DNA of 64,000 nt from Hormiphora californensis (taxonomy: Eukaryota > Animalia > Ctenophora). The stretch lies in NCBI GenBank assembly GCA_020137815.1, contig CM035359.1, forward strand, positions 5,208,001-5,272,000, given 5' to 3'. Shown piece after piece: positions 1 through 64,000 of the stretch. Both the position numbers and the translations under genes were made by a program. How positions within the stretch are numbered: the stretch's first letter is position 1; each line of letters starts with the position of its first letter. The notes below the pieces were generated by a model, which was not told the origin of the DNA, made no database searches, and worked only from the letters and a program-made list of their open reading frames with translations.

Positions 1-1691
1 AGAGTAACACTAGGGTAACACTAGGGTAACACTAGAGTAACACTAGGGTAACACTAGGGTAACACTAGGGCAACACTAGGGTAACATTAGGGTAACACTA
101 GGGTAACACTTGGGTAACACTAGGGTAACACTAGGGTAACACTAGGGTAACACTAGGGTATCACTAGGGTAACACTAGGGTAACACTAGGGTAACACTAG
201 GGTAACACTAGGGTAACACTAGGGTAACACTAGGGTAACACTAGAGTAACACTAGGGTAACACTAGAGTAGCACTAGGGTAACACCAGGGTAACACTTGG
301 GTATTGGGTAACACTAGAGTAACACTAGGGCAACACTAGGGTAACACTAGGGTAACACTAGGGTAACACTAGAGTAACACTAGGGTAACACTAGGGTAAC
401 ACTAGGGTAACACTAGAGTAACACTTGGGTAACACTAGGGTAACACTTGGGTAACACTAGGCTAACACTTGGGTAACACTAGGGTAACACTTGGGTAACA
501 CTAGGGTAACACTTGGGTAACACTAGGCTAACACTTGGGTAACACTTTGGTAACACTAGGGTAACACTTGGGTAACACTAGGGTAACACTAGGGTGACAC
601 TAGAGTAACACTAGGGTAACACTAGGGTAACACTAGGGTAACACTAGGGCAACACTAGGGTACCACTAGAGTAACACTAGGGTAACACTAGGGTAACACT
701 AGGGTAATACTAGGGTAATACTAGGGTAACACTAGGGTAATATTAGGGTAACACTGGGGTAACACTAGGGTAACACTAGGGTAACACTAGGGTAACACTA
801 GAGTAACACTAGGGTAACACTTGGGTAACACTAGGGTAATACTAGGGTAACATTAGGGTAACACTAGGGTAACATTAGGGTAACACTAGGGTAACACTTG
901 TTTTGTGGCGCGGGGAGGGAGGGTCGAACAAGGCAAGGTAACACTAGGGTAACACTAGGGTAACACTAGGCTAACACTAGGGTAACACTAGGGTAACACT
1001 AGGGCAACACTAGGGTAACACTAGGGTAACACAAGGGTAACGCTAGAGTAACACTAGGGTAACACTAGGGTAACACTAGAGTAACACTAGGGTAACACTA
1101 GGGTAACACTAGGGCAACACTAGGGTAACATTAGGGTAACACTAGGGTAACACTTGGGTAACACTAGGGTAACACTAGGGTAACACTTGGGTAACACTAG
1201 GGTACCACTAGGATAACACTAGGGTAACACTAGAGTAACACTAGGGTAACACTAGGGTAACACTAGGGTAACACTAGAGTAGCACTAGGGTAACACTAGT
1301 GACTAGGGTAAAACTAGGGTAATGCTAGGGTAACACTAGGGTAACAATATAGGGTAACACTAGGGTAACACTAGGGTAACACTAGGGTGACACTAGAGTA
1401 ACACTAGGGTAACACTAGGGTAACACTAGGGTGACACTAGAGTAACACTAGAGTAACACTAGGGTAACACTAGAGTAACACTAGGGTAACACTAGGGTAA
1501 CACTAGGGTAACACCAGGGTAACACTTGGGTATTGGGTAACACTAGAGTAACACTAGGGCAACACTAGGGTAACACTAGGGTAACACTAGGGTAACACTA
1601 GGGTAACACTAGGGTAACACTAGGGTAACACTAGGGTAACACTAGAGTAACACTAGGGTAACACTAGGGTAACACTAGGATAACACTAGGG
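1..1691. repeat. 11-bp tandem satellite (TAGGGTAACAC)n, ~150 units, intronic in CFAP70
   Basis: Directly visible periodicity, with variants (TAGAGTAACAC, TTGGGTAACAC, TAGGGCAACAC). Interrupted at ~899-936 by a short foreign segment ending GGGTCGAACAAGGCAAG, a motif also seen at ~46523 and inverted at ~41454. Confidence 0.97.
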
Positions 1692-1816
1692 CATTAGATT
1701 TACAATGGCAAGGTAAGCCAGATAAGATAATAGGAGGCTGGATCCTTGATGTGGTATACCAATAATCCAATATTGAAAAGTGAAATGTTTCAAACTGAAT
1801 GACGAATGTCCCCTAG

Positions 1817-3676
1817 GTGCTGAGATGGCCTTCATTGAAGCTAATAAACACTACAAAGAGGAGGGCAGCTCGATCTTCCTTGCCAGCGGAGATAAACTTC
1901 TCAGTCTTCACGCATACAGTTTGGTGAGTAATATTGATGAGAATTAACAAGAAAAGCGTGACACATCACTAGTATGTAAAATTGTCGATTTCTAAACCCC
2001 TATGCCTTTTCGCAAAAAGGCGGGGGAATAATAATTGATAATAATTGTTGAGAATAATTGATAATTGTGATATTTACTTTTCTTCAGGTTGAAAGTGCGT
2101 TATCCCATGAGTTATTGTCCTCCCCCAAGACCTTGTCCCAAGAGTACTACTTGCTGTTGGGAAAACTCCACATGGCCACAGGTACTGACTGGTAAAAACA
2201 AAAATCCTCCCCCCCCCCCCCGTTAAACACTGTGCCAGGTTTCATGCAGCTTTTGGCCCCCTCCCACAGGGCACAGGTGTGAGGGGCCGGTACAGAGGGG
2301 CGCGACGTGCTTGAAATGTCATTATTTCTTGTTCTTTGACCTGCTCTGTATGGCGCTGAGATGGGGTCGCGGCGCCAGACAGGCCCTGCTAGACCCTCTC
2401 TCACAAACAATACAATACCCCACTAGGTGAACTAGTCGAGGCGGAGAGCTATGTGAGACAAGCTACTGTACTGAACCACACCAACCCCGCAGCCTGGGCA
2501 CTTCTTGGTCACATTCTGTATCTGGGTGAGTTTGAAATGTTACCAGTCTGTCGGCTCTCACACCTCGAACGACAGACTGTGCAGCATGACAAGAGTTAGT
2601 AGGGTCATATGATCTGAGTATAACCGTCGGTTAAAATAGATGTCAGATGAGGTGATAGGTCGGTTATTAACCGACCTATCACCTCATCTATTTTAATAAT
2701 ATTTCGTTTAGGAATTGTCGTGAAATGGGTTGAAGCCTTAATTTTCGTTAAACATTCATCTGACATCTCTAATTATTTAATTGTTTACACCCATGTAGGT
2801 AATGAGATGACAGGGGCCAGAGACCACTACGAGAGAACCCTCTCCTACCAAGAACCAGCACCGGACACACACTCCATCCGACTCAGACTCGCATCCATAT
2901 ACCTCCAGCTCCAGCAATATGGCGCTGCTAAAAACATGTTCCTCCTGGCATGTAGAGATTCTCCCTCCTGTATAACATGGCTAGGTGAGATTTCTAATTG
3001 TGACGTATATGTTTGAGTGTCATATGTTTGAAACAAGTGGGTTCCAAACGCCTCTCTCAGAAGAAGAAGTGGGTGGTTTCCATGGGCATTATATGCGGGC
3101 ATGAGTTTAGCATAATAGGGGTGACTTGATGCATGATTGATATTGTACCCTCCCTTTTTTATTGGGATTTGGGCCACCCGGTATATTTATATTCGTGGAT
3201 CACACAACGTCACAACGAGTCGAAAGCCCCTTTAAGTATGTTAATAGCATATATTTTAAATGTTCTTCATTGCTCATAGTTCACACTTCCTCTTTACATT
3301 TTAGGTGTTGGAATCTCCTGTTACCGGCTGGGAGAACTAAAGGAGTCTGAACAGGCCTTAGCAGAGGCGAATATTCTGAACAACACAGATCCTGAGGTGT
3401 GGGGTTATCTTTCCATGGTCTGCCTCAAAACTGCAAGGTATTAATTGACGCAATTGATAATTACGCCATACTAAATCTCACCACCAGTTTGTGCACTAGA
3501 AAAGAGGGCCAGATCGACCCATATTTCCACTCTAATTGCCAATTCCTCATTCCAGGAAGCTGGAAGCAGAACAATCCTACAAGTACGCGGTGAGAGTTGG
3601 CCTCAAGGATGACGAGCTGCTATCTGAGATCAGGAATACCCAGAGAGAAGTTGGATTCGGGGATGCTGGATTCTAA
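1817..3676 (+). CDS. CFAP70: 3' part of CFAP70/TTC18 (TPR ciliary protein); exons 1817-1923, 2088-2181, 2427-2525, 2799-2984, 3305-3437, 3556-3676
   Basis: GT-AG exons join in frame to ...[10 protein letters not shown]...[23 protein letters not shown]...[31 protein letters not shown]...[96 protein letters not shown]. This matches the CFAP70 C-terminal TPR region as I recall it. The 5' exons lie upstream of the window. Confidence 0.9.
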
Positions 3677-4264
3677 ATGTATCTTCAGATCAGACAATCA
3701 GAGTGTTTTTTAATGAACAAAGAGAGAGGTTAGAGTGGCTGGGGCCTGTTTGTAAAATGTAAACGAAGGTATAACAGCTGGGTGTAGCACTAAAAGCAAC
3801 GCCAACTCATCATATCAGGACTCAGAACAAAACTGAAAACAAGGGCGCTGGCAAGGCATTGTATCTGAATGTTGTTATTAAAACTGAATTTGTATCATAC
3901 GTGTAAATATACAGGATATACAGGATTGATGACCCCAAGTATTTGTTTGACATTTTTTTTTATAAATGGCATATATCATGCAATAACAAAATGAAAACAT
4001 TACACGCGTGAATATATTTTTTGCGCCGTATTGATGCGCCGCGCATCGAAGTGAAATTTGTTGCGCGGCGTAAAATTTCAACCGCGTTTTTAAGATGCAG
4101 TTTTTCAGTCCGGACTTTTTTATTGCGTGAGGTTTTTTTGAAAAGCGCTGCCTCATCCCTATGGCCTATCGGGGGCCAGCGGCGTTTGCCAAGAGTTTTT
4201 TAATACGGTGAGGTGTACTGCAGGGTAGGCCAACACGTTTTTTGATCACTTTGTGATTTCACTC

Positions 4265-4572
4265 AGTGGTGGTCCGTCATAAAGCAAAGCAAGGCGACTA
4301 GGACAAATCCAATGTCGGGGTGCTGATATCCCTTTCTATGGCGTTTCAGCCACGGTTCTTTCTGTACAGATTTCTCTGCAGCATAGCCGGGTGCCACCCC
4401 ACTGCAAAAACAATTACATTGTGTTCTAGTGTATGCACTCGTGTCACTTTCGGGTCTCTCAAGAAAGCCCCTACCAATCATAGCTTGGTGGACTAGACGA
4501 CATGCACTAGACCAGGATAGAACCTGGGACCTAGTGCGTGAGAGTTGAGTGTACTAGCCACTACACCACCCC
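4265..4572 (-). mobile_element. Probable tRNA-derived SINE
   Basis: Minus strand begins GGGGTGGTGTAGTGGCTAGTACACTC...CCCAGGTTCTATCCTGG (pol III A-box and B-box-like motifs at tRNA-like spacing), followed by a non-tRNA body. No full cloverleaf; the 3' boundary is approximate. Confidence 0.5.
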
Positions 4573-6381
4573 ACGCTGTACGGGCGGCCAATACAACGAA
4601 GTACCACTGTTATAGCCATTTGTAATGTGCACTTTGATACATATACATTTCAGATTCAAGTAGATCTTTTGGGGTGAGACCCTCCTTCGGCCCGGCGCGA
4701 AGAGGAGGGTCTTATATGAGACAAAAGATCCCGGTGTCGGATTTAAATTTGATGGACATTTAAAAAACATTCAAATATCACCAAGCCCCCACTTGTAGTT
4801 GCATTGTATGGAAGTCCAACGCCGTATTGCGACTGGATTGCGGCGTGACGTGCATGCGACATGCATTTGGGCAATTTAGAGCAAAAAGTTTTGATTTTTG
4901 TGCCGCATCTAATCGTCCGAAAAAAAAAAATGACAATTTTTGATCAGTAACAATTTCTTTCCATTTCTTCACCTTTCGCCAAAAAACGTGTGCCACAATG
5001 TAATATAGTTGAATTTTTTAATCAAGGGACAGGGGGCCGCGCATTTACAAAAGTCTTTTTGTGCGTGCTAAACGTTTTCGCTCATATCTCCTGTTCCTGA
5101 TAAGATAAAGACATGGTCTTGGTTGCGTTGAAAAGGTCTTAAAATTATCTTTCCAACGCTTCCGGGTTCAAGTCTTAAGATTGACAGGAACTTGATCTCG
5201 ATTATCACGCGCAAATACAAAGCCGCGCGACCCCTCTGAATGCGCGGCCCCCTGTCCCTTGATTAAAAAATTCGACTTTATGCACTTGGGAACACATTCT
5301 TCGGGTATCGGAAGTCGCCTTACTTTTGATTTGTTATGGTTGCCTTTTTTTATCCCTGGCTGCTGAAGGTCTCATACTGTATTAGTGCATTACTGCAAAG
5401 CGTCTGCAGACTTTGATAAAGGATTTTCACCGCCGAGTGTGTGTGCAACGTGTCATTGTTGACAAATATGTTTTTAACTAAATCTCTCTCTCTCTCCCCC
5501 TGCAGTAACTCTCTCTAACTCTCTTTCCCTTCCCCATTATCCCTTAACAAGTTTTCTCGGTGACATTTCATCACATCATGTTGTAGCAACCAATCGAATT
5601 CGTTGATTCTTGGCTCTACTTATTATTATTCAGAACTGTACAATGCATTATATGGTGCCCTTTCCAATTAATGCTTAGAGTTGTTCTTCAGTGCAGTAGT
5701 AAACTGGCTGATTTATTGAAGTTGTCACTCCAAACCCATGCGTGTGTGATATTTATCATCTAACATCTTATGACTTGTGCAACACAACTTGCAAATCGAG
5801 AAGTGGGGTGATAACTTCAAAATCTGAATGCGATGTTTTGTATGTTTCAATTTGAACAAAACTGGTAGAATTACGTCAACTCAACCATCTCTCTCAACCA
5901 TATATTCGATATTTTGTATGTTTCAATCAATTTGATCGAAATATGTCACCTCAACCATCTCTTGTAGTATCTGGGATCTAATCAAATTGATATTTCGTCA
6001 GCGATGAATGCAAGCTTTTTATATTGTCAAAATTCAATGCGATTTTGTTTTATTTCTATTATTTACAAATGATGCCATTACTCATGAGTTTTGACCTTTC
6101 TTGCCTTGTTTGACCCCCCTCTCTCTCTCTCGCTATGTGTCCCGCGAAGGCGAGGGACAATTTAGTAAATGATGTTAAAACAAGGTACATTTCCTCACAC
6201 AGTCCGCCACCCAGGATGAAAAAGATCAAGAATTTAGGAAGTACCCAAAAAGCCGGTCAAGTTAACTTTGAAGCAGATAAAGAGCTAGTTGCAACTACTG
6301 GCGCTACTTTTTGTGTCAAGGTAGATATAATTAACTTACTTCTCCCTTTCTTTCTCCTCTTCGTGTCTTCCCTAAATATTA

Positions 6382-6538
6382 CAGTCGGACCCCGATTTAG
6401 GGACACCCTCGGGGGAAAGGCTCTTGTCCACTAAATCGGGGTGTCCACTAAATCGGGGTCAAATAAGGTTAAATTCTTATATCGGGGGGAAAAAATCCTG
6501 TCCCTAAATCGGGGTGCCACTAAATCGGGGTCCGACTG
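6382..6538. mobile_element. MITE, Tc1/mariner/pogo type (TIR CAGTCGGACCCCGATTTA, TA target duplication)
   Basis: TA|CAGTCGGACCCCGATTTAG...CTAAATCGGGGTCCGACTG|TA. Related copies at ~22350-22432 and ~32958-33407. Confidence 0.85.
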
Positions 6539-7711
6539 TATATTAAATGTGTGCTACATATTGTATTTTACTTTTACCCCGGTCGGGGTGCGAGTAGTTC
6601 AATATCAATTTTAAATGTTAAATACTTGCTAGAAACTATCACTTGTTTCTAGCAAGGTGTCACATATATTCATTCATTTTGGGGCCCAAACTAAATGAAT
6701 ATATACTTAGGGAGGGGGATGCTACCACAAGAATCTCAGCTACCCTAAAATGCGAAAATTAGGGTGATTTTCTTGTAGCAGCCCCTCCCCCCTTAAATCC
6801 CCAATTTTCTCCGTTTGTAACTATAGTGCCTTTTTGGTAATGGTAACCCTTCCCACTCCCCCCCCCCCCTTTTTGATTTAATGCGGGAAACTCATTACAT
6901 AACTACAGGGACTTGTCTGTTTGTCTGTTTTTTGACAGTTGCTCTAGTAGAAGTAAACCACCCTTTTCTATTCAAATAATTTTATAGCATTCCCTTCTTT
7001 TTTTACATCATTTGTTCCCATTGTAGTATAAATAAAAGGGGTAGGGTAGACAATGGGAGGTGTCTGTGACGTTGAGAAAACTTGTGATTTAGTAGATTGA
7101 GGCAACACTCTCAGATTACCATGCCTCTTCGGAGCTGAGAGAGATTGTGTAATCGCAGAGCTACTGCAGTTATACACCTAGTGATTCGGAGTGATTTCAT
7201 ATTGTGATAAAAAGTGCAGGGGGAGGAAGGGAAAGTAGAGTCGGTTTCGAGTACATGACATCACCCAGTGCAGTGTGTATTATACTTTCATGCACAGTGT
7301 GCAGTCTTGCATTAGATATGCATTCGACTTTCGAGCTGCTGTTATATTAAGATTAATCATTTCTAATCCCCCTATCTCTTTTCTATTCAGTATCTTGTTC
7401 TAACCCCCCATTCCTTTTCAGTATCTTGTTCTAACCCCCCCCATTCCTTTTCAGTATCTAGGATATAATGAGGTAAAAGAATCAAGGGGAGTTAAAGTGT
7501 GCTCTGCTGCTGTCCACAAGCTGGTGAAGGAAAAGAAAAATGTAAGTAGATTAATTAATATTACTAATTAATTTAGTAAACGCCCCACATATTTACACTT
7601 TCCCAGTAAATTCCATTTTCTTGACCTGGAACGCTACGAACCACTCTGTTTTGTGTTTGTAGTACATTATACTTGATTAATCTTACAGTCCTTTATTTAG
7701 AGGGTCTCTCT

Positions 7712-8114
<403 letters not shown>

Positions 8115-8968
8115 TTCTGGAAAGAGATGGACATCTCTCTATCCATCTATCTCTCTTTCCTTATACATCTCACTCTCTCCTTCTCTTTTCCTCTCTTTTC
8201 TCTATATATCTCTCCTCGTCACATAATTGGAGGGTCAAAGTCTCCCAGCATACACCGGGTATTACGTTATCCTACAATTCATATGACGTCATCATATGAC
8301 GTCATAGCACACAGTACCACACGCACACGCCCTTGCTGTTATGGTAACTACACATAACCGTTTTAACACGGACATGTGTCATGTACGTCAAGAATTATAT
8401 AAACAGCCAGCGAAGGAATATTTGTTACGAAGTCATCCCTATAGCACTGTTTCCGGGAGCTCGAAGGGTAATTTCATTACCAAGAAGGGAGGATATGATT
8501 ACATAACCAAAACCTAAAAGGGGTCCTATTCAGCACGCTGTTATGGAATGCAACTGTGTTATTACTTATTATAACAAGAAAATTGACAATAGAAAGATGT
8601 CCCAGTGAAAAAGTATAAAATTGCCTAAAATATTGCTCCTTACATCTTCCACAGGTTCCACTTCCCCTACTCTTTGTAATCTGTATATAATAGTATGGGT
8701 AAAAGTAAAAAACTGGTATAGTGGTACAGATGGGCGTTCCGTGCAGCTACAACGAATTTCTAGTTTGGTTCCCTGGGGCTGGCAGCATGTTCTCAAGATC
8801 TGCATGATCTACCTGCTGTGTGTATCAAGTGTGTAGTGAGTAGTGGGTGGGGAGAGACAATGGTCATGGAGGCTATACTGTGTCCATATATACAGCTGCT
8901 ATATATGGAGGCTATACTCCAATCCGACTGCAATAGGCCTGATTGAAATATGCTTGAGAGATGATATT

Positions 8969-9141
8969 ATACAATGAAATAGTGTTTATTTAGGACTGAA
9001 GACGACTCGGAGATTTATTTCAGGAAAGATAATACGGGACGGTTTCGACGTTTAACGTCATCATCAGCTCAAATTAATTTGTTTAAAGTAGTGTTGAAAA
9101 GTTTGAAACTTCAGTCCTAAATAAACACTATTTCATTGTAT
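8969..9141. mobile_element. Penelope-like remnant: 33-bp inverted repeat enclosing a hammerhead-core-like motif
   Basis: ATACAATGAAATAGTGTTTATTTAGGACTGAAG (8969-9001) is inverted at 9109-9141. Minus strand 9067-9038 reads CTGATGA-TGACGTTAAACGTC-GAAAC-CGTC. Confidence 0.4.
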
Positions 9142-9459
9142 CAAAACTATGCGACTCAAAAACAGCCGATTGGTCAACTTATTGATTCAGATGATATTAT
9201 CTCTCTTCATCACTCACTCTCTTTCACTCCATCTTATATCTAGGTATTTCTCTCCATATACAATGGCTGTCTGCCCAACCTCTTTCATTTCTTTATCTCT
9301 TGATTGGGGCGTACACTTGACGACAAAAGCCCATCTAGCTATTATAGCACTGGTTTGATTATCTATATCTTCATCGAATCATAAATATTAGGACATTATA
9401 CATATCTGATACCTCTATTCTATCTCTTCAATCACTAAAATCATAATACCGTGCACGTA

Positions 9460-10567
9460 CCGCGCGGCCCAAAAAAAACTAAGGGTGCGTTGGCCTTCTT
9501 TTCTCCCAGAATTTTAATTTCGATCACTCTGATATTTTGTCACAATATTTGTATGGTTACTCATTCGAGGAATCCGGAGTTTCAAAACATAAAAGTGTGA
9601 AGTTCATGAATGAACCCATTTTTTCGTTTTTCGGGTTTTTCCACGTTTTCTCATGGTTAAATTAAATTTTATTCTTAAAAATAGCAACCATGCATTAGAG
9701 TAAACTATAATAAATGGCAATCCGAGTTTTTATTAAAAATGGATCAAGTTTAGTTGGTGAAATAAATGATTAAAAAACGGTCATTTTTACCAAACATCGA
9801 TTTTAACCCGTTTTGACAAGAAATTGGTAAATTCAGGCGCTAAAAATTCGTACGGCCATTACACTTGATCGATATTGATGTTAGCCAGAATTTCGGCTCT
9901 CTATCTAAAAATTCATTTTTACGACTGGAATGAATCCTAAATGAACTTGAAAACAAGAAAACTATTCCAAACCGGAATTTCACAATCGCCTTTGGGTAAC
10001 GATTTCCTTTCAAACGCGACTAATTTTAGCTCAATCGGACCACCACAAGAGACACAGTGGCTACTTTTCCGACACTAGGTCTGGTCAAGTGACCCCTATT
10101 GAACCGCTAGCATCATTAATAAGTGCCAATAAGCAGGTGTAACGGTCGCGTATCACGTATCACATCTGCTAATTAGGACGGTATACCGATACATCGTCCG
10201 TTAGAATGTAAGTTCTCTTCCAAACACGTCATAATTTGATGGGGATCACATGACCCAACCTAGGCTTGGTAAACTGGACACTGTGATTCTTGTGGTGATC
10301 CAATTAAGCTGAAACTGGTCGCGTTCGAAAGAAAATCGATAGCCAAACAAATTTGTAAAACTTTGGTAACAAAATATGGTCCCGTTTTGGCGTTCATTGA
10401 ATGTTCATTCGGGCGAAAAAAATGAATTTTCATCCAGAGGGCTGAAACTTCGGATTCCTCGAATGAGTAACCATGCAGACACTGTGTCAAAATATCAGAG
10501 TGATTGAAATTAAACTTCTGGGTGAAAAGAAGGCCAACGTACCCTTAGTTTTTTTTGGGCCGCGCGG
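9460..10567. mobile_element. Non-autonomous Tc1/mariner-type element with ~125-bp imperfect TIRs and TA TSD
   Basis: TA|CCGCGCGGCCCAAAAAAAACTAAGGGT...ACCCTTAGTTTTTTTTGGGCCGCGCGG|TA; no transposase ORF. Confidence 0.88.
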
Positions 10568-12582
10568 TATATATGATATCCTGATTCCTCTCACTTTTGA
10601 ATCCTATAAATCGAGGTCCGACTGTATGCATTTTAATGTCAGGAACCACTTATAGAAACTTTTTTAACCAAATAAAAGTTTTTAAGTAAGGGGGGCTTAT
10701 ACCCCCACCCGAACTAAATTGGATGTGTCATGTCGCACCAATTCTGAAGTGTTTTAAGATTGGATGCAGCCGGGTAGCAGAAATGAGTATTACTATTTAA
10801 TGTAAAATGCATTCTGAATTATTCGAGATTCGCTGGAACAATCAAACAATAGCTCCTTTGATTTAATGCAGATAATCTTGAGATCAGACATTGACAGATA
10901 TAATATCTTGTCTCATTTCAACCGTCACACAAAATATGTGAATACTGTATATCCATCATATCAACTAGTGACATGACGAGCAGTGTTATATAACACTGCT
11001 ATAATGCGTCATAATAATATCTTACCAAAAAAAACTAAGGGTGCGTTGGCCTTCTTTTCTCCCAGAATTTTAATTTCGATCACTCTGATATTTTGTCACA
11101 ATATTTGTATGGTTACTCATTCGAGGAATCCGGAGTTTCAAAACATAAAAGTGTGAAGTTCATGAATGAACCCATTTTTTCGTTTTTCGGGTTTTTCCAC
11201 GTTTTCTCATGGTTAAATTAAATTTTATTCTTAAAAATAGCAACCATGCATTAGAGTAAACTATAATAAATGGCAATCCGAGTTTTTATTAAAAATGGAT
11301 CAAGTTTAGTTGGTGAAATAAATGATTAAAAAACGGTCATTTTTACCAAACATCGATTTTAACCCGTTTTGACAAGAAATTGGTAAATTCAGGCGCTAAA
11401 AATTCGTACGGCCATTACACTTGATCGATATTGATGTTAGCCAGAATTTCGGCTCTCTATCTAAAAATTCATTTTTACGACTGGAATGAATCCTAAATGA
11501 ACTTGAAAACAAGAAAACTATTCCAAACCGGAATTTCACAATCGCCTTTGGGTAACGATTTCCTTTCAAACGCGACTAATTTTAGCTCAATCGGACCACC
11601 ACAAGAGACACAGTGGCTACTTTTCCGACACTAGGTCTGGTCAAGTGACCCCTATTGAACCGCTAGCATCATTAATAAGTGCCAATAAGCAGGTGTAACG
11701 GTCGCGTATCACGTATCACATCTGCTAATTAGGACGGTATACCGATACATCGTCCGTTAGAATGTAAGTTCTCTTCCAAACACGTCATAATTTGATGGGG
11801 ATCACATGACCCAACCTAGGCTTGGTAAACTGGACACTGTGATTCTTGTGGTGATCCAATTAAGCTGAAACTGGTCGCGTTCGAAAGAAAATCGATAGCC
11901 AAACAAATTTGTAAAACTTTGGTAACAAAATATGGTCCCGTTTTGGCGTTCATTGAATGTTCATTCGGGCGAAAAAAATGAATTTTCATCCAGAGGGCTG
12001 AAACTTCGGATTCCTCGAATGAGTAACCATGCAGACACTGTGTCAAAATATCAGAGTGATTGAAATTAAACTTCTGGGTGAAAAGAAGGCCAACGTACCC
12101 TTAGTTTTTTTTGGGCCGCGCGGTATATATGATATCCTGATTCCTCTCACTTTTGAATCCTATAAATCGAGGTCCGACTGTATGCATTTTAATGTCAGGA
12201 ACCACTTATAGAAACTTTTTTAACCAAATAAAAGTTTTTAAGTAAGGGGGGCTTATACCCCCACCCGAACTAAATTGGATGTGTCATGTCGCACCAATTC
12301 TGAAGTGTTTTAAGATTGGATGCAGCCGGGTAGCAGAAATGAGTATTACTATTTAATGTAAAATGCATTCTGAATTATTCGAGATTCGCTGGAACAATCA
12401 AACAATAGCTCCTTTGATTTAATGCAGATAATCTTGAGATCAGACATTGACAGATATAATATCTTGTCTCATTTCAACCGTCACACAAAATATGTGAATA
12501 CTGTATATCCATCATATCAACTAGTGACATGACGAGCAGTGTTATATAACACTGCTATAATGCGTCATAATAATATCTTACC
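9469..12582. repeat. Near-identical 1556-bp direct tandem duplication (element plus ~460 bp of right flank)
   Basis: ORFs 10260/11816 and 10473/12029 are identical at offset 1556. The second copy lacks the first ~9 bp of the left TIR; junction ...ATATCTTACC|AAAAAAAACTAAGG. Confidence 0.93.
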
Positions 12583-12740
12583 GGATATTAACTGGCTTCA
12601 CTTGACTGTAAACTGTCTGATTTATCTTTTACCCGACATGGAGGGATAGTAGTTGAAACATCACCCCATTTATTTTGGCGCTATAAGTTATGGGGGATTC
12701 GTGTTCAGCTGAGGCATTATATTGCTTGGAGGCATTCCTG

Positions 12741-12842
12741 CAGGAACCGACCGGATTAAGTAAACAACCAATCAGAACTCGTTATTTAGGTCACGTGACT
12801 GGTTATCAGCCAATCAGGGACCAGTATTTCGTTCGGTTCCTG
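12741..12842. mobile_element. ~100-bp hAT-like MITE (TIR CAGGAACCGA, 8-bp TSD CATTCCTG/CATTACTG)
   Basis: TIRs and a near-perfect 8-bp flanking duplication are visible. The interior carries CCAATCAG-GTCACGTGAC-CCAATCAG. Confidence 0.75.
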
Positions 12843-14029
12843 CATTACTGTATGCTACGAATATTACCCTTCAGCTCTCCCACAAGTATCATTTTACAGC
12901 ACCAGTGCCAAAAAAATGGTTATCTAATGTAATGCGAAGCTACAATTTAATGAACTTCCCATCTTATCTCGCAGTCTTTCTGTCCCCTTTTTTTTGGTTA
13001 CCTTAGCAATAATGGAAAGTTTTTTCAGTCTCTCTGGCTGTAAAATTACCAGTCTCAATATTTTCTCCCGCTTTTTCCTGTATCTACATATAATATCGAA
13101 TATACTGTATAAACGATAAACTCACTATCACTCACTATGTATAGAGATAGAATGAGATTAAGACAGAATGAAAAAGGGAGCAAGTGAAAGAGGGAGGGAA
13201 ATAAAAAGATGTATGGGAAATGTGATACAATGGAATTAAGTACCCAAGTTGTGTAATGCCATATCAATTTCACACCTGTTGGTAATAAGATTTTGATATA
13301 AAACAGGGGAATGAAGGTTGAATTCCATCACTACAATGCTGTTATAATAAAAAACAGTTGTTGTAAGTCTTGAAACAGTTGTAGGTAGAACTATTTCTCT
13401 GAAAGAACACGCTATGCCACTATGATATGTAATGATGTAGAGATGATATGATGTAGAGATGACGTAACACGTGGATTTGTACATGATGACACCAACCTAC
13501 TCAAAGATCGTTTAACTCTAATTTCCGGTGTGTTCTTCTACATGTGCCACATAAGACATTGTACACATTGTGCACAAAGCAGAGAGAGGGAGAGAAAGGA
13601 TAGAACGGTAGAAGAGACGGGGAAGAGACAATTTAGACAGACAGAAAAACTACGTCTGTCTAATATGCCTGAAAACTGTACCTACGCTTGTCTTTCTTGT
13701 CCGCCCTTTCTCTTAACTTTCTCTCTACTTCGCATTCTCTTATAAGAACGTAAAACAATAAATTAATTCAAAGTGCCTTCTTCCTCGGATCTCATTCTCT
13801 AATTATACATTCTCTTATTATACATTCTGTTATAACCATACTCTCATAACCGGTTTAATAAAAACTATGTAGTAGCAAATTATATTGCACTAAAATAGAT
13901 CTCAACCACTTGAGCCACTCTCACATGTAATTGTGTAGTTTTATTGGTAATGAAATTACCCCTGCTCAACACGAGCTCTATACAGCGTAATAGGGGTGAC
14001 TTCGTAACCAAGTAGTTGTGCCCCTCCCT

Positions 14030-14755
14030 TGCATCAACTCCTCTCTCTCCTTCAGACACTCAATCAACCCTCCATCCCTATCGAAAACCCCCATCTCCAT
14101 CTAACCCTCCCCTCAAGAACCCTGCCACCCACCTCTCATCTACCCTCCACTCCTCTCCAAACCCTCCACCCACTTTCCATCAACCCGCCCCCCAGCTCTC
14201 AATTCCCCACCCCTCTCAGCTAACCCTACACCCCTCGCCAGTCTAACCCTCCCCCACTCTCTCCATAACCCCCACCCCCTCATGCACTACACACTCATAC
14301 CACAACTCCAACCCCTCCATGATAAGCCCTCCCCTCCATCTAACCCCCACCCCCTCTCCCATGAACCTCCACCGCCCGTCTCAATACGAAACCCCGACAC
14401 CCCCTCTCCCTCTAACCCTACACCTCACTCCATCTCCTGCCTACCCTCGCATCTAACCCTCCACCCCCTCTCATCAACCCCCACCCCCTCTCCAGTCTAC
14501 CCTCCACGCCCTCTGCCATCAACCCTGCACCCCCTCTCCACATAAACCCTCCACCACCCTGTTCTCCCCAAACCTCACTCCCACAACCGCACCCATCGCC
14601 GCAACCGGCCCTCTCCATCTAACCCTCCACCCCCTCTCCATCTAACCCTCCACCCCCTCTCCATCTAACCCGGGTCAGGCCCCCTCTCCCTCTAAACCCT
14701 TAACCCTCCCCACACGACGGGGGCCTCCCTCAGCGTCCATCTAACCCAAAACCCT
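14030..14755. repeat. C-rich degenerate tandem repeat (CCATCTAACCCTCCACCCCCTCT-like) next to an assembly gap
   Basis: Recurrent TCTAACCC and CTCTCC motifs; low complexity. Confidence 0.8.
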
Positions 14756-14855
14756 NNNNNNNNNNNNNNNNNNNNNNNNNNNNNNNNNNNNNNNNNNNNN
14801 NNNNNNNNNNNNNNNNNNNNNNNNNNNNNNNNNNNNNNNNNNNNNNNNNNNNNNN
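14756..14855. other. Scaffold gap (100 N)
   Basis: Run of N. Confidence 1.
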
Positions 14856-15900
14856 TCCACTGATAGAGGGGTAATCAATAGACAAACAGCGACTGTGGTC
14901 GTACTGTATGTTAAAACAGTAAGTTTTTGAGGAAAAGGGCTCCAACGTTGAGATGTCATGTGAAGCAGGAGACGGACTCGTGCATTCTTCAGAATTCTAC
15001 TGACCCCAAGATACGTGCCCTCACACTGGCTATGCAAAAAATGAAAAGATTCTAACTAACCTCCATAAGACTCAGAGCCCTGAAAGAGATTCGACGAACT
15101 TGTAGAGACATGGAAAACAAAGTCCTACATGGAGATTCCTGAAGGCAAACTGGAAGAAGGGGGATGCGACCCTGATTGCGACCTGGGCCTGCTCAACAAA
15201 AGAGCCTCACACAGATACAACCCGAAGCCGATGTATTGTGCTCCATATCACGCCATTCGACAAACTGGCTGAAGCTGGCTATCGAGAAAGATCAAGGAGT
15301 GACTGAGAAATTGCTTATCTGTCACCAACACAAACTATCGTTGAACACTCCTAAACGGATCACGAAAACTTGCCACGGATACTATAATCTCGTTCAACAC
15401 GAGCGGAGCTGTCGCCCTCCCTTGGGAATGGTGCACTGGACTACGGTATTTCCTTCTGACATCAAAAGTTGTGAGCCACTATGCAGAGAAAGTTGCTCGA
15501 GAATGAATAACTACAGATCCTCTTGGCTTCCAATACAGGACGGACACCCCCATCGGGCATTTTACCCTTACCTGGTCTTCTAGACAAATCACAGAAAGGC
15601 GGGCGCTACTGATCGACGTCGCTTACCAAAAGACAGGTCGTCTCGGACAGGGAGATTGGAGAAGATCGAGAAGTACTCCAGAACTACGGAGGGAGCTCAC
15701 ACGACTTTGGAACATTCAAAAGTCCACTGTCATCCCTATCGTGATTGTAGCTCTCTTGGCGAGTCAGACCCCCCGCCTGGATAAGTACCTGACTGGCTAT
15801 ACCCAACTCGCTCCCAATCGTACTAACCGTTGCCTCCCAGGTCGGTGCCAAAAGGGTCGTCCTCTTTAACTCGAGAAACACGGCTCCTGGAAAGTTTCTC
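14856..15900 (+). mobile_element. Highly degenerate LTR-retrotransposon (Gypsy-like) integrase fragment
   Basis: Frameshifted pieces resemble integrase motifs (HTGYAK at ~15022; YCAPYH...NWLKLA at ~15233, like the APYHPQSNG region). No intact ORF; sequence quality near the gap looks poor. Confidence 0.35.
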
Positions 15901-17514
15901 GAACATGTAATTAGCCTCTGTACCCCACTCGATGTATATTTGTATGTAGTTTTTTATTTCGATTCATCACAATCCACCGTATCCTCGCTTGCTCTTAGAC
16001 TGCCTTAATTCCTTCCAGAAGTTTTGGTTCCAGACGTTTGTTCTGATAGGTTGACTCTGTCTTAGATTCCCTATCCAGCAGCTGCGCTTCTTTCCAGATT
16101 AGTTTAAGAGATGTCTTTTGTCTGCCACCATGAGCTTTACTTCCCCTATCTCTTATTTTTCCTTATCCTTAACCTATATGTACATGTTTCACACTACCCC
16201 TTTGTACTTGTTGCTACGTCACCTTTACTCGCGTCAGGCCCTTCCGGGCCTCAGATATCAACAGGATCCGGGCTCCGGGGGATTTAAAACCCTGTTCCAC
16301 ACAGGGGCCATTCGGCCCCCATTGTGAGTGTGGGTGTAGTGGAGACGCGAGGAGCTAGAGAGAGATATAGATATAGCGAGCGATAGTAGCGCGAGCAGAC
16401 TGCTATAGACTAGCTCGCAGAATAGCGAGCGCTGAGCGTACTTAGAGAGCGAGAGATAGAGAGCGAGATAGCGATATATTCGCGCGCGCGCGGCGCTCGC
16501 CTTGCTCGCGCTCGTCTTTTCGCTGGCGCGCCTCCTCTCGCCCCCTGCGCGCACCCTCTCTGTCTCCCCCCTCGCTCGAAAAGTTATCCTTAATGTGGGT
16601 TTAATGGGTTATTTGTCCAAAAAATTAAATTTTGTGACCATAAAATTGAAACTCATTATATAATTTTAAACGGTAATCGTCAAGATAAAGGGGAACATTT
16701 TTTTACAAATTGACTTGAAAATTGAGGATATAAAATGTTTTAGTCAAACCTCGATTTACCCGATCCTTGATTTATCAGACGGATGTATTTCCCAATATTC
16801 AAAGAGACCGGTTAATCGCTGTCAGGCCAATGCTCTGACCACGGTTCTCGAACGCTCTTATTTGAAAGAAATAGGGTCAGGTAAATCGAGGGTTGACCGC
16901 AAATATCACGTGTCCAATGATTCCTTTGTTAACTGTTGGCAAATTGTGTGGCTATGTTTTCTGTTTTGTTTGAACAAAATCAACGTGTTTCAGTTTGTTT
17001 TGAACTCAGGCGGCATGTTATATAATATATATAGTGTTCACAGTGTATCTCGGGGGAATATCAAAGTCCGTGTGAGTTGTGTGGCAACTGGCAAACGATG
17101 CTGGTCCAAATTCAAGTTTTTGGTACCTCGAGGTAGTACTTGGTGACATTGACACCTAGTGCGACCGAGATCGGGCTCGCACATATGTGAAGCACACAGG
17201 TATAGCAATGGTGCCAACCTCAGTACTACAGTTACGTGTGGCATCATGCAACATATGAGAGTCTGAATTCGAGTCACAGTTATTACTATAGTACTGCACT
17301 ATTATAGTACTACACCGGCACGTGCGACACAAGTTGCACTCCAACAATCAGTGATTGAATCACTGCACTACAAGTGCGAAGAAGGTCCTGTGAAGCTATC
17401 ATGTGACTCTGAGGCAGCGACCTGGTCCATCTCTATCCCCTGGGCATTACTTAGCACAGAACTGAATCCAACTGAGTATGCGTCCCTCCTGCCACCAACC
17501 ACCTGAAAGTGTTG

Positions 17515-17825
17515 TGGGGTTGAGAACTTGTAGTTTGGGGGTTGAGAACTTGTAGTTTGGGGGTTGAGAACTTGTAGTTTGGGGGTTGAGAACTTGTAGT
17601 TTGGGGGTTGAGAACTTGTAGTTTGGGGGTTCAGAGCTTGTAGTTTTGGGGTTGAGAACTTGTCGTTTGGGGGTTGAGAACTTGTAGTTTGGGGGTTGAG
17701 AACTTGTAGTTTGGGGGTTGAGAACTTGTAGTTTGGGGGTTGAGAACTTGTCGTTTGGGGGTTGAGAACTTGTAGTTTGGGGGTTGAGAACTTGTAGTTT
17801 GGGGGTTGAGAACTTGTAGTTTGGA
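17515..17825. repeat. 22-bp minisatellite (TGAGAACTTGTAGTTTGGGGGT)x~14
   Basis: Directly visible; gives the 22-aa periodic ORF 17631-17831. Confidence 0.95.
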
Positions 17826-19262
17826 GTTCAACTAGACTCTATGCTATGGAGTTGTGTCTTGTCATAACGTATAACTCATACTACGCGACTTTGTCATATC
17901 GAGCACACGGTTCGGTTCGGAGAGAACAGTCTTTTGCTCTCAGGCATCGGTGCTGACCTGATCTAGGCACACTGTTATTTATAGTATCAAACTGGGGTCT
18001 GGTGGTGCTGCAGGCATGGGGAAAGACTAAACTGCATTACTTCCCAGTTCCCAGTTTTTATCTAAACTCACAGTGTCCGATAATGTATAATATACACTGT
18101 ATATAATTGTGAGTCCGGGTATCGTGACCTTCACCTCGTGCTGCAGTAGCTGTCGACCAAAATAGCGACACGCTAGCCAGATGTTGTTGTTGTTACTAGC
18201 AAGGTTTCCTAACAACAAGCGGTCCAGCTGCGGCGGGTGTGTGTGGGGTGAAACAAGCCAGTATTTTAGAAATAGACACTTCAATTCAAGATGTAGTGTC
18301 GGTGTGTATTCATTTCCCGACCATTTCCAAAATGTACCGCTACAACACCGGTTTAAAAAGCATTGCCTGCTGCGTAGTTGTTTAGTTAGTGGGAAATTGA
18401 ATTTGGAGTTGTGCAAGAATAGAGAGATAATTAGTGCTGCAAACCTGACAGCTGTCTGTATCTATCTTTCTATCTTTCTATCTCTCTATCTCTGTATCTA
18501 TCTATCTCTGTATCTATCTTTCTATCTTGTTCTGTATCTTGCAAGTTTCATGAAAAGTATCAAGAAAAGTATGGATTACAACTTATTCGATGGCGTCATT
18601 TTGTATCTCTTTTCAATTGTATCATTAACAATATAATTGCTGCAGACCTCAGCTCGTGCTCTCTCGTTCTCTTTTTCTTTCTCTATAATATTTCCCCCTC
18701 TTTCTCTCATTATATCTTTATCGGCTAATCTATCTCTTTTGAATTGCCTCTACCAACCAGCAAAACTCCAGTGGTAAACTTTTGAGCTCTCTATTTGATT
18801 GTTTGATACATGCACTAATTAGAATCTACTGAGGCGTATAACGATTATGCAGCGCTCTAAGTTTTTTCACCGAGCCTTTCATCTTGCAATCTCTCTTTTT
18901 TTCTATCCTTAATCCTGCTTCTTTCTCTCTCTCAATCGCCTCTATCTCTCTCTCCCCATTTCCTTCCCTATCTCTGAATCAATTCTTTAATTGCCTTCGT
19001 CTCGATTCTTCGTTGTTCAACCTCTCTGTACGAGGTTCTCGTCAATATAATAGTTGTGTGCATGATCTTCAATCGATATTTGTTTGTGATTCTGATTGTC
19101 TTCAGATATTACTGGTAGTAATCAGATTAATATGTCTTGTTATATGTGATGACATAAGACTGCCCTCTCCGAACGGGGCACGAAGAAATAGTCACATAGT
19201 ATCATGACAAGTTGAATGATCTTGAATTATGACAAGTTGAATCTTGAATTATTAGCTCTTAC

Positions 19263-22200
19263 CGTTCCCGTTGCTTTGAACATGTCAGCTCTGTCTGGGT
19301 GAAATACAGCGGGGGCATCGACAACCCTGTCTGATGTCACACTGATACCAATCTAGGGGAGTGGGAGGGTTAGAGATGTCACACTGATACCAATCTGCAT
19401 AGGTCATAGGGGAGTGGGAGGGGTTAGAGATGTCACACTAATACCAATCTACATAGGGGAGTGGGAGGGTTAGAGATGTCACACTAATACCAATCTACAT
19501 AGGGGTCACCACACACCAAAGTTAAAATTAAAATTAAAATTTGACGTTTTTGGTCATAACTCTGCCATTTCTTGACCAAAAACGTCAAATTTTAATTTTA
19601 ATTTTAACTTTGGTGTGTGGTGACCCTAGGGGAGTGGGAGGGTTAGAGGGGGGGGGGGTTAGAGGGGATTGGGAGGGTTAGTGGGAGGGTTAGTGGGGAT
19701 TGGGAGGGTTAGTACCAATCTACACAGGGGTCCCCTGTAGATTGGTACTAACCCCATCATTCTCTAACCCACTCCCCTGTCAGGGGACGGGGTTATTTGA
19801 GAGTCTGACAGACAGACAAAATACAGACAGACAGACAAACCTGGGTAGTTTTAACGTTGAAGGGAAACAGTTTGTTTGCGTTTGATGGCCTAGTTAGAAC
19901 CAAGAAAACTGAGAATGCCAGGAAAGTGTTGGTGTTTAGTACAATGTCCACAGCCCGTTCTCTGTAACTATCATCTAGGTAGAAGGAGGCCAGAAGTACT
20001 ACGATAGGCTTAGCGAGGAACCTGGGAGAGTAACAATGAGAGTGGGGATAGCAGGTAAGAGAGGGAGTTTATGAGTTGCTAAAACTAAAAGAGAGATAGC
20101 GAGGGTTTGTGGAGATATCAAGTAATTGTAGGTCACCAACTAGGAGGATATAAGAAGTATGAGATCGAGAAATTTAACTCGGTCTTACCCCCAGAATCCA
20201 TGCCGCACTAAACCTACCAGAAAGTGTATGCGAAGTAGAAGTAGCAGTAAAACGTCTTCTTGTCTTGGTAGTTCTTCAGAGTGTTAAATGTACAGCTTGT
20301 GAACCAAATCCACATCTAAATGGTAGGAAATTTCCCGGAAATTTTGTTGAAAATGAGAAATATAACTTTTTATCCGGCCTCTGAGACAACCACAATGTCA
20401 TCTAAATTACTCACCAGAACAAGTGTTACCATGACAGAAAAACCAGGGGCACTCTCATACTCGTATAGAACCTGGCCCGGATCAAACATCTGCAAATTCA
20501 AGGGTAAACGATGGGGTTATTAAATACACAATTGGGGTGACAAGTCCCAAGTTTACTGAAACAGTTGCAGTGAATGCCTTAATATAGGGGTTATGGGGGG
20601 GGGGGGCCAAGGCCAAAAAAAGCCAGATCAATCCCGGATTTTAGGGCGGGTCTGGCTTTTTTTGGCTTTTTTGGCCCTACTTTTTTGGTCATTTTGGCAT
20701 GTAATTCTGACATTATATGGTCTGTTTGACATTAAAAACACTTTCAAATGGCTTCTTTGATCTAGTTTTACCATTTTATATCGTTAGGGAAAAAAATTTT
20801 ATACCGAAAAAAGTTTGATATAAAAAAGCCAGATCAAAAAAAGCCAGATCAAAAAAACCCAAAAAAAGCCAGATCAAAAAAAGCCAGATCAAAAAAAGCC
20901 AGATCAAAAAAAGCCAAAAAAAGCCAGATCAAAAAAAAGCCAGATCAAAAAAAGCCAGATCAGACCCGGATTTCAGGGCGGGTTTGGCTTTTTTTGGCCT
21001 TGCCCCCCCCCCCCCCCCCGTTATAAGGGGTTCGTGGTCCCCCCGGTTTATCAGAAAATAGTGTTTCATTTTTAGGGGACGCTCCTGGAGTCTGTACTAG
21101 CAAGTTGGCTGATATATGCCACAAGGCAGTACATTTCTTTTTTTTAGTGGATTTTTTACTTACATAAGCCTCCCAAAGGAGTGCTATGATTTGAGCAAGG
21201 AGGTAGAATGTTATAGAAGCAGATAGAATCACCGTCCCTTGTGTACTTATTCTCCCCCTGTGCAGTGGGTGAAACTAGTTGTTATAGTGGTGGACCTGGA
21301 GTTGGTGACATAGACACCTGGCGCGACCCCCGCACACAGGTGTCCGCTCCGCCCCCTAAAAAAGGGTCGTGTCTTTCAAGGCTTTTTGCACGCGATCCAC
21401 TGGACCGATTTGCATCCGGTTTGTCGCAAAAGACTACAAATTGATTCTAATATACTGGAAAATACCCGAGAAGTTTGTCTGTCAACAGGAAGTCAAATCT
21501 ATAATCTGGCTTCCGAGCCTTTTTGCACCACTCCCAGGCGGTTTAGACTGAGTCTGACGATATTGGGAGATAGGTTGAGGCCTTGTTAGTACAGAAAATA
21601 CCCGGCATCAAATTCTGATGCTAATTGCATCAACATATCTCCCAATATCTTCTAAATCGCATGGGCGTAGTGCAGAAACTGTCGGAAGTCAGATTATAGA
21701 TTTGACTTTGACGCGATCCACTGGACCGATTTGCATCCGGTTTGTCGCAAAAGACTACAAATGATCCTAATATACTGAAAAATACCCGAGAAGTTTGTCT
21801 GTGAACAGGAAATGGGTCAAAATTGACACTGAACAGTGTCAATTTTGACCCATTTCCTGTTCACAGACAAACTTCTCGGGTATTTTTCAGTATATTAGGA
21901 TCATTTGTAGTCTTTTGCGACAAACCGGATGCAAATCGGTCCAGTGGATCGCGTGCGACATCCCTTGAAAGAAACGACCCTTTTTGGGGCGGAGCGGGCA
22001 CCTGTGTGCGGGGGTCGCGCCAGGTGTCTATGTCACCAAGACCTGGAGTAATCACACTGTAATAGTTTGTTTGAACAAAGCAAGCATAGTTATCCTTTAA
22101 CTCATCAATACAGACGCTGGGGGTGTGGCCCAGTTTTCCAATAACTAATCCCACCCTTGTTGAGAAAAGCCTGGTACCCCGGGGTACTAGGTACCAGCCC

Positions 22201-25200
22201 TTACTCAACAATTCCTAAACGATTCAATACTTTTAATTACTCACTTTACAACGGTCCAGCCCTTGCTTAGAAGGATCAGAAGCAGGATGAAACAGGTATC
22301 AGACAAAACACACAACCCCTTTCCTAGAATGGGATGATAAGATAAATACATTCGGACCCCGGTATACCGGGCACCCTGATTTACCGGGCAAAACCCTTTC
22401 CCCCGAACATCCCGATAAATCGGGGTCTGACTCTATAGTAAATTCTAAGAAATATCATAGTAATTATTCGTACTGCATATCGCTTTAATAATATTTAGGG
22501 CCAAACCCATTTTCATGAAAATCGGAGTTTAATGCATTAAATTCCGATTTCCGATGGCGATAACTATATATTGTTATGGAATTATTACGATCGCTCGTCG
22601 ACATTCCTTCCCGAATATAGTTAGAATCTCAGATACCTAACTGAAACTTGAAAGTGAAGCCAAAGTTCGAGCTGGGACACAGCAGTTGAACCAACTCAGG
22701 CCGGGAAGGAAGGGATATAAACATACCTACATATTCGATTGGTTTGTATTCAAACCCCGTGTGGTGTATTAGAATTCTCGAAGTGCACGTAGCAACGGTT
22801 GCTAGGAACCGGAATACAACTGATACCGTGTATATCTTGAAGGAGGTGTGGTAAAACTGCTTCTTTGCCAAAACCACTGAAACATTACACAATGGAGTTT
22901 TAGATATACATACTTCCGGGTTGGCAAGCCCATGCACTCGTTTTAGTATACTTCCGGGTTGTAAAAGTAATCAGGAACTATATAGGGGGGTGTCACTCTT
23001 TTTGTCTACTTTTGCCTACTTTTGTCTCAATCTACAGCAAAGTAGACAAAAGTAGACAAATTCTTTTCAAGTTAAGAAAACAATTTTTACATTTTCTGTA
23101 CTCTCATGGAAGCTGGCAGTGCCAGTGGCACGAAAAGCAGCCACGTACTGCGTTTGGTAATCACATTCACAATGCCCAGCTTGGCTCACATACTAATCTT
23201 TTAGAGTCACGTACCAGCTTGGACCTTGGTCACATACCTGACACTCTAGCTGTTAGAGCCAGTAGGTAGATAAGGATACCTATAAATCCAATCTGATGTC
23301 TCTAGAATTCCTGGGACAAAATACACAACTTATAACATAATCTTTTTTAATCTGTTTTTTGTGAACGCCCCCTCGAAGTAAAATGTTTAGAGGCCTATGT
23401 AATAGAATAATATGTTCTGTGAAAACTAACTACCACACAGGAAACCAATATAATAGAGGGTTAGAACATAACAAGAGCATGCCTCTTTAAACGAGTCTCA
23501 TCCCCTCCCCTCCCCTTCCCTCACCACCTTCCCTCCCTCCCCCCTTCCCCCCCCCCCCCCCCCAATAAACGACTTACCAATCTCATCAGCTGACACGTGT
23601 TTAGTCCAAAATGACTCCCCGTTAGTTAGTTCCACAGTGTAATCCATAGTAGTTACTCCCTGAAAAACACGTCCAAGATGAATAATATACATTTCATGAT
23701 AACTTGATTTTAGAGTGCTAAGCTTTTAAGCTATATGTATTAGTAAAGGGTACGGTACTGGGGTAATGGCTGTCAGAGAGAACTGTGGTCAGAGCATGAC
23801 AGGGGGATGGGGTAAATGAAAGGACATACGTTGGGGTTTATACAGTTGGAGATGGCAAAATACCACCATCTTGCCTTGGAGTTTTGGAAACCTATGTAAC
23901 CTGAAATGTATTAATATTGTATTAATAATAATAATAATAATAACTATGTTTGTATTCCGCCCATATCCGACAGGGACAGAGCAGTAGAACTGTTGCTGTC
24001 ACTGAAGGATGATCTGAACGGTTAACATACTTGAATAGACCTGCCGACTAATCCTTAATATTGCACAAAAAAATGGTAAAGAAAAAACAACGGCCCACAT
24101 AACTATCGGTAACTGAAAACATAACAGACTGAGATAGAGTCCTGGAACTCTAAAAAGATGGTTTAAAAGTCCAATAGATAGAAAACACTCGTGCTATGAA
24201 AAAAACCCAAAACGTGCTTCACACTTCTGCTCGCCACGAGCCAAAATACAGAAAAAAAATAAAACAGGTACCAGCTAGAGCACAAACCTCAATAAGATGG
24301 AGAGAACACTCCTAGGACAATCAGGATTCACCGAAAGCCTCAATGAAGAGACTAGTCTTGAGCTTAGACTTGAAAGAGTCCACAGAGTCAATTGCTCTCA
24401 GATCAATGGAAAGCTTATTCCAGATTTCAGGCAGATAAACCGACGGACGTCTCCTCCTCAACTTAGAAGTTGCATTCACACTGGATAGCTTAGGATACCT
24501 CAGCTTGAGGCTATCAGGCTGAGCGTTTCCTCTGGTAGTCCGGATCACATGTAGTCCATCATCCACAGGGACCTGTTCCTGCAGGTACACTGGAGCCAAG
24601 CCATGTACAATCTTGTACGCCATTAAGCAAACCTTGAACTTAACTCGCTGTTCAATCGGGAGGACGTGCATTTCACTCAAGTAGGGCATGTAACTGTCCT
24701 GGTGACCATACAGGCCATACACAAATCTGACACATGAGTTCAGAACTCGCTGCAAGCTATCCAGGAGCTTCTTTGGTAAGCCAGAATAAAGGACATTACA
24801 GTAGTCAAGTCTCGAAACGATGAGTTGCTTCACCAGAAGCATCTTGGTCGGTTTATCCAAACATCGGTTAACCTGCCACAAATTCTTGAGAAGCATTCCA
24901 CATTGCTTCTTAACACTGTTGATCTGCCTTTCCATCGAAATGTTACTGTCAAGGAATACACCCAGGGTCTTCCCTGCAGATCCAGTAAATTCCATAGGGC
25001 TGATTTCCACTCCTCCAAAGCTTACTGTGGGCTGGAAGACCATCTTATCCAGAGCACTGCTCTTACCTAACAGTAAAAACTCTGTCTTTGCCTCATTACA
25101 CTTAAGCCAGTGATCACTCATCCACAGTTTCACACTTGATAGACACTCCTCAATCCTCTCCTTCGCTGCATTCCAACCATCCTCGTCAGTAGGCACAAGA

Positions 25201-28200
25201 CTGATGTAAAGTTGCGAGTCATCAGCGTATAGCTTAATCCTCAGACCAAAGGGTCTAACCAAGTCCTGGAGCTCCTCGACATACAACAAGAACAATACCG
25301 GCCCAAGCAGTGACCCCTGTGGAACTCCACATATCAGCGTGATGATCCTCGAAAGTTCCCCCTCCACATTAACTCGGTAATTCCTACACTGTAGATAGCT
25401 GGTAAACCAATCCAGCACAGAGCCTTTCACTCCAAAACGTCCTTCCAGAGTCTCTAGCAGCTTCCCATGGTCCACTGTATCAAAGGCGGCACTCATGTCT
25501 AATAGAAAGAGGCCAGTGACCTTTCCTTCATCAAGGTCTCGTAGTAAATCATCAAACATACCCATCAGGAGTGTTTCACAACTGTGTCCCACCCGATAAC
25601 CCGATTGATGTTTGTTCAGTAACTCATTCTCATTGAGGTATGAGTTCAGCTGCTCTAGGACAACCTTTTCCAGTAATTTGGAGATAAACGATAGGTTGGA
25701 GACTGGACGGTAGTTGGATAAGGAGTCTTTGTCCCCATGGGGGTTCTTAATCGTAGGAAAAACCAATGCTTGTTGAAGAATATCAGGAACGCTGGAACAC
25801 TGGAGTGATAGGTTTACAAACTTGCACAAAACGGTGGCCAGCTCATCAATGCAACCTTTCACCAACCACGTAGGTATGAGATCAAGATCACAGGTCTTGT
25901 CAGGCATATCTTTGATAATCCTCATTAGTTTCTCTGGGGAAACTTCCTCAAACTTTTCAAAACAACAGACAGGGGTCTGATGTAAAACATTCCTCGTTGT
26001 CCTCTGGTTCTGCTCCTCTAACACAGTAGTTCGGATCCGCAATACAGTAATTAACTTAACTTTGATACTAATTGATAAATAATAAAACTTGATGTGCTTA
26101 AATGTGACTCCATTTCCAAAAGGGTGCTGAAAATGCTAAACATGGTTTCTTCTTGGTGACATAGGGGGATTCACCACATACAGCACCGGTGCGAACTCCA
26201 GTAATGTCGCACCACATACTGTCGGTGGAAACTTCAGTACAGTGAGTGTATGTGGTGCCTCTTACTGAACAATCAATAAAAAACCTTCAAAACAAGCTAA
26301 AAACACGTAATTTTTTGTGAAATATCTTCCTCTCACTAATACCGAACTCTCTCTACCTCCTTTTCTCTCTCTTGTTATGTTTAGCTCCACTTATCTCTCT
26401 CTTATCTTTCCCGATTGCAGCACATATTTTCTCGATATGTCGGATAATCTCGCCCTTGTTCTAGGTGTGGCCCTTTCTGTCGTAGTGAGAGTGCGTGCGC
26501 CTCTTATTGGTTGCTGTGGTGTGGGTGTGTGTGTGTATTGTGAGATGCAGGTCTGTCATTGGCTAGTGCGCGCACGTGACCCCCACGTGACCTTTCAGTT
26601 CAGTACGAAGAGCACATACAGCACCGTACTGATCTTTTCTGAGCTAAGCTCACGTGAGATTGTGTACTGATAGTCCCACCGATATTTATCAGTAAGAGGC
26701 ACCACATACGGCAGTGCGTACTGAAGTTTGCACCGAAAGTGTTGTATGTGCTAGTGAGAACTGAAGTTAGAGGCACCACATACGGCGGTGCGAATTTCAG
26801 TACAGTGCTGTATGTGGTCCCCCTTAGACACCGTGCGCGACCAAGATTGAGCTCACACACAGGTGTCTGCTCCGCCCCAAAAAGGGTCGTTTCTTTCAAG
26901 GGATGTTGCACGCGATCTACTGGACCGATTTGCATCCGGTTTGTCGCAAAAGACTACAAATGATCCTAATATACTTGAAAATACCCGAGAAGTTTGTCTG
27001 TCAACAGGAAGTGGGTCAAAATTGACACTGAAGTCAAACCTATAATCTGGCTTCCGAGAGTTTCTGCACTACGCCCATTCGATTTAGAAGATATTGGGAG
27101 ATATGTTGATGCAATTAGCATCAGCTATTAATGGCGGGTATTTTCCAGTACTCACAAGAGTTCAACCTATCTTCTGAGTTCTGATACCCTCAGATTCATT
27201 CTACACCGTCTGGGAGTGGTGCAAAAGGCTCGGAAGCCAAATTATAGATTTGACTTCAGTGTCAATTTTGACCCACTTCCTGTTGACAGACAAACTTCTC
27301 GGGTATTTTCCAGTAAACTAGGACCAATTGTTGGCCACATTGATGCCTGAGTGAGATCGAGGTCGCGCAGCGACCGAGATCGATCTCACATCTAGGCCTC
27401 CGGCCCGTTATTGATTTTAGAGCAAACTTTTTCAAAGACCTGGCTGCAAGGAACTACTGAACCGAGTTACATCTCGTTTGTTGCTCCTGGCAGGTAATTG
27501 TCTCTAGTTTTACGGAAAATACCCGCGAGTATCAGCATTTGAGGAATAGTGGGTCAAAATTGACTCTAAACATGGGCAATTCTTTAAAGACCTGGCTGCA
27601 AGCTCCTACTCGGTCCTGGGACAATCTGCGGGTACTGGGAGAATCGTCATGGCCCTGTGAGCATGGGAAAATACCCGCCGATTCATCACGATGCGAAATG
27701 AGGCGGTAATTGACGTTTGAGTAGTGCTAGGTCAGCTAAAAAGGTCTCCCAAAACAGTCTGTCGCGCGGGATTTGCTGAAAAACGTGCTTTACATCGCGC
27801 GCACGTGAGTTCTTGCTGTCCACGGGCCGGGAGCCTATTCTTCGCGGAGCGAGAATAGGTTGCATTGGAGCCAAGACCAATTGGTAGTCTCATGAAACAA
27901 GCGGGATGTAAATCGGTCGAGTGGATCACTTGAAATTTGGCTTGAAAGACACGACCCTTTTTTAGGGGGCGGAGCGGACACCTATGTGCGAGCTCGATCT
28001 CGCACGCACTAGGTGTCAATGTCACCAAGGTTTCTTCAATCTCCATAATACTAAAGATGATTTCCGTTTCCTGGTATGAATCAAACTCATTCTAACTGTG
28101 CTACGTCACTAGGGTATGTTATGCAGAAGTTAGGATAATAATTACATATTCCCCTAGACATATCAATTTATCACCAGATCCCATATAACCTATATCATGG

Positions 28201-31200
28201 GGTCGTATAACCTATTATATAGTGGGTTGCTGCCCGGTCGTTCCTAACAAAATCACATACTAATCTTCGAGATCTTAAATTTTTCTGCATAGTCTTCCTA
28301 AGAATTATCCCGCCCTAACTTGCCTGGCTAGACTGTGTTTCGACTGTGTTTCGGGTGTGTAAAGGGAGGGTTAGAACATAACAAGCCCTAACAAGAGATG
28401 TCATTATAGCATTATAAACATATAAATGTTGCAATACAAGACAAATGCTTCATATAATACATTTGTTCACAAAATGGGGCGATGGGTCCGGGGCTTCGCA
28501 CCAGGCTGTACTTCAATATCTTTAAATCCCCATTTCACCATTATGTTACCATTATATGCTGTCTGGTGGCGCCGACCCGATCTGTCTGATTAGGAGTGTG
28601 GCGCCGACAGACAGCAATTTTGCTAAATTTACCATTATGAAAAGTAACAAATCCTGAATCAGATGCTGAGTATACACTCTCTTTATTCTCCCAGTTACCT
28701 ATGAACGAGGGGGAGGTTAACACTCGAGGAGAGCCATAAACCTTCCTGAAATTTTTAGATTAAAATTCTAGCATGGGGAAGCGATTTTTGCTAGATTTGG
28801 TAAAGCTGGATTTTAAATTTTTTACAAATGTTGAAAAAATCCGCCATGAGCCAGATATCCATTGACCGATCGTAATCACTGCGCTGGCAAGCGCAAAGGT
28901 GACCACCACCTCCCCCAGCCGCGCGTGCCAGAAAGCAGTAATAAGTTTTTTCAGTTTTTAGCCAAAAATGGCATTTTGCGACGCCCATAGCGAGGCCCCC
29001 ACTGCACCAATCGGTCTGAAATTTGGTATACAGTGTCACGTAGACTAGATCTACTGGAGTTTAAAAGGGCAAGTCTCTATCTCTTTTAGTTGTAGAGTTA
29101 TTCATGGTGAAAAAAGCAATAAATGTCCGTGTCTATATATATATGTACATACATACATACATACATATAGACGCTTTTTTACACAATTTGCAGACAATTT
29201 TCTGGAAAAACTACAAGAGATAGACACTTCTCGATTGTTGTATTCAAAAGATAATCGTTTGAATTGTGTTATTGGAGGGTTTTCATGTTCTATGTCTAAC
29301 CAGAACGTCCTTAAAAATTGTCATAAAGTTAAGACATTTTTCAAATCGACCAAATTTCTTTGAGCTCAATTTACACCCTGAAGACGGCTTCTGGTTGAAA
29401 AATGGAGACCACACTTATGAAAGATAATCGTCTAAACTTTCAGAAACTATATCGTGAATTTGTGAAACTCTATTTCCAAGGGTCTTAAATCGCGTCTGAA
29501 GTTTTAAGACTGTATGAAAATAGATATGACAATAGTGCGTTTTTCGCCATAGCGACCTCAAATCTTGTCCAATCGATCTCAAACTTGGTCAGCATCTTTA
29601 TCTAGATGAGCCTGATAATAAGTTTTCACTAGCAAGACGTTATTACGTCGTGAAGTCACACTATGACGTCAAAATGACGTCAAAATTTAAATTTTCGTAT
29701 TTTAGCGATTTCTGACGGTCTTTACAAGTTCTGCTACGTCCAGACATGTCTCACATCGTATCTCACATCAGAAAATACCAAAAATAGACCTAAATTATGC
29801 CAAAAACTAACAGAAATTAGTTGGCTGGAAAGGTGACCACTGTTATTGTCAAACTTACACCTTTGCCCGGCCCGGGTTACGGAAATAGAGGGAAAGGGAG
29901 AGAGAAAGAGAGAGAGAGAGAGAGAAAGATAGAGAGAGAGGAGAGAGAGAAGAGGAGAGAGAAGAGAGAGAGAGGCAGAGAGATGACGAGAGACTAGAGA
30001 GAGAGAGGATGAGAGAGAGAGGGGAGATGAGGAGAGAGAGGAGGAGAGAGAGATGAGAGTGAGGAGAGGAGAGGAGATACGAGAGAGAGAGAGAGAGATG
30101 CAGACAGTGAGAGGAGGAAATATAACTGGATGAAAAAACCCGGAGAGGGCAAAGGTGTAAGTTTGACAATAACAGTGGTCACCTTTCCAGCCAACTAATT
30201 TCTGTTAGTTTTTGGCATAATAAAACTAACATAGGACCTAGAAAATTGTATAAGCTAACGTTGGATTCAAGTCATTTAGACGTTTAGAACGTACAAAAAC
30301 GGCCATGAAGTGCGCAAGGCGCAATTTTGGCAAAAATCCAATTTTTAAGGATGAAGATGGAATCTAAACGCTTCAATTATGGTTGCATCATATTCAGGCT
30401 TAAAAAGTGATCTAGGAACACTGGTCAAACCGATCATCTGTCCCCAATAGAGAAAATGCCATGACATATTCAATCATCCGTAGTGCCACAGTTTTTTCTT
30501 GCATAAAGCGGCAGTTAGAGTAGCATTGAAACATATTGCTCGTGAGGCAATACTGCCAGCAGGCGAAGGTTCCCACCATCCTAGTCCAACCTAAAAATGT
30601 CCAACTCCAAGGAAGACGCTGGAACAGGTCGCTTGGCTATCTGGCTCCGTTCTCTCACAAACATACCTGTCCAGATATTTACCGAATGACCTAATATAGT
30701 CTATAGTACGTGGGTACTGCGTCTATAGTGCGATGCCCGCAAATCGCAAATTGCCTATATATGGTGCTACAATTTGATCACATGAATTACCAGGAAGAAT
30801 CTTTATTAGATCTATATCATGTAAAGAGACCCTGAAATATGCAGAGCCCTGAAAAATCTTAATCAAATACAGGCCCTACAAAAAGTAAAATATTTTCCTC
30901 AATTCCCCTGGAGTATGGGTCACATACTCCAGAGAACTCTAGTATGGGGTGGGGCGAGGGAAATGAGCCAAATGGAGCGATTTATCTGAATTAATTCTAT
31001 CCGGGTCCCAACCGTGTGGCCGCCGGTCTTGAATGGCTTTTGGCCACCGGTCTTGAATCTTGTAAACTACACTAATCGTTTAGTAATTACAACATGCCAT
31101 CAGAACATGACTAATCTTATGTAAAACGGTTAACGGGGATCTATAAAAGCTGGCTCTCCGAGTCATGGCGATATATATATCCCCGGCATGTTCGTACATC

Positions 31201-34200
31201 GAATGACTATCGTCGACGAATTTGCGATAAGGTTCGCATATATTTCGATAATATAAATTTCATGGAAAAACTACTTAGCTGCTAGGAAATAATCCCACAA
31301 GAAGACTAGTTGTTCCGGGAAATGCTTTTAGACAGTTATTATGTACCGGGAGAAAATACTTCCTATCTAAGTCCATGCTATAATAGTAGAAACTTTATCA
31401 AAAAAGCCCCTATATTAAAAGTATATCGATACCACCCGATAGTGTCTACCTATACCTGTCTCTACCACCCCTCTGTGCAACATGACGTGAGACTTACTGG
31501 TACAAGAAATGACGGGCACTGTGTTGTCCTCTTGTTCACAGTACAACTCCTCCGTCTGTTTTAGTTCCGCGAGCTGGTCAGTATCGTTTTGGGACACGAG
31601 AAGGGCCACCTTCTCATCACACGTCTGTAAAACTCCTTCATAAAATTAAATGTTAACATTTTTTACTCCTTCATAAAGTTAAATGATGTTCCTTCATAAA
31701 TAATACTATCGTAACTTTATACTAACAAGGTCAGTTTTGTAGGCGGCATCCCATTGCTTCTCCCCGTCGTAGTACATAAGTAAGGAATTGTAAGTGGGTA
31801 TAAGTCCTCCCACATTTTCCTACGGATAATCAAAATCATTCGTAATTAAAGTCAAACTAAAAAGTAATTCAACATGTTGTTTCATAATATCTTACCCGGC
31901 GATAGTTAAAGGTAAACGTTGCTTTTCCGTTGTTTGGCCGAAAACAGAATCGTGCCAAAAAATAAAAATTCTGAAAGTGGAAGTGATAGGAATTAGAGGT
32001 TAGATATATGCATGAGAGTTTGTTGAAGAACAAGGGAGAGATTGGGACGGGTACCAAGAACTCTTGTCTAACTCATGCGTCCCTCTTTATGGTATGGCTG
32101 TTTTGATAACATTAACATAGAGTGTGGTAATTGAAGCTGTTTTTACTTCATGTTTTTGTTTCGATCCCACCCTCAGTGCCGTGCAATGTTCGAACATCGA
32201 ATAACTAACATCGATGAATTTGCGATAAGGTTCGCAAAAATTTCCGTCAATAAACTCATCCCATTCCTATGTTATATATAATATCGTGCCATATTTTATA
32301 TAAAATATCGTGCCGGATCTAAATCACAATGATTTAGACAAATCACATTGCATCTCTATTATAATTTGGACTATGAATGTCGAAGTTTACGTCGTTCGTT
32401 CAGCGCCTGCTAGGCTCCTTCATAAAATAAAAGGACACTTCTTACTTCTTATTTGGCCAAGATTTCGGTCAAGTAAAGGATGATATAAACAATGACATCA
32501 TTACAAGCTATGTAAAACAGTCGTGCGTGGATCAGATTCAGGCACGACTATATTTAACCCTGAGATGTCAGGGTTCAGTGACGGCTATTATTCCTGATAT
32601 ACCAGGTCTCAAGGGTAAATAGCCGGGACCTGAACCTGAGATTCAGGCACGACTTTGGTTACGAAGTCACCCCCACTGGGGCGCTCGTGCAGAGGGATAA
32701 TTTCATTACCAAGGCACGGCTGCTATAGCACGACTGCTGGGAGGGGGGGGGGGTCCAGCCCTAAAAAGAGCTAAGCTATCGGCCAAAATCAGAGTACCTT
32801 TAGCTTTTTTTAGCTTTTTTAGCTCTTTTTAGCTTTTTTAGGCTAAAAAAAGCTAAAAAAAGCTAAAAAAAAGCTAAAATTGAGTTTTTAGTGGATTCAT
32901 ATCTAGGTTCGAATCCCGCTGACGCCAAATTTTTTAAACTTTTATTATAACGTTTTACAGTCGGACCCCGATTTACCGGAACCCCGATTTACCGGGGGGA
33001 TAAACTTCCCCCGATATAGGAAATTAACGGTATATCGCCCCGATATAGCTAAGCTATCGGCCAAAATCAGAGTACCTTTAGCTTTTTTTAGCTTTTTTAG
33101 CTCTTTTTAGCTTTTTTAGGCTAAAAAAAGCTAAAAAAAGCTAAAAAAAAGCTAAAATTGAGTTTTTAGTGGATTCATATCTAGGTTCGAATCCCGCTGA
33201 CGCCAAATTTTTTAAACTTTTATTATAACGTTTTACAGTCGGACCCCGATTTACCGGACCCCGATTTACCGGAACCCCGATTTACCGGGGGGATAAACTT
33301 CCCCCGATATAGGAAATTAACGGTATATCGCCCCGATATACCGGGCACCCCGATTTACCGGGCAAAACCCTTTCCCCCGAGCATCCCGGTAAATCGGGGT
33401 CCGACTGTATAACGTTTTTTGAACTTTTTTAAAACTATTTTTATCAAATTTGAATAATATTTTTATCGAAAAAATATCTCCAGAAAATGGCAGTAGGGGT
33501 GGATACAGAAATTGCTATGTATGGACATAAACGGTAGATTATGGTAAAAAATGTGCAGGAAATGAACACATGCAGTCAATAGACGTCCGGAAGGATGAAA
33601 ATTTAATGGAAAAGTGTCAAGATGAATGCTGAAAAAACATAAAAAGTAGGGCTAAAAAAAGCTAAAAAAGCCAACATAAAAAAGCCATCGACCAAAATCA
33701 GGGTACCTTTAGCTTTTTTTAGGGCTGGACCCCCCCCCCCCCCCACTGCTATATATCCGAAATTACTTTACTTCTGTATTTGCAGTCAACTATTCCCTGA
33801 TATACCAGGTCTCAAGGGTTTCTCCTAGTCCCGGCGATATCGCTTTGCGATAGTCCCCTGTGGGCTTGCCTTTGGCAAGCCCAGGCACTCCGTAGATAGA
33901 TAGATAGATAGGTCTCAATTAGGGTAATAAGCCGGGACCTGAACCTAAGATTCAGGCACGACTGCTATATATATCCGAAATTACTTTGCTTCTGTATCTG
34001 CAGTCAACTATTTCTAGGAGTAGAATGATATTAAGCTCCTTGCCCCACGCCTTGGCAAAGAATTCACACTTTGCATATAGAATCCCGAGAATGCACGAAT
34101 ACGTCATGATAGAATATTTGAGCTAAAAGTAGAGTGATGAACTCATGAAATAAGGTGATTTTAAGTACAGAATGGTTTGATTACTCAAAAAGACCAACAG

Positions 34201-34314
34201 TTTCCTTACGTCAAAAGTCGAAATTGTCCCCTCCAGTTTTATCCCGTTAGTTGGGATTGGGCAACAACACAACAACAAGACCAAGATCAGGGATGCTTCG
34301 TAAAAACGAGACAT
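19263..34314 (-). CDS. TMEM145: TMEM145-like (GPR180/TMEM145 family) 7TM protein; exons 34314-34210, 31970-31896, 31819-31727, 31624-31498, 23900-23830, 23659-23578, 23310-23238 (1-nt frameshift), 22876-22727, 22323-22245, 21257-21164, 20489-20415, 20315-20218, 20021-19841, 19352-19263; terminal exon not located
   Basis: Signal peptide MSRFYEASLILVLLLCCCPIPTNG, then [120 protein letters not shown], colinear with TMEM145 motifs as I recall them. All intron phases are consistent except exon 7. Confidence 0.9.
20595..21019. mobile_element. G-run/C-run-ended foldback element with AAAAAAGCCAGATC subterminal repeats; TSD GTTAT
   Basis: (G)12CCAAGGCCAAAAAAAGCC...GGCTTTTTTTGGCCTTG(C)17, flanked by GTTAT on both sides. 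Confidence 0.75.
21302..22039. mobile_element. Mutator/MULE-like non-autonomous foldback element, 9-bp TSD GACCTGGAG
   Basis: Long TIRs TTGGTGACATAGACACCTGGCGCGACCCCCGCACACAGGTG..., an exact 9-bp flanking duplication, and internal inverted segments. Confidence 0.85.
23923..26045 (-). mobile_element. 5'-truncated non-LTR retrotransposon (CR1/L2-like clade) with (ATT)n tail, in TMEM145 intron 4
   Basis: RT ORF 26042-24321, ~380-nt 3' UTR and a (TAA)7 run at 23923-23943 on the + strand. Confidence 0.9.
24321..26042 (-). CDS. Reverse transcriptase ORF2 fragment (573 aa, no endonuclease domain)
   Basis: NYRPVSNLSFISKLLEK, HQSGYR, LDMSAAFDTVDH, GVPQGSLLGPVLF, YADD, SRLDYCN motifs; uninterrupted. 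Confidence 0.93.
   Translation of the reverse strand: MRIRTTVLEEQNQRTTRNVLHQTPVCCFEKFEEVSPEKLMRIIKDMPDKTCDLDLIPTWLVKGCIDELATVLCKFVNLSLQCSSVPDILQQALVFPTIKNPHGDKDSLSNYRPVSNLSFISKLLEKVVLEQLNSYLNENELLNKHQSGYRVGHSCETLLMGMFDDLLRDLDEGKVTGLFLLDMSAAFDTVDHGKLLETLEGRFGVKGSVLDWFTSYLQCRNYRVNVEGELSRIITLICGVPQGSLLGPVLFLLYVEELQDLVRPFGLRIKLYADDSQLYISLVPTDEDGWNAAKERIEECLSSVKLWMSDHWLKCNEAKTEFLLLGKSSALDKMVFQPTVSFGGVEISPMEFTGSAGKTLGVFLDSNISMERQINSVKKQCGMLLKNLWQVNRCLDKPTKMLLVKQLIVSRLDYCNVLYSGLPKKLLDSLQRVLNSCVRFVYGLYGHQDSYMPYLSEMHVLPIEQRVKFKVCLMAYKIVHGLAPVYLQEQVPVDDGLHVIRTTRGNAQPDSLKLRYPKLSSVNATSKLRRRRPSVYLPEIWNKLSIDLRAIDSVDSFKSKLKTSLFIEAFGES
26153..28028. mobile_element. Mutator/MULE-like non-autonomous element, same family as 21302-22039, 9-bp TSD GGTTTCTTC
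   Basis: TTGGTGACAT...ATGTCACCAA termini with an exact 9-bp duplication. Shares the GATCCACTGGACCGATTTGCATCCGG module; a terminal fragment also occurs at ~17140-17190. Confidence 0.85.
32739..33744. mobile_element. G-run/C-run-ended element (AAAAAAGCT subterminal repeats, TSD ACTGCT) with a nested pogo-type MITE and a ~277-bp internal tandem duplication
   Basis: GGG..GTCCAGCCCTAAAAA ... TTTTTAGGGCTGGAC(C)n. An empty-site-like sequence GCACGACTGCTATATAT is visible at ~33956. Confidence 0.75.
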
Positions 34315-34387
34315 TTCCGAAGAAGAATCAAGCTAAGCTGGAATGGGGAGGGTTTTGAAGATGAAGGGAGAGAGAGAGAGATAGAGA

Positions 34388-34497
<110 letters not shown>

Positions 34498-35107
34498 GGA
34501 CAGATTGGAAGGAGAGGGTTATGATGCTGTATATTTGTGAGGTTTCAAAGACCTGGCACGAGCCATGGGCGTGGACAAAACAGGGAGGTTCTCTGGAGAA
34601 GGGAGAGGCGCTGGAGCATCTCCAGAGGCCACCTCCCTCTACCGTGGTATTTAAGAGGTCGCCATGCTACGCAGTCGGTCGTTCACGCTATGAATCGCCT
34701 TCGAACTTGCATAAGCTTACACTGAGCCTTAGGAGATTCGATAGACTGGGAACATGACAATTAAGAGGCTCGGTGCTCCCCATAGTTGCCATGTGTTATA
34801 GGAAAATTCTGCAATTGTTGTAGCCAGATATTTTGCTATTTATTGGTCCAATTGTTGCTTGGGGTTTAATAGTATTATAGAACTACGTCGAATTCGTTTA
34901 ATCAAAGCTCTAAACAACTCACTATAACTCTGCAAAATTGTGATAAGACTAAGAGAGTGTGTGATCTGTGCTTGCTGAGCATGTTATATGATAGGGGCTG
35001 CTTTATAAAACTAGTGTACTGCACTTGTAATATACATCATCATGATGTGTGTGTCATCTCGCATGCAGCAGTCGGGCTTGTAGACACTGGTCAATGAAAC
35101 TAAATCA

Positions 35108-35290
35108 TCAAACGTCAGTCTGTAGAGTGAGATCATATGTCAGTCTGTAGAGTGAGATCACATGTCAGTCTGTAGAGTGAGATCAAATGTCAGTCTGTAG
35201 AGTGAGATCAAATGTCAGTCTGTAGAGTGAGATCAAATGTCAGTCTGTAGAGTGAGATCACATGTCAGTCTGTAGAGTGATATCACATGT
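35108..35290. repeat. 25-bp minisatellite (TCAAATGTCAGTCTGTAGAGTGAGA)x7
   Basis: Directly visible, no spacers. Confidence 0.93.
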
Positions 35291-36416
35291 GGTATTAAGG
35301 TAGTGGGGTATTGAGGTAGTGGGGTATTGGGATAGTGAGAATCTTTATTGTACATAAAACATGTACAGAAAACAATTCGCATGCTATCTGAATCATACCG
35401 ACTACATCTTATGTTCATTGTTACAGAAAGCTAGTTTAACTAACGTCCTGTAAGTTACAAAAGGAAGCTAAGATGAGCTGGTGGCACGTCTCTCTGTCGA
35501 CAATATTACAGTTTTATTTAGCTGCTAAGTAGCAGCTAGTAGAGCACTCTCTAGAGGTCTGTGTTAGTAGGGACAATGTGCAGGGACAATGTGTAGTGCA
35601 CACTATGTGGACAGGTCTGAATTACATAGATGCAGATTACACCATTGTGCCTCAGCTAAGTGAACTGCTCTGAGTCACCTTTAGTAGTTCTATAGTGTCT
35701 CTGTTGTAGAGGACAGTCTTTTGTGAGACATTAGACAACATAGCGTCCTAGATGTTAGTATTGTTTAGAACGCAATTACAATGGTGACTAGTCACGCAAC
35801 TCTCTCTAGTGTCTGCAGCTAGTTGCTGTCTGCGGTAGCTATAATCATGATGCAGCTATAAGTCGCTGTCTGCAATCTGTTGTCTACATCGAGTTGTCGA
35901 CATCACTAATTGCTACTACGTAAAGTTGTGCTTTGCTACAAAGTCCACCCATTAGACCAGCATCGTGCAGCACTTCCTGGAGCAGTAGCTCGGATAAATC
36001 ACAGAGCGCTGCAGTTCTGTAACAATTCAGTTGTTCAGTATATAGTACGTGTTATTTTTAATGAATGCCTCTATTGTCCAGCACATTAACGGCATTTCAG
36101 TGTTATTGTTGTTGGGTGCAGGTGTGAACGTGCAGTGTGCAGCACACTGATCTACCTGTATCCTTATTGTATCTTGTAGTGCGTGCAGGACACCGATCTA
36201 CCTGTATCCTTATTGTATCTTGTAGTGCGTGCAGGACACCAGCTGTAATACGCAGTAGCCTATGTGCCGTACGTGATATTGTATCTAGTACTCATTTGAG
36301 ACGAGCCTATAGATCTTGTAGGGGAATATCCATTAGAAACTGAGAGGGATAGCAATTAGAAACTGAGCTGAGCCTATAGAACACTACTTTTAATTATTCC
36401 CAAGTGTTTAATGATA

Positions 36417-36813
36417 CTGTAAAACCAGACATTTTTACGACCATTAATTTTCGCGATTCGATCAAAATTGACTATTTTCGCGGTTTTAATTTTCGCTAAT
36501 CCCACTACCACCCCGATTTCACGGTCCTAGTATATTGTCTAATTACGCCAAGAGTGCAGTCATCATTGCCATGAGACACCAGACCTGCTTGGCATAGACC
36601 AATGAAGTGTGAGCATTTTCTCATTCCTGATTGGCTCTAAGACATAGCCAATCAGGGATGAGACAAAAAAGGCTCACATCCCATTGGCTTACAGTTTACG
36701 AGTTTTCTGTGAAAAATCGTCCAAAATATTTTCGCGGAATCTATTTTCGCGGATTTTCCAGCCAAAAATAAAGAGCGAAAATTAAACTCTCACGAAAATT
36801 AATGGTTTTACAG
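36417..36813. mobile_element. MITE, TA TSD, TIR CTGTAAAACC
   Basis: TA|CTGTAAAACCA...TGGTTTTACAG|TA with repeated ATTTTCGCG motifs. Confidence 0.75.
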
Positions 36814-37709
36814 TAAATGTTTTGTTGACCAACTTGTCTCCCCAGCTCCCGATAATGCAACTTCAGCGATCGATCGCCGAAGTTGCATTATTTAATCAGA
36901 GTTACTATTCTAACTTAATTAACATTTCCATGCCCGCAAAGTTTATACATAGGCTCAACGAATATTATATATTCAGACCGGAATTTCAGTCTGTAATTCA
37001 GGTATGAACATATTTGCAGGACCACGCCATTGCCAATATCATAGTGGTAACATTCACGATCTAGTTTATGCCGCATTATATAGTGGCACTATTATAGTCA
37101 CGTTCTCCGCGGTCACCTGACATATAATAGGGCTTAATGCATTAGGGATCAGTTGGGGGGATAGACACAATTCTAAAGTATGCATTCCCGCGGATAAATT
37201 CTCTGCATACCGACCCGCCCCCTTAATTAATGATATTTCGCATCATGGGTAGGGCCCACTATAAAAGGGGGTGCCAAACGCATGGAGACCCGTATTTTCC
37301 TAATGTCGCAATAGTTGTTGTTGCTGCAGAGGTAGCTATATAATAACAGTCGAAGTTTTGATATCTATTTTCTTAGTACTAACTATTAACTCAACTGAAA
37401 CCTGTACTTAACATTCTATCTATAGCATCAGAAATATTTTAGAATGTTTAGAATATTTTAGAATTTCTAAAACATTTTAGAATTTCCAAAATATTTCTGA
37501 TGCTATTATCCATCGTTTGTAACCTTGGTTTTTTACTTCCAGTAAAATTATTAGCACTGAAACACTCCATCTTCTACCACAGCTAACCACTATGTATAAC
37601 CCTTACGATAAGGTTACCTTCTGTTAACCCAGTTGTTAACCTTATTGTTTATGTTAACCCTATCCTTGATATCACAGTAATAATATAACCCTTCTATCTT
37701 CCATCATAG

Positions 37710-40200
37710 CTATATAACATGAGTTACAATCTGAACTACGGGTTCCTGACCCTAACTACAACTGCCATGGGGATATCGGCTAGTGTTTACACAGCCACTC
37801 TCCTCGGTAAAAAGTGCAAGAAACTGGGAGTGAGACATGTACTACAGTCCACTGAACTTCAGATAGTCTTCTGGGATATCATTCGATGGTAAGTGAACAG
37901 CTAATTCATAATATGAGACATATTTTGAGAGAATTATATTCAATGCAATTGAATTGTTTCTATACTGACAAATTTTCTGATATAATTTATGGAGACGTCT
38001 CTAAGTTCTATATATATCGAATTACAATGACTATGACGACTGTTTCATGTAACTATTTAATGACGATTCTGTCTCTGCCTCAGTTTGACGCTTGGTCTAG
38101 TAACCGGTATCTACCGAACCTCCCACCACGATAACCAACAACCGGCCCTGTTTTGTAATGTGGTGGGGCCCATAACGCACCTCTCCATGCGCCTTCCCTT
38201 CTTCCTTGGTGCTGCCAGTCTGGTGGGGGAGTGGTGCCCTAGAGTATCAAAAGTCATCATTGTACTAGGGTGAGTGATATAATCACTAGTTAATTGGTCG
38301 ACTTAACTTAATTAGTGCATTCAGCAGCAGTAGACTATAGTAGCTAAATGAGACGTGAGACTTGACTCCAATGTGAATAAATCTTAAGTTTTAACCTAGA
38401 ATAGTTACTTAAAAAGTTACTGATATTGATTAACTAGTTAATTAATTTATAAATTTGTCCTAGATATTTGATAAGTATCGCTCTGGCGGTTATTCCCTTC
38501 CCCTTTGGAACTAACTACGAGTACGGTATGGATGGATTTTGCACCTACTACGCGGCGTATTTCACTAAATCCCGTGATCACGAGGTAAATAATTAGTTAA
38601 TTATTATGCAGTTTAATTAACTAACAAATTAATTAGTTGGTGACCCCGTTGGTGACTTATTTAATTAACCTTTCTTTCTTCAGTTCATGTTTTTGCTGGA
38701 CGTTCTTCTTAGCGCAGTACCATTCCTTCTCGCTTTCGTCGCTCTTGCCCTCGTGTTCCTAGTGACCTACTTCAAACAGCAAGGTAATTGACAAACGAAC
38801 AAACAAACAAACAAACAAACAAACAAACAATCAGACTTGCAATCAACACCTATTCCTTGTCTACCTAAGACCCCCTCATTTGCATTCCTCAACTGTTATC
38901 ATAGCACTGGCAAGTGCCCCGGGCCCAAAAGGGGGGTGTGGGGGCACAGCCCCCACCATAAACGGGGGTGTGGGGGCAGAGCCCCCACCTTAGAAATACC
39001 CTCTAGGCCTCTAACTCAAAAAAACAAAAGAGAGAGCACACGCAACACTTCTACACACTTAAGCGCGTGAAAACCTGCCAGTGCTACTATATACCATTGC
39101 AGATTTCGGGGTTTTTGATGCTTTAAAAAAGCATGTTCCAGATGAAGTAGAGAGCTGAAATTTTGTACTCTGAGGGCCCTCATATAGGAGAAGAGGCATA
39201 CAAATTTTCGGAACGATCGGATGTAAGGTAAAAATTTGCCAGAGGGGTCCCAAAATGCAAAAATGTAAGGAGGGGGAGGGGAGGGGGAGGGGGAGGGGGA
39301 GGGGGAGGAGGACGCTTTTTTATCTTTGAGTGTTCTCCTAAACCACAAATAGTAGAGACTTGCCGTTTGGAACAGTGGTTCCTTACATCATTGCGCTCGG
39401 TAATAGCTGTGTGAGAACTTCGAAATCGCCATAGTTCATTAATTATTCATTATTTAGTCATTAAATATTCATTTTAACTATGGTTGCGATATGACACGAC
39501 ATGAAGGTCATAAAGACTTAAAACCGGTCTAATTCGACGCCGTTATTTGCATATTTATGCACCGATTCATGATTTAATGCATATTCTGAATATTTCCATT
39601 TCGGCTGATCCTAGAACGTTTTCATAAACATATTTCGACGCAAAATAGCCGATTTATGGGGGGTCTTACTCGGGACAAAAATCTCTATCTGGCACCGTTA
39701 AGCCGTTATTTGCATATTATGTACCGATTCATGATTTAATGCATATTCTTAATATTTCCACTTCGGCTGGTCCTAGAACGTTTTCATGGACATATTCCGG
39801 CGCAGAATAGTCGATTTATGGGGGGTCGTCCCCCTGACAAAATATCGTATCTCTCACCATTTAGTCATTATTCGCATATTTATGAATTATTCAAATTCGA
39901 AAACATGCAGAAATCAGAAAAAATAGTTTTTCTATTTTACACCAAAAAGAACAGAAATTTAGTCCAAAAACCAATTAAATAAATTAGTTTGGATGCCCGG
40001 GCCCATGTGGTGTCACGGGGGTAACACCTTTAGGCTACTGTCATAAATGATGGATATCGAGAGAGATTAAGGCAAAGGAAATTAGGATAGAAAGAGTGAG
40101 ATATAATCAAGAAAGACGGAATGATAAATAAGAGGAGAGAGAGAAAAAGAGAGATATAGTGAAAGATACAGTGAGAGAGAAAGAGAGAGAGAAATAGTGT

Positions 40201-40272
<72 letters not shown>

Positions 40273-41784
40273 GAGAGAGATAAATAGAGATAGAAAGATT
40301 GCAGGATAACAATTAACAATTAACGAGATATGCCGTTAATTATGGCAGTAGCCTAAAGGTGTTACCCCCGTGACACCACATGGGCCCGGGCATCCAAACT
40401 AATTTATTTAATTGGTTTTTGGACTAAATACCCAATAATAGTCTTTGTCAGAACCATTATAATTTGTAACTACTGCACTCTACAGATCTATGGAGCTCTT
40501 CCTCACACTATTTCCCTTGCAGCACCAAAACTATCGATAATCTACTCCATGTCTGTGCTCCTGTGTTACCTACCAATGACAGCCATGGCCTGTCTCATCA
40601 TCTCTGTGGTCGGAAATGTGGACAAGTTCTACGAATACTGGAGTGGATAAAAGTGGCTCAACTTGATGTATGTTTAAACTAGTTACTTATTTAGTTAACT
40701 AATTAATGGTGGGTTATTTATCAGCGTGATGAATGACAATTAGGGGTCAACGAATGGGTCATCCATTGGGGGAAGTTTTTTTACGGTGGGGATGATGTGT
40801 TCAAATTTCGAATCTTGCTGTTCGACAGAACCCGACAGACAAGAATAACTGCATTATGTTTCATAATGCTATGGAAATAAAAATTAGGCTTTTAAATTAC
40901 ATGTATGCGGTCCTCCTTCAATTATTGTAGACCCCGTTCTACCGAAGAAATCTCCAAGTTTTATCAAAATTTTCAAAGCTCCCTTTCCGCGGAAAGGATT
41001 TCGGTGCTAGGGTCGACCCCCCGGGCCCTGATTTGTAATAAGTCCTGATAATATATGAATGACAGTGACCGGTGCCTAGAAATTATGCGGGTCCAGTCTT
41101 GAATACCAGCTTGAATTAGGGGGAGGTCTGAATCATTTCGAGTTAAGCACCGGCTGTATTTGCACAATACACAAAATATTTTCTACAGCTTGCAGTACAA
41201 CTGTGATTGAAATTAAGAATTTTGGAAAATTTCCTACCAATTAGAAATTAAAGTGCCGTCTATTTTTTGACCTCATGGACCATGAGTCATGGTCCGTTAT
41301 GGTGAGTTCTATTTTATAACCAATACGATAACCATTCTCATTTCAGGCGTGGGCCTTTGTGATTTTCCCTGTTTTTGTGCCGATCATGAACGTGTTACTA
41401 AACTCCCTCTACAACTGCTACAAATTAATAAAGAATGGTAAGCAGAGAAACATTTGCCTTGTTCGACCCTCCCCGAACAAAACAAAGAAACATGTCTCAG
41501 TTTAGATTCTCAAGAGCTGTCTTTCAATATAGAAGACCTTGAGGTTCGTTCCAATGTTTTATAGACGAGAGGGAATAGCTCACTCCCAGCTCTATCAACA
41601 AACCAACATAGAAAACCATTCAGATTGCCCCCCCCCAAAAGTCAAAATAAATCTCCCGAATCTAAGCCCCAAACTCACAAGTTCTCCCACAGTTCAAGTG
41701 GCGGATCTGGAGGAAGGAAACTGTAGCCAAACGACATGTCAGCCACGAAGGAACAGCTCTGAGCTGGTCCTGATAGACGAATGA
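37710..41784 (+). CDS. Divergent class A (rhodopsin/LGR-like) 7TM GPCR; exons 37710-37888, 38084-38269, 38464-38584, 38684-38783, 40523-40667 (1-nt frameshift), 41347-41437, 41693-41784; possible first exon ~37282-37331
   Basis: Seven hydrophobic segments: TM3-start Cys (LFCNVVGPITHLS), TM4 IALAVIP, ECL2 Cys (YGMDGFC), TM6 LLCYLP, TM7 FVPIMNVLLNSLY. Phases are consistent except exon 40523-40667. N-terminus unresolved. Confidence 0.72.
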
Positions 41785-42364
41785 AGCGACTCCTAGATTC
41801 TTAAACCAACCTGAGAAAAGATGATGATTAAGATGATGATGATCAAGATAATGATAGATAGCAGATCAAGAAAGGAGTAAAATCTGAACTACCACAGACA
41901 ATATTTGAAGTTGTGATGTAAAATGAGCTTGCTTACAGATAGGAGAGAAAGAGAAAGACTCTTAGTTTGTAGGCTGTTGTTAATATTTGAGAGCATCATA
42001 TCGAACCATCAAGTGTGCAGTGTGATATCAGGGTCGGATTATCATACTGGGGGAAGAGACAAGGTTATAGTGGATTATATGGTTGGGTGATTTGAAGTTG
42101 AATATGTGTCACTACCAGTGAGGTTTACACATATCGAAAAGCCAGGTGATACCACACTTTCTTGTTGTTGTTACTCAACAAATGCTTTCCGGGATTCCCA
42201 GATCGGAGGGGCGAGATGCCAGTCAGCTATCAATGTTAGTAGTGTTTGTTGTGTGATTGCACCTGGTTAGAACATTGTGTTAGACGTTTCGTACCCGTTT
42301 CGTATTGAATATTCAACATTTTATATGAGGTGTCTGAAAAAATACTTGGGGCAACAGTCATATA

Positions 42365-43912
42365 CAAGGTGGCCCATAAATTATGATAGCGGGAGACGAG
42401 CCGTACCTCCGAAACGGTGATAGTTGTGCAAAAACAAACTACGGAAACATGCTGGAACAATTCCTGGACAGCTTTTTGCAAATTTTGAATTTTTTATTCA
42501 AAAGTTCATTTTTCATTCATGAACTTTCTACACGTTCATTAATGAATTAAGGACTCTAATTTACCGAGAGTGAGGCATTTTGTTTGGGTTGAATTTATCT
42601 TTCCAATGAGCACCATAAAAATCAAATTGAAGCACCAGGTCACATGGCAGTTGAGAAAATGCACATGCATGATTTTGGCTATTCCTGCGACTTTCAATCG
42701 GCTGTATCACGACTACCTTTTGTTCAATCATTTTAAAAATTTGGGTGAACATCGGATAACCAAAGATCTTTCCTCACAAGAAAAATCAAAGTCAAAACTC
42801 AAAGTTCATTTTTAAGTGTTGGTAGTTCATTCCACTCATTCAGGAACCAACATCCCTAAAGTGATGAAAAGTGATGGTTTTTGTTTGGCCCATACCCTGC
42901 AAAGATAGAGAGGTGTAAAAATACGTTTCCGGGCTAGTTAGTGGGTGTCCATGTGATCATGATGATATCTGACACCTTTTCCGAGCCATAATTATGGGAT
43001 TTTCTCAAATTCAAGCATGTGATTTGAGTTTTCTGTGATTGGTATTGTGCAGCAATGTTGAGAGATCTCATAGCACCTCAAAAATGATGATTAGTTCAAT
43101 GATTTATGATCGAAAAGATTAAAACAGACGTCAAAATGAACCAAATGATCCTTTTCGATCATAAATCAACTCCTTTCATTGAACTAATCATCATTTTTGA
43201 GGTGCTAGGAGATCTCTCAACATTGCTGCACGATACCAATCGCAAAAAATCAAATCACGTGCTTGAATTTGAGAAAATCCCTTAATTATGGCTCAGAAAA
43301 GGTGTCAGATGTCATCATGATCACATGGACACCCACTAACTAGCCCGGAAACGTATTTTTACACCTCTCTATCATTGCAGGGTATGGGCCAAACAAAAAC
43401 CATCAGTTTTCATCACTTTAGGGATGTTGGTTCCTGAATGAGTGGAATGAACTACCAACACTTAAAAATGAACTTTGAGTTTTGACTTTGATTTTTCTTG
43501 TGAGGAAAGATCTTTGGTTATCCGATGTTCACCCAAATTTTTAAAATGATTGAACAAAAGGTAGTCGTGATACAGCCGATTGAAAGTCGCAGGAATAGCC
43601 AAAATCATGCATGTGCATTTTCTCAACTGCCATGTGACCTGGTGCTTCAATTTGATTTTTATGGTGCTCACTGGAAAGATAAATTCAACCCAAACAAGAT
43701 GCCTCACTCTCGGTAAATTAGAGTCCTTAATTCATTAATGAACGTGTAGAAAGTTCATGAATGAAAAATGAACTTTTGAGTAAAAAATTCAAAATTTGCA
43801 AAAAGCTGTCCAGGAATTGTTCCAGCATGTTTCCGTAGTTTGTTTTTGCATAACTATCACCGTTTCGGAGGTACGGCTCGTCCCCCGCTATCATAATTTA
43901 TGGGCCACCTTG
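42365..43912. mobile_element. 1.55-kb foldback (near-complete palindrome) Tc1/mariner-type element, TA TSD
   Basis: TA|CAAGGTGGCCCATAAATTATG...CATAATTTATGGGCCACCTTG|TA, with ~750-bp arms carrying a few mismatches (mirror ORFs 42561/43525 and 42570/43462). Confidence 0.9.
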
Positions 43913-44001
43913 TAGTAGAGAGAGGGATAATGAGAGGGGGAGAATGAGAGGGAGAGAGAGAGAGGGTGAGAACGAGAGAGAAAAAGTGAGAGTGAGAGTG
44001 A

Positions 44002-44055
<54 letters not shown>

Positions 44056-44070
44056 GAGAACGAGAGAGAA

Positions 44071-44139
<69 letters not shown>

Positions 44140-44789
44140 TGACTGTCGCCCCCGTCTACTAATCCAAAGTACAACGGTTTAAACATTGGGAATAAAGATA
44201 ACATTACATGTTAACCACGGGATAACCACACGATAACCACACTCAACAAACTGAAAACTTGTTTGCACCAGCCTTCTTCAATTCACTTTGTGTGAAGAAG
44301 GTCAAGCACAAACTCTAGATAACTGAAAACTGCAACTGAGTGGAAACTGGTAAACTACTTCTCAAGAATAAGATAAAGAGATCAACTAACGATATAAATG
44401 GGGATCTAAATGTTTGCAATGTAAACTTTACATGCTGCTACTGATATTACACTGATATATATAACCAACTGCTAGAACTATACCACCTAGTTACATAAAA
44501 TAAATACTCTTAACACCATAACTGATCTTTCTTGTTGAGTAAAGTCTTCCCCCTTACTCAACAAGATCTTCCCAAATATACACATAAGATATTCTATCTA
44601 GGGACTCTGGGGAGACCAACACACTGTAATACGCGATAAGGTATGGGATATACTTTAAAAGCTACTAAAAATAAAGATCTTTTCGTACACAGACTTGTAA
44701 ATTTTGTCATAACTCAAAAACAACAATAGTGTTTGTCTCTCTCACTCTCACTCTCACTCTCGCTCTCACACTCTCTCTTCCTTCTTATG

Positions 44790-45566
44790 CTAAACATCAC
44801 CCAACTCAAAGTCTTCAGGTTCAATCTTTAAATCCCCATCAATCAGCCTATCAGTGGGCTCCATGATACTATGATTAGGGTCCATGATATTCGGGTCAAT
44901 ATACTCCATCATGTGTGTATTCTGGACACCAGTACCAGCCAGATCAGGGAAGGCAGCCAATAACTTGGACATGTAATCAATACTCTTCCTCGCTCTCTTC
45001 TTCCCCTTGCCCCTCTTTCCCTGGTCCCCTCCACTCCTCACTCCCAACTTCTTCATTTTCGTTCTGCACCTCTTGTTTTTCAGGTAATTCTTGATCTGGG
45101 TGAGGGTGAGTCCAGTCGCCTCCACCATACTAACGTGGTCCTCAGGCCGGAGGTAGTTGTATGTCAAGTAATAGGTGTCCAGGACTCGCCGCTTCTGTTC
45201 GTCAAAGAAGTTGCCAGGAGAGTATTTTGTGGCACGAAGGGATGGTGGTAGTTCGTGAAGTTTGTTCTGCCGGATCCGGTATCTAGGAGATAATGAGAGG
45301 GTTAGCAAAAAAGGTGGGGGTAGGAGAGGAGAATTAGAAAAGAGGAAAAGGGCACTGCACCGAATTCCGATCTAAGTGCACTGTCGCGTGCTCAGATTAC
45401 GAATATCAAAATGGGGTCTGATTCAGGCCAGTGATGTACCTTTGAGTGGGTGTCAGTGTGTCCAGACCCTTCTCTTGTTTGGCTCGTTCGTACAGAGAAT
45501 TATACCACATATCTTGTAGGGGTGTATGGTCCGTGGGCTGAAAGGGGAGAGAGAGAGTTAGGGGCA

Positions 45567-45646
<80 letters not shown>

Positions 45647-45836
45647 TTAGGGTATTATGGCCACATAAAATAACATTGTGTCACACTACTCCCACGTGAC
45701 TTTTGGACCCCGCCCCCACACAATACCTGGAAAATAGCAAGTTTCAGGTGACGCTGGAGCTCATCCCAATCCTTGGCAATGTAAAGTTGGCGTGCGGCGT
45801 GGAAGGCCTCGCAGGCACTAACGTGATCGATAATAC
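44790..45836 (-). CDS. Divergent SIX (SINE-class) homeobox module; exons 45836-45727, 45537-45440, 45282-44790; starts at a phase-1 acceptor, no start codon found
   Basis: Spliced product (G)IIDHVSACEAFHAARQLYIAKDWDELQRHLKLAIFQ|PTDHTPLQDMWYNSLYERAKQEKGLDTLTPTQR|YRIRQNKLHELPPSL...FFDEQKRRVLDTYY...EATGLTLTQIKNYLKNKRCR: the C-terminal part of a SIX domain plus a K50 homeodomain. Confidence 0.85.
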
Positions 45837-46055
45837 CTGAAGGCAGAGATTTAAGAAACCATGTCAGTATACCATGTCAGTATGCAATATATATGCATGT
45901 CCGTTTGTGAGTGTAGCATGGCAGTGAGTGTGTGGGTGTGAGTCAGTGATTCAGTGTGTGTGAGTCAGTGTGCCAGCTTGTGTGTCAGATTGTCAGAGTG
46001 TGTGTGTCAGAATGTCAGATTGTGTCAGAATGTCAGATTGTGTCAGATTGTCTGT

Positions 46056-46128
<73 letters not shown>

Positions 46129-47766
46129 GCAGCAAGTTGATGACGTCACAAAATTTCCCCAAGAATTGTAATAATAAAGGTACCCCATGCAGGGTTGATT
46201 TACTACAGGGAGCTGGGAGATATATGGGAAGTCCTACCCCAACTGGGATATATGTGGGAAGGATGTTATATGTCCTACCCCAATATTTAATTTACAAGCT
46301 ACGAAGATATGGGAAGGATATGGGAAGGATATGGGAATTTATCGCTGCCCCTTTGCTTCAATTAAAGGATCACTTCAATCAGGATTGATGAAGGATCGTT
46401 CAATCCTTGTTATTTTTCTTCCATGGAAAAGGGAGGGACCTTGAATATATTAATTATCAGAGCACAGATATGAGGGAGCTCGGAAGTTTCTAGCAGAATC
46501 CAGAAAAAATGATTTCGAGACAGGGTCGAACAAGGCAAGGATTTTTCTGTTTAAATTTGGTAACCAACTTGCTGCTTTGAAAACTTTTGTGATGACTCAT
46601 TGCATCAAAACCTATCATGTAAAGTGTTAAAAAAATTCATCTCACTGAGAAAACAGGGCGTTTCTGCTCATTAACAAGGACTATGTCTGGGATATGTCTT
46701 GAGAACTCTCGTACTTAACTAATTTTCGTTCGTTAGGGTGAAGCTTATCAATAGGTTTTGATGCGCTCTGATAAGTTTAAAACGTGACAAACAAATTTAA
46801 TAAAAACGTTTTAATTTTTAACGTAACAAAAAAGGTGTGAATATATGGATAAAATAATCTGTGGGCATGCTTTCTTGATGTAAAGTTATATATTGCTCTC
46901 TCATCAACCTCACTTAAAAAAGGGGGAATATAACGAAAATTTCTTCACTTCAAGAACTGAAAAAAAAAGAATATCACCGACACGAATATATAAGTAAATG
47001 AATAAGTATATAGAGCGGGGCAAACTAATCAATTAATTAACTTAATAACAGTGGTCAATGGTCATCCGACATATTCCGACGAGAAATGCGCCACGCATCA
47101 GAGAGATGCGCCACACTAAGCAAATGCTGTCACGCTTCAATTCTTCTCTCTCGTTAGTCTTTATGTCTCTCTCACTACGAATGCGCATCGTATTCCAGGT
47201 CGTAATTCAGGTCGAATTTCTCGTCGAGCTGTGACAATTATGTCGGATGACCACTCTATTCTCTAAGGGTTGCTTCATCGTGGATTGCTATGGGCCTCTT
47301 GATGAGATAACTTCTCCCCTCTTTCTAGTAGGAGTGCTTAGATCAGTTCCCGCCAAAAGTTGCGTGCCACCCCGTTTGCGAATTGTCATAGCTCCTTCAT
47401 TTCAACTCCAGTCAAAAAAATGATCTTCAAGTTTTCGAAAGATCTTGTCGAGATCTACAAAAAACTTGAGGGTCATTTTTTGATTCGATGCAAAGCAAAG
47501 GAGTGACAGTAGCCTAAATTTCGTGTGGCGAGCGACTTTTGCACATGCATGCTCTAAGCGCTCCTACTATTCAGCGTGGTCTTATTTGAGCCTTTTTGGC
47601 TAATTGTCTGTGTAATTTAAACATGACTATGATAAAATATTCTAAACTCTTAATAAACTTTTGCACGATATTTTTAGAAAATATTTTCGCTCCTCGCTCT
47701 CGATAATTCTAACACTTCTGTATTTTATTATTTTTACAAACATTCCAACACATAGTCCTGTAGATA

Positions 47767-47842
<76 letters not shown>

Positions 47843-47858
47843 CTCCTCTCTCTCTCAG

Positions 47859-48166
47859 CTACTCATTCATCTTATGAATTAGCCTCTCATGTGAAGCTCT
47901 ATTGGATTTAGTTCCAAAGAGTTTGCTACAATGGCGACACCTGAAAGGCTTTATCTTAAAATGAACCAGTCTCTGGTGCCGTTTTACGTCACGGACAGGT
48001 TTCCAACAGATGTTACACATGGCACTAGTGCAGTTAGGATTGGCAGGATACTGGGGATAATCAGTCTCTACAACTACTGGTGGTGAGAAAGCAGCCCCCG
48101 GTCTATTCTCAAACACAGTGCTCTGGAAGGAAGGCCGACCACGGGGTCTCCCAACACGAGCAGTAT
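47859..48166 (-). CDS. ZnF terminal exon Z1 (AT-hook GRPRGRP plus 2 C2H2 fingers)
   Basis: ttcccttctacag|AT ACT GCT..., phase 1; CNICWKPVRDVKRHQRLVHFKIKPFRCRHCSKLFGTKSNRASHERLIH, then stop. Confidence 0.88.
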
Positions 48167-48329
48167 CTGTAGAAGGGAATCACGATGTGTTTTGCAAAGT
48201 GAGAGATACACTAATTTGTGTCGAATGTCCGTTTTTATAGGCGGCTATAGAACTTTTAGTTTTGGAAGCAATTTAAATAATTCCAAGGACTGTTTGTCGA
48301 AGGGGAATTGTCTCTTTTACCTTCTCGAT

Positions 48330-48589
48330 TTATGATCTCTTGTGTATGGCTCTCTCGTGGGAAGCCCTATTGGAGTTAGTTCCGAAGAGTTTATTACAAT
48401 AATGACACTTGTAAGGCTTAATCTTATAATGAACCAAAATCTTGTGTCTCTTGACATTTAGGACAGATTTCCCACAAAGATCACACTTGCTACTGAGACT
48501 GTTAGCGTTTAATGGGTAATCAGGCTCTACGACTAGTTTGAAAGCTGCACCGTCCTCCATTGTAGAGGTCTGAAGAGTACTAACAACAT
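48330..48589 (-). CDS. ZnF terminal exon Z2 (2 C2H2)
   Basis: tgattttccag|AT GTT GTT..., phase 1; CDLCGKSVLNVKRHKILVHYKIKPYKCHYCNKLFGTNSNRASHERAIH. Confidence 0.88.
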
Positions 48590-48992
48590 CTGGAAAATCA
48601 TGGTGCTTTATTTGGAAGTGAGGGATAACTTTTTGTGTTACATGCAGATTTGAATCGATAACTAAGGCAGCAGATTACGGATCCCTAATTTATCTCCAGG
48701 ATTTTACTCCTCGATCCTGGAGTTGCGCTTTACAAAATTCAGTGAAATTGTGTACTTTCAAACAGACGAAACCCTCAAATCCCTCAGAAAAGCACATTAT
48801 ATATTCGTATTGCGCAAATCCAGGATTGAGGGGTAAAATCATGGGCTTCTTTTCAATCGGGGATCTGTAATCCCCCGTGTAAAACGTTTTCTTCTGGAAG
48901 TATTTTCGAATTCTGACTCGCTAAAAAACCGATTAGGAAAGCTCAAGCAAGGTGTCTTTTTACAGTCTCGAAATGTTCGTATAGTTCCCCTT

Positions 48993-49276
48993 TTAAGATG
49001 TTTTCTCGTGTATACTTCTCTCGTGAGATCTCCTGTTGTACGTAGTACCAAAGAACTTGTGACAGTAACGGCACTTGAATGGTTTTATCTTGAAATGCAC
49101 CAAGTTTTGGTGCCTCTTCACATCGAGGACGGGCTTCCAGCAGATATCGCAAACCTTCCCACTCTCCAGATCGCGGTGTGGAAGAACTGGTTCAGTGGTC
49201 AGTGATTGAGGTGTTGCCCGAGTTCGGCTGCTTTGCCGTGAACCACGCCGCCCTCCCCGTCGCCAGAGGTCGACCG
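48993..49276 (-). CDS. ZnF terminal exon Z3 (2 C2H2)
   Basis: catcccccctccag|CG GTC GAC..., phase 1; CDICWKPVLDVKRHQNLVHFKIKPFKCRYCHKFFGTTYNRRSHERSIH. Confidence 0.88.
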
Positions 49277-49466
49277 CTGGAGGGGGGATGAAAAGTAGGA
49301 GAGAGTTCAACTGTTGAAGTACCAGTGGAGGTGGTAAGTATGAGAGTTTCATGCAACATAAGTTATGCAGTTTTGAATGGTAAATTTTGGTAAAGCAGAA
49401 AGTAAATCAAGGACAAATATAGCGGCGCCAATAAAATCTCCCACTCTCCGGCCACTCTACTCAGTG

Positions 49467-49705
49467 TTAAAGCTGGATATTAGATCCAAGGGGGGACTCA
49501 ACACAAGCCCGCTGGTAATCTAGTTGACGTTTATGAATATTTTTCTCGTGACTGAGTTTGTTTCCGCTCGTCCCAAAAGTTTTCCCACAATACCGGCACT
49601 TGTACGCCTTTATTTTGTAGTGGACAGTGTTCTTGTGGCGTTGCAGCTGGTACCGGGAGATGGTTTTGAAGCAAATGTCACAAGTCGCAACAGGACCTAT
49701 ACCAC
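49467..49705 (-). CDS. ZnF terminal exon Z4 (2 C2H2)
   Basis: ttttgttctacgcag|GT GGT ATA..., phase 1; CDICFKTISRYQLQRHKNTVHYKIKAYKCRYCGKTFGTSGNKLSHEKNIH. Confidence 0.88.
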
Positions 49706-49726
49706 CTGCGTAGAACAAAATGTTAA

Positions 49727-50397
49727 AGTAAGAGTGGCGCGCCGTGTTTTCTCACAAAACTTGGTGGATGAACGGGGAGTACCACCAGGACCATTGGTAC
49801 GGTATCGAAAATTTCCAATTCTGTCTCGTTCATTAGTTATGACGTAATATGTTCATTATTTCAACTTTCATAAAATTGCTCTACAGAAAAATCTGTTCAT
49901 TGTGGATTGAAATGGATGCTTGCATCGTGTTCAGCGTCAAAAAATAGCCGGGGTACCAAATTTTGGTGTCTCTACCTTGTCTGTGACGCGAGATATTGAC
50001 AAATATCAAAAACGACAAAAGTGAGAGAAAGAGACATTGTTACAAGTGGGTGGCGCGCACAAACAACTAGCACCCAAAGATAACAAACTCTCTTTCTCCC
50101 ATTTTTGGTCGTTTTTGATAATTGTCGATATCTCGCGTCACAGACAAGGTAGAGACACCAAAATTTGGTACCCCGGCTATTTTTTGACGCTGAACACGAT
50201 GCAAGCATCCATTTCAATCCACAATGAACAGATTTTTCTGTAGAGCAATTTTATGAAAGTTGAAATAATGAACATATTACGTCATAACTAATGAACGAGA
50301 CAGAATTGGAAATTTTCGATACCGTACCAATGGTCCTGGTGGTACTCCCCGTTCATCCACCAAGTTTTGTGAGAAAACACGGCGCGCCACTCTTACT
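49727..50397. mobile_element. Kolobok-like foldback MITE (TTAA TSD, AG..CT ends, ~290-bp perfect TIRs)
   Basis: TTAA|AGTAAGAGTGGCGCGCCG...CGGCGCGCCACTCTTACT|TTAA; lies ~20 nt upstream of the Z4 acceptor. Confidence 0.85.
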
Positions 50398-50498
50398 TTA
50401 AAAGTATTCAACTGAGGAATTTTTGTACTGACTACTGTGATTTTTTGTGAAAAATTCGTCGGCTTAAGGTTTCTACAAGAAATTTAGCGAGCTTACTT

Positions 50499-50710
50499 TC
50501 ACGGCTCATCCTCTTTTGTGCCAATTTGGTGTTGGCCCCTCTCGTGCCTAACCCTATTATAACTTTCACCAAATGTCCGAGGACAAAAGCGACACCGGAA
50601 TTTCCTGAGTTTTAAGTGGACGGTCTGCTGGTGCCGGCGGAGGTTGTTGAACTCCCTGCAACATATGTCACAGTAACTCCCCGCCGTGGAACCTGCAACA
50701 GCCTTTCTTT
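50499..50710 (-). CDS. ZnF terminal exon Z5 (2 C2H2)
   Basis: tgtacctttcag|AA AGA AAG..., phase 1; CDICCREFNNLRRHQQTVHLKLRKFRCRFCPRTFGESYNRVRHERGQH. Confidence 0.88.
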
Positions 50711-50990
50711 CTGAAAGGTACAAATTATATTGAACATCATGTGGGGCCAGGACTGGGGACTTAGAATGAACGTCATAAGGTGGAGGTGATTACAGGATTG
50801 AGTGAGACCAAAGTGTGGCTGATACGTGAAAGTTGGTGATAATAATCTTGAAAAATGAAACAAAATACACTCTACAGATACTTTGATTGACAGTTTTACT
50901 CGTAGTAACCTAACTCAACTACAGCTTGTAAAAAAAGAATTATAGTCTATCTACTCGTAACAAATATAGTAAAGTTGCAGTATAGTTTAA

Positions 50991-51322
50991 CTACTCGTAA
51001 TACACGTAATAAAGTGGCATGGGTGAGACGGGTCTATAATTAAAGTCAGCCCAATTAATAAATCCAGTTAACATCTCACTCCATCTCCACGTCTCTTGAC
51101 AGTTAACATAGGGGACAAACGGGAACATGAGATCCGGGTGAGTGAGAGAGCCACGTGGTCGTAATACTTGGTAGTACCGGACATGCTTCTTCTTCGGTGG
51201 CTGCAGTGTGGTGGCTGGTGGATGTGTGCTGGTGGAGGACTTGGTGGAGGACGACTTGATTGCGGTGGGAGTGAGTGTTTTGTTTGTTCGTTTCTTTCGC
51301 TTTGTCGCTACCATGACGTGTG
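50991..51322 (-). CDS. Orphan non-ZnF ORF in the array (basic NLS-like, Ser/Thr-rich, aromatic C-terminus); possible additional terminal exon
   Basis: 107-aa ORF MVATKRKKRTNK...; the upstream ctgttatag|CA CAC GTC ATG would be a phase-1 acceptor, but its pyrimidine tract is weak. Confidence 0.4.
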
Positions 51323-51769
51323 CTATAACAGTGTGTATACTGAGTGATTACTGTGGCCTGTGTAATACTGGGACTACAATCATGTTAGGAAGGTACGATA
51401 ATGAGTGTTATAATGTTACAATTTGACTTAATGCCTAACTCGACATTATATTTCAAAAAAAATCCAATAAGGCACGCTCCATAAGCGACTTAACAAAACT
51501 CGAACTCGATCAAGCTTGCTCTACTAAAGGCCATACATTTTTTGGCAAATTAATCAACAAGGCCATAAAAACATATAATATGTGAAGTCAGTTAGTCTGT
51601 TATATCGGTGATAATGAGTGCGTGTGTCGGATTTTCTGAAATTGTCGCCCCAAACGTCGAATTTTGTGGTACGCACACCACACCTTAAGATGTGATAGGC
51701 ACACACAAAACGAGTGCACGAGAAGGGGGGGGGGGTGGCAACTTCAAAAAATCCGACTAGTTTTGTGGT

Positions 51770-52023
51770 TTAGGGTCCTGTTCTGCGTGTTGCCTCATGA
51801 ATGATTTTCACTTTCTGTGTTCTCATCATCCTAACTTCCTCCGGGTTGTAATTGGGGTGAACTCTGTGGATGTGCTTCAGCCGGGTGGAGGGTGTGGCGA
51901 AAGATTCCTCACAATAAATGCACTTGTAAGCCCGGAGTTTTAGGTGGACAACGTTGATGTGACGCCAGACTTGGGATCGCCCGTAGGATGGGTTGAACTC
52001 TTTCCCACAGTACCTACAGGTCA
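51770..52023 (-). CDS. ZnF terminal exon Z6 (2 C2H2)
   Basis: catactttttcag|TG ACC TGT..., phase 1; CRYCGKEFNPSYGRSQVWRHINVVHLKLRAYKCIYCEESFATPSTRLKHIHRVH. No ATG before the fingers. Confidence 0.88.
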
Positions 52024-52638
52024 CTGAAAAAGTATGTTACCATGGTTACCACTGAAATGATCACCATTAAAGGACGCATTATGGCCGATCCCCTGGGTTG
52101 ATGTCTGATTCAAAATACTTGGTTTAAAGGTTGCACCTAAGTGTTTTCACGTCTTGTGTTGCTGTCTGCAGCCCTGAGTGGAAATGCCAACAACAGTGAA
52201 ATTACTGCATACGCTCGATGTCGTATTTCTAAGAGTTCAATGTTGTTAGCATAATTTCCAATCAGGGCTGAACAGGCAGCAAGATGCAGTGCGTGATTGC
52301 TACTATTACACCTTCCGAGAAAGGAGCATTATCAGGCTTCTCTCCAGGGGATCACCCATAATCCGCTCTCTACGACGAATAGTCACGAATGGTATAGTGT
52401 TTAGACGAAGAACAAAACTCTGATATAAATTTGTAATGATGGAAATTTTCTTCCGTCCAATTAAATCCCGCGTATATATATGTATATATTAGCTGCTTTC
52501 AAATCCCACACACTGATATAGAGTATTCACTACACACACGCACACACGCACACACACATTAGGATATAACACCCTTACTTTTCTCTCTTCCTCTCTCTTC
52601 CTCTCTCTCTCAATGTCCGGTTACCATGGTTACCACGG

Positions 52639-52877
52639 TTAGCGCTTTTTCTCAGTTCCCAACAAACTCATTTTCCTTATACGACAGTGTTTCTTCACGT
52701 GTCTATTCTTATTACTCTCGTCATTGAAAAACTGGAGACAAAACGAACACTGGTAGGGTTTTAGTTGTAGATGTTTGGTAAGCACATGGAGGACCCGCCG
52801 CTTTTGGGATCGGAAGGACTGACCACACTCTGTACACATGAGATTAAATTGCTCTTGATAGGCAGTAGAAGCAGATC
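52639..52877 (-). CDS. ZnF terminal exon Z7 (C2H2 plus C2H-H/C finger)
   Basis: atcaatactgcag|GA TCT GCT..., phase 1; CTECGQSFRSQKRRVLHVLTKHLQLKPYQCSFCLQFFNDESNKNRHVKKHC. Confidence 0.85.
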
Positions 52878-53081
52878 CTGCAGTATTGATGTAATTAGTC
52901 GCACTAATTATGTAATTAGCGGAGGTGTGCTTTAAATTGTGGGTCGGGCTTCAAACGGTGAGGGTGTAAAAATGGGTGGAAATTTTTATAGCGAGCGCTT
53001 TGAGTTTGCATGCAGAGCTATTAGTAACTAAAATTCCACCTGGACAAATAATGTTAAATTCCCAATGAACACACACACAAA

Positions 53082-53138
<57 letters not shown>

Positions 53139-53152
53139 ACACACTCATTTCC

Positions 53153-53370
53153 TCAAAGGTCCAGTTTCTTAAGCAGGAAGTTGCTTTTAACCATCTTGTT
53201 CAAACAGCTCTTTCTGTGACGACACAAATTAGCCGGTTGGTTAAACGACGCTCCACACCAATCGCAACTGTAGAGTTTTAGTCCGAGGTGAATAGCGTTC
53301 ACGTGCACTTTGAGAGGGTGTTTCGAGTTGAAGCCTTTGTTGCAGTAGGGACAGGGAAAGGGTTTATCTG
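53153..53370 (-). CDS. ZnF terminal exon Z8 (C2H2 plus C2HC)
   Basis: tacttttcag|CA GAT AAA (NAGNAG), phase 1; CPYCNKGFNSKHPLKVHVNAIHLGLKLYSCDWCGASFNQPANLCRHRKSC. Confidence 0.88.
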
Positions 53371-53608
53371 CTGAAAAGTATTGTTGTTGTTGATGATGGA
53401 ATCTTGTGATGATGATGATGTATTCTTGGAGAGTGATGGAATCTGGGTGTAAACATTCCAGGTCTCTGATGTGAACGGATTCAACGACAAGGTGGTTCAA
53501 TTTTTGGCGTAAGATAAAGTATAACATATAATAAGAATTTAGCATATAAAATTGTTAAAATAGCTTTTTTAAACGGCTCATTTTGGTAAAAATCACTCTT
53601 TCTCGCAT

Positions 53609-53787
53609 TCAAAAGGTGTTTTCATGCCGCTTCATATGACGTACAAGCGATGAATTATCTCTGAACCTATGACCACATAAACTACACACAGAGTTCTTGA
53701 TTCTCTCGTGAACACTTCGGTGGTGGCGCTGCCGCGAGCCGATCGAGGTGAAGGACATGTCACAAACACCACACAAGTAAAATATCT
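53609..53787 (-). CDS. ZnF terminal exon Z9 (2 C2H2; absent from the ORF track)
   Basis: ccccttttttcag|AG ATA TTT..., phase 1; hand translation IFYLCGVCDMSFTSIGSRQRHHRSVHERIKNSVCSLCGHRFRDNSSLVRHMKRHENTF*. Confidence 0.87.
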
Positions 53788-53913
53788 CTGAAAAAAGGGG
53801 GTGGGGTGGGGGTTGAGGGGGATCTGGATATATGTGACATGTGGGGGAATCTGGATGTGGAGTTGAAGGGGGATGTAAAATATTTATCTTACGATATATT
53901 ATAATGGATCTCT

Positions 53914-54119
53914 CTATGTATCTGATGGCAGATATTGAATAACTTTCTCTCTACAAGACACGGTCCTCTTGTGCCTCGCAAGGCTACTCTTATCACTAAA
54001 CATCCCTCCACAAGTGACACACTGGTGCTTCAGCTTGTGATGCACACTCTGGATATGACGTGACAGACTCGTTCGCGTCGAGTAACCTCTTCGGCACACG
54101 GGACATGTGAGTGAGAAGT
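53914..54119 (-). CDS. ZnF terminal exon Z10 (C2H2 plus C2HC-like)
   Basis: tgtttcttttcag|AC TTC TCA..., phase 1; CPVCRRGYSTRTSLSRHIQSVHHKLKHQCVTCGGMFSDKSSLARHKRTVSC. Confidence 0.88.
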
Positions 54120-54264
54120 CTGAAAAGAAACATAATAGAAGAATTATCAGCGTTTGTATGGGAGTGGATTTTATGGTGAGGAAATTCCGTAGAGAACACA
54201 AGAAACTAACGAAACGAAGGGACTCTACTACTCTCAGTTACTCTTAGACAGACAGACTATGAAC

Positions 54265-54300
<36 letters not shown>

Positions 54301-54306
54301 TCCAAG

Positions 54307-54590
54307 TTATACTATCATATTCTTATCGCACATCAGCTCATGCGTCATCAGGTCTACACCAGCGGTGAACCTTTCACCGCACTTCACACAGGGAACACCA
54401 TCGTACGGGGTCGACATTTGTGTCTGTTGGCATCTCTTCTCGTGTCGAATCCTATTACTTGGATCACTGAACTTTTTCCCGCACTTTTTACACGAGTAGG
54501 GCTTCAGGCCAAAGTGAATACCGTTAACGTGGACAGTAAGCTTGTGTTGCGACGAAAAGGCTTTAGAGCAGTGGCAGCAAATATGGATTT
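54307..54590 (-). CDS. ZnF terminal exon Z11 (3 fingers: C2H2, C2HC, C2HC; absent from the ORF track)
   Basis: tttttccgacag|AA ATC CAT..., phase 1; IHICCHCSKAFSSQHKLTVHVNGIHFGLKPYSCKKCGKKFSDPSNRIRHEKRC...CVKCGERFTAGVDLMTHELMCDKNMIV*. Confidence 0.87.
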
Positions 54591-54730
54591 CTGTCGGAAA
54601 AATATATAATTAGTGAAGATGTCAACTTAGTGAAAACGTGAGGAGTGTTTTTCGCCGCATGAGCAAATATATAAAATTTTTGGGACGTTGATAAATGTTT
54701 AAAAAAAGTGTAAAACCACTAATCTCGAAA

Positions 54731-54951
54731 CTAATTTCTCATTCTCAGTCCATCTCTGGCGACTTCACGGCCGTGTGATCGTCGCATATGCGTGTACATG
54801 CTGCCACTCTGGGCGAAAGTTGAATCACAGTATCGACACTGGTATCGCTTGATGCGCAAATGGACCGTGTCGATGTGCCGTTGGAGCACACTCGCACTTG
54901 AGTATTTGTTTTTGCAAACGGGACATCTTCTGTTGTCTTCTGGGTCCCCCG
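54731..54951 (-). CDS. ZnF terminal exon Z12 (2 C2H2)
   Basis: tatcgtttcag|CG GGG GAC..., phase 1; CPVCKNKYSSASVLQRHIDTVHLRIKRYQCRYCDSTFAQSGSMYTHMRRSH. Confidence 0.88.
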
Positions 54952-55089
54952 CTGAAACGATATAGTACATGTAGATGAGAGAATAAATATAGCAACAAGT
55001 GGTGAACACAGCGAGGGAGATGGTGTGATGTGTGTCTGAATTTACCACGACGAGTCACGTGATGCCCATATATGGTGTTGTGTGTCTCG

Positions 55090-55329
55090 TTATCCAGGCT
55101 GATCTTTCCGGATTTTAAAGCTAGGATCTTTCCTCTTAAGCTCGCTAAAAAGTACAGGATGGACCCTCCTCATGTGTTTTATCATATTCCCACTCTCCCC
55201 ACTCCTCACAGTCACAAAATGAACATTTGTACGGTCTTTCACAGAAGTGTGTCGTAGAGACGTGTCGGCGGAGGGACGGTCTGGAGCTGAACACGTGTAG
55301 ACACATGTCACACACGTGTTGCTGCCTTC
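55090..55329 (-). pseudogene. ZnF terminal exon Z13 with a +1 frameshift in finger 2 (pseudo-exon or consensus error)
   Basis: actccctctgcag|GA AGG CAG..., phase 1; RQQHVCDMCLHVFSSRPSLRRHVSTTHFCERPYKCSFCD, then after one extra base at ~55210 VRSGESGNMIKHMRRVH...*. Confidence 0.75.
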
Positions 55330-55496
55330 CTGCAGAGGGAGTTGGTAGCTAAGAGAGGGCACACAGCGTCATGCGATGGGGTGCGAGCATGCTCTAAATT
55401 TAAACACCAATATATTTGGGCGGTTTTGAGAACAATTAGATTTTACAAGCAATTAGCAAATTAGCGCATAAAGTTTTGTGTATAAGAATAGTCTTA

Positions 55497-55726
55497 TTAA
55501 ATAAAATTTCTCCGATTTTTCTCAACAGATATCCCGTGAACCCTCCTCTTGTGGGAGTCTCTATGGTCAGTTCTGCTGAATCGTTTTCCGCACACATCAC
55601 AGCCATAGGGTCGGAGTTTAAAGTGAACTGCATCGATATGACGCTTGATTTGACGCTCAATCCACCGGTTACAGATAGGGCAGTGGCCAGGCTGGTTGTC
55701 TCGAATTGGAAAGGGATAAACGTATC
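55497..55726 (-). CDS. ZnF terminal exon Z14 (2 C2H2; correct frame absent from the ORF track)
   Basis: atgtgtttcag|GA TAC GTT..., phase 1; YVYPFPIRDNQPGHCPICNRWIERQIKRHIDAVHFKLRPYGCDVCGKRFSRTDHRDSHKRRVHGISVEKNRRNFI*. Confidence 0.87.
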
Positions 55727-56022
55727 CTGAAACACATGCGTTCAGTGGATGTGGTGAATTTCAAGATCACACCGCGCTCTCGCACAAGTCTCTTGTTGGT
55801 TCGTCCAAAATTCAAAGTCGGTGGTTTACTTGAAGAAAACATTTAAAGCAAGAAATCCCCAAGAAATCTTAAAACATTTAAAGCAAGAAAAGTCTTTTGA
55901 TCAAAAACCACTCTCACTTAGCTTAGAATATAATATGTATACGACAGATATAAAGACAATACAGTTTTTTTGAGAAAGAGTCACAAAGATGTCAAGCCCA
56001 AGTGAGTTTTTCGCCATTATTT

Positions 56023-56246
56023 CTAAACTATTTTCGGATTCCACACAACTTGATGTTTGTTAAGCATGTGTCTACGCATTTGATTACTCCGCCTATATGT
56101 CATACTACACAGTTCACATTTATAAGTTTTCCTTTTCATGTGTACGTCGAGGATGTGATGACGTACTTTCTTTATCTTTTTGAAGCAAATCGGACATTCT
56201 CCGGGCCCTCGCTCCCAGTCTTCTTCCTCCCAGTGAGGTATCTCTA
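56023..56246 (-). CDS. ZnF terminal exon Z15 (2 C2H2)
   Basis: tcactccccacag|TA GAG ATA..., phase 1; CPICFKKIKKVRHHILDVHMKRKTYKCELCSMTYRRSNQMRRHMLNKH. Confidence 0.88.
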
Positions 56247-56476
56247 CTGTGGGGAGTGACAAGGGCCCAGTTACAAAATAGGAAACTGACACCAGGTTCC
56301 TGATGACATTTGCCTGACCCGTACACACGCGACGCAACGTTCGAAACATTTTACATTGAAAGTTGAACCGTGTAGTGTCAGCAAATGCACAGCATGGTTC
56401 ATCAGGAATCTCCCTTCTGGAACCTGGCATCAGTTTCCAGTTTATAACTGGAGCGTAAGAATAAAGGGAGGGGGTA

Positions 56477-56527
<51 letters not shown>

Positions 56528-56749
56528 AGTACCTCCATGAATAGCCGTGGATTGAGAATAATTAAAAAATTCAAAAGCTTTATCATACTCTCAAAAAAAA
56601 CTATGTTACAAGTCTTTAGATCAAAAACCACTCTCCCTTAGAATAATGTGTTACATGTATAAGACATAGACATGAAAAGCTACATATTACTTTTTTGACA
56701 AAAGGCACAAAGATGTATCATCGGCTGCAAGTGAGTTTTTTTTTCGCCA

Positions 56750-56967
56750 TTATTTCTCGACTATCATCGGATTCCACACAATTTGATGTTTCTTAAGCAT
56801 GTGGTTCCGTATCTGATTACTCCGACTAAATTTCATGCTACAGACATCACATTTATATGTCTTCAATTTCATGTGAACCTCGAGGATGTGATTCCGTACT
56901 TTCTTTATCTTTTTGAAGCAAATCGGGCATTCTCCCCCTCGCCGCGTGGGAGGAAAGTCTATTTCCA
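56750..56967 (-). CDS. ZnF terminal exon Z16 (2 C2H2; recent paralog of Z15)
   Basis: tcactccccacag|TG GAA ATA..., phase 1; CPICFKKIKKVRNHILEVHMKLKTYKCDVCSMKFSRSNQIRNHMLKKH. Confidence 0.88.
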
Positions 56968-57411
56968 CTGTGGGGAGTGATTAAGATCAAAGGAGGGGGT
57001 ATGAGGGAGGGAGAGAGTCAAGAGAACCTTAATGAACAGCTGTAGCCGTGGGTTGAGAATTATTTGAAATTTTTTAAAGCATTACACCCAGTTACAAATT
57101 GGAAACTGACATCAGGTTCTATTAGGAGCGCTTAGATCATGCACATGCAATTTAGATTTTAGGTTACTGTCACGGTTTGCATGGAATCAAAAAATGACCC
57201 CAAGTTTTTTGTAGATCTCGATAGGATCTTTCGAAAACCTGAAGGTCATTTTTTGATTGGAGGTGAAATGAAGGAGCTATGACAATGTGCATGGTGCGTG
57301 ACTTTTGGCGTGAACTGATATAAGCGTTCCTATTATCACGTGACAAAAATTTCAATGCGAATTGCATTGAAAGTAGCGCTGCATGTAATTGACATGAATC
57401 ATCATTCCGCT

Positions 57412-57978
57412 GGGGGGGTAATCATGGTGACAAATGGTGACAAATGGTGACATATGGTGACAAATGGTGATGGTGACATGACCAAAATTTTGGGATGAGT
57501 CACCATTTGTCACCATTCTCTCTGGAGCTTCCTACAGGCATAATATGGTGTTATGGGAGACTGGCGGACACTTCTACCAAGTTTCAAGTCGATTGGATGT
57601 AATTAAGGGGTCACAGGTGGTTAATTGCGCTTTTATGTGTTGTGCGAGGGAGGTACACCCTCAACGTGACTTTCGGGAAGTTTTAGCGGTCCAAAACACT
57701 ACTAGCCGATCCGGAATGGCCATGTTAAAAACTTATGAACAGATATATCGGTCTAAAGAAATTAAAAAATTTTATCAAATTTCTTTAAAAATTTTAAAGA
57801 AATTCTGCCGAAATCCGCATATTTCGTCAAAAAATGGAGACAAATGGAGACAAATGGTGACAAATGGAGATAAATGGTGACAAATGGTGACAAATGGTGA
57901 TGGTGACATACCCTAAATGGTCAGATGAGTCACCATTTGTCACCATTTGTTACCATTTGTCACCATGATAACCCCCCC
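57412..57978. mobile_element. G-run/C-run-ended element with GGTGACAAAT subterminal repeats; TSD ATTCCGCT
   Basis: (G)7TAATCATGGTGACAAATGG...CCATTTGTCACCATGATAA(C)7 with an 8-bp (9 with the shared C) flanking duplication. Nested inside a larger element (~57088-58013) with CCAGTTACA...TGTAACTGG ends. Confidence 0.8.
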
Positions 57979-58079
57979 ATTCCGCTTAGATGTCAGGTTC
58001 CAATCTGTAACTGGAGCCTTACAGGCCTTAATCATACTCTAAAAAAAATGTCGATGATAACAAGTTCACTCTCATATAT

Positions 58080-58288
58080 TTACAGGCCTATTCGCTTCAG
58101 TTTATATCCTATGCCATGGACCCTTTTCCGATGGCTATCTCGATTGTTACTCTGTGAAAACTCCTTCCCGCACTGATCGCACTTGTAGGGCCGAATCTTT
58201 AGGTGGACATCGTGTACGTGGGACCGGAGTCTCTTGAAGTTTCTGTTGCAGAGACGGCAGAAACCATTCCCCACCGATATCTGGTGAA
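58080..58288 (-). CDS. ZnF terminal exon Z17 (2 C2H2)
   Basis: ccttcctatccag|TT CAC CAG ATA..., phase 1 (a second AG 8 nt downstream would be phase 0); CRLCNRNFKRLRSHVHDVHLKIRPYKCDQCGKEFSQSNNRDSHRKRVH. Confidence 0.86.
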
Positions 58289-58373
58289 CTGGATAGGAAG
58301 GTAAGGAGTGAGGCGGTGCTATGATGGAACGACACAATGCGGAACAAAAGCTGTTGCCAGCATGAGGCGGACA

Positions 58374-59733
58374 GGGGGGGGGGCCCGCGTATTAAAATGT
58401 CCTTTAATGTCCCTCGATTTTTGGGACATTAAATTGTCCGGGGTAATTTGGGACATTAAAAGACATTAAAGGACATTAAAGGACAAGAAATTTTAACTAA
58501 TAAAAACCATTTCACAATGTGTTACCAAACATTTCTACCACCAATGTACTACTAAAGGTCCCATCTTTCGATTCCAATGAATGTTCATAAATGTTCAGTG
58601 GTGATGAGGCTTTACTTTTGCGTGGTACGTGGGTGCGGTACCTTTTTTACATGTGCATATCTCTAGTCTCAAAATCATCTTATGAAACGAGTAGAGAAGA
58701 CACCGAAGTGAGAAAACAGCCCCGATTTTGATGAAACTTGGTCAGAATAGTGTTTGGTGTCTAATTGGAAGTCAAAAAAGATTTAGTACTCAAATCCTTA
58801 ATTTACGATTTTTAGGTTTTTTAGGTTTTTTTTTACTGTTTTTGGCTTCAGGAACGTCCTAGAACAAAATGAATAGTACCATCTTTCTCAGCGTGAAATT
58901 CTGCATAGATTTTAGTGGCTATAAACCTTTCTATGACGTAAGGTTATCCCCAAAAAATCCCAAACGGGTACATGTTATAGGGGCGGGTACATGTTTTAGG
59001 CTAACGGGCGAACCTCTGGTCAGAACACCATGTTATAGGTACTCAATCGACGTGTATTGATGAGGAAATCATTTTAGTGAAAACCATTTTGATCTGCGAT
59101 GTCTGTGTAACGAATAAAACCTAAAAAACCTTACCACATGAAGCATACCCGTTTGGTTTTTTGGGATAACTTCTGAACCTTACGACTACGTCATAGAAAG
59201 GTTTATAGCCACTATAATCGATGCAGAATTTCACGCCGAGAAAGATGATTCTATTTATTTTGTTCTAGGACGTTCCTGAAACCCATAAAAGCCAAAAAAC
59301 CTAAAAAAACCTAGAAAAACCTAAATTTAGAATTTGAGCACTCAAAATTTGTTTGACTGCTAATTAGACACCAAAGACCATTCTGACTTAGTTTCATCAA
59401 TATCGGGGCTATTTTCACTTTAAAACCTTGACATTTAGTCCAAAACTTCAAAATTTCCGGGGTTCGCTTAGAGGTACCGGGCCACCCTAAAATGAGGCTT
59501 AATCACCGCCAACATCTATGGTATTGGTTGGAATCGATAGAGGGGACATTAGAAGTAAATATTAAGTGGTTGAAAACACCATTTTAGTTTAATAATAGCG
59601 GAAAATTCATGTTTTAATTAAATGTCTTTTAATGTCTTTTAATGTCCTTTAATGTCCTTTAATGTCCCAGGGACATTAAAGTCGGACGTGTTTATTTAGG
59701 ACATGGATATTAAATTCACGCGGGCCCCCCTCC
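58374..59733. mobile_element. G-run/C-run-ended foldback element with GGACATTAAA subterminal repeats; TSD GGCGGACA
   Basis: (G)10CCCGCGT...ACGCGGGCCCCCCTCC with an 8-bp flanking duplication and long imperfect internal inverted arms. Confidence 0.8.
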
Positions 59734-60014
59734 GGCGGACACGTGTTTCAACGTTGTACTGGAGTACATCGCCCCAAGTAATCGTCCCGTAGATCAGGGA
59801 GAGTTGAATGAAAAAGCGTTTTGTAAGTATGGATATGAGTTGAGTCATATCAAAAATTCCAGGGGCGTAAATTACTAACTGGCCAATTCTCCCACACTCA
59901 AACACACTCACAAACTTTCCCAAAATTCAGTTTTTATTACAAGTTGCTTGGCGGCAACTTCCAGAACCACTAACATTGTTTTTAACAAGATCAGTGTACA
60001 ACAAATATCCCAGG

Positions 60015-60223
60015 TTAAGGTTCCGTGGAGCCATTCCACTCAATTTGATGTTGCGTCCTCATGTGAAGTGACTTGTTGAACTTCCTCTTGAAGCTCTTCC
60101 CACAGATTTCACAATGAAACTTCCTTTCATTAACATGGACATCTCTCATGTGTGATGTGAGTCGAACGTAGCTTCTCCCACAGAGGTCACAATACCCGCC
60201 TCCTGCACCCGCTCTCCTGAGTT
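60015..60223 (-). CDS. ZnF terminal exon Z18 (2 C2H2; absent from the ORF track)
   Basis: ctcttcacaccccag|AA CTC AGG..., phase 1; LRRAGAGGGYCDLCGRSYVRLTSHMRDVHVNERKFHCEICGKSFKRKFNKSLHMRTQHQIEWNGSTEP*. Confidence 0.87.
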
Positions 60224-60325
60224 CTGGGGTGTGAAGAGATAAAGTAAGGTGAGGTGGAGAGGTGACGTACTTTGATGATCATGATGTGGAGAGATACACT
60301 TGGATTGCGGTGTGGAGGGAGAGAA

Positions 60326-60384
<59 letters not shown>

Positions 60385-60570
60385 GTGAGAGCGGGTGATC
60401 TATGCAACCACGAGTGTCGGTGCCCCAATATTTAAACGACGGCTAAAACGCAATTTCTTGCCAAGTAGTAGTAACAAAAGTTTTCACAGTTATCCTAACA
60501 CACAAATATAGATACTCTCAAACACACACAAACACACAGACACACCCACGCACAAACATTTTGTTTTTAT

Positions 60571-60830
60571 TTAGGTTCTAGGAGCACGGAATCTCGATTT
60601 AACACTGCCCTTCTCCCCCTTTTCCATAGCCAGAAGATCCTTGTGCTTACTCCTCATGTGCAACAACCTATTTCCACTCTGTCCAAAGGTCTTCTCGCAG
60701 TAAAAACACTGGAAGGGTCTCATTTTTAGATGTACCGTTGTTATGTGTCGACTTAACGAGCTAAAGGAGTAGAGACAATAGGGGCATACGTTGGAACCGT
60801 TGGTAGCAGGGCTGGAGGAGGAGAGACGTC
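60571..60830 (-). CDS. ZnF terminal exon Z19 (2 C2H2; absent from the ORF track)
   Basis: ccccctccctcag|GA CGT CTC..., phase 1; NVCPYCLYSFSSLSRHITTVHLKMRPFQCFYCEKTFGQSGNRLLHMRSKH...APRT*, with AATAAA overlapping the stop. Confidence 0.87.
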
Positions 60831-62201
60831 CTGAGGGAGGGGGAGTTGTAGTGTGGTGTCACACTCAAACACTGCATGCACAATCAAATGTGAAAAGTGG
60901 GACTTGTGTAGCTCTCACCCTGTGTGTGAGGGTAGATCAAGGAAGGACTCTGTTGACTAGCGCAAATTTGACGGACAAAGTAACACACACACATCACACC
61001 ACACACAGCCACACCACGATACATGATAGGGGATATTGAATACAACATCAATACACACATTATACATACGGACACACAGTTGATTCTACTCTCTCTCACT
61101 CTACTTCTACCTAGTATTCCTAGTCAATCCCCTCTTTCTCTCTTATAGCATGTAGTATAAACCACGCCCTCCACCCACTGTTGCTTCATAGCAACGATCA
61201 CATTCCGGTCTCTCTGCGTGTCAAGAAATCTTCCCACGCTCCCTCTCTGTTTTCTAGGGAGCCCTGTGCGCGGCGCTTTACGCGCGGAATATCCCTCCAA
61301 ATTAGGAATACTTTGCTTTGTATGAGTGCCATCCCCGGGTCGTGCTAGTTGTGAGGGTGATGTTGCAGTAATGTCCCGTTTGCTCTCTATAACTGCCGCC
61401 TTGCAGCGAGGGGGAACAAAGGAAGAAAGCTGCTGCAATTGACATGGCGGGAAAACATAAATAGTAATAGGAGGAAATATATGTAAAATATATAGAATTC
61501 AATTCAAACACATGTGTCATGTTTTTCAAAAAAAAAGAGTCAATAACAAAAGTGACACAAGAGAGAGAAAGCTATCTGCAGATACTGTGGAGCGATATAT
61601 ATATATCAATATTACATATACAAACCTACACACATAAATCTCCCTCAATCATTCTCTCCTTCTCTCTTTCTCTGGCTGCTGGCGATCCTCTTCTCACTCC
61701 CGACTCTCTCTGTTTTCTCAAAATTTTAATTCGCAAGGGCTCGCCAATTTTAGTGCTGTCCTTAGTTTAAATTCTTCATTTTTGGTATCAAAAACATTTC
61801 ATGAAGCCTGGTCTATCTCTCACTGAGTGTGTTTGCGTGTGTGCTGTGAGAGATAGATCAGTAGTTTGAGATGTGTGTAGTTTTGTTCTATGGAAATTGA
61901 TTGCTGGTTGGCCCACCTACTTACACGGGGGAGAGAGTGCGAATTTTATTTGATGTGAGGCTGCATGCAGTGAGAAAAAACAAAACGACGCAAAGTTCCC
62001 TGGAGAGAGAGAAATAGATAGAGATGGGAGAGCGAGGTGGGAGATATAAAGAAAGACAGAGATGGAGGGAGAAAAAGATAGTTTCTTTGCTTTGCGTCGT
62101 TTGAAAAAACAATCAATAATTTCAGCAGTTTTGTGATTGTGAGTGTTTAAGCAATGTCAAATGTGTGTTACCTTTTTTTGAGCTTCTGTAAATTGAACGT
62201 C

Positions 62202-62294
<93 letters not shown>

Positions 62295-62585
62295 GAGAGA
62301 GAGAGAAAGTCTTTGTAAGAGTCATAGTAAATTCTGTTAATTGTCGCTTTCTCCCTCTCTCACACTCTCTTTCTCTCATCAGTCATCCTCTCTAGTTTGT
62401 CTGCTTATCCTACTGCTTCCTCTCCCACGCACTTTCTCAGTCACTATTTCAGACTTAGCCAAGCACTTTCCCTATCTCTCTCTCTATCTCTCTCTCTCTC
62501 TCTCTATCTCTATCTCTCTATCTTACTACTCAACGAAGCAGAAAGGAAATTGGAACATGATTACTGAGTGTTACACACACATACA

Positions 62586-62627
<42 letters not shown>

Positions 62628-63002
62628 CTCTCTATCTCCCTTCTCCAATCAAGTCACACGGCGTGCGGTCAGTGGTCAGTCGCAAAGCTACCTACACTAA
62701 TGGAGTTAGGTACAAACAGACAAACTGACAGAAATTTACTTACAGGTAGAAAGAAAGATAGAGAAGGGATAGAGATAGATAAAAAGAGAGAGAAAAGGAG
62801 CAGCTGATAGTCACAATCCAATTCTATCATGATGATTGATTACCTTAGAGACGCGTCCAAGACAGACAAATTAAATTTGACACGAATCACCCAAATCAGC
62901 TCTGTCGCCGAAGGCCTTATAGATAACAAACGGATCTATTATAAAAACAAGAGTATTGTTCAACTGGTAAGAGTCCAAAGTTACCATGGTAACCAGTACA
63001 TA

Positions 63003-63316
63003 TCACCATAGTAACACTCTAGCAAGTTTTAACTCCGCCAACCTATCCTTCCTCCATCCCTCTTGTAACAGCTGTATACACCGTGTTATACTCTCAGTGA
63101 GGGAACACTTGGCAGCCTTCACCCTCTCATACCCAATCCTATCTACCACTGCCAGTTCTGCAATGGGTTTCAGCCGGTAGAAACTAGACTTGCTTACTCC
63201 GAGGGACTTGATGGCAACGTTTCGTGAGACCCCGGAAGAGAGGGCTGCCAGGACATAGTTGTAAAGGGGAGTTACTTCGTCGAGGTGCCGGATTGTTACT
63301 GGTCTTTCAGGTCGTT
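63003..63316 (-). CDS. CCDC106-like (HTH-like) domain terminal exon
   Basis: cccttctatcctctttag|AA CGA CCT..., phase 1; IRHLDEVTPLYNYVLAALSSGVSRNVAIKSLGVSKSSFYRLKPIAELAVVD...RCIQLL...LAELKLARVLLW*. It resembles the CCDC106 C-terminal domain as I recall it (PIAEL motif, RC, terminal LK..LL). Confidence 0.6.
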
Positions 63317-64000
63317 CTAAAGAGGATAGAAGGGCGTGTCGGGGGAGGGACTGAAAAAAAGAGGACATTTCGGGGGAGTGGCCAAATTGGATTTTAATAA
63401 TTCACACCCAATATAACGGAGAACCTATTTGTGAGGAAGAAAGGGAAGGCACCACTGTGACTCATAATGGTGTTTGGTTACTGACACTGTTAATCTTTAC
63501 GAAGACTATAGGGCATAGGCAGTGCACTATAATAGGCAGTGCACAATACTACGATTAAGGAGACATTGGAGGCAATAGTTTTGAAAGTCCGTTTGAGAAA
63601 CATAATCTCAGAAACCTGGGAACCCCATCTCACATCACACACACACACACATCACACAACTCTCACATCACACACACTCTCACAACTCGCAAGATCAGGA
63701 TGCGTATATTCTACAAGGTCGTAACAGTCAACAAGTGTCTGGTGTATGTCAGTCAATGTGTCCGATATTTTCGTTTTTGTGAGAGAAAGAGAAGCTCAAA
63801 AACGGTGATTTATATTACCAAATTCCACCAATAAAAAGAAATTGGTGGAAATTGGTGTGTGTGGAACATTTGTGGAGGCTAAAACCATCTGGTATTATGA
63901 AACTGCTTTAGGAGAGGGACAATTGATTCATCTTAGAGAGAGGGAGATAGAGAGAGGGAGATAGAGAGGGGGGGGTCGTCACCTTTTATTTTGCCCACTT

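Follow-up and report, generated by a model that had tools for sequence, protein, structure and literature searches.

Nineteen mostly start-less C2H2 zinc-finger end exons in one phase on one strand of Hormiphora californensis DNA, probably the variable end of a single ctenophore gene

The stretch of Hormiphora californensis DNA analysed here (the window, 64,000 nucleotides) contains 19 cassettes, each an end exon encoding two C2H2 zinc fingers and terminated by a stop; all lie on the minus strand and 18 are intact. A six-frame scan of the window with an 18-cassette profile returned exactly 19 matching frames, 19/19 on the minus strand, the next match having an E value of 0.12. An AG is present at all 19 acceptor coordinates reported in a preliminary description of the locus, and phase-1 entry at these acceptors gives open reading frames of 58–101 aa (179–308 nt), all closing on a stop. 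The lengths of 3n+2 reported there say no more than phase 1 plus a stop. In the order of the minus strand, the cassettes are as follows.

60571..60830, minus strand: two-finger C2H2 last-exon cassette, 85 aa, phase-1 acceptor 60830
60015..60223, minus strand: two-finger cassette, 68 aa, acceptor 60223
58080..58288, minus strand: two-finger cassette, 68 aa, acceptor 58288
56750..56967, minus strand: two-finger cassette, 71 aa, acceptor 56967; closest paralogue 56246 (68%, dN/dS 0.36)
56023..56246, minus strand: two-finger cassette, 73 aa, acceptor 56246
55497..55726, minus strand: two-finger cassette, 75 aa, acceptor 55726
55090..55329, minus strand: cassette whose second finger is frameshifted; may be a pseudo-exon, an allele or an assembly error
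54731..54951, minus strand: two-finger cassette, 72 aa, acceptor 54951
54307..54590, minus strand: three-finger cassette (C2H2, C2HC, C2HC), 93 aa, acceptor 54590
53914..54119, minus strand: two-finger cassette, 67 aa, acceptor 54119
53609..53787, minus strand: two-finger cassette, 58 aa, acceptor 53787
53153..53370, minus strand: conserved cassette with two phase-1 acceptors in tandem (53370, 53367); orthologues P0008, P0009 and L001
52639..52877, minus strand: two-finger cassette, 78 aa, acceptor 52877; Met immediately ahead of the first Cys
51770..52023, minus strand: two-finger cassette, 83 aa, acceptor 52023
50499..50710, minus strand: two-finger cassette, 69 aa, acceptor 50710
49467..49705, minus strand: two-finger cassette, 78 aa, acceptor 49705
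48993..49276, minus strand: two-finger cassette, 93 aa, acceptor 49276; forms one clade with 48589 and 48166
48330..48589, minus strand: two-finger cassette, 85 aa, acceptor 48589 (site ambiguous)
47859..48166, minus strand: last two-finger cassette, 101 aa, acceptor 48166 (ambiguous; 48076 is also phase 1)

The single frameshifted cassette (55329) and the single three-finger cassette (54590, whose third finger is C2HC) agree with the preliminary description. Finger 1 closes with H-x4-H, and the linker that follows is not of the TGEKP type in any of the 19 cassettes; the shared form proposed earlier, H-x3-[VI]H-[FLY]K[IL][KR]P[YF], stands as a consensus only, with a strict match in 5/19. An AATAAA lies at 47729, past the last cassette, but this poly(A) signal was found within 400 nt past the stop in only three of the 19 cassettes, with one more overlapping the stop, so that separate 3' ends are not evident.

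Entry phase was scored by choosing acceptors with phase ignored. In a first test the best YAG was picked by pyrimidine content alone, which gave phase 1 in 16/19 cassettes. A refined score (CAG bonus, AG penalty, 150-nt limit), introduced after that result was known, gave phase 1 in 17/19, against 29% at 13,136 random anchors (P about 8e-8), and 16 of the 19 refined picks coincide with the acceptor named in the preliminary description. Median acceptor scores were 0.81 for the cassettes and 0.57 for the null, with acceptors 53370 (tandem 53367), 48589 and 48166 ambiguous. The earlier claim that one cassette only (Z17) has a competing out-of-phase AG did not hold, as 14/19 have an open out-of-phase YAG, mostly weaker. 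An in-frame Met ahead of the first Cys of the first finger occurs in 3/19 cassettes, as expected from the earlier statement that most have no ATG there, and the first AUG past the acceptor encodes both fingers in 2/19. The upstream gaps, many of just 126–280 nt, contain no ATG-to-phase-1-donor exon in 12 of 19 cases and a possible private ATG–donor exon in seven; counted over 21 gaps, such exons were similar in frequency for phase 1 (8/21) and for phases 0 and 2 (5/21 and 6/21). The locus is thus a large array of start-less terminal exons with one entry phase.

Relatives of cassette 53370 were found in P0008 (74%), P0009 (91%) and L001, a contig from another species (46/54 aa). P0008 and P0009 align with the cassette only from the acceptor position onward, and in L001 the orthologue stands behind a homologous phase-1 acceptor, with a dN/dS of 0.064 over 54 codons. 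Past the orthologous cassette, L001 continues for 266 nt with no donor-like site to a second phase-1 acceptor, which opens a start-less exon with a FLYWCH domain (PF04500, E 3e-10) and no Met before residue 57. No FLYWCH was found within the 64-kb window, so the neighbour of cassette 53370 differs, being C2H2 in the window and FLYWCH in L001. A corresponding array in relatives, a point raised in the preliminary description, was recovered in part: the cassette and its acceptor are conserved and mixed with a FLYWCH exon, but firm cross-species orthology is limited to this one cassette. In the available part of the published Mnemiopsis models, Ml_2682000 opens on a finger pair that resembles the cassettes and is listed with a FLYWCH 53/61 identical to that of L001, and its start resembles the first half of the frameshifted cassette 55329 (18/34), all as judged by eye; this model appears to fuse such cassettes. 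A metagenome scan gave one true orthologue among 16 loci, the others being dropped as generic finger matches. An ESM Atlas search with the cassettes returned generic C2H2 clusters only, and one short match each in the viral and prokaryote collections was dismissed as chance. The search for longer proteins with cassette 53370 yielded 2/5 candidates, both start-less read-throughs.

It is unlikely that the cassettes are tiny separate genes in tandem, each opened by a spliced leader or a private micro-exon, with the phase handed down from a single two-exon gene that was duplicated. At least 56% of Iso-Seq reads in ctenophores carry an added leader (PMC8527503), and the window contains a leader gene with the exact Hormiphora-type spliced-leader motif, which also makes the host a ctenophore, in keeping with the earlier guess of an origin probably outside insects; the seven gaps with a possible private exon and the three cassettes with a leading Met also favour separate genes. 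The printed leader sequence, however, lacks an AUG and does not dictate a phase, and small genes whose own AUG opens the whole protein would account for just two cassettes by first AUG, or three by any in-frame Met, with 12 gaps holding no private exon. The FLYWCH exon of L001 is unrelated, yet it shares the phase of the cassettes, lacks a start and has a gap free of donors, and unrelated domains behind the same phase are not explicable by descent from one two-exon gene.

The cassettes are under purifying selection. Despite a median identity of 29%, 18/19 frames and, as the preliminary description had noted, the zinc ligands are retained; dN/dS was 0.16–0.55 in the five estimable of the 14 closest cassette pairs, the other nine being saturated at synonymous sites, and 0.06 against L001, where a value near 1 combined with no expression had been named earlier as evidence against the model. 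These values bear on a reading in which one ordinary gene ends in cassette 53370 and the remaining cassettes are mostly unused duplicates. Close relatives in protein and metagenome searches were indeed confined to cassette 53370, one cassette is frameshifted and poly(A) signals are few, but this reading is quite improbable given frames and all zinc ligands kept in the face of saturated synonymous sites, acceptor scores above the null and, in the available Mnemiopsis rows, a counterpart of a second cassette type.

The constant front half was sought in the window and in protein collections. A Pfam scan of 20 minus-strand open frames at 60.9–64 kb gave no match, and no BTB or other constant exon was found there. 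The 18-cassette profile search for a full-length relative gave 3/82 candidates, none with a front half, and no full-length protein with one was found in the searches with cassette 53370 or with the helix-turn-helix (HTH) exon described below. Ahead of the array, four small AG–GT bounded candidate exons (span 60919..62935) are a lead for a constant or leader part.

62935-62844, minus strand: small candidate exon
62185-62172, minus strand: small candidate exon
61999-61925, minus strand: small candidate exon
60949-60919, minus strand: small candidate exon

Within the array or next to it are three further minus-strand, phase-1-compatible exons.

63003..63316, minus strand: candidate extra cassette, a CCDC106-like HTH last exon with phase-1 acceptor 63316 and no in-frame Met
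50991..51322, minus strand: 109-aa ORF inside the array, with a phase-1 acceptor but its own early ATG
44790..45836, minus strand: divergent SIX-class homeobox (exons 45836-45727, 45537-45440 and 45282-44790), first visible exon with phase-1 entry

The HTH exon has a competing phase-0 acceptor at 63350, and its PF15794 match (E 4e-4) is below the cut-off. A search for it among longer proteins gave 0/2726 candidates, and a search of representatives gave four matches, of which two are CCDC106-like proteins lacking a common front. Membership of the 51322 ORF in the array is uncertain. Its ESM Atlas matches were all under 0.9. The SIX-class homeobox, in which the front of the SIX domain is missing, is undecided between a separate gene and an extra cassette.

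A front consisting only of the short exons at 62935-60919, or several genes feeding sub-blocks of the array, would make the products small finger proteins with no large common domain. The four segments have canonical sites, three of them can leave in phase 1, and one donor lies 88 nt ahead of the first acceptor. We nevertheless consider this very unlikely: the segments show no convincing start and no known domain, they were chosen from about 22 donor-like sites, so that the phase fit can be chance, and the phase-1-compatible HTH last exon sits further upstream. The P. bachei model Pb_2657527, with a RING-type front and a different FLYWCH, was weighed as a clue to what the constant region might be and set aside, since nothing ties it to the array. 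Contigs from RNA runs (X1 and X2) aligned on 47845-52570, which covers 6/19 cassettes, and contained no joints, and so speak neither for nor against splicing. At acceptors 49276 and 52023, two X1 pieces read straight through unspliced, and X1 may therefore be DNA; in X2, one contig aligns with a finger piece of 67 nt at <90%.

Despite the single strand and tight spacing, serial exons of one long poly-zinc-finger protein are extremely improbable, since each finger pair is followed by a stop, the TGEKP linkers of serial Kruppel-type fingers in one frame occur in 0/19 cassettes, and donor-like sites within the ORFs (5/19) fall mostly inside or before the fingers. The earlier view that the cassettes are neither standalone genes nor serial exons is borne out by the few starts, the stop in each cassette and the lack of joining donors.

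We consider it likely that a single constant 5' region is combined with one out of many DNA-binding ends. The array would then be the variable end of a single ctenophore gene, with 19 duplicated and diverged two-finger exons sharing an entry phase. A phase-1 donor is the predicted end of the constant 5' coding region, which probably lies beyond 64000; one cassette per mRNA would be spliced to this region, giving about 18–20 proteins with a common front half and different DNA-binding ends, which may confer distinct DNA targets. The array may have grown both by tandem exon duplication and by taking up DNA-binding domains of the transposase type, namely FLYWCH and possibly the CCDC106-like HTH. 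Because all cassettes are on one strand, cis choice of alternative last exons is our default guess; trans-splicing like that in mod(mdg4) would be an alternative. The interpretation of the preliminary description is partly supported, and no result contradicts it. More tentatively, and with considerable doubt, the gene may be phylum-wide, dating at least to the cydippid–lobate split (about 180 million years), swapping C2H2 pairs, FLYWCH, CCDC106-like HTH and perhaps a SIX homeodomain behind a non-BTB front, independent of lola and mod(mdg4), and possibly using gene-to-gene trans-splicing.

Our literature search found no description of such an array in ctenophores. The layout is documented mainly for arthropod BTB genes, notably fly lola and mod(mdg4); if the preferred reading is right, the animal lineage that branched off first or second has it too, with end domains of the same two kinds (C2H2 pairs and FLYWCH), and reading the front half would allow convergence to be distinguished from ancient origin. 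The layout would offer a compact route to many ctenophore transcription factors, imply errors (fusion or splitting) in the gene models and in the counts of transcription factors for ctenophores at this locus, and leave to be explained how some 20 free acceptors escape spliced-leader capture.

Among known systems, the TTK-BTB genes broad, fruitless and tramtrack share two-finger end exons and non-TGEKP linkers with the array, but have far fewer alternative ends and an arthropod BTB front. The comparisons that follow draw on parts of the cited papers. Of the about 20 isoforms of Drosophila lola, 17 carry C2H2 fingers that differ at the C-terminus, behind a constant front, and the TTK-type BTB of lola is reported to be arthropod-specific (PMC11426971). 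The array, known here from genomic sequence, is similar in its many C2H2 ends, here 19 two-finger exons on one strand and in one phase, but differs in its ctenophore host; because no BTB was found in the window, it is not classed as lola or mod(mdg4). CTEP1 and CTEP2, loop-anchor proteins, are likewise ctenophore-specific C2H2 proteins, but with serial multiple fingers rather than end cassettes (PMC12221973), and no likeness to the cassettes was seen by eye in the available part of supplement 5. The ctenophore FLYWCH expansion of Mukherjee and Moroz 2023 was counted as separate transposon-derived genes, with no mention of alternative ends in the part available (PMC10027918); it includes Ml_2682000, with its L001-type FLYWCH and cassette-like finger pair, whereas the other ctenophore rows available show no common front. 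In mod(mdg4) of Drosophila and Lepidoptera, 30–41 variable 3' ends, mostly FLYWCH, have grown via tandem exon duplication (PMC4667647, PMC13490949), and the variable exons lie on both strands in Drosophila and Lepidoptera but not in Anopheles (PMC4667647). The window has lola-like C2H2 pairs, and the related array in L001 includes an end exon encoding FLYWCH, which is the variable domain in mod(mdg4). mod(mdg4) exons, however, occupy both strands, have their own promoters and are obligately trans-spliced, whereas the cassettes are 19/19 on the minus strand, C2H2 dominates, and the ctenophore host also has spliced-leader trans-splicing.

Each of the 19 acceptors named in the preliminary description proved to be a minus-strand AG, and entry in phase 1 opens in each case a zinc-finger frame of 58–101 amino acids closed by a stop codon. 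A profile of 18 cassettes, run against all six-frame stretches of the window, returned exactly these 19 frames, with the next match at E 0.12 and no cassette on the plus strand. Pfam recognized C2H2 fingers in all five cassettes submitted, in one of them weakly. Cassette 54590 (cassettes are named by acceptor coordinate) carries three fingers, and cassette 55329 has a frameshift within finger 2. The first finger closes with H-x4-H; in 9/18 intact cassettes it is shortened, with a Cys-to-His spacing of 9 residues. The linker consensus proposed earlier was matched strictly by 5/19 cassettes, although its non-TGEKP character was borne out (TGEKP in 0/19).

For the entry phase, all YAG sites reaching the first Cys without a stop were collected for each cassette, and the best was chosen blind to phase. 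When sites were ranked by pyrimidine content alone, the best was in phase 1 in 16/19 cassettes; a refined acceptor score, defined after this outcome was known, gave 17/19, compared with 29% for 13,136 randomly placed anchors (P = 8e-8), and had a median of 0.81 in cassettes versus 0.57 at the anchors. The refined blind picks coincided with the originally chosen acceptors in 16 of the 19. The statement that only one cassette has a competing out-of-phase AG did not hold; some out-of-phase YAG, mostly weaker, occurs in 14/19.

We regard it as most likely that each mRNA combines a constant 5' region, ending in a phase-1 donor, with a single cassette. The cassettes, their phase, the missing starts, selection and conservation form the observed part of this model. 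The single constant region would end in a phase-1 donor common to all cassettes, one cassette would be joined to it per mRNA, and different cassettes would confer distinct targets; the choice would by default be made in cis, with trans-splicing as the alternative.

The alternative that survives best, itself improbable, is a set of small genes resolved by a spliced leader or by private exons. A leader gene is present in the window:

9050-9110, minus strand: copy of the spliced-leader gene, with an exact match to 25 bases of the Hormiphora leader at 9068-9092

This 25-base motif had no match in 100 shuffles, and by eye the copy shares 43/44 bases with the Hormiphora californensis leader as printed in PMC8527503. 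Together with the divergent SIX gene described below, the match points to a ctenophore host, likely of the Hormiphora/Pleurobrachia group. Both fingers are encoded from the first AUG downstream of the acceptor in 2/19 cassettes. An in-frame Met between acceptor and first Cys is rare, as first described (3/19), and 12 of the 19 upstream gaps offer no private first coding exon with an ATG and an open frame up to a phase-1 donor. Across 21 gaps, ATG-to-donor sites are about equally common in all phases (8 in phase 1; 5 and 6 in phases 0 and 2). Only three of the 19 cassettes have an AATAAA no more than 400 nt past the stop, and one further AATAAA overlaps a stop.

Slightly less probable is one used end with the remaining copies idle. 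Frames are intact in 18/19 cassettes despite low pairwise identity (median 29% over 171 pairs); among the 14 closest pairs, dN/dS is 0.16–0.55 in five and synonymous sites are saturated in nine. Tree neighbours are partly genomic neighbours (56967/56246; 49705-48166), as expected under tandem duplication. A short front inside the window, or several fronts, is a shade unlikelier again; four small exon-like segments in 60.9–64 kb offer a lead for the front half, and the 20 minus-strand open frames of that interval gave no Pfam match. A single serial poly-finger gene can practically be dismissed, since the donor-like sites found within the ORFs of 5/19 cassettes are unable to chain cassettes.

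Cassette 53370 has relatives elsewhere. It is 74% identical to protein P0008 and 91% to protein P0009; both likenesses begin at its acceptor position, and the unrelated fronts look like intron read-through. Among 16 metagenome loci, one (L001, 1113 nt) carries this cassette behind a homologous phase-1 acceptor (window site 53367), with 79% exon nucleotide identity, 46/54 identical residues and dN/dS of 0.064. No donor-like site occurs in the 266 nt separating it from a second phase-1 acceptor, L001:482, which opens a 179-aa exon:

482-1023 of L001: start-less last exon with a FLYWCH domain (PF04500, E 3e-10, above cut-off), immediately downstream of the conserved cassette

Its first Met comes only at residue 57, and it closes with a low-complexity tail and a stop. 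No FLYWCH domain was found in the window. FLYWCH rows of Table1.XLSX of PMC10027918 were compared for Mnemiopsis (14/16) and Pleurobrachia (16/16). Within the first 400 of its 679 residues, the Mnemiopsis gene model Ml_2682000 has, by eye, a FLYWCH domain identical to that of L001 at 53/61 positions and, at its start, a finger pair identical to cassette 55329 at 18/34; the cDNA printed for it shows two YAG sites in phase 1 immediately 5' of the first Cys. Our reading of this partly covered model is that of a putative fragment of the same array, wrongly joined, from a lobate; that lineage separated from Hormiphora about 180 million years ago (PMC12221973). Because of the identities to cassette 53370 and Ml_2682000, L001 is taken to come from a ctenophore. 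The P. bachei gene model Pb_2657527 (PMC10027918, supplement 3, FLYWCH row 58) seems to link a RING front, presumably of Polycomb type, to a FLYWCH domain, as either a real fusion or a mis-joined model.

Further features of the window are as follows:

63316-63003, minus strand: Met-less last exon of CCDC106-like helix-turn-helix type, upstream of the array (PF15794, E 4e-4, below cut-off)
50991-51322, minus strand: 109-aa ORF within the array, phase-1-compatible, with its own ATG
44790-45836, minus strand: divergent SIX-class homeobox, downstream of the array (best solved-structure match SIX1, E 1e-5)
38450-38810, plus strand: membrane-protein gene with short exons
24324-26135, minus strand: LINE-like element with a 604-aa reverse transcriptase frame (RVT_1, E 2e-29)
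1817-3677, plus strand: seven final exons of a gene with TPR repeats

The helix-turn-helix exon is in phase 1 from 63316, with a competing phase-0 acceptor at 63350, and has two distant relatives, proteins P0002 (40% identity) and P0004. The ORF within the array has a basic front, an aromatic tail and no Pfam match; its nearest ESM Atlas clusters are small DNA-virus capsid pieces (0.82–0.88), a lead only. The TPR-repeat gene, which we take to be CFAP70/TTC18-like, is preceded by a 1.7-kb tandem repeat with a 10-base unit (1-1690). MITE-like palindromic or inverted-repeat elements occupy larger gaps in or near the array (49723-50401, 58400-59700, 57100-58000 and 42360-43900), and a 330-nt duplication spans cassettes 56967 and 56246 including their tails. 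The homeobox lacks the usual helix-3 Trp; its first visible exon is in phase 1, the visible exons do not include the front of the SIX domain, and it may well be a gene separate from the array. SIX expansion in ctenophores is described in PMC2959044.

Among the papers listed by searches of the open literature, none describing a ctenophore locus of this kind was found; the isoforms may already be present in the Hormiphora Iso-Seq annotation. CTEP1/2, considered as relatives of the cassettes, were unrelated by eye. The array bears a likeness to broad, fruitless and tramtrack. In Drosophila, lola has C2H2 ends in 17/20 isoforms (PMC11426971), and mod(mdg4) has at least 30 ends, mostly FLYWCH, that are trans-spliced (PMC13490949, PMC4667647). 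Both have a TTK-BTB front, reported as arthropod-specific; none was found in 60.9–64 kb for the ctenophore array. Because of this front, and because its splicing is a prediction, the array is not counted as a lola or mod(mdg4) locus; its working mode likely resembles theirs.
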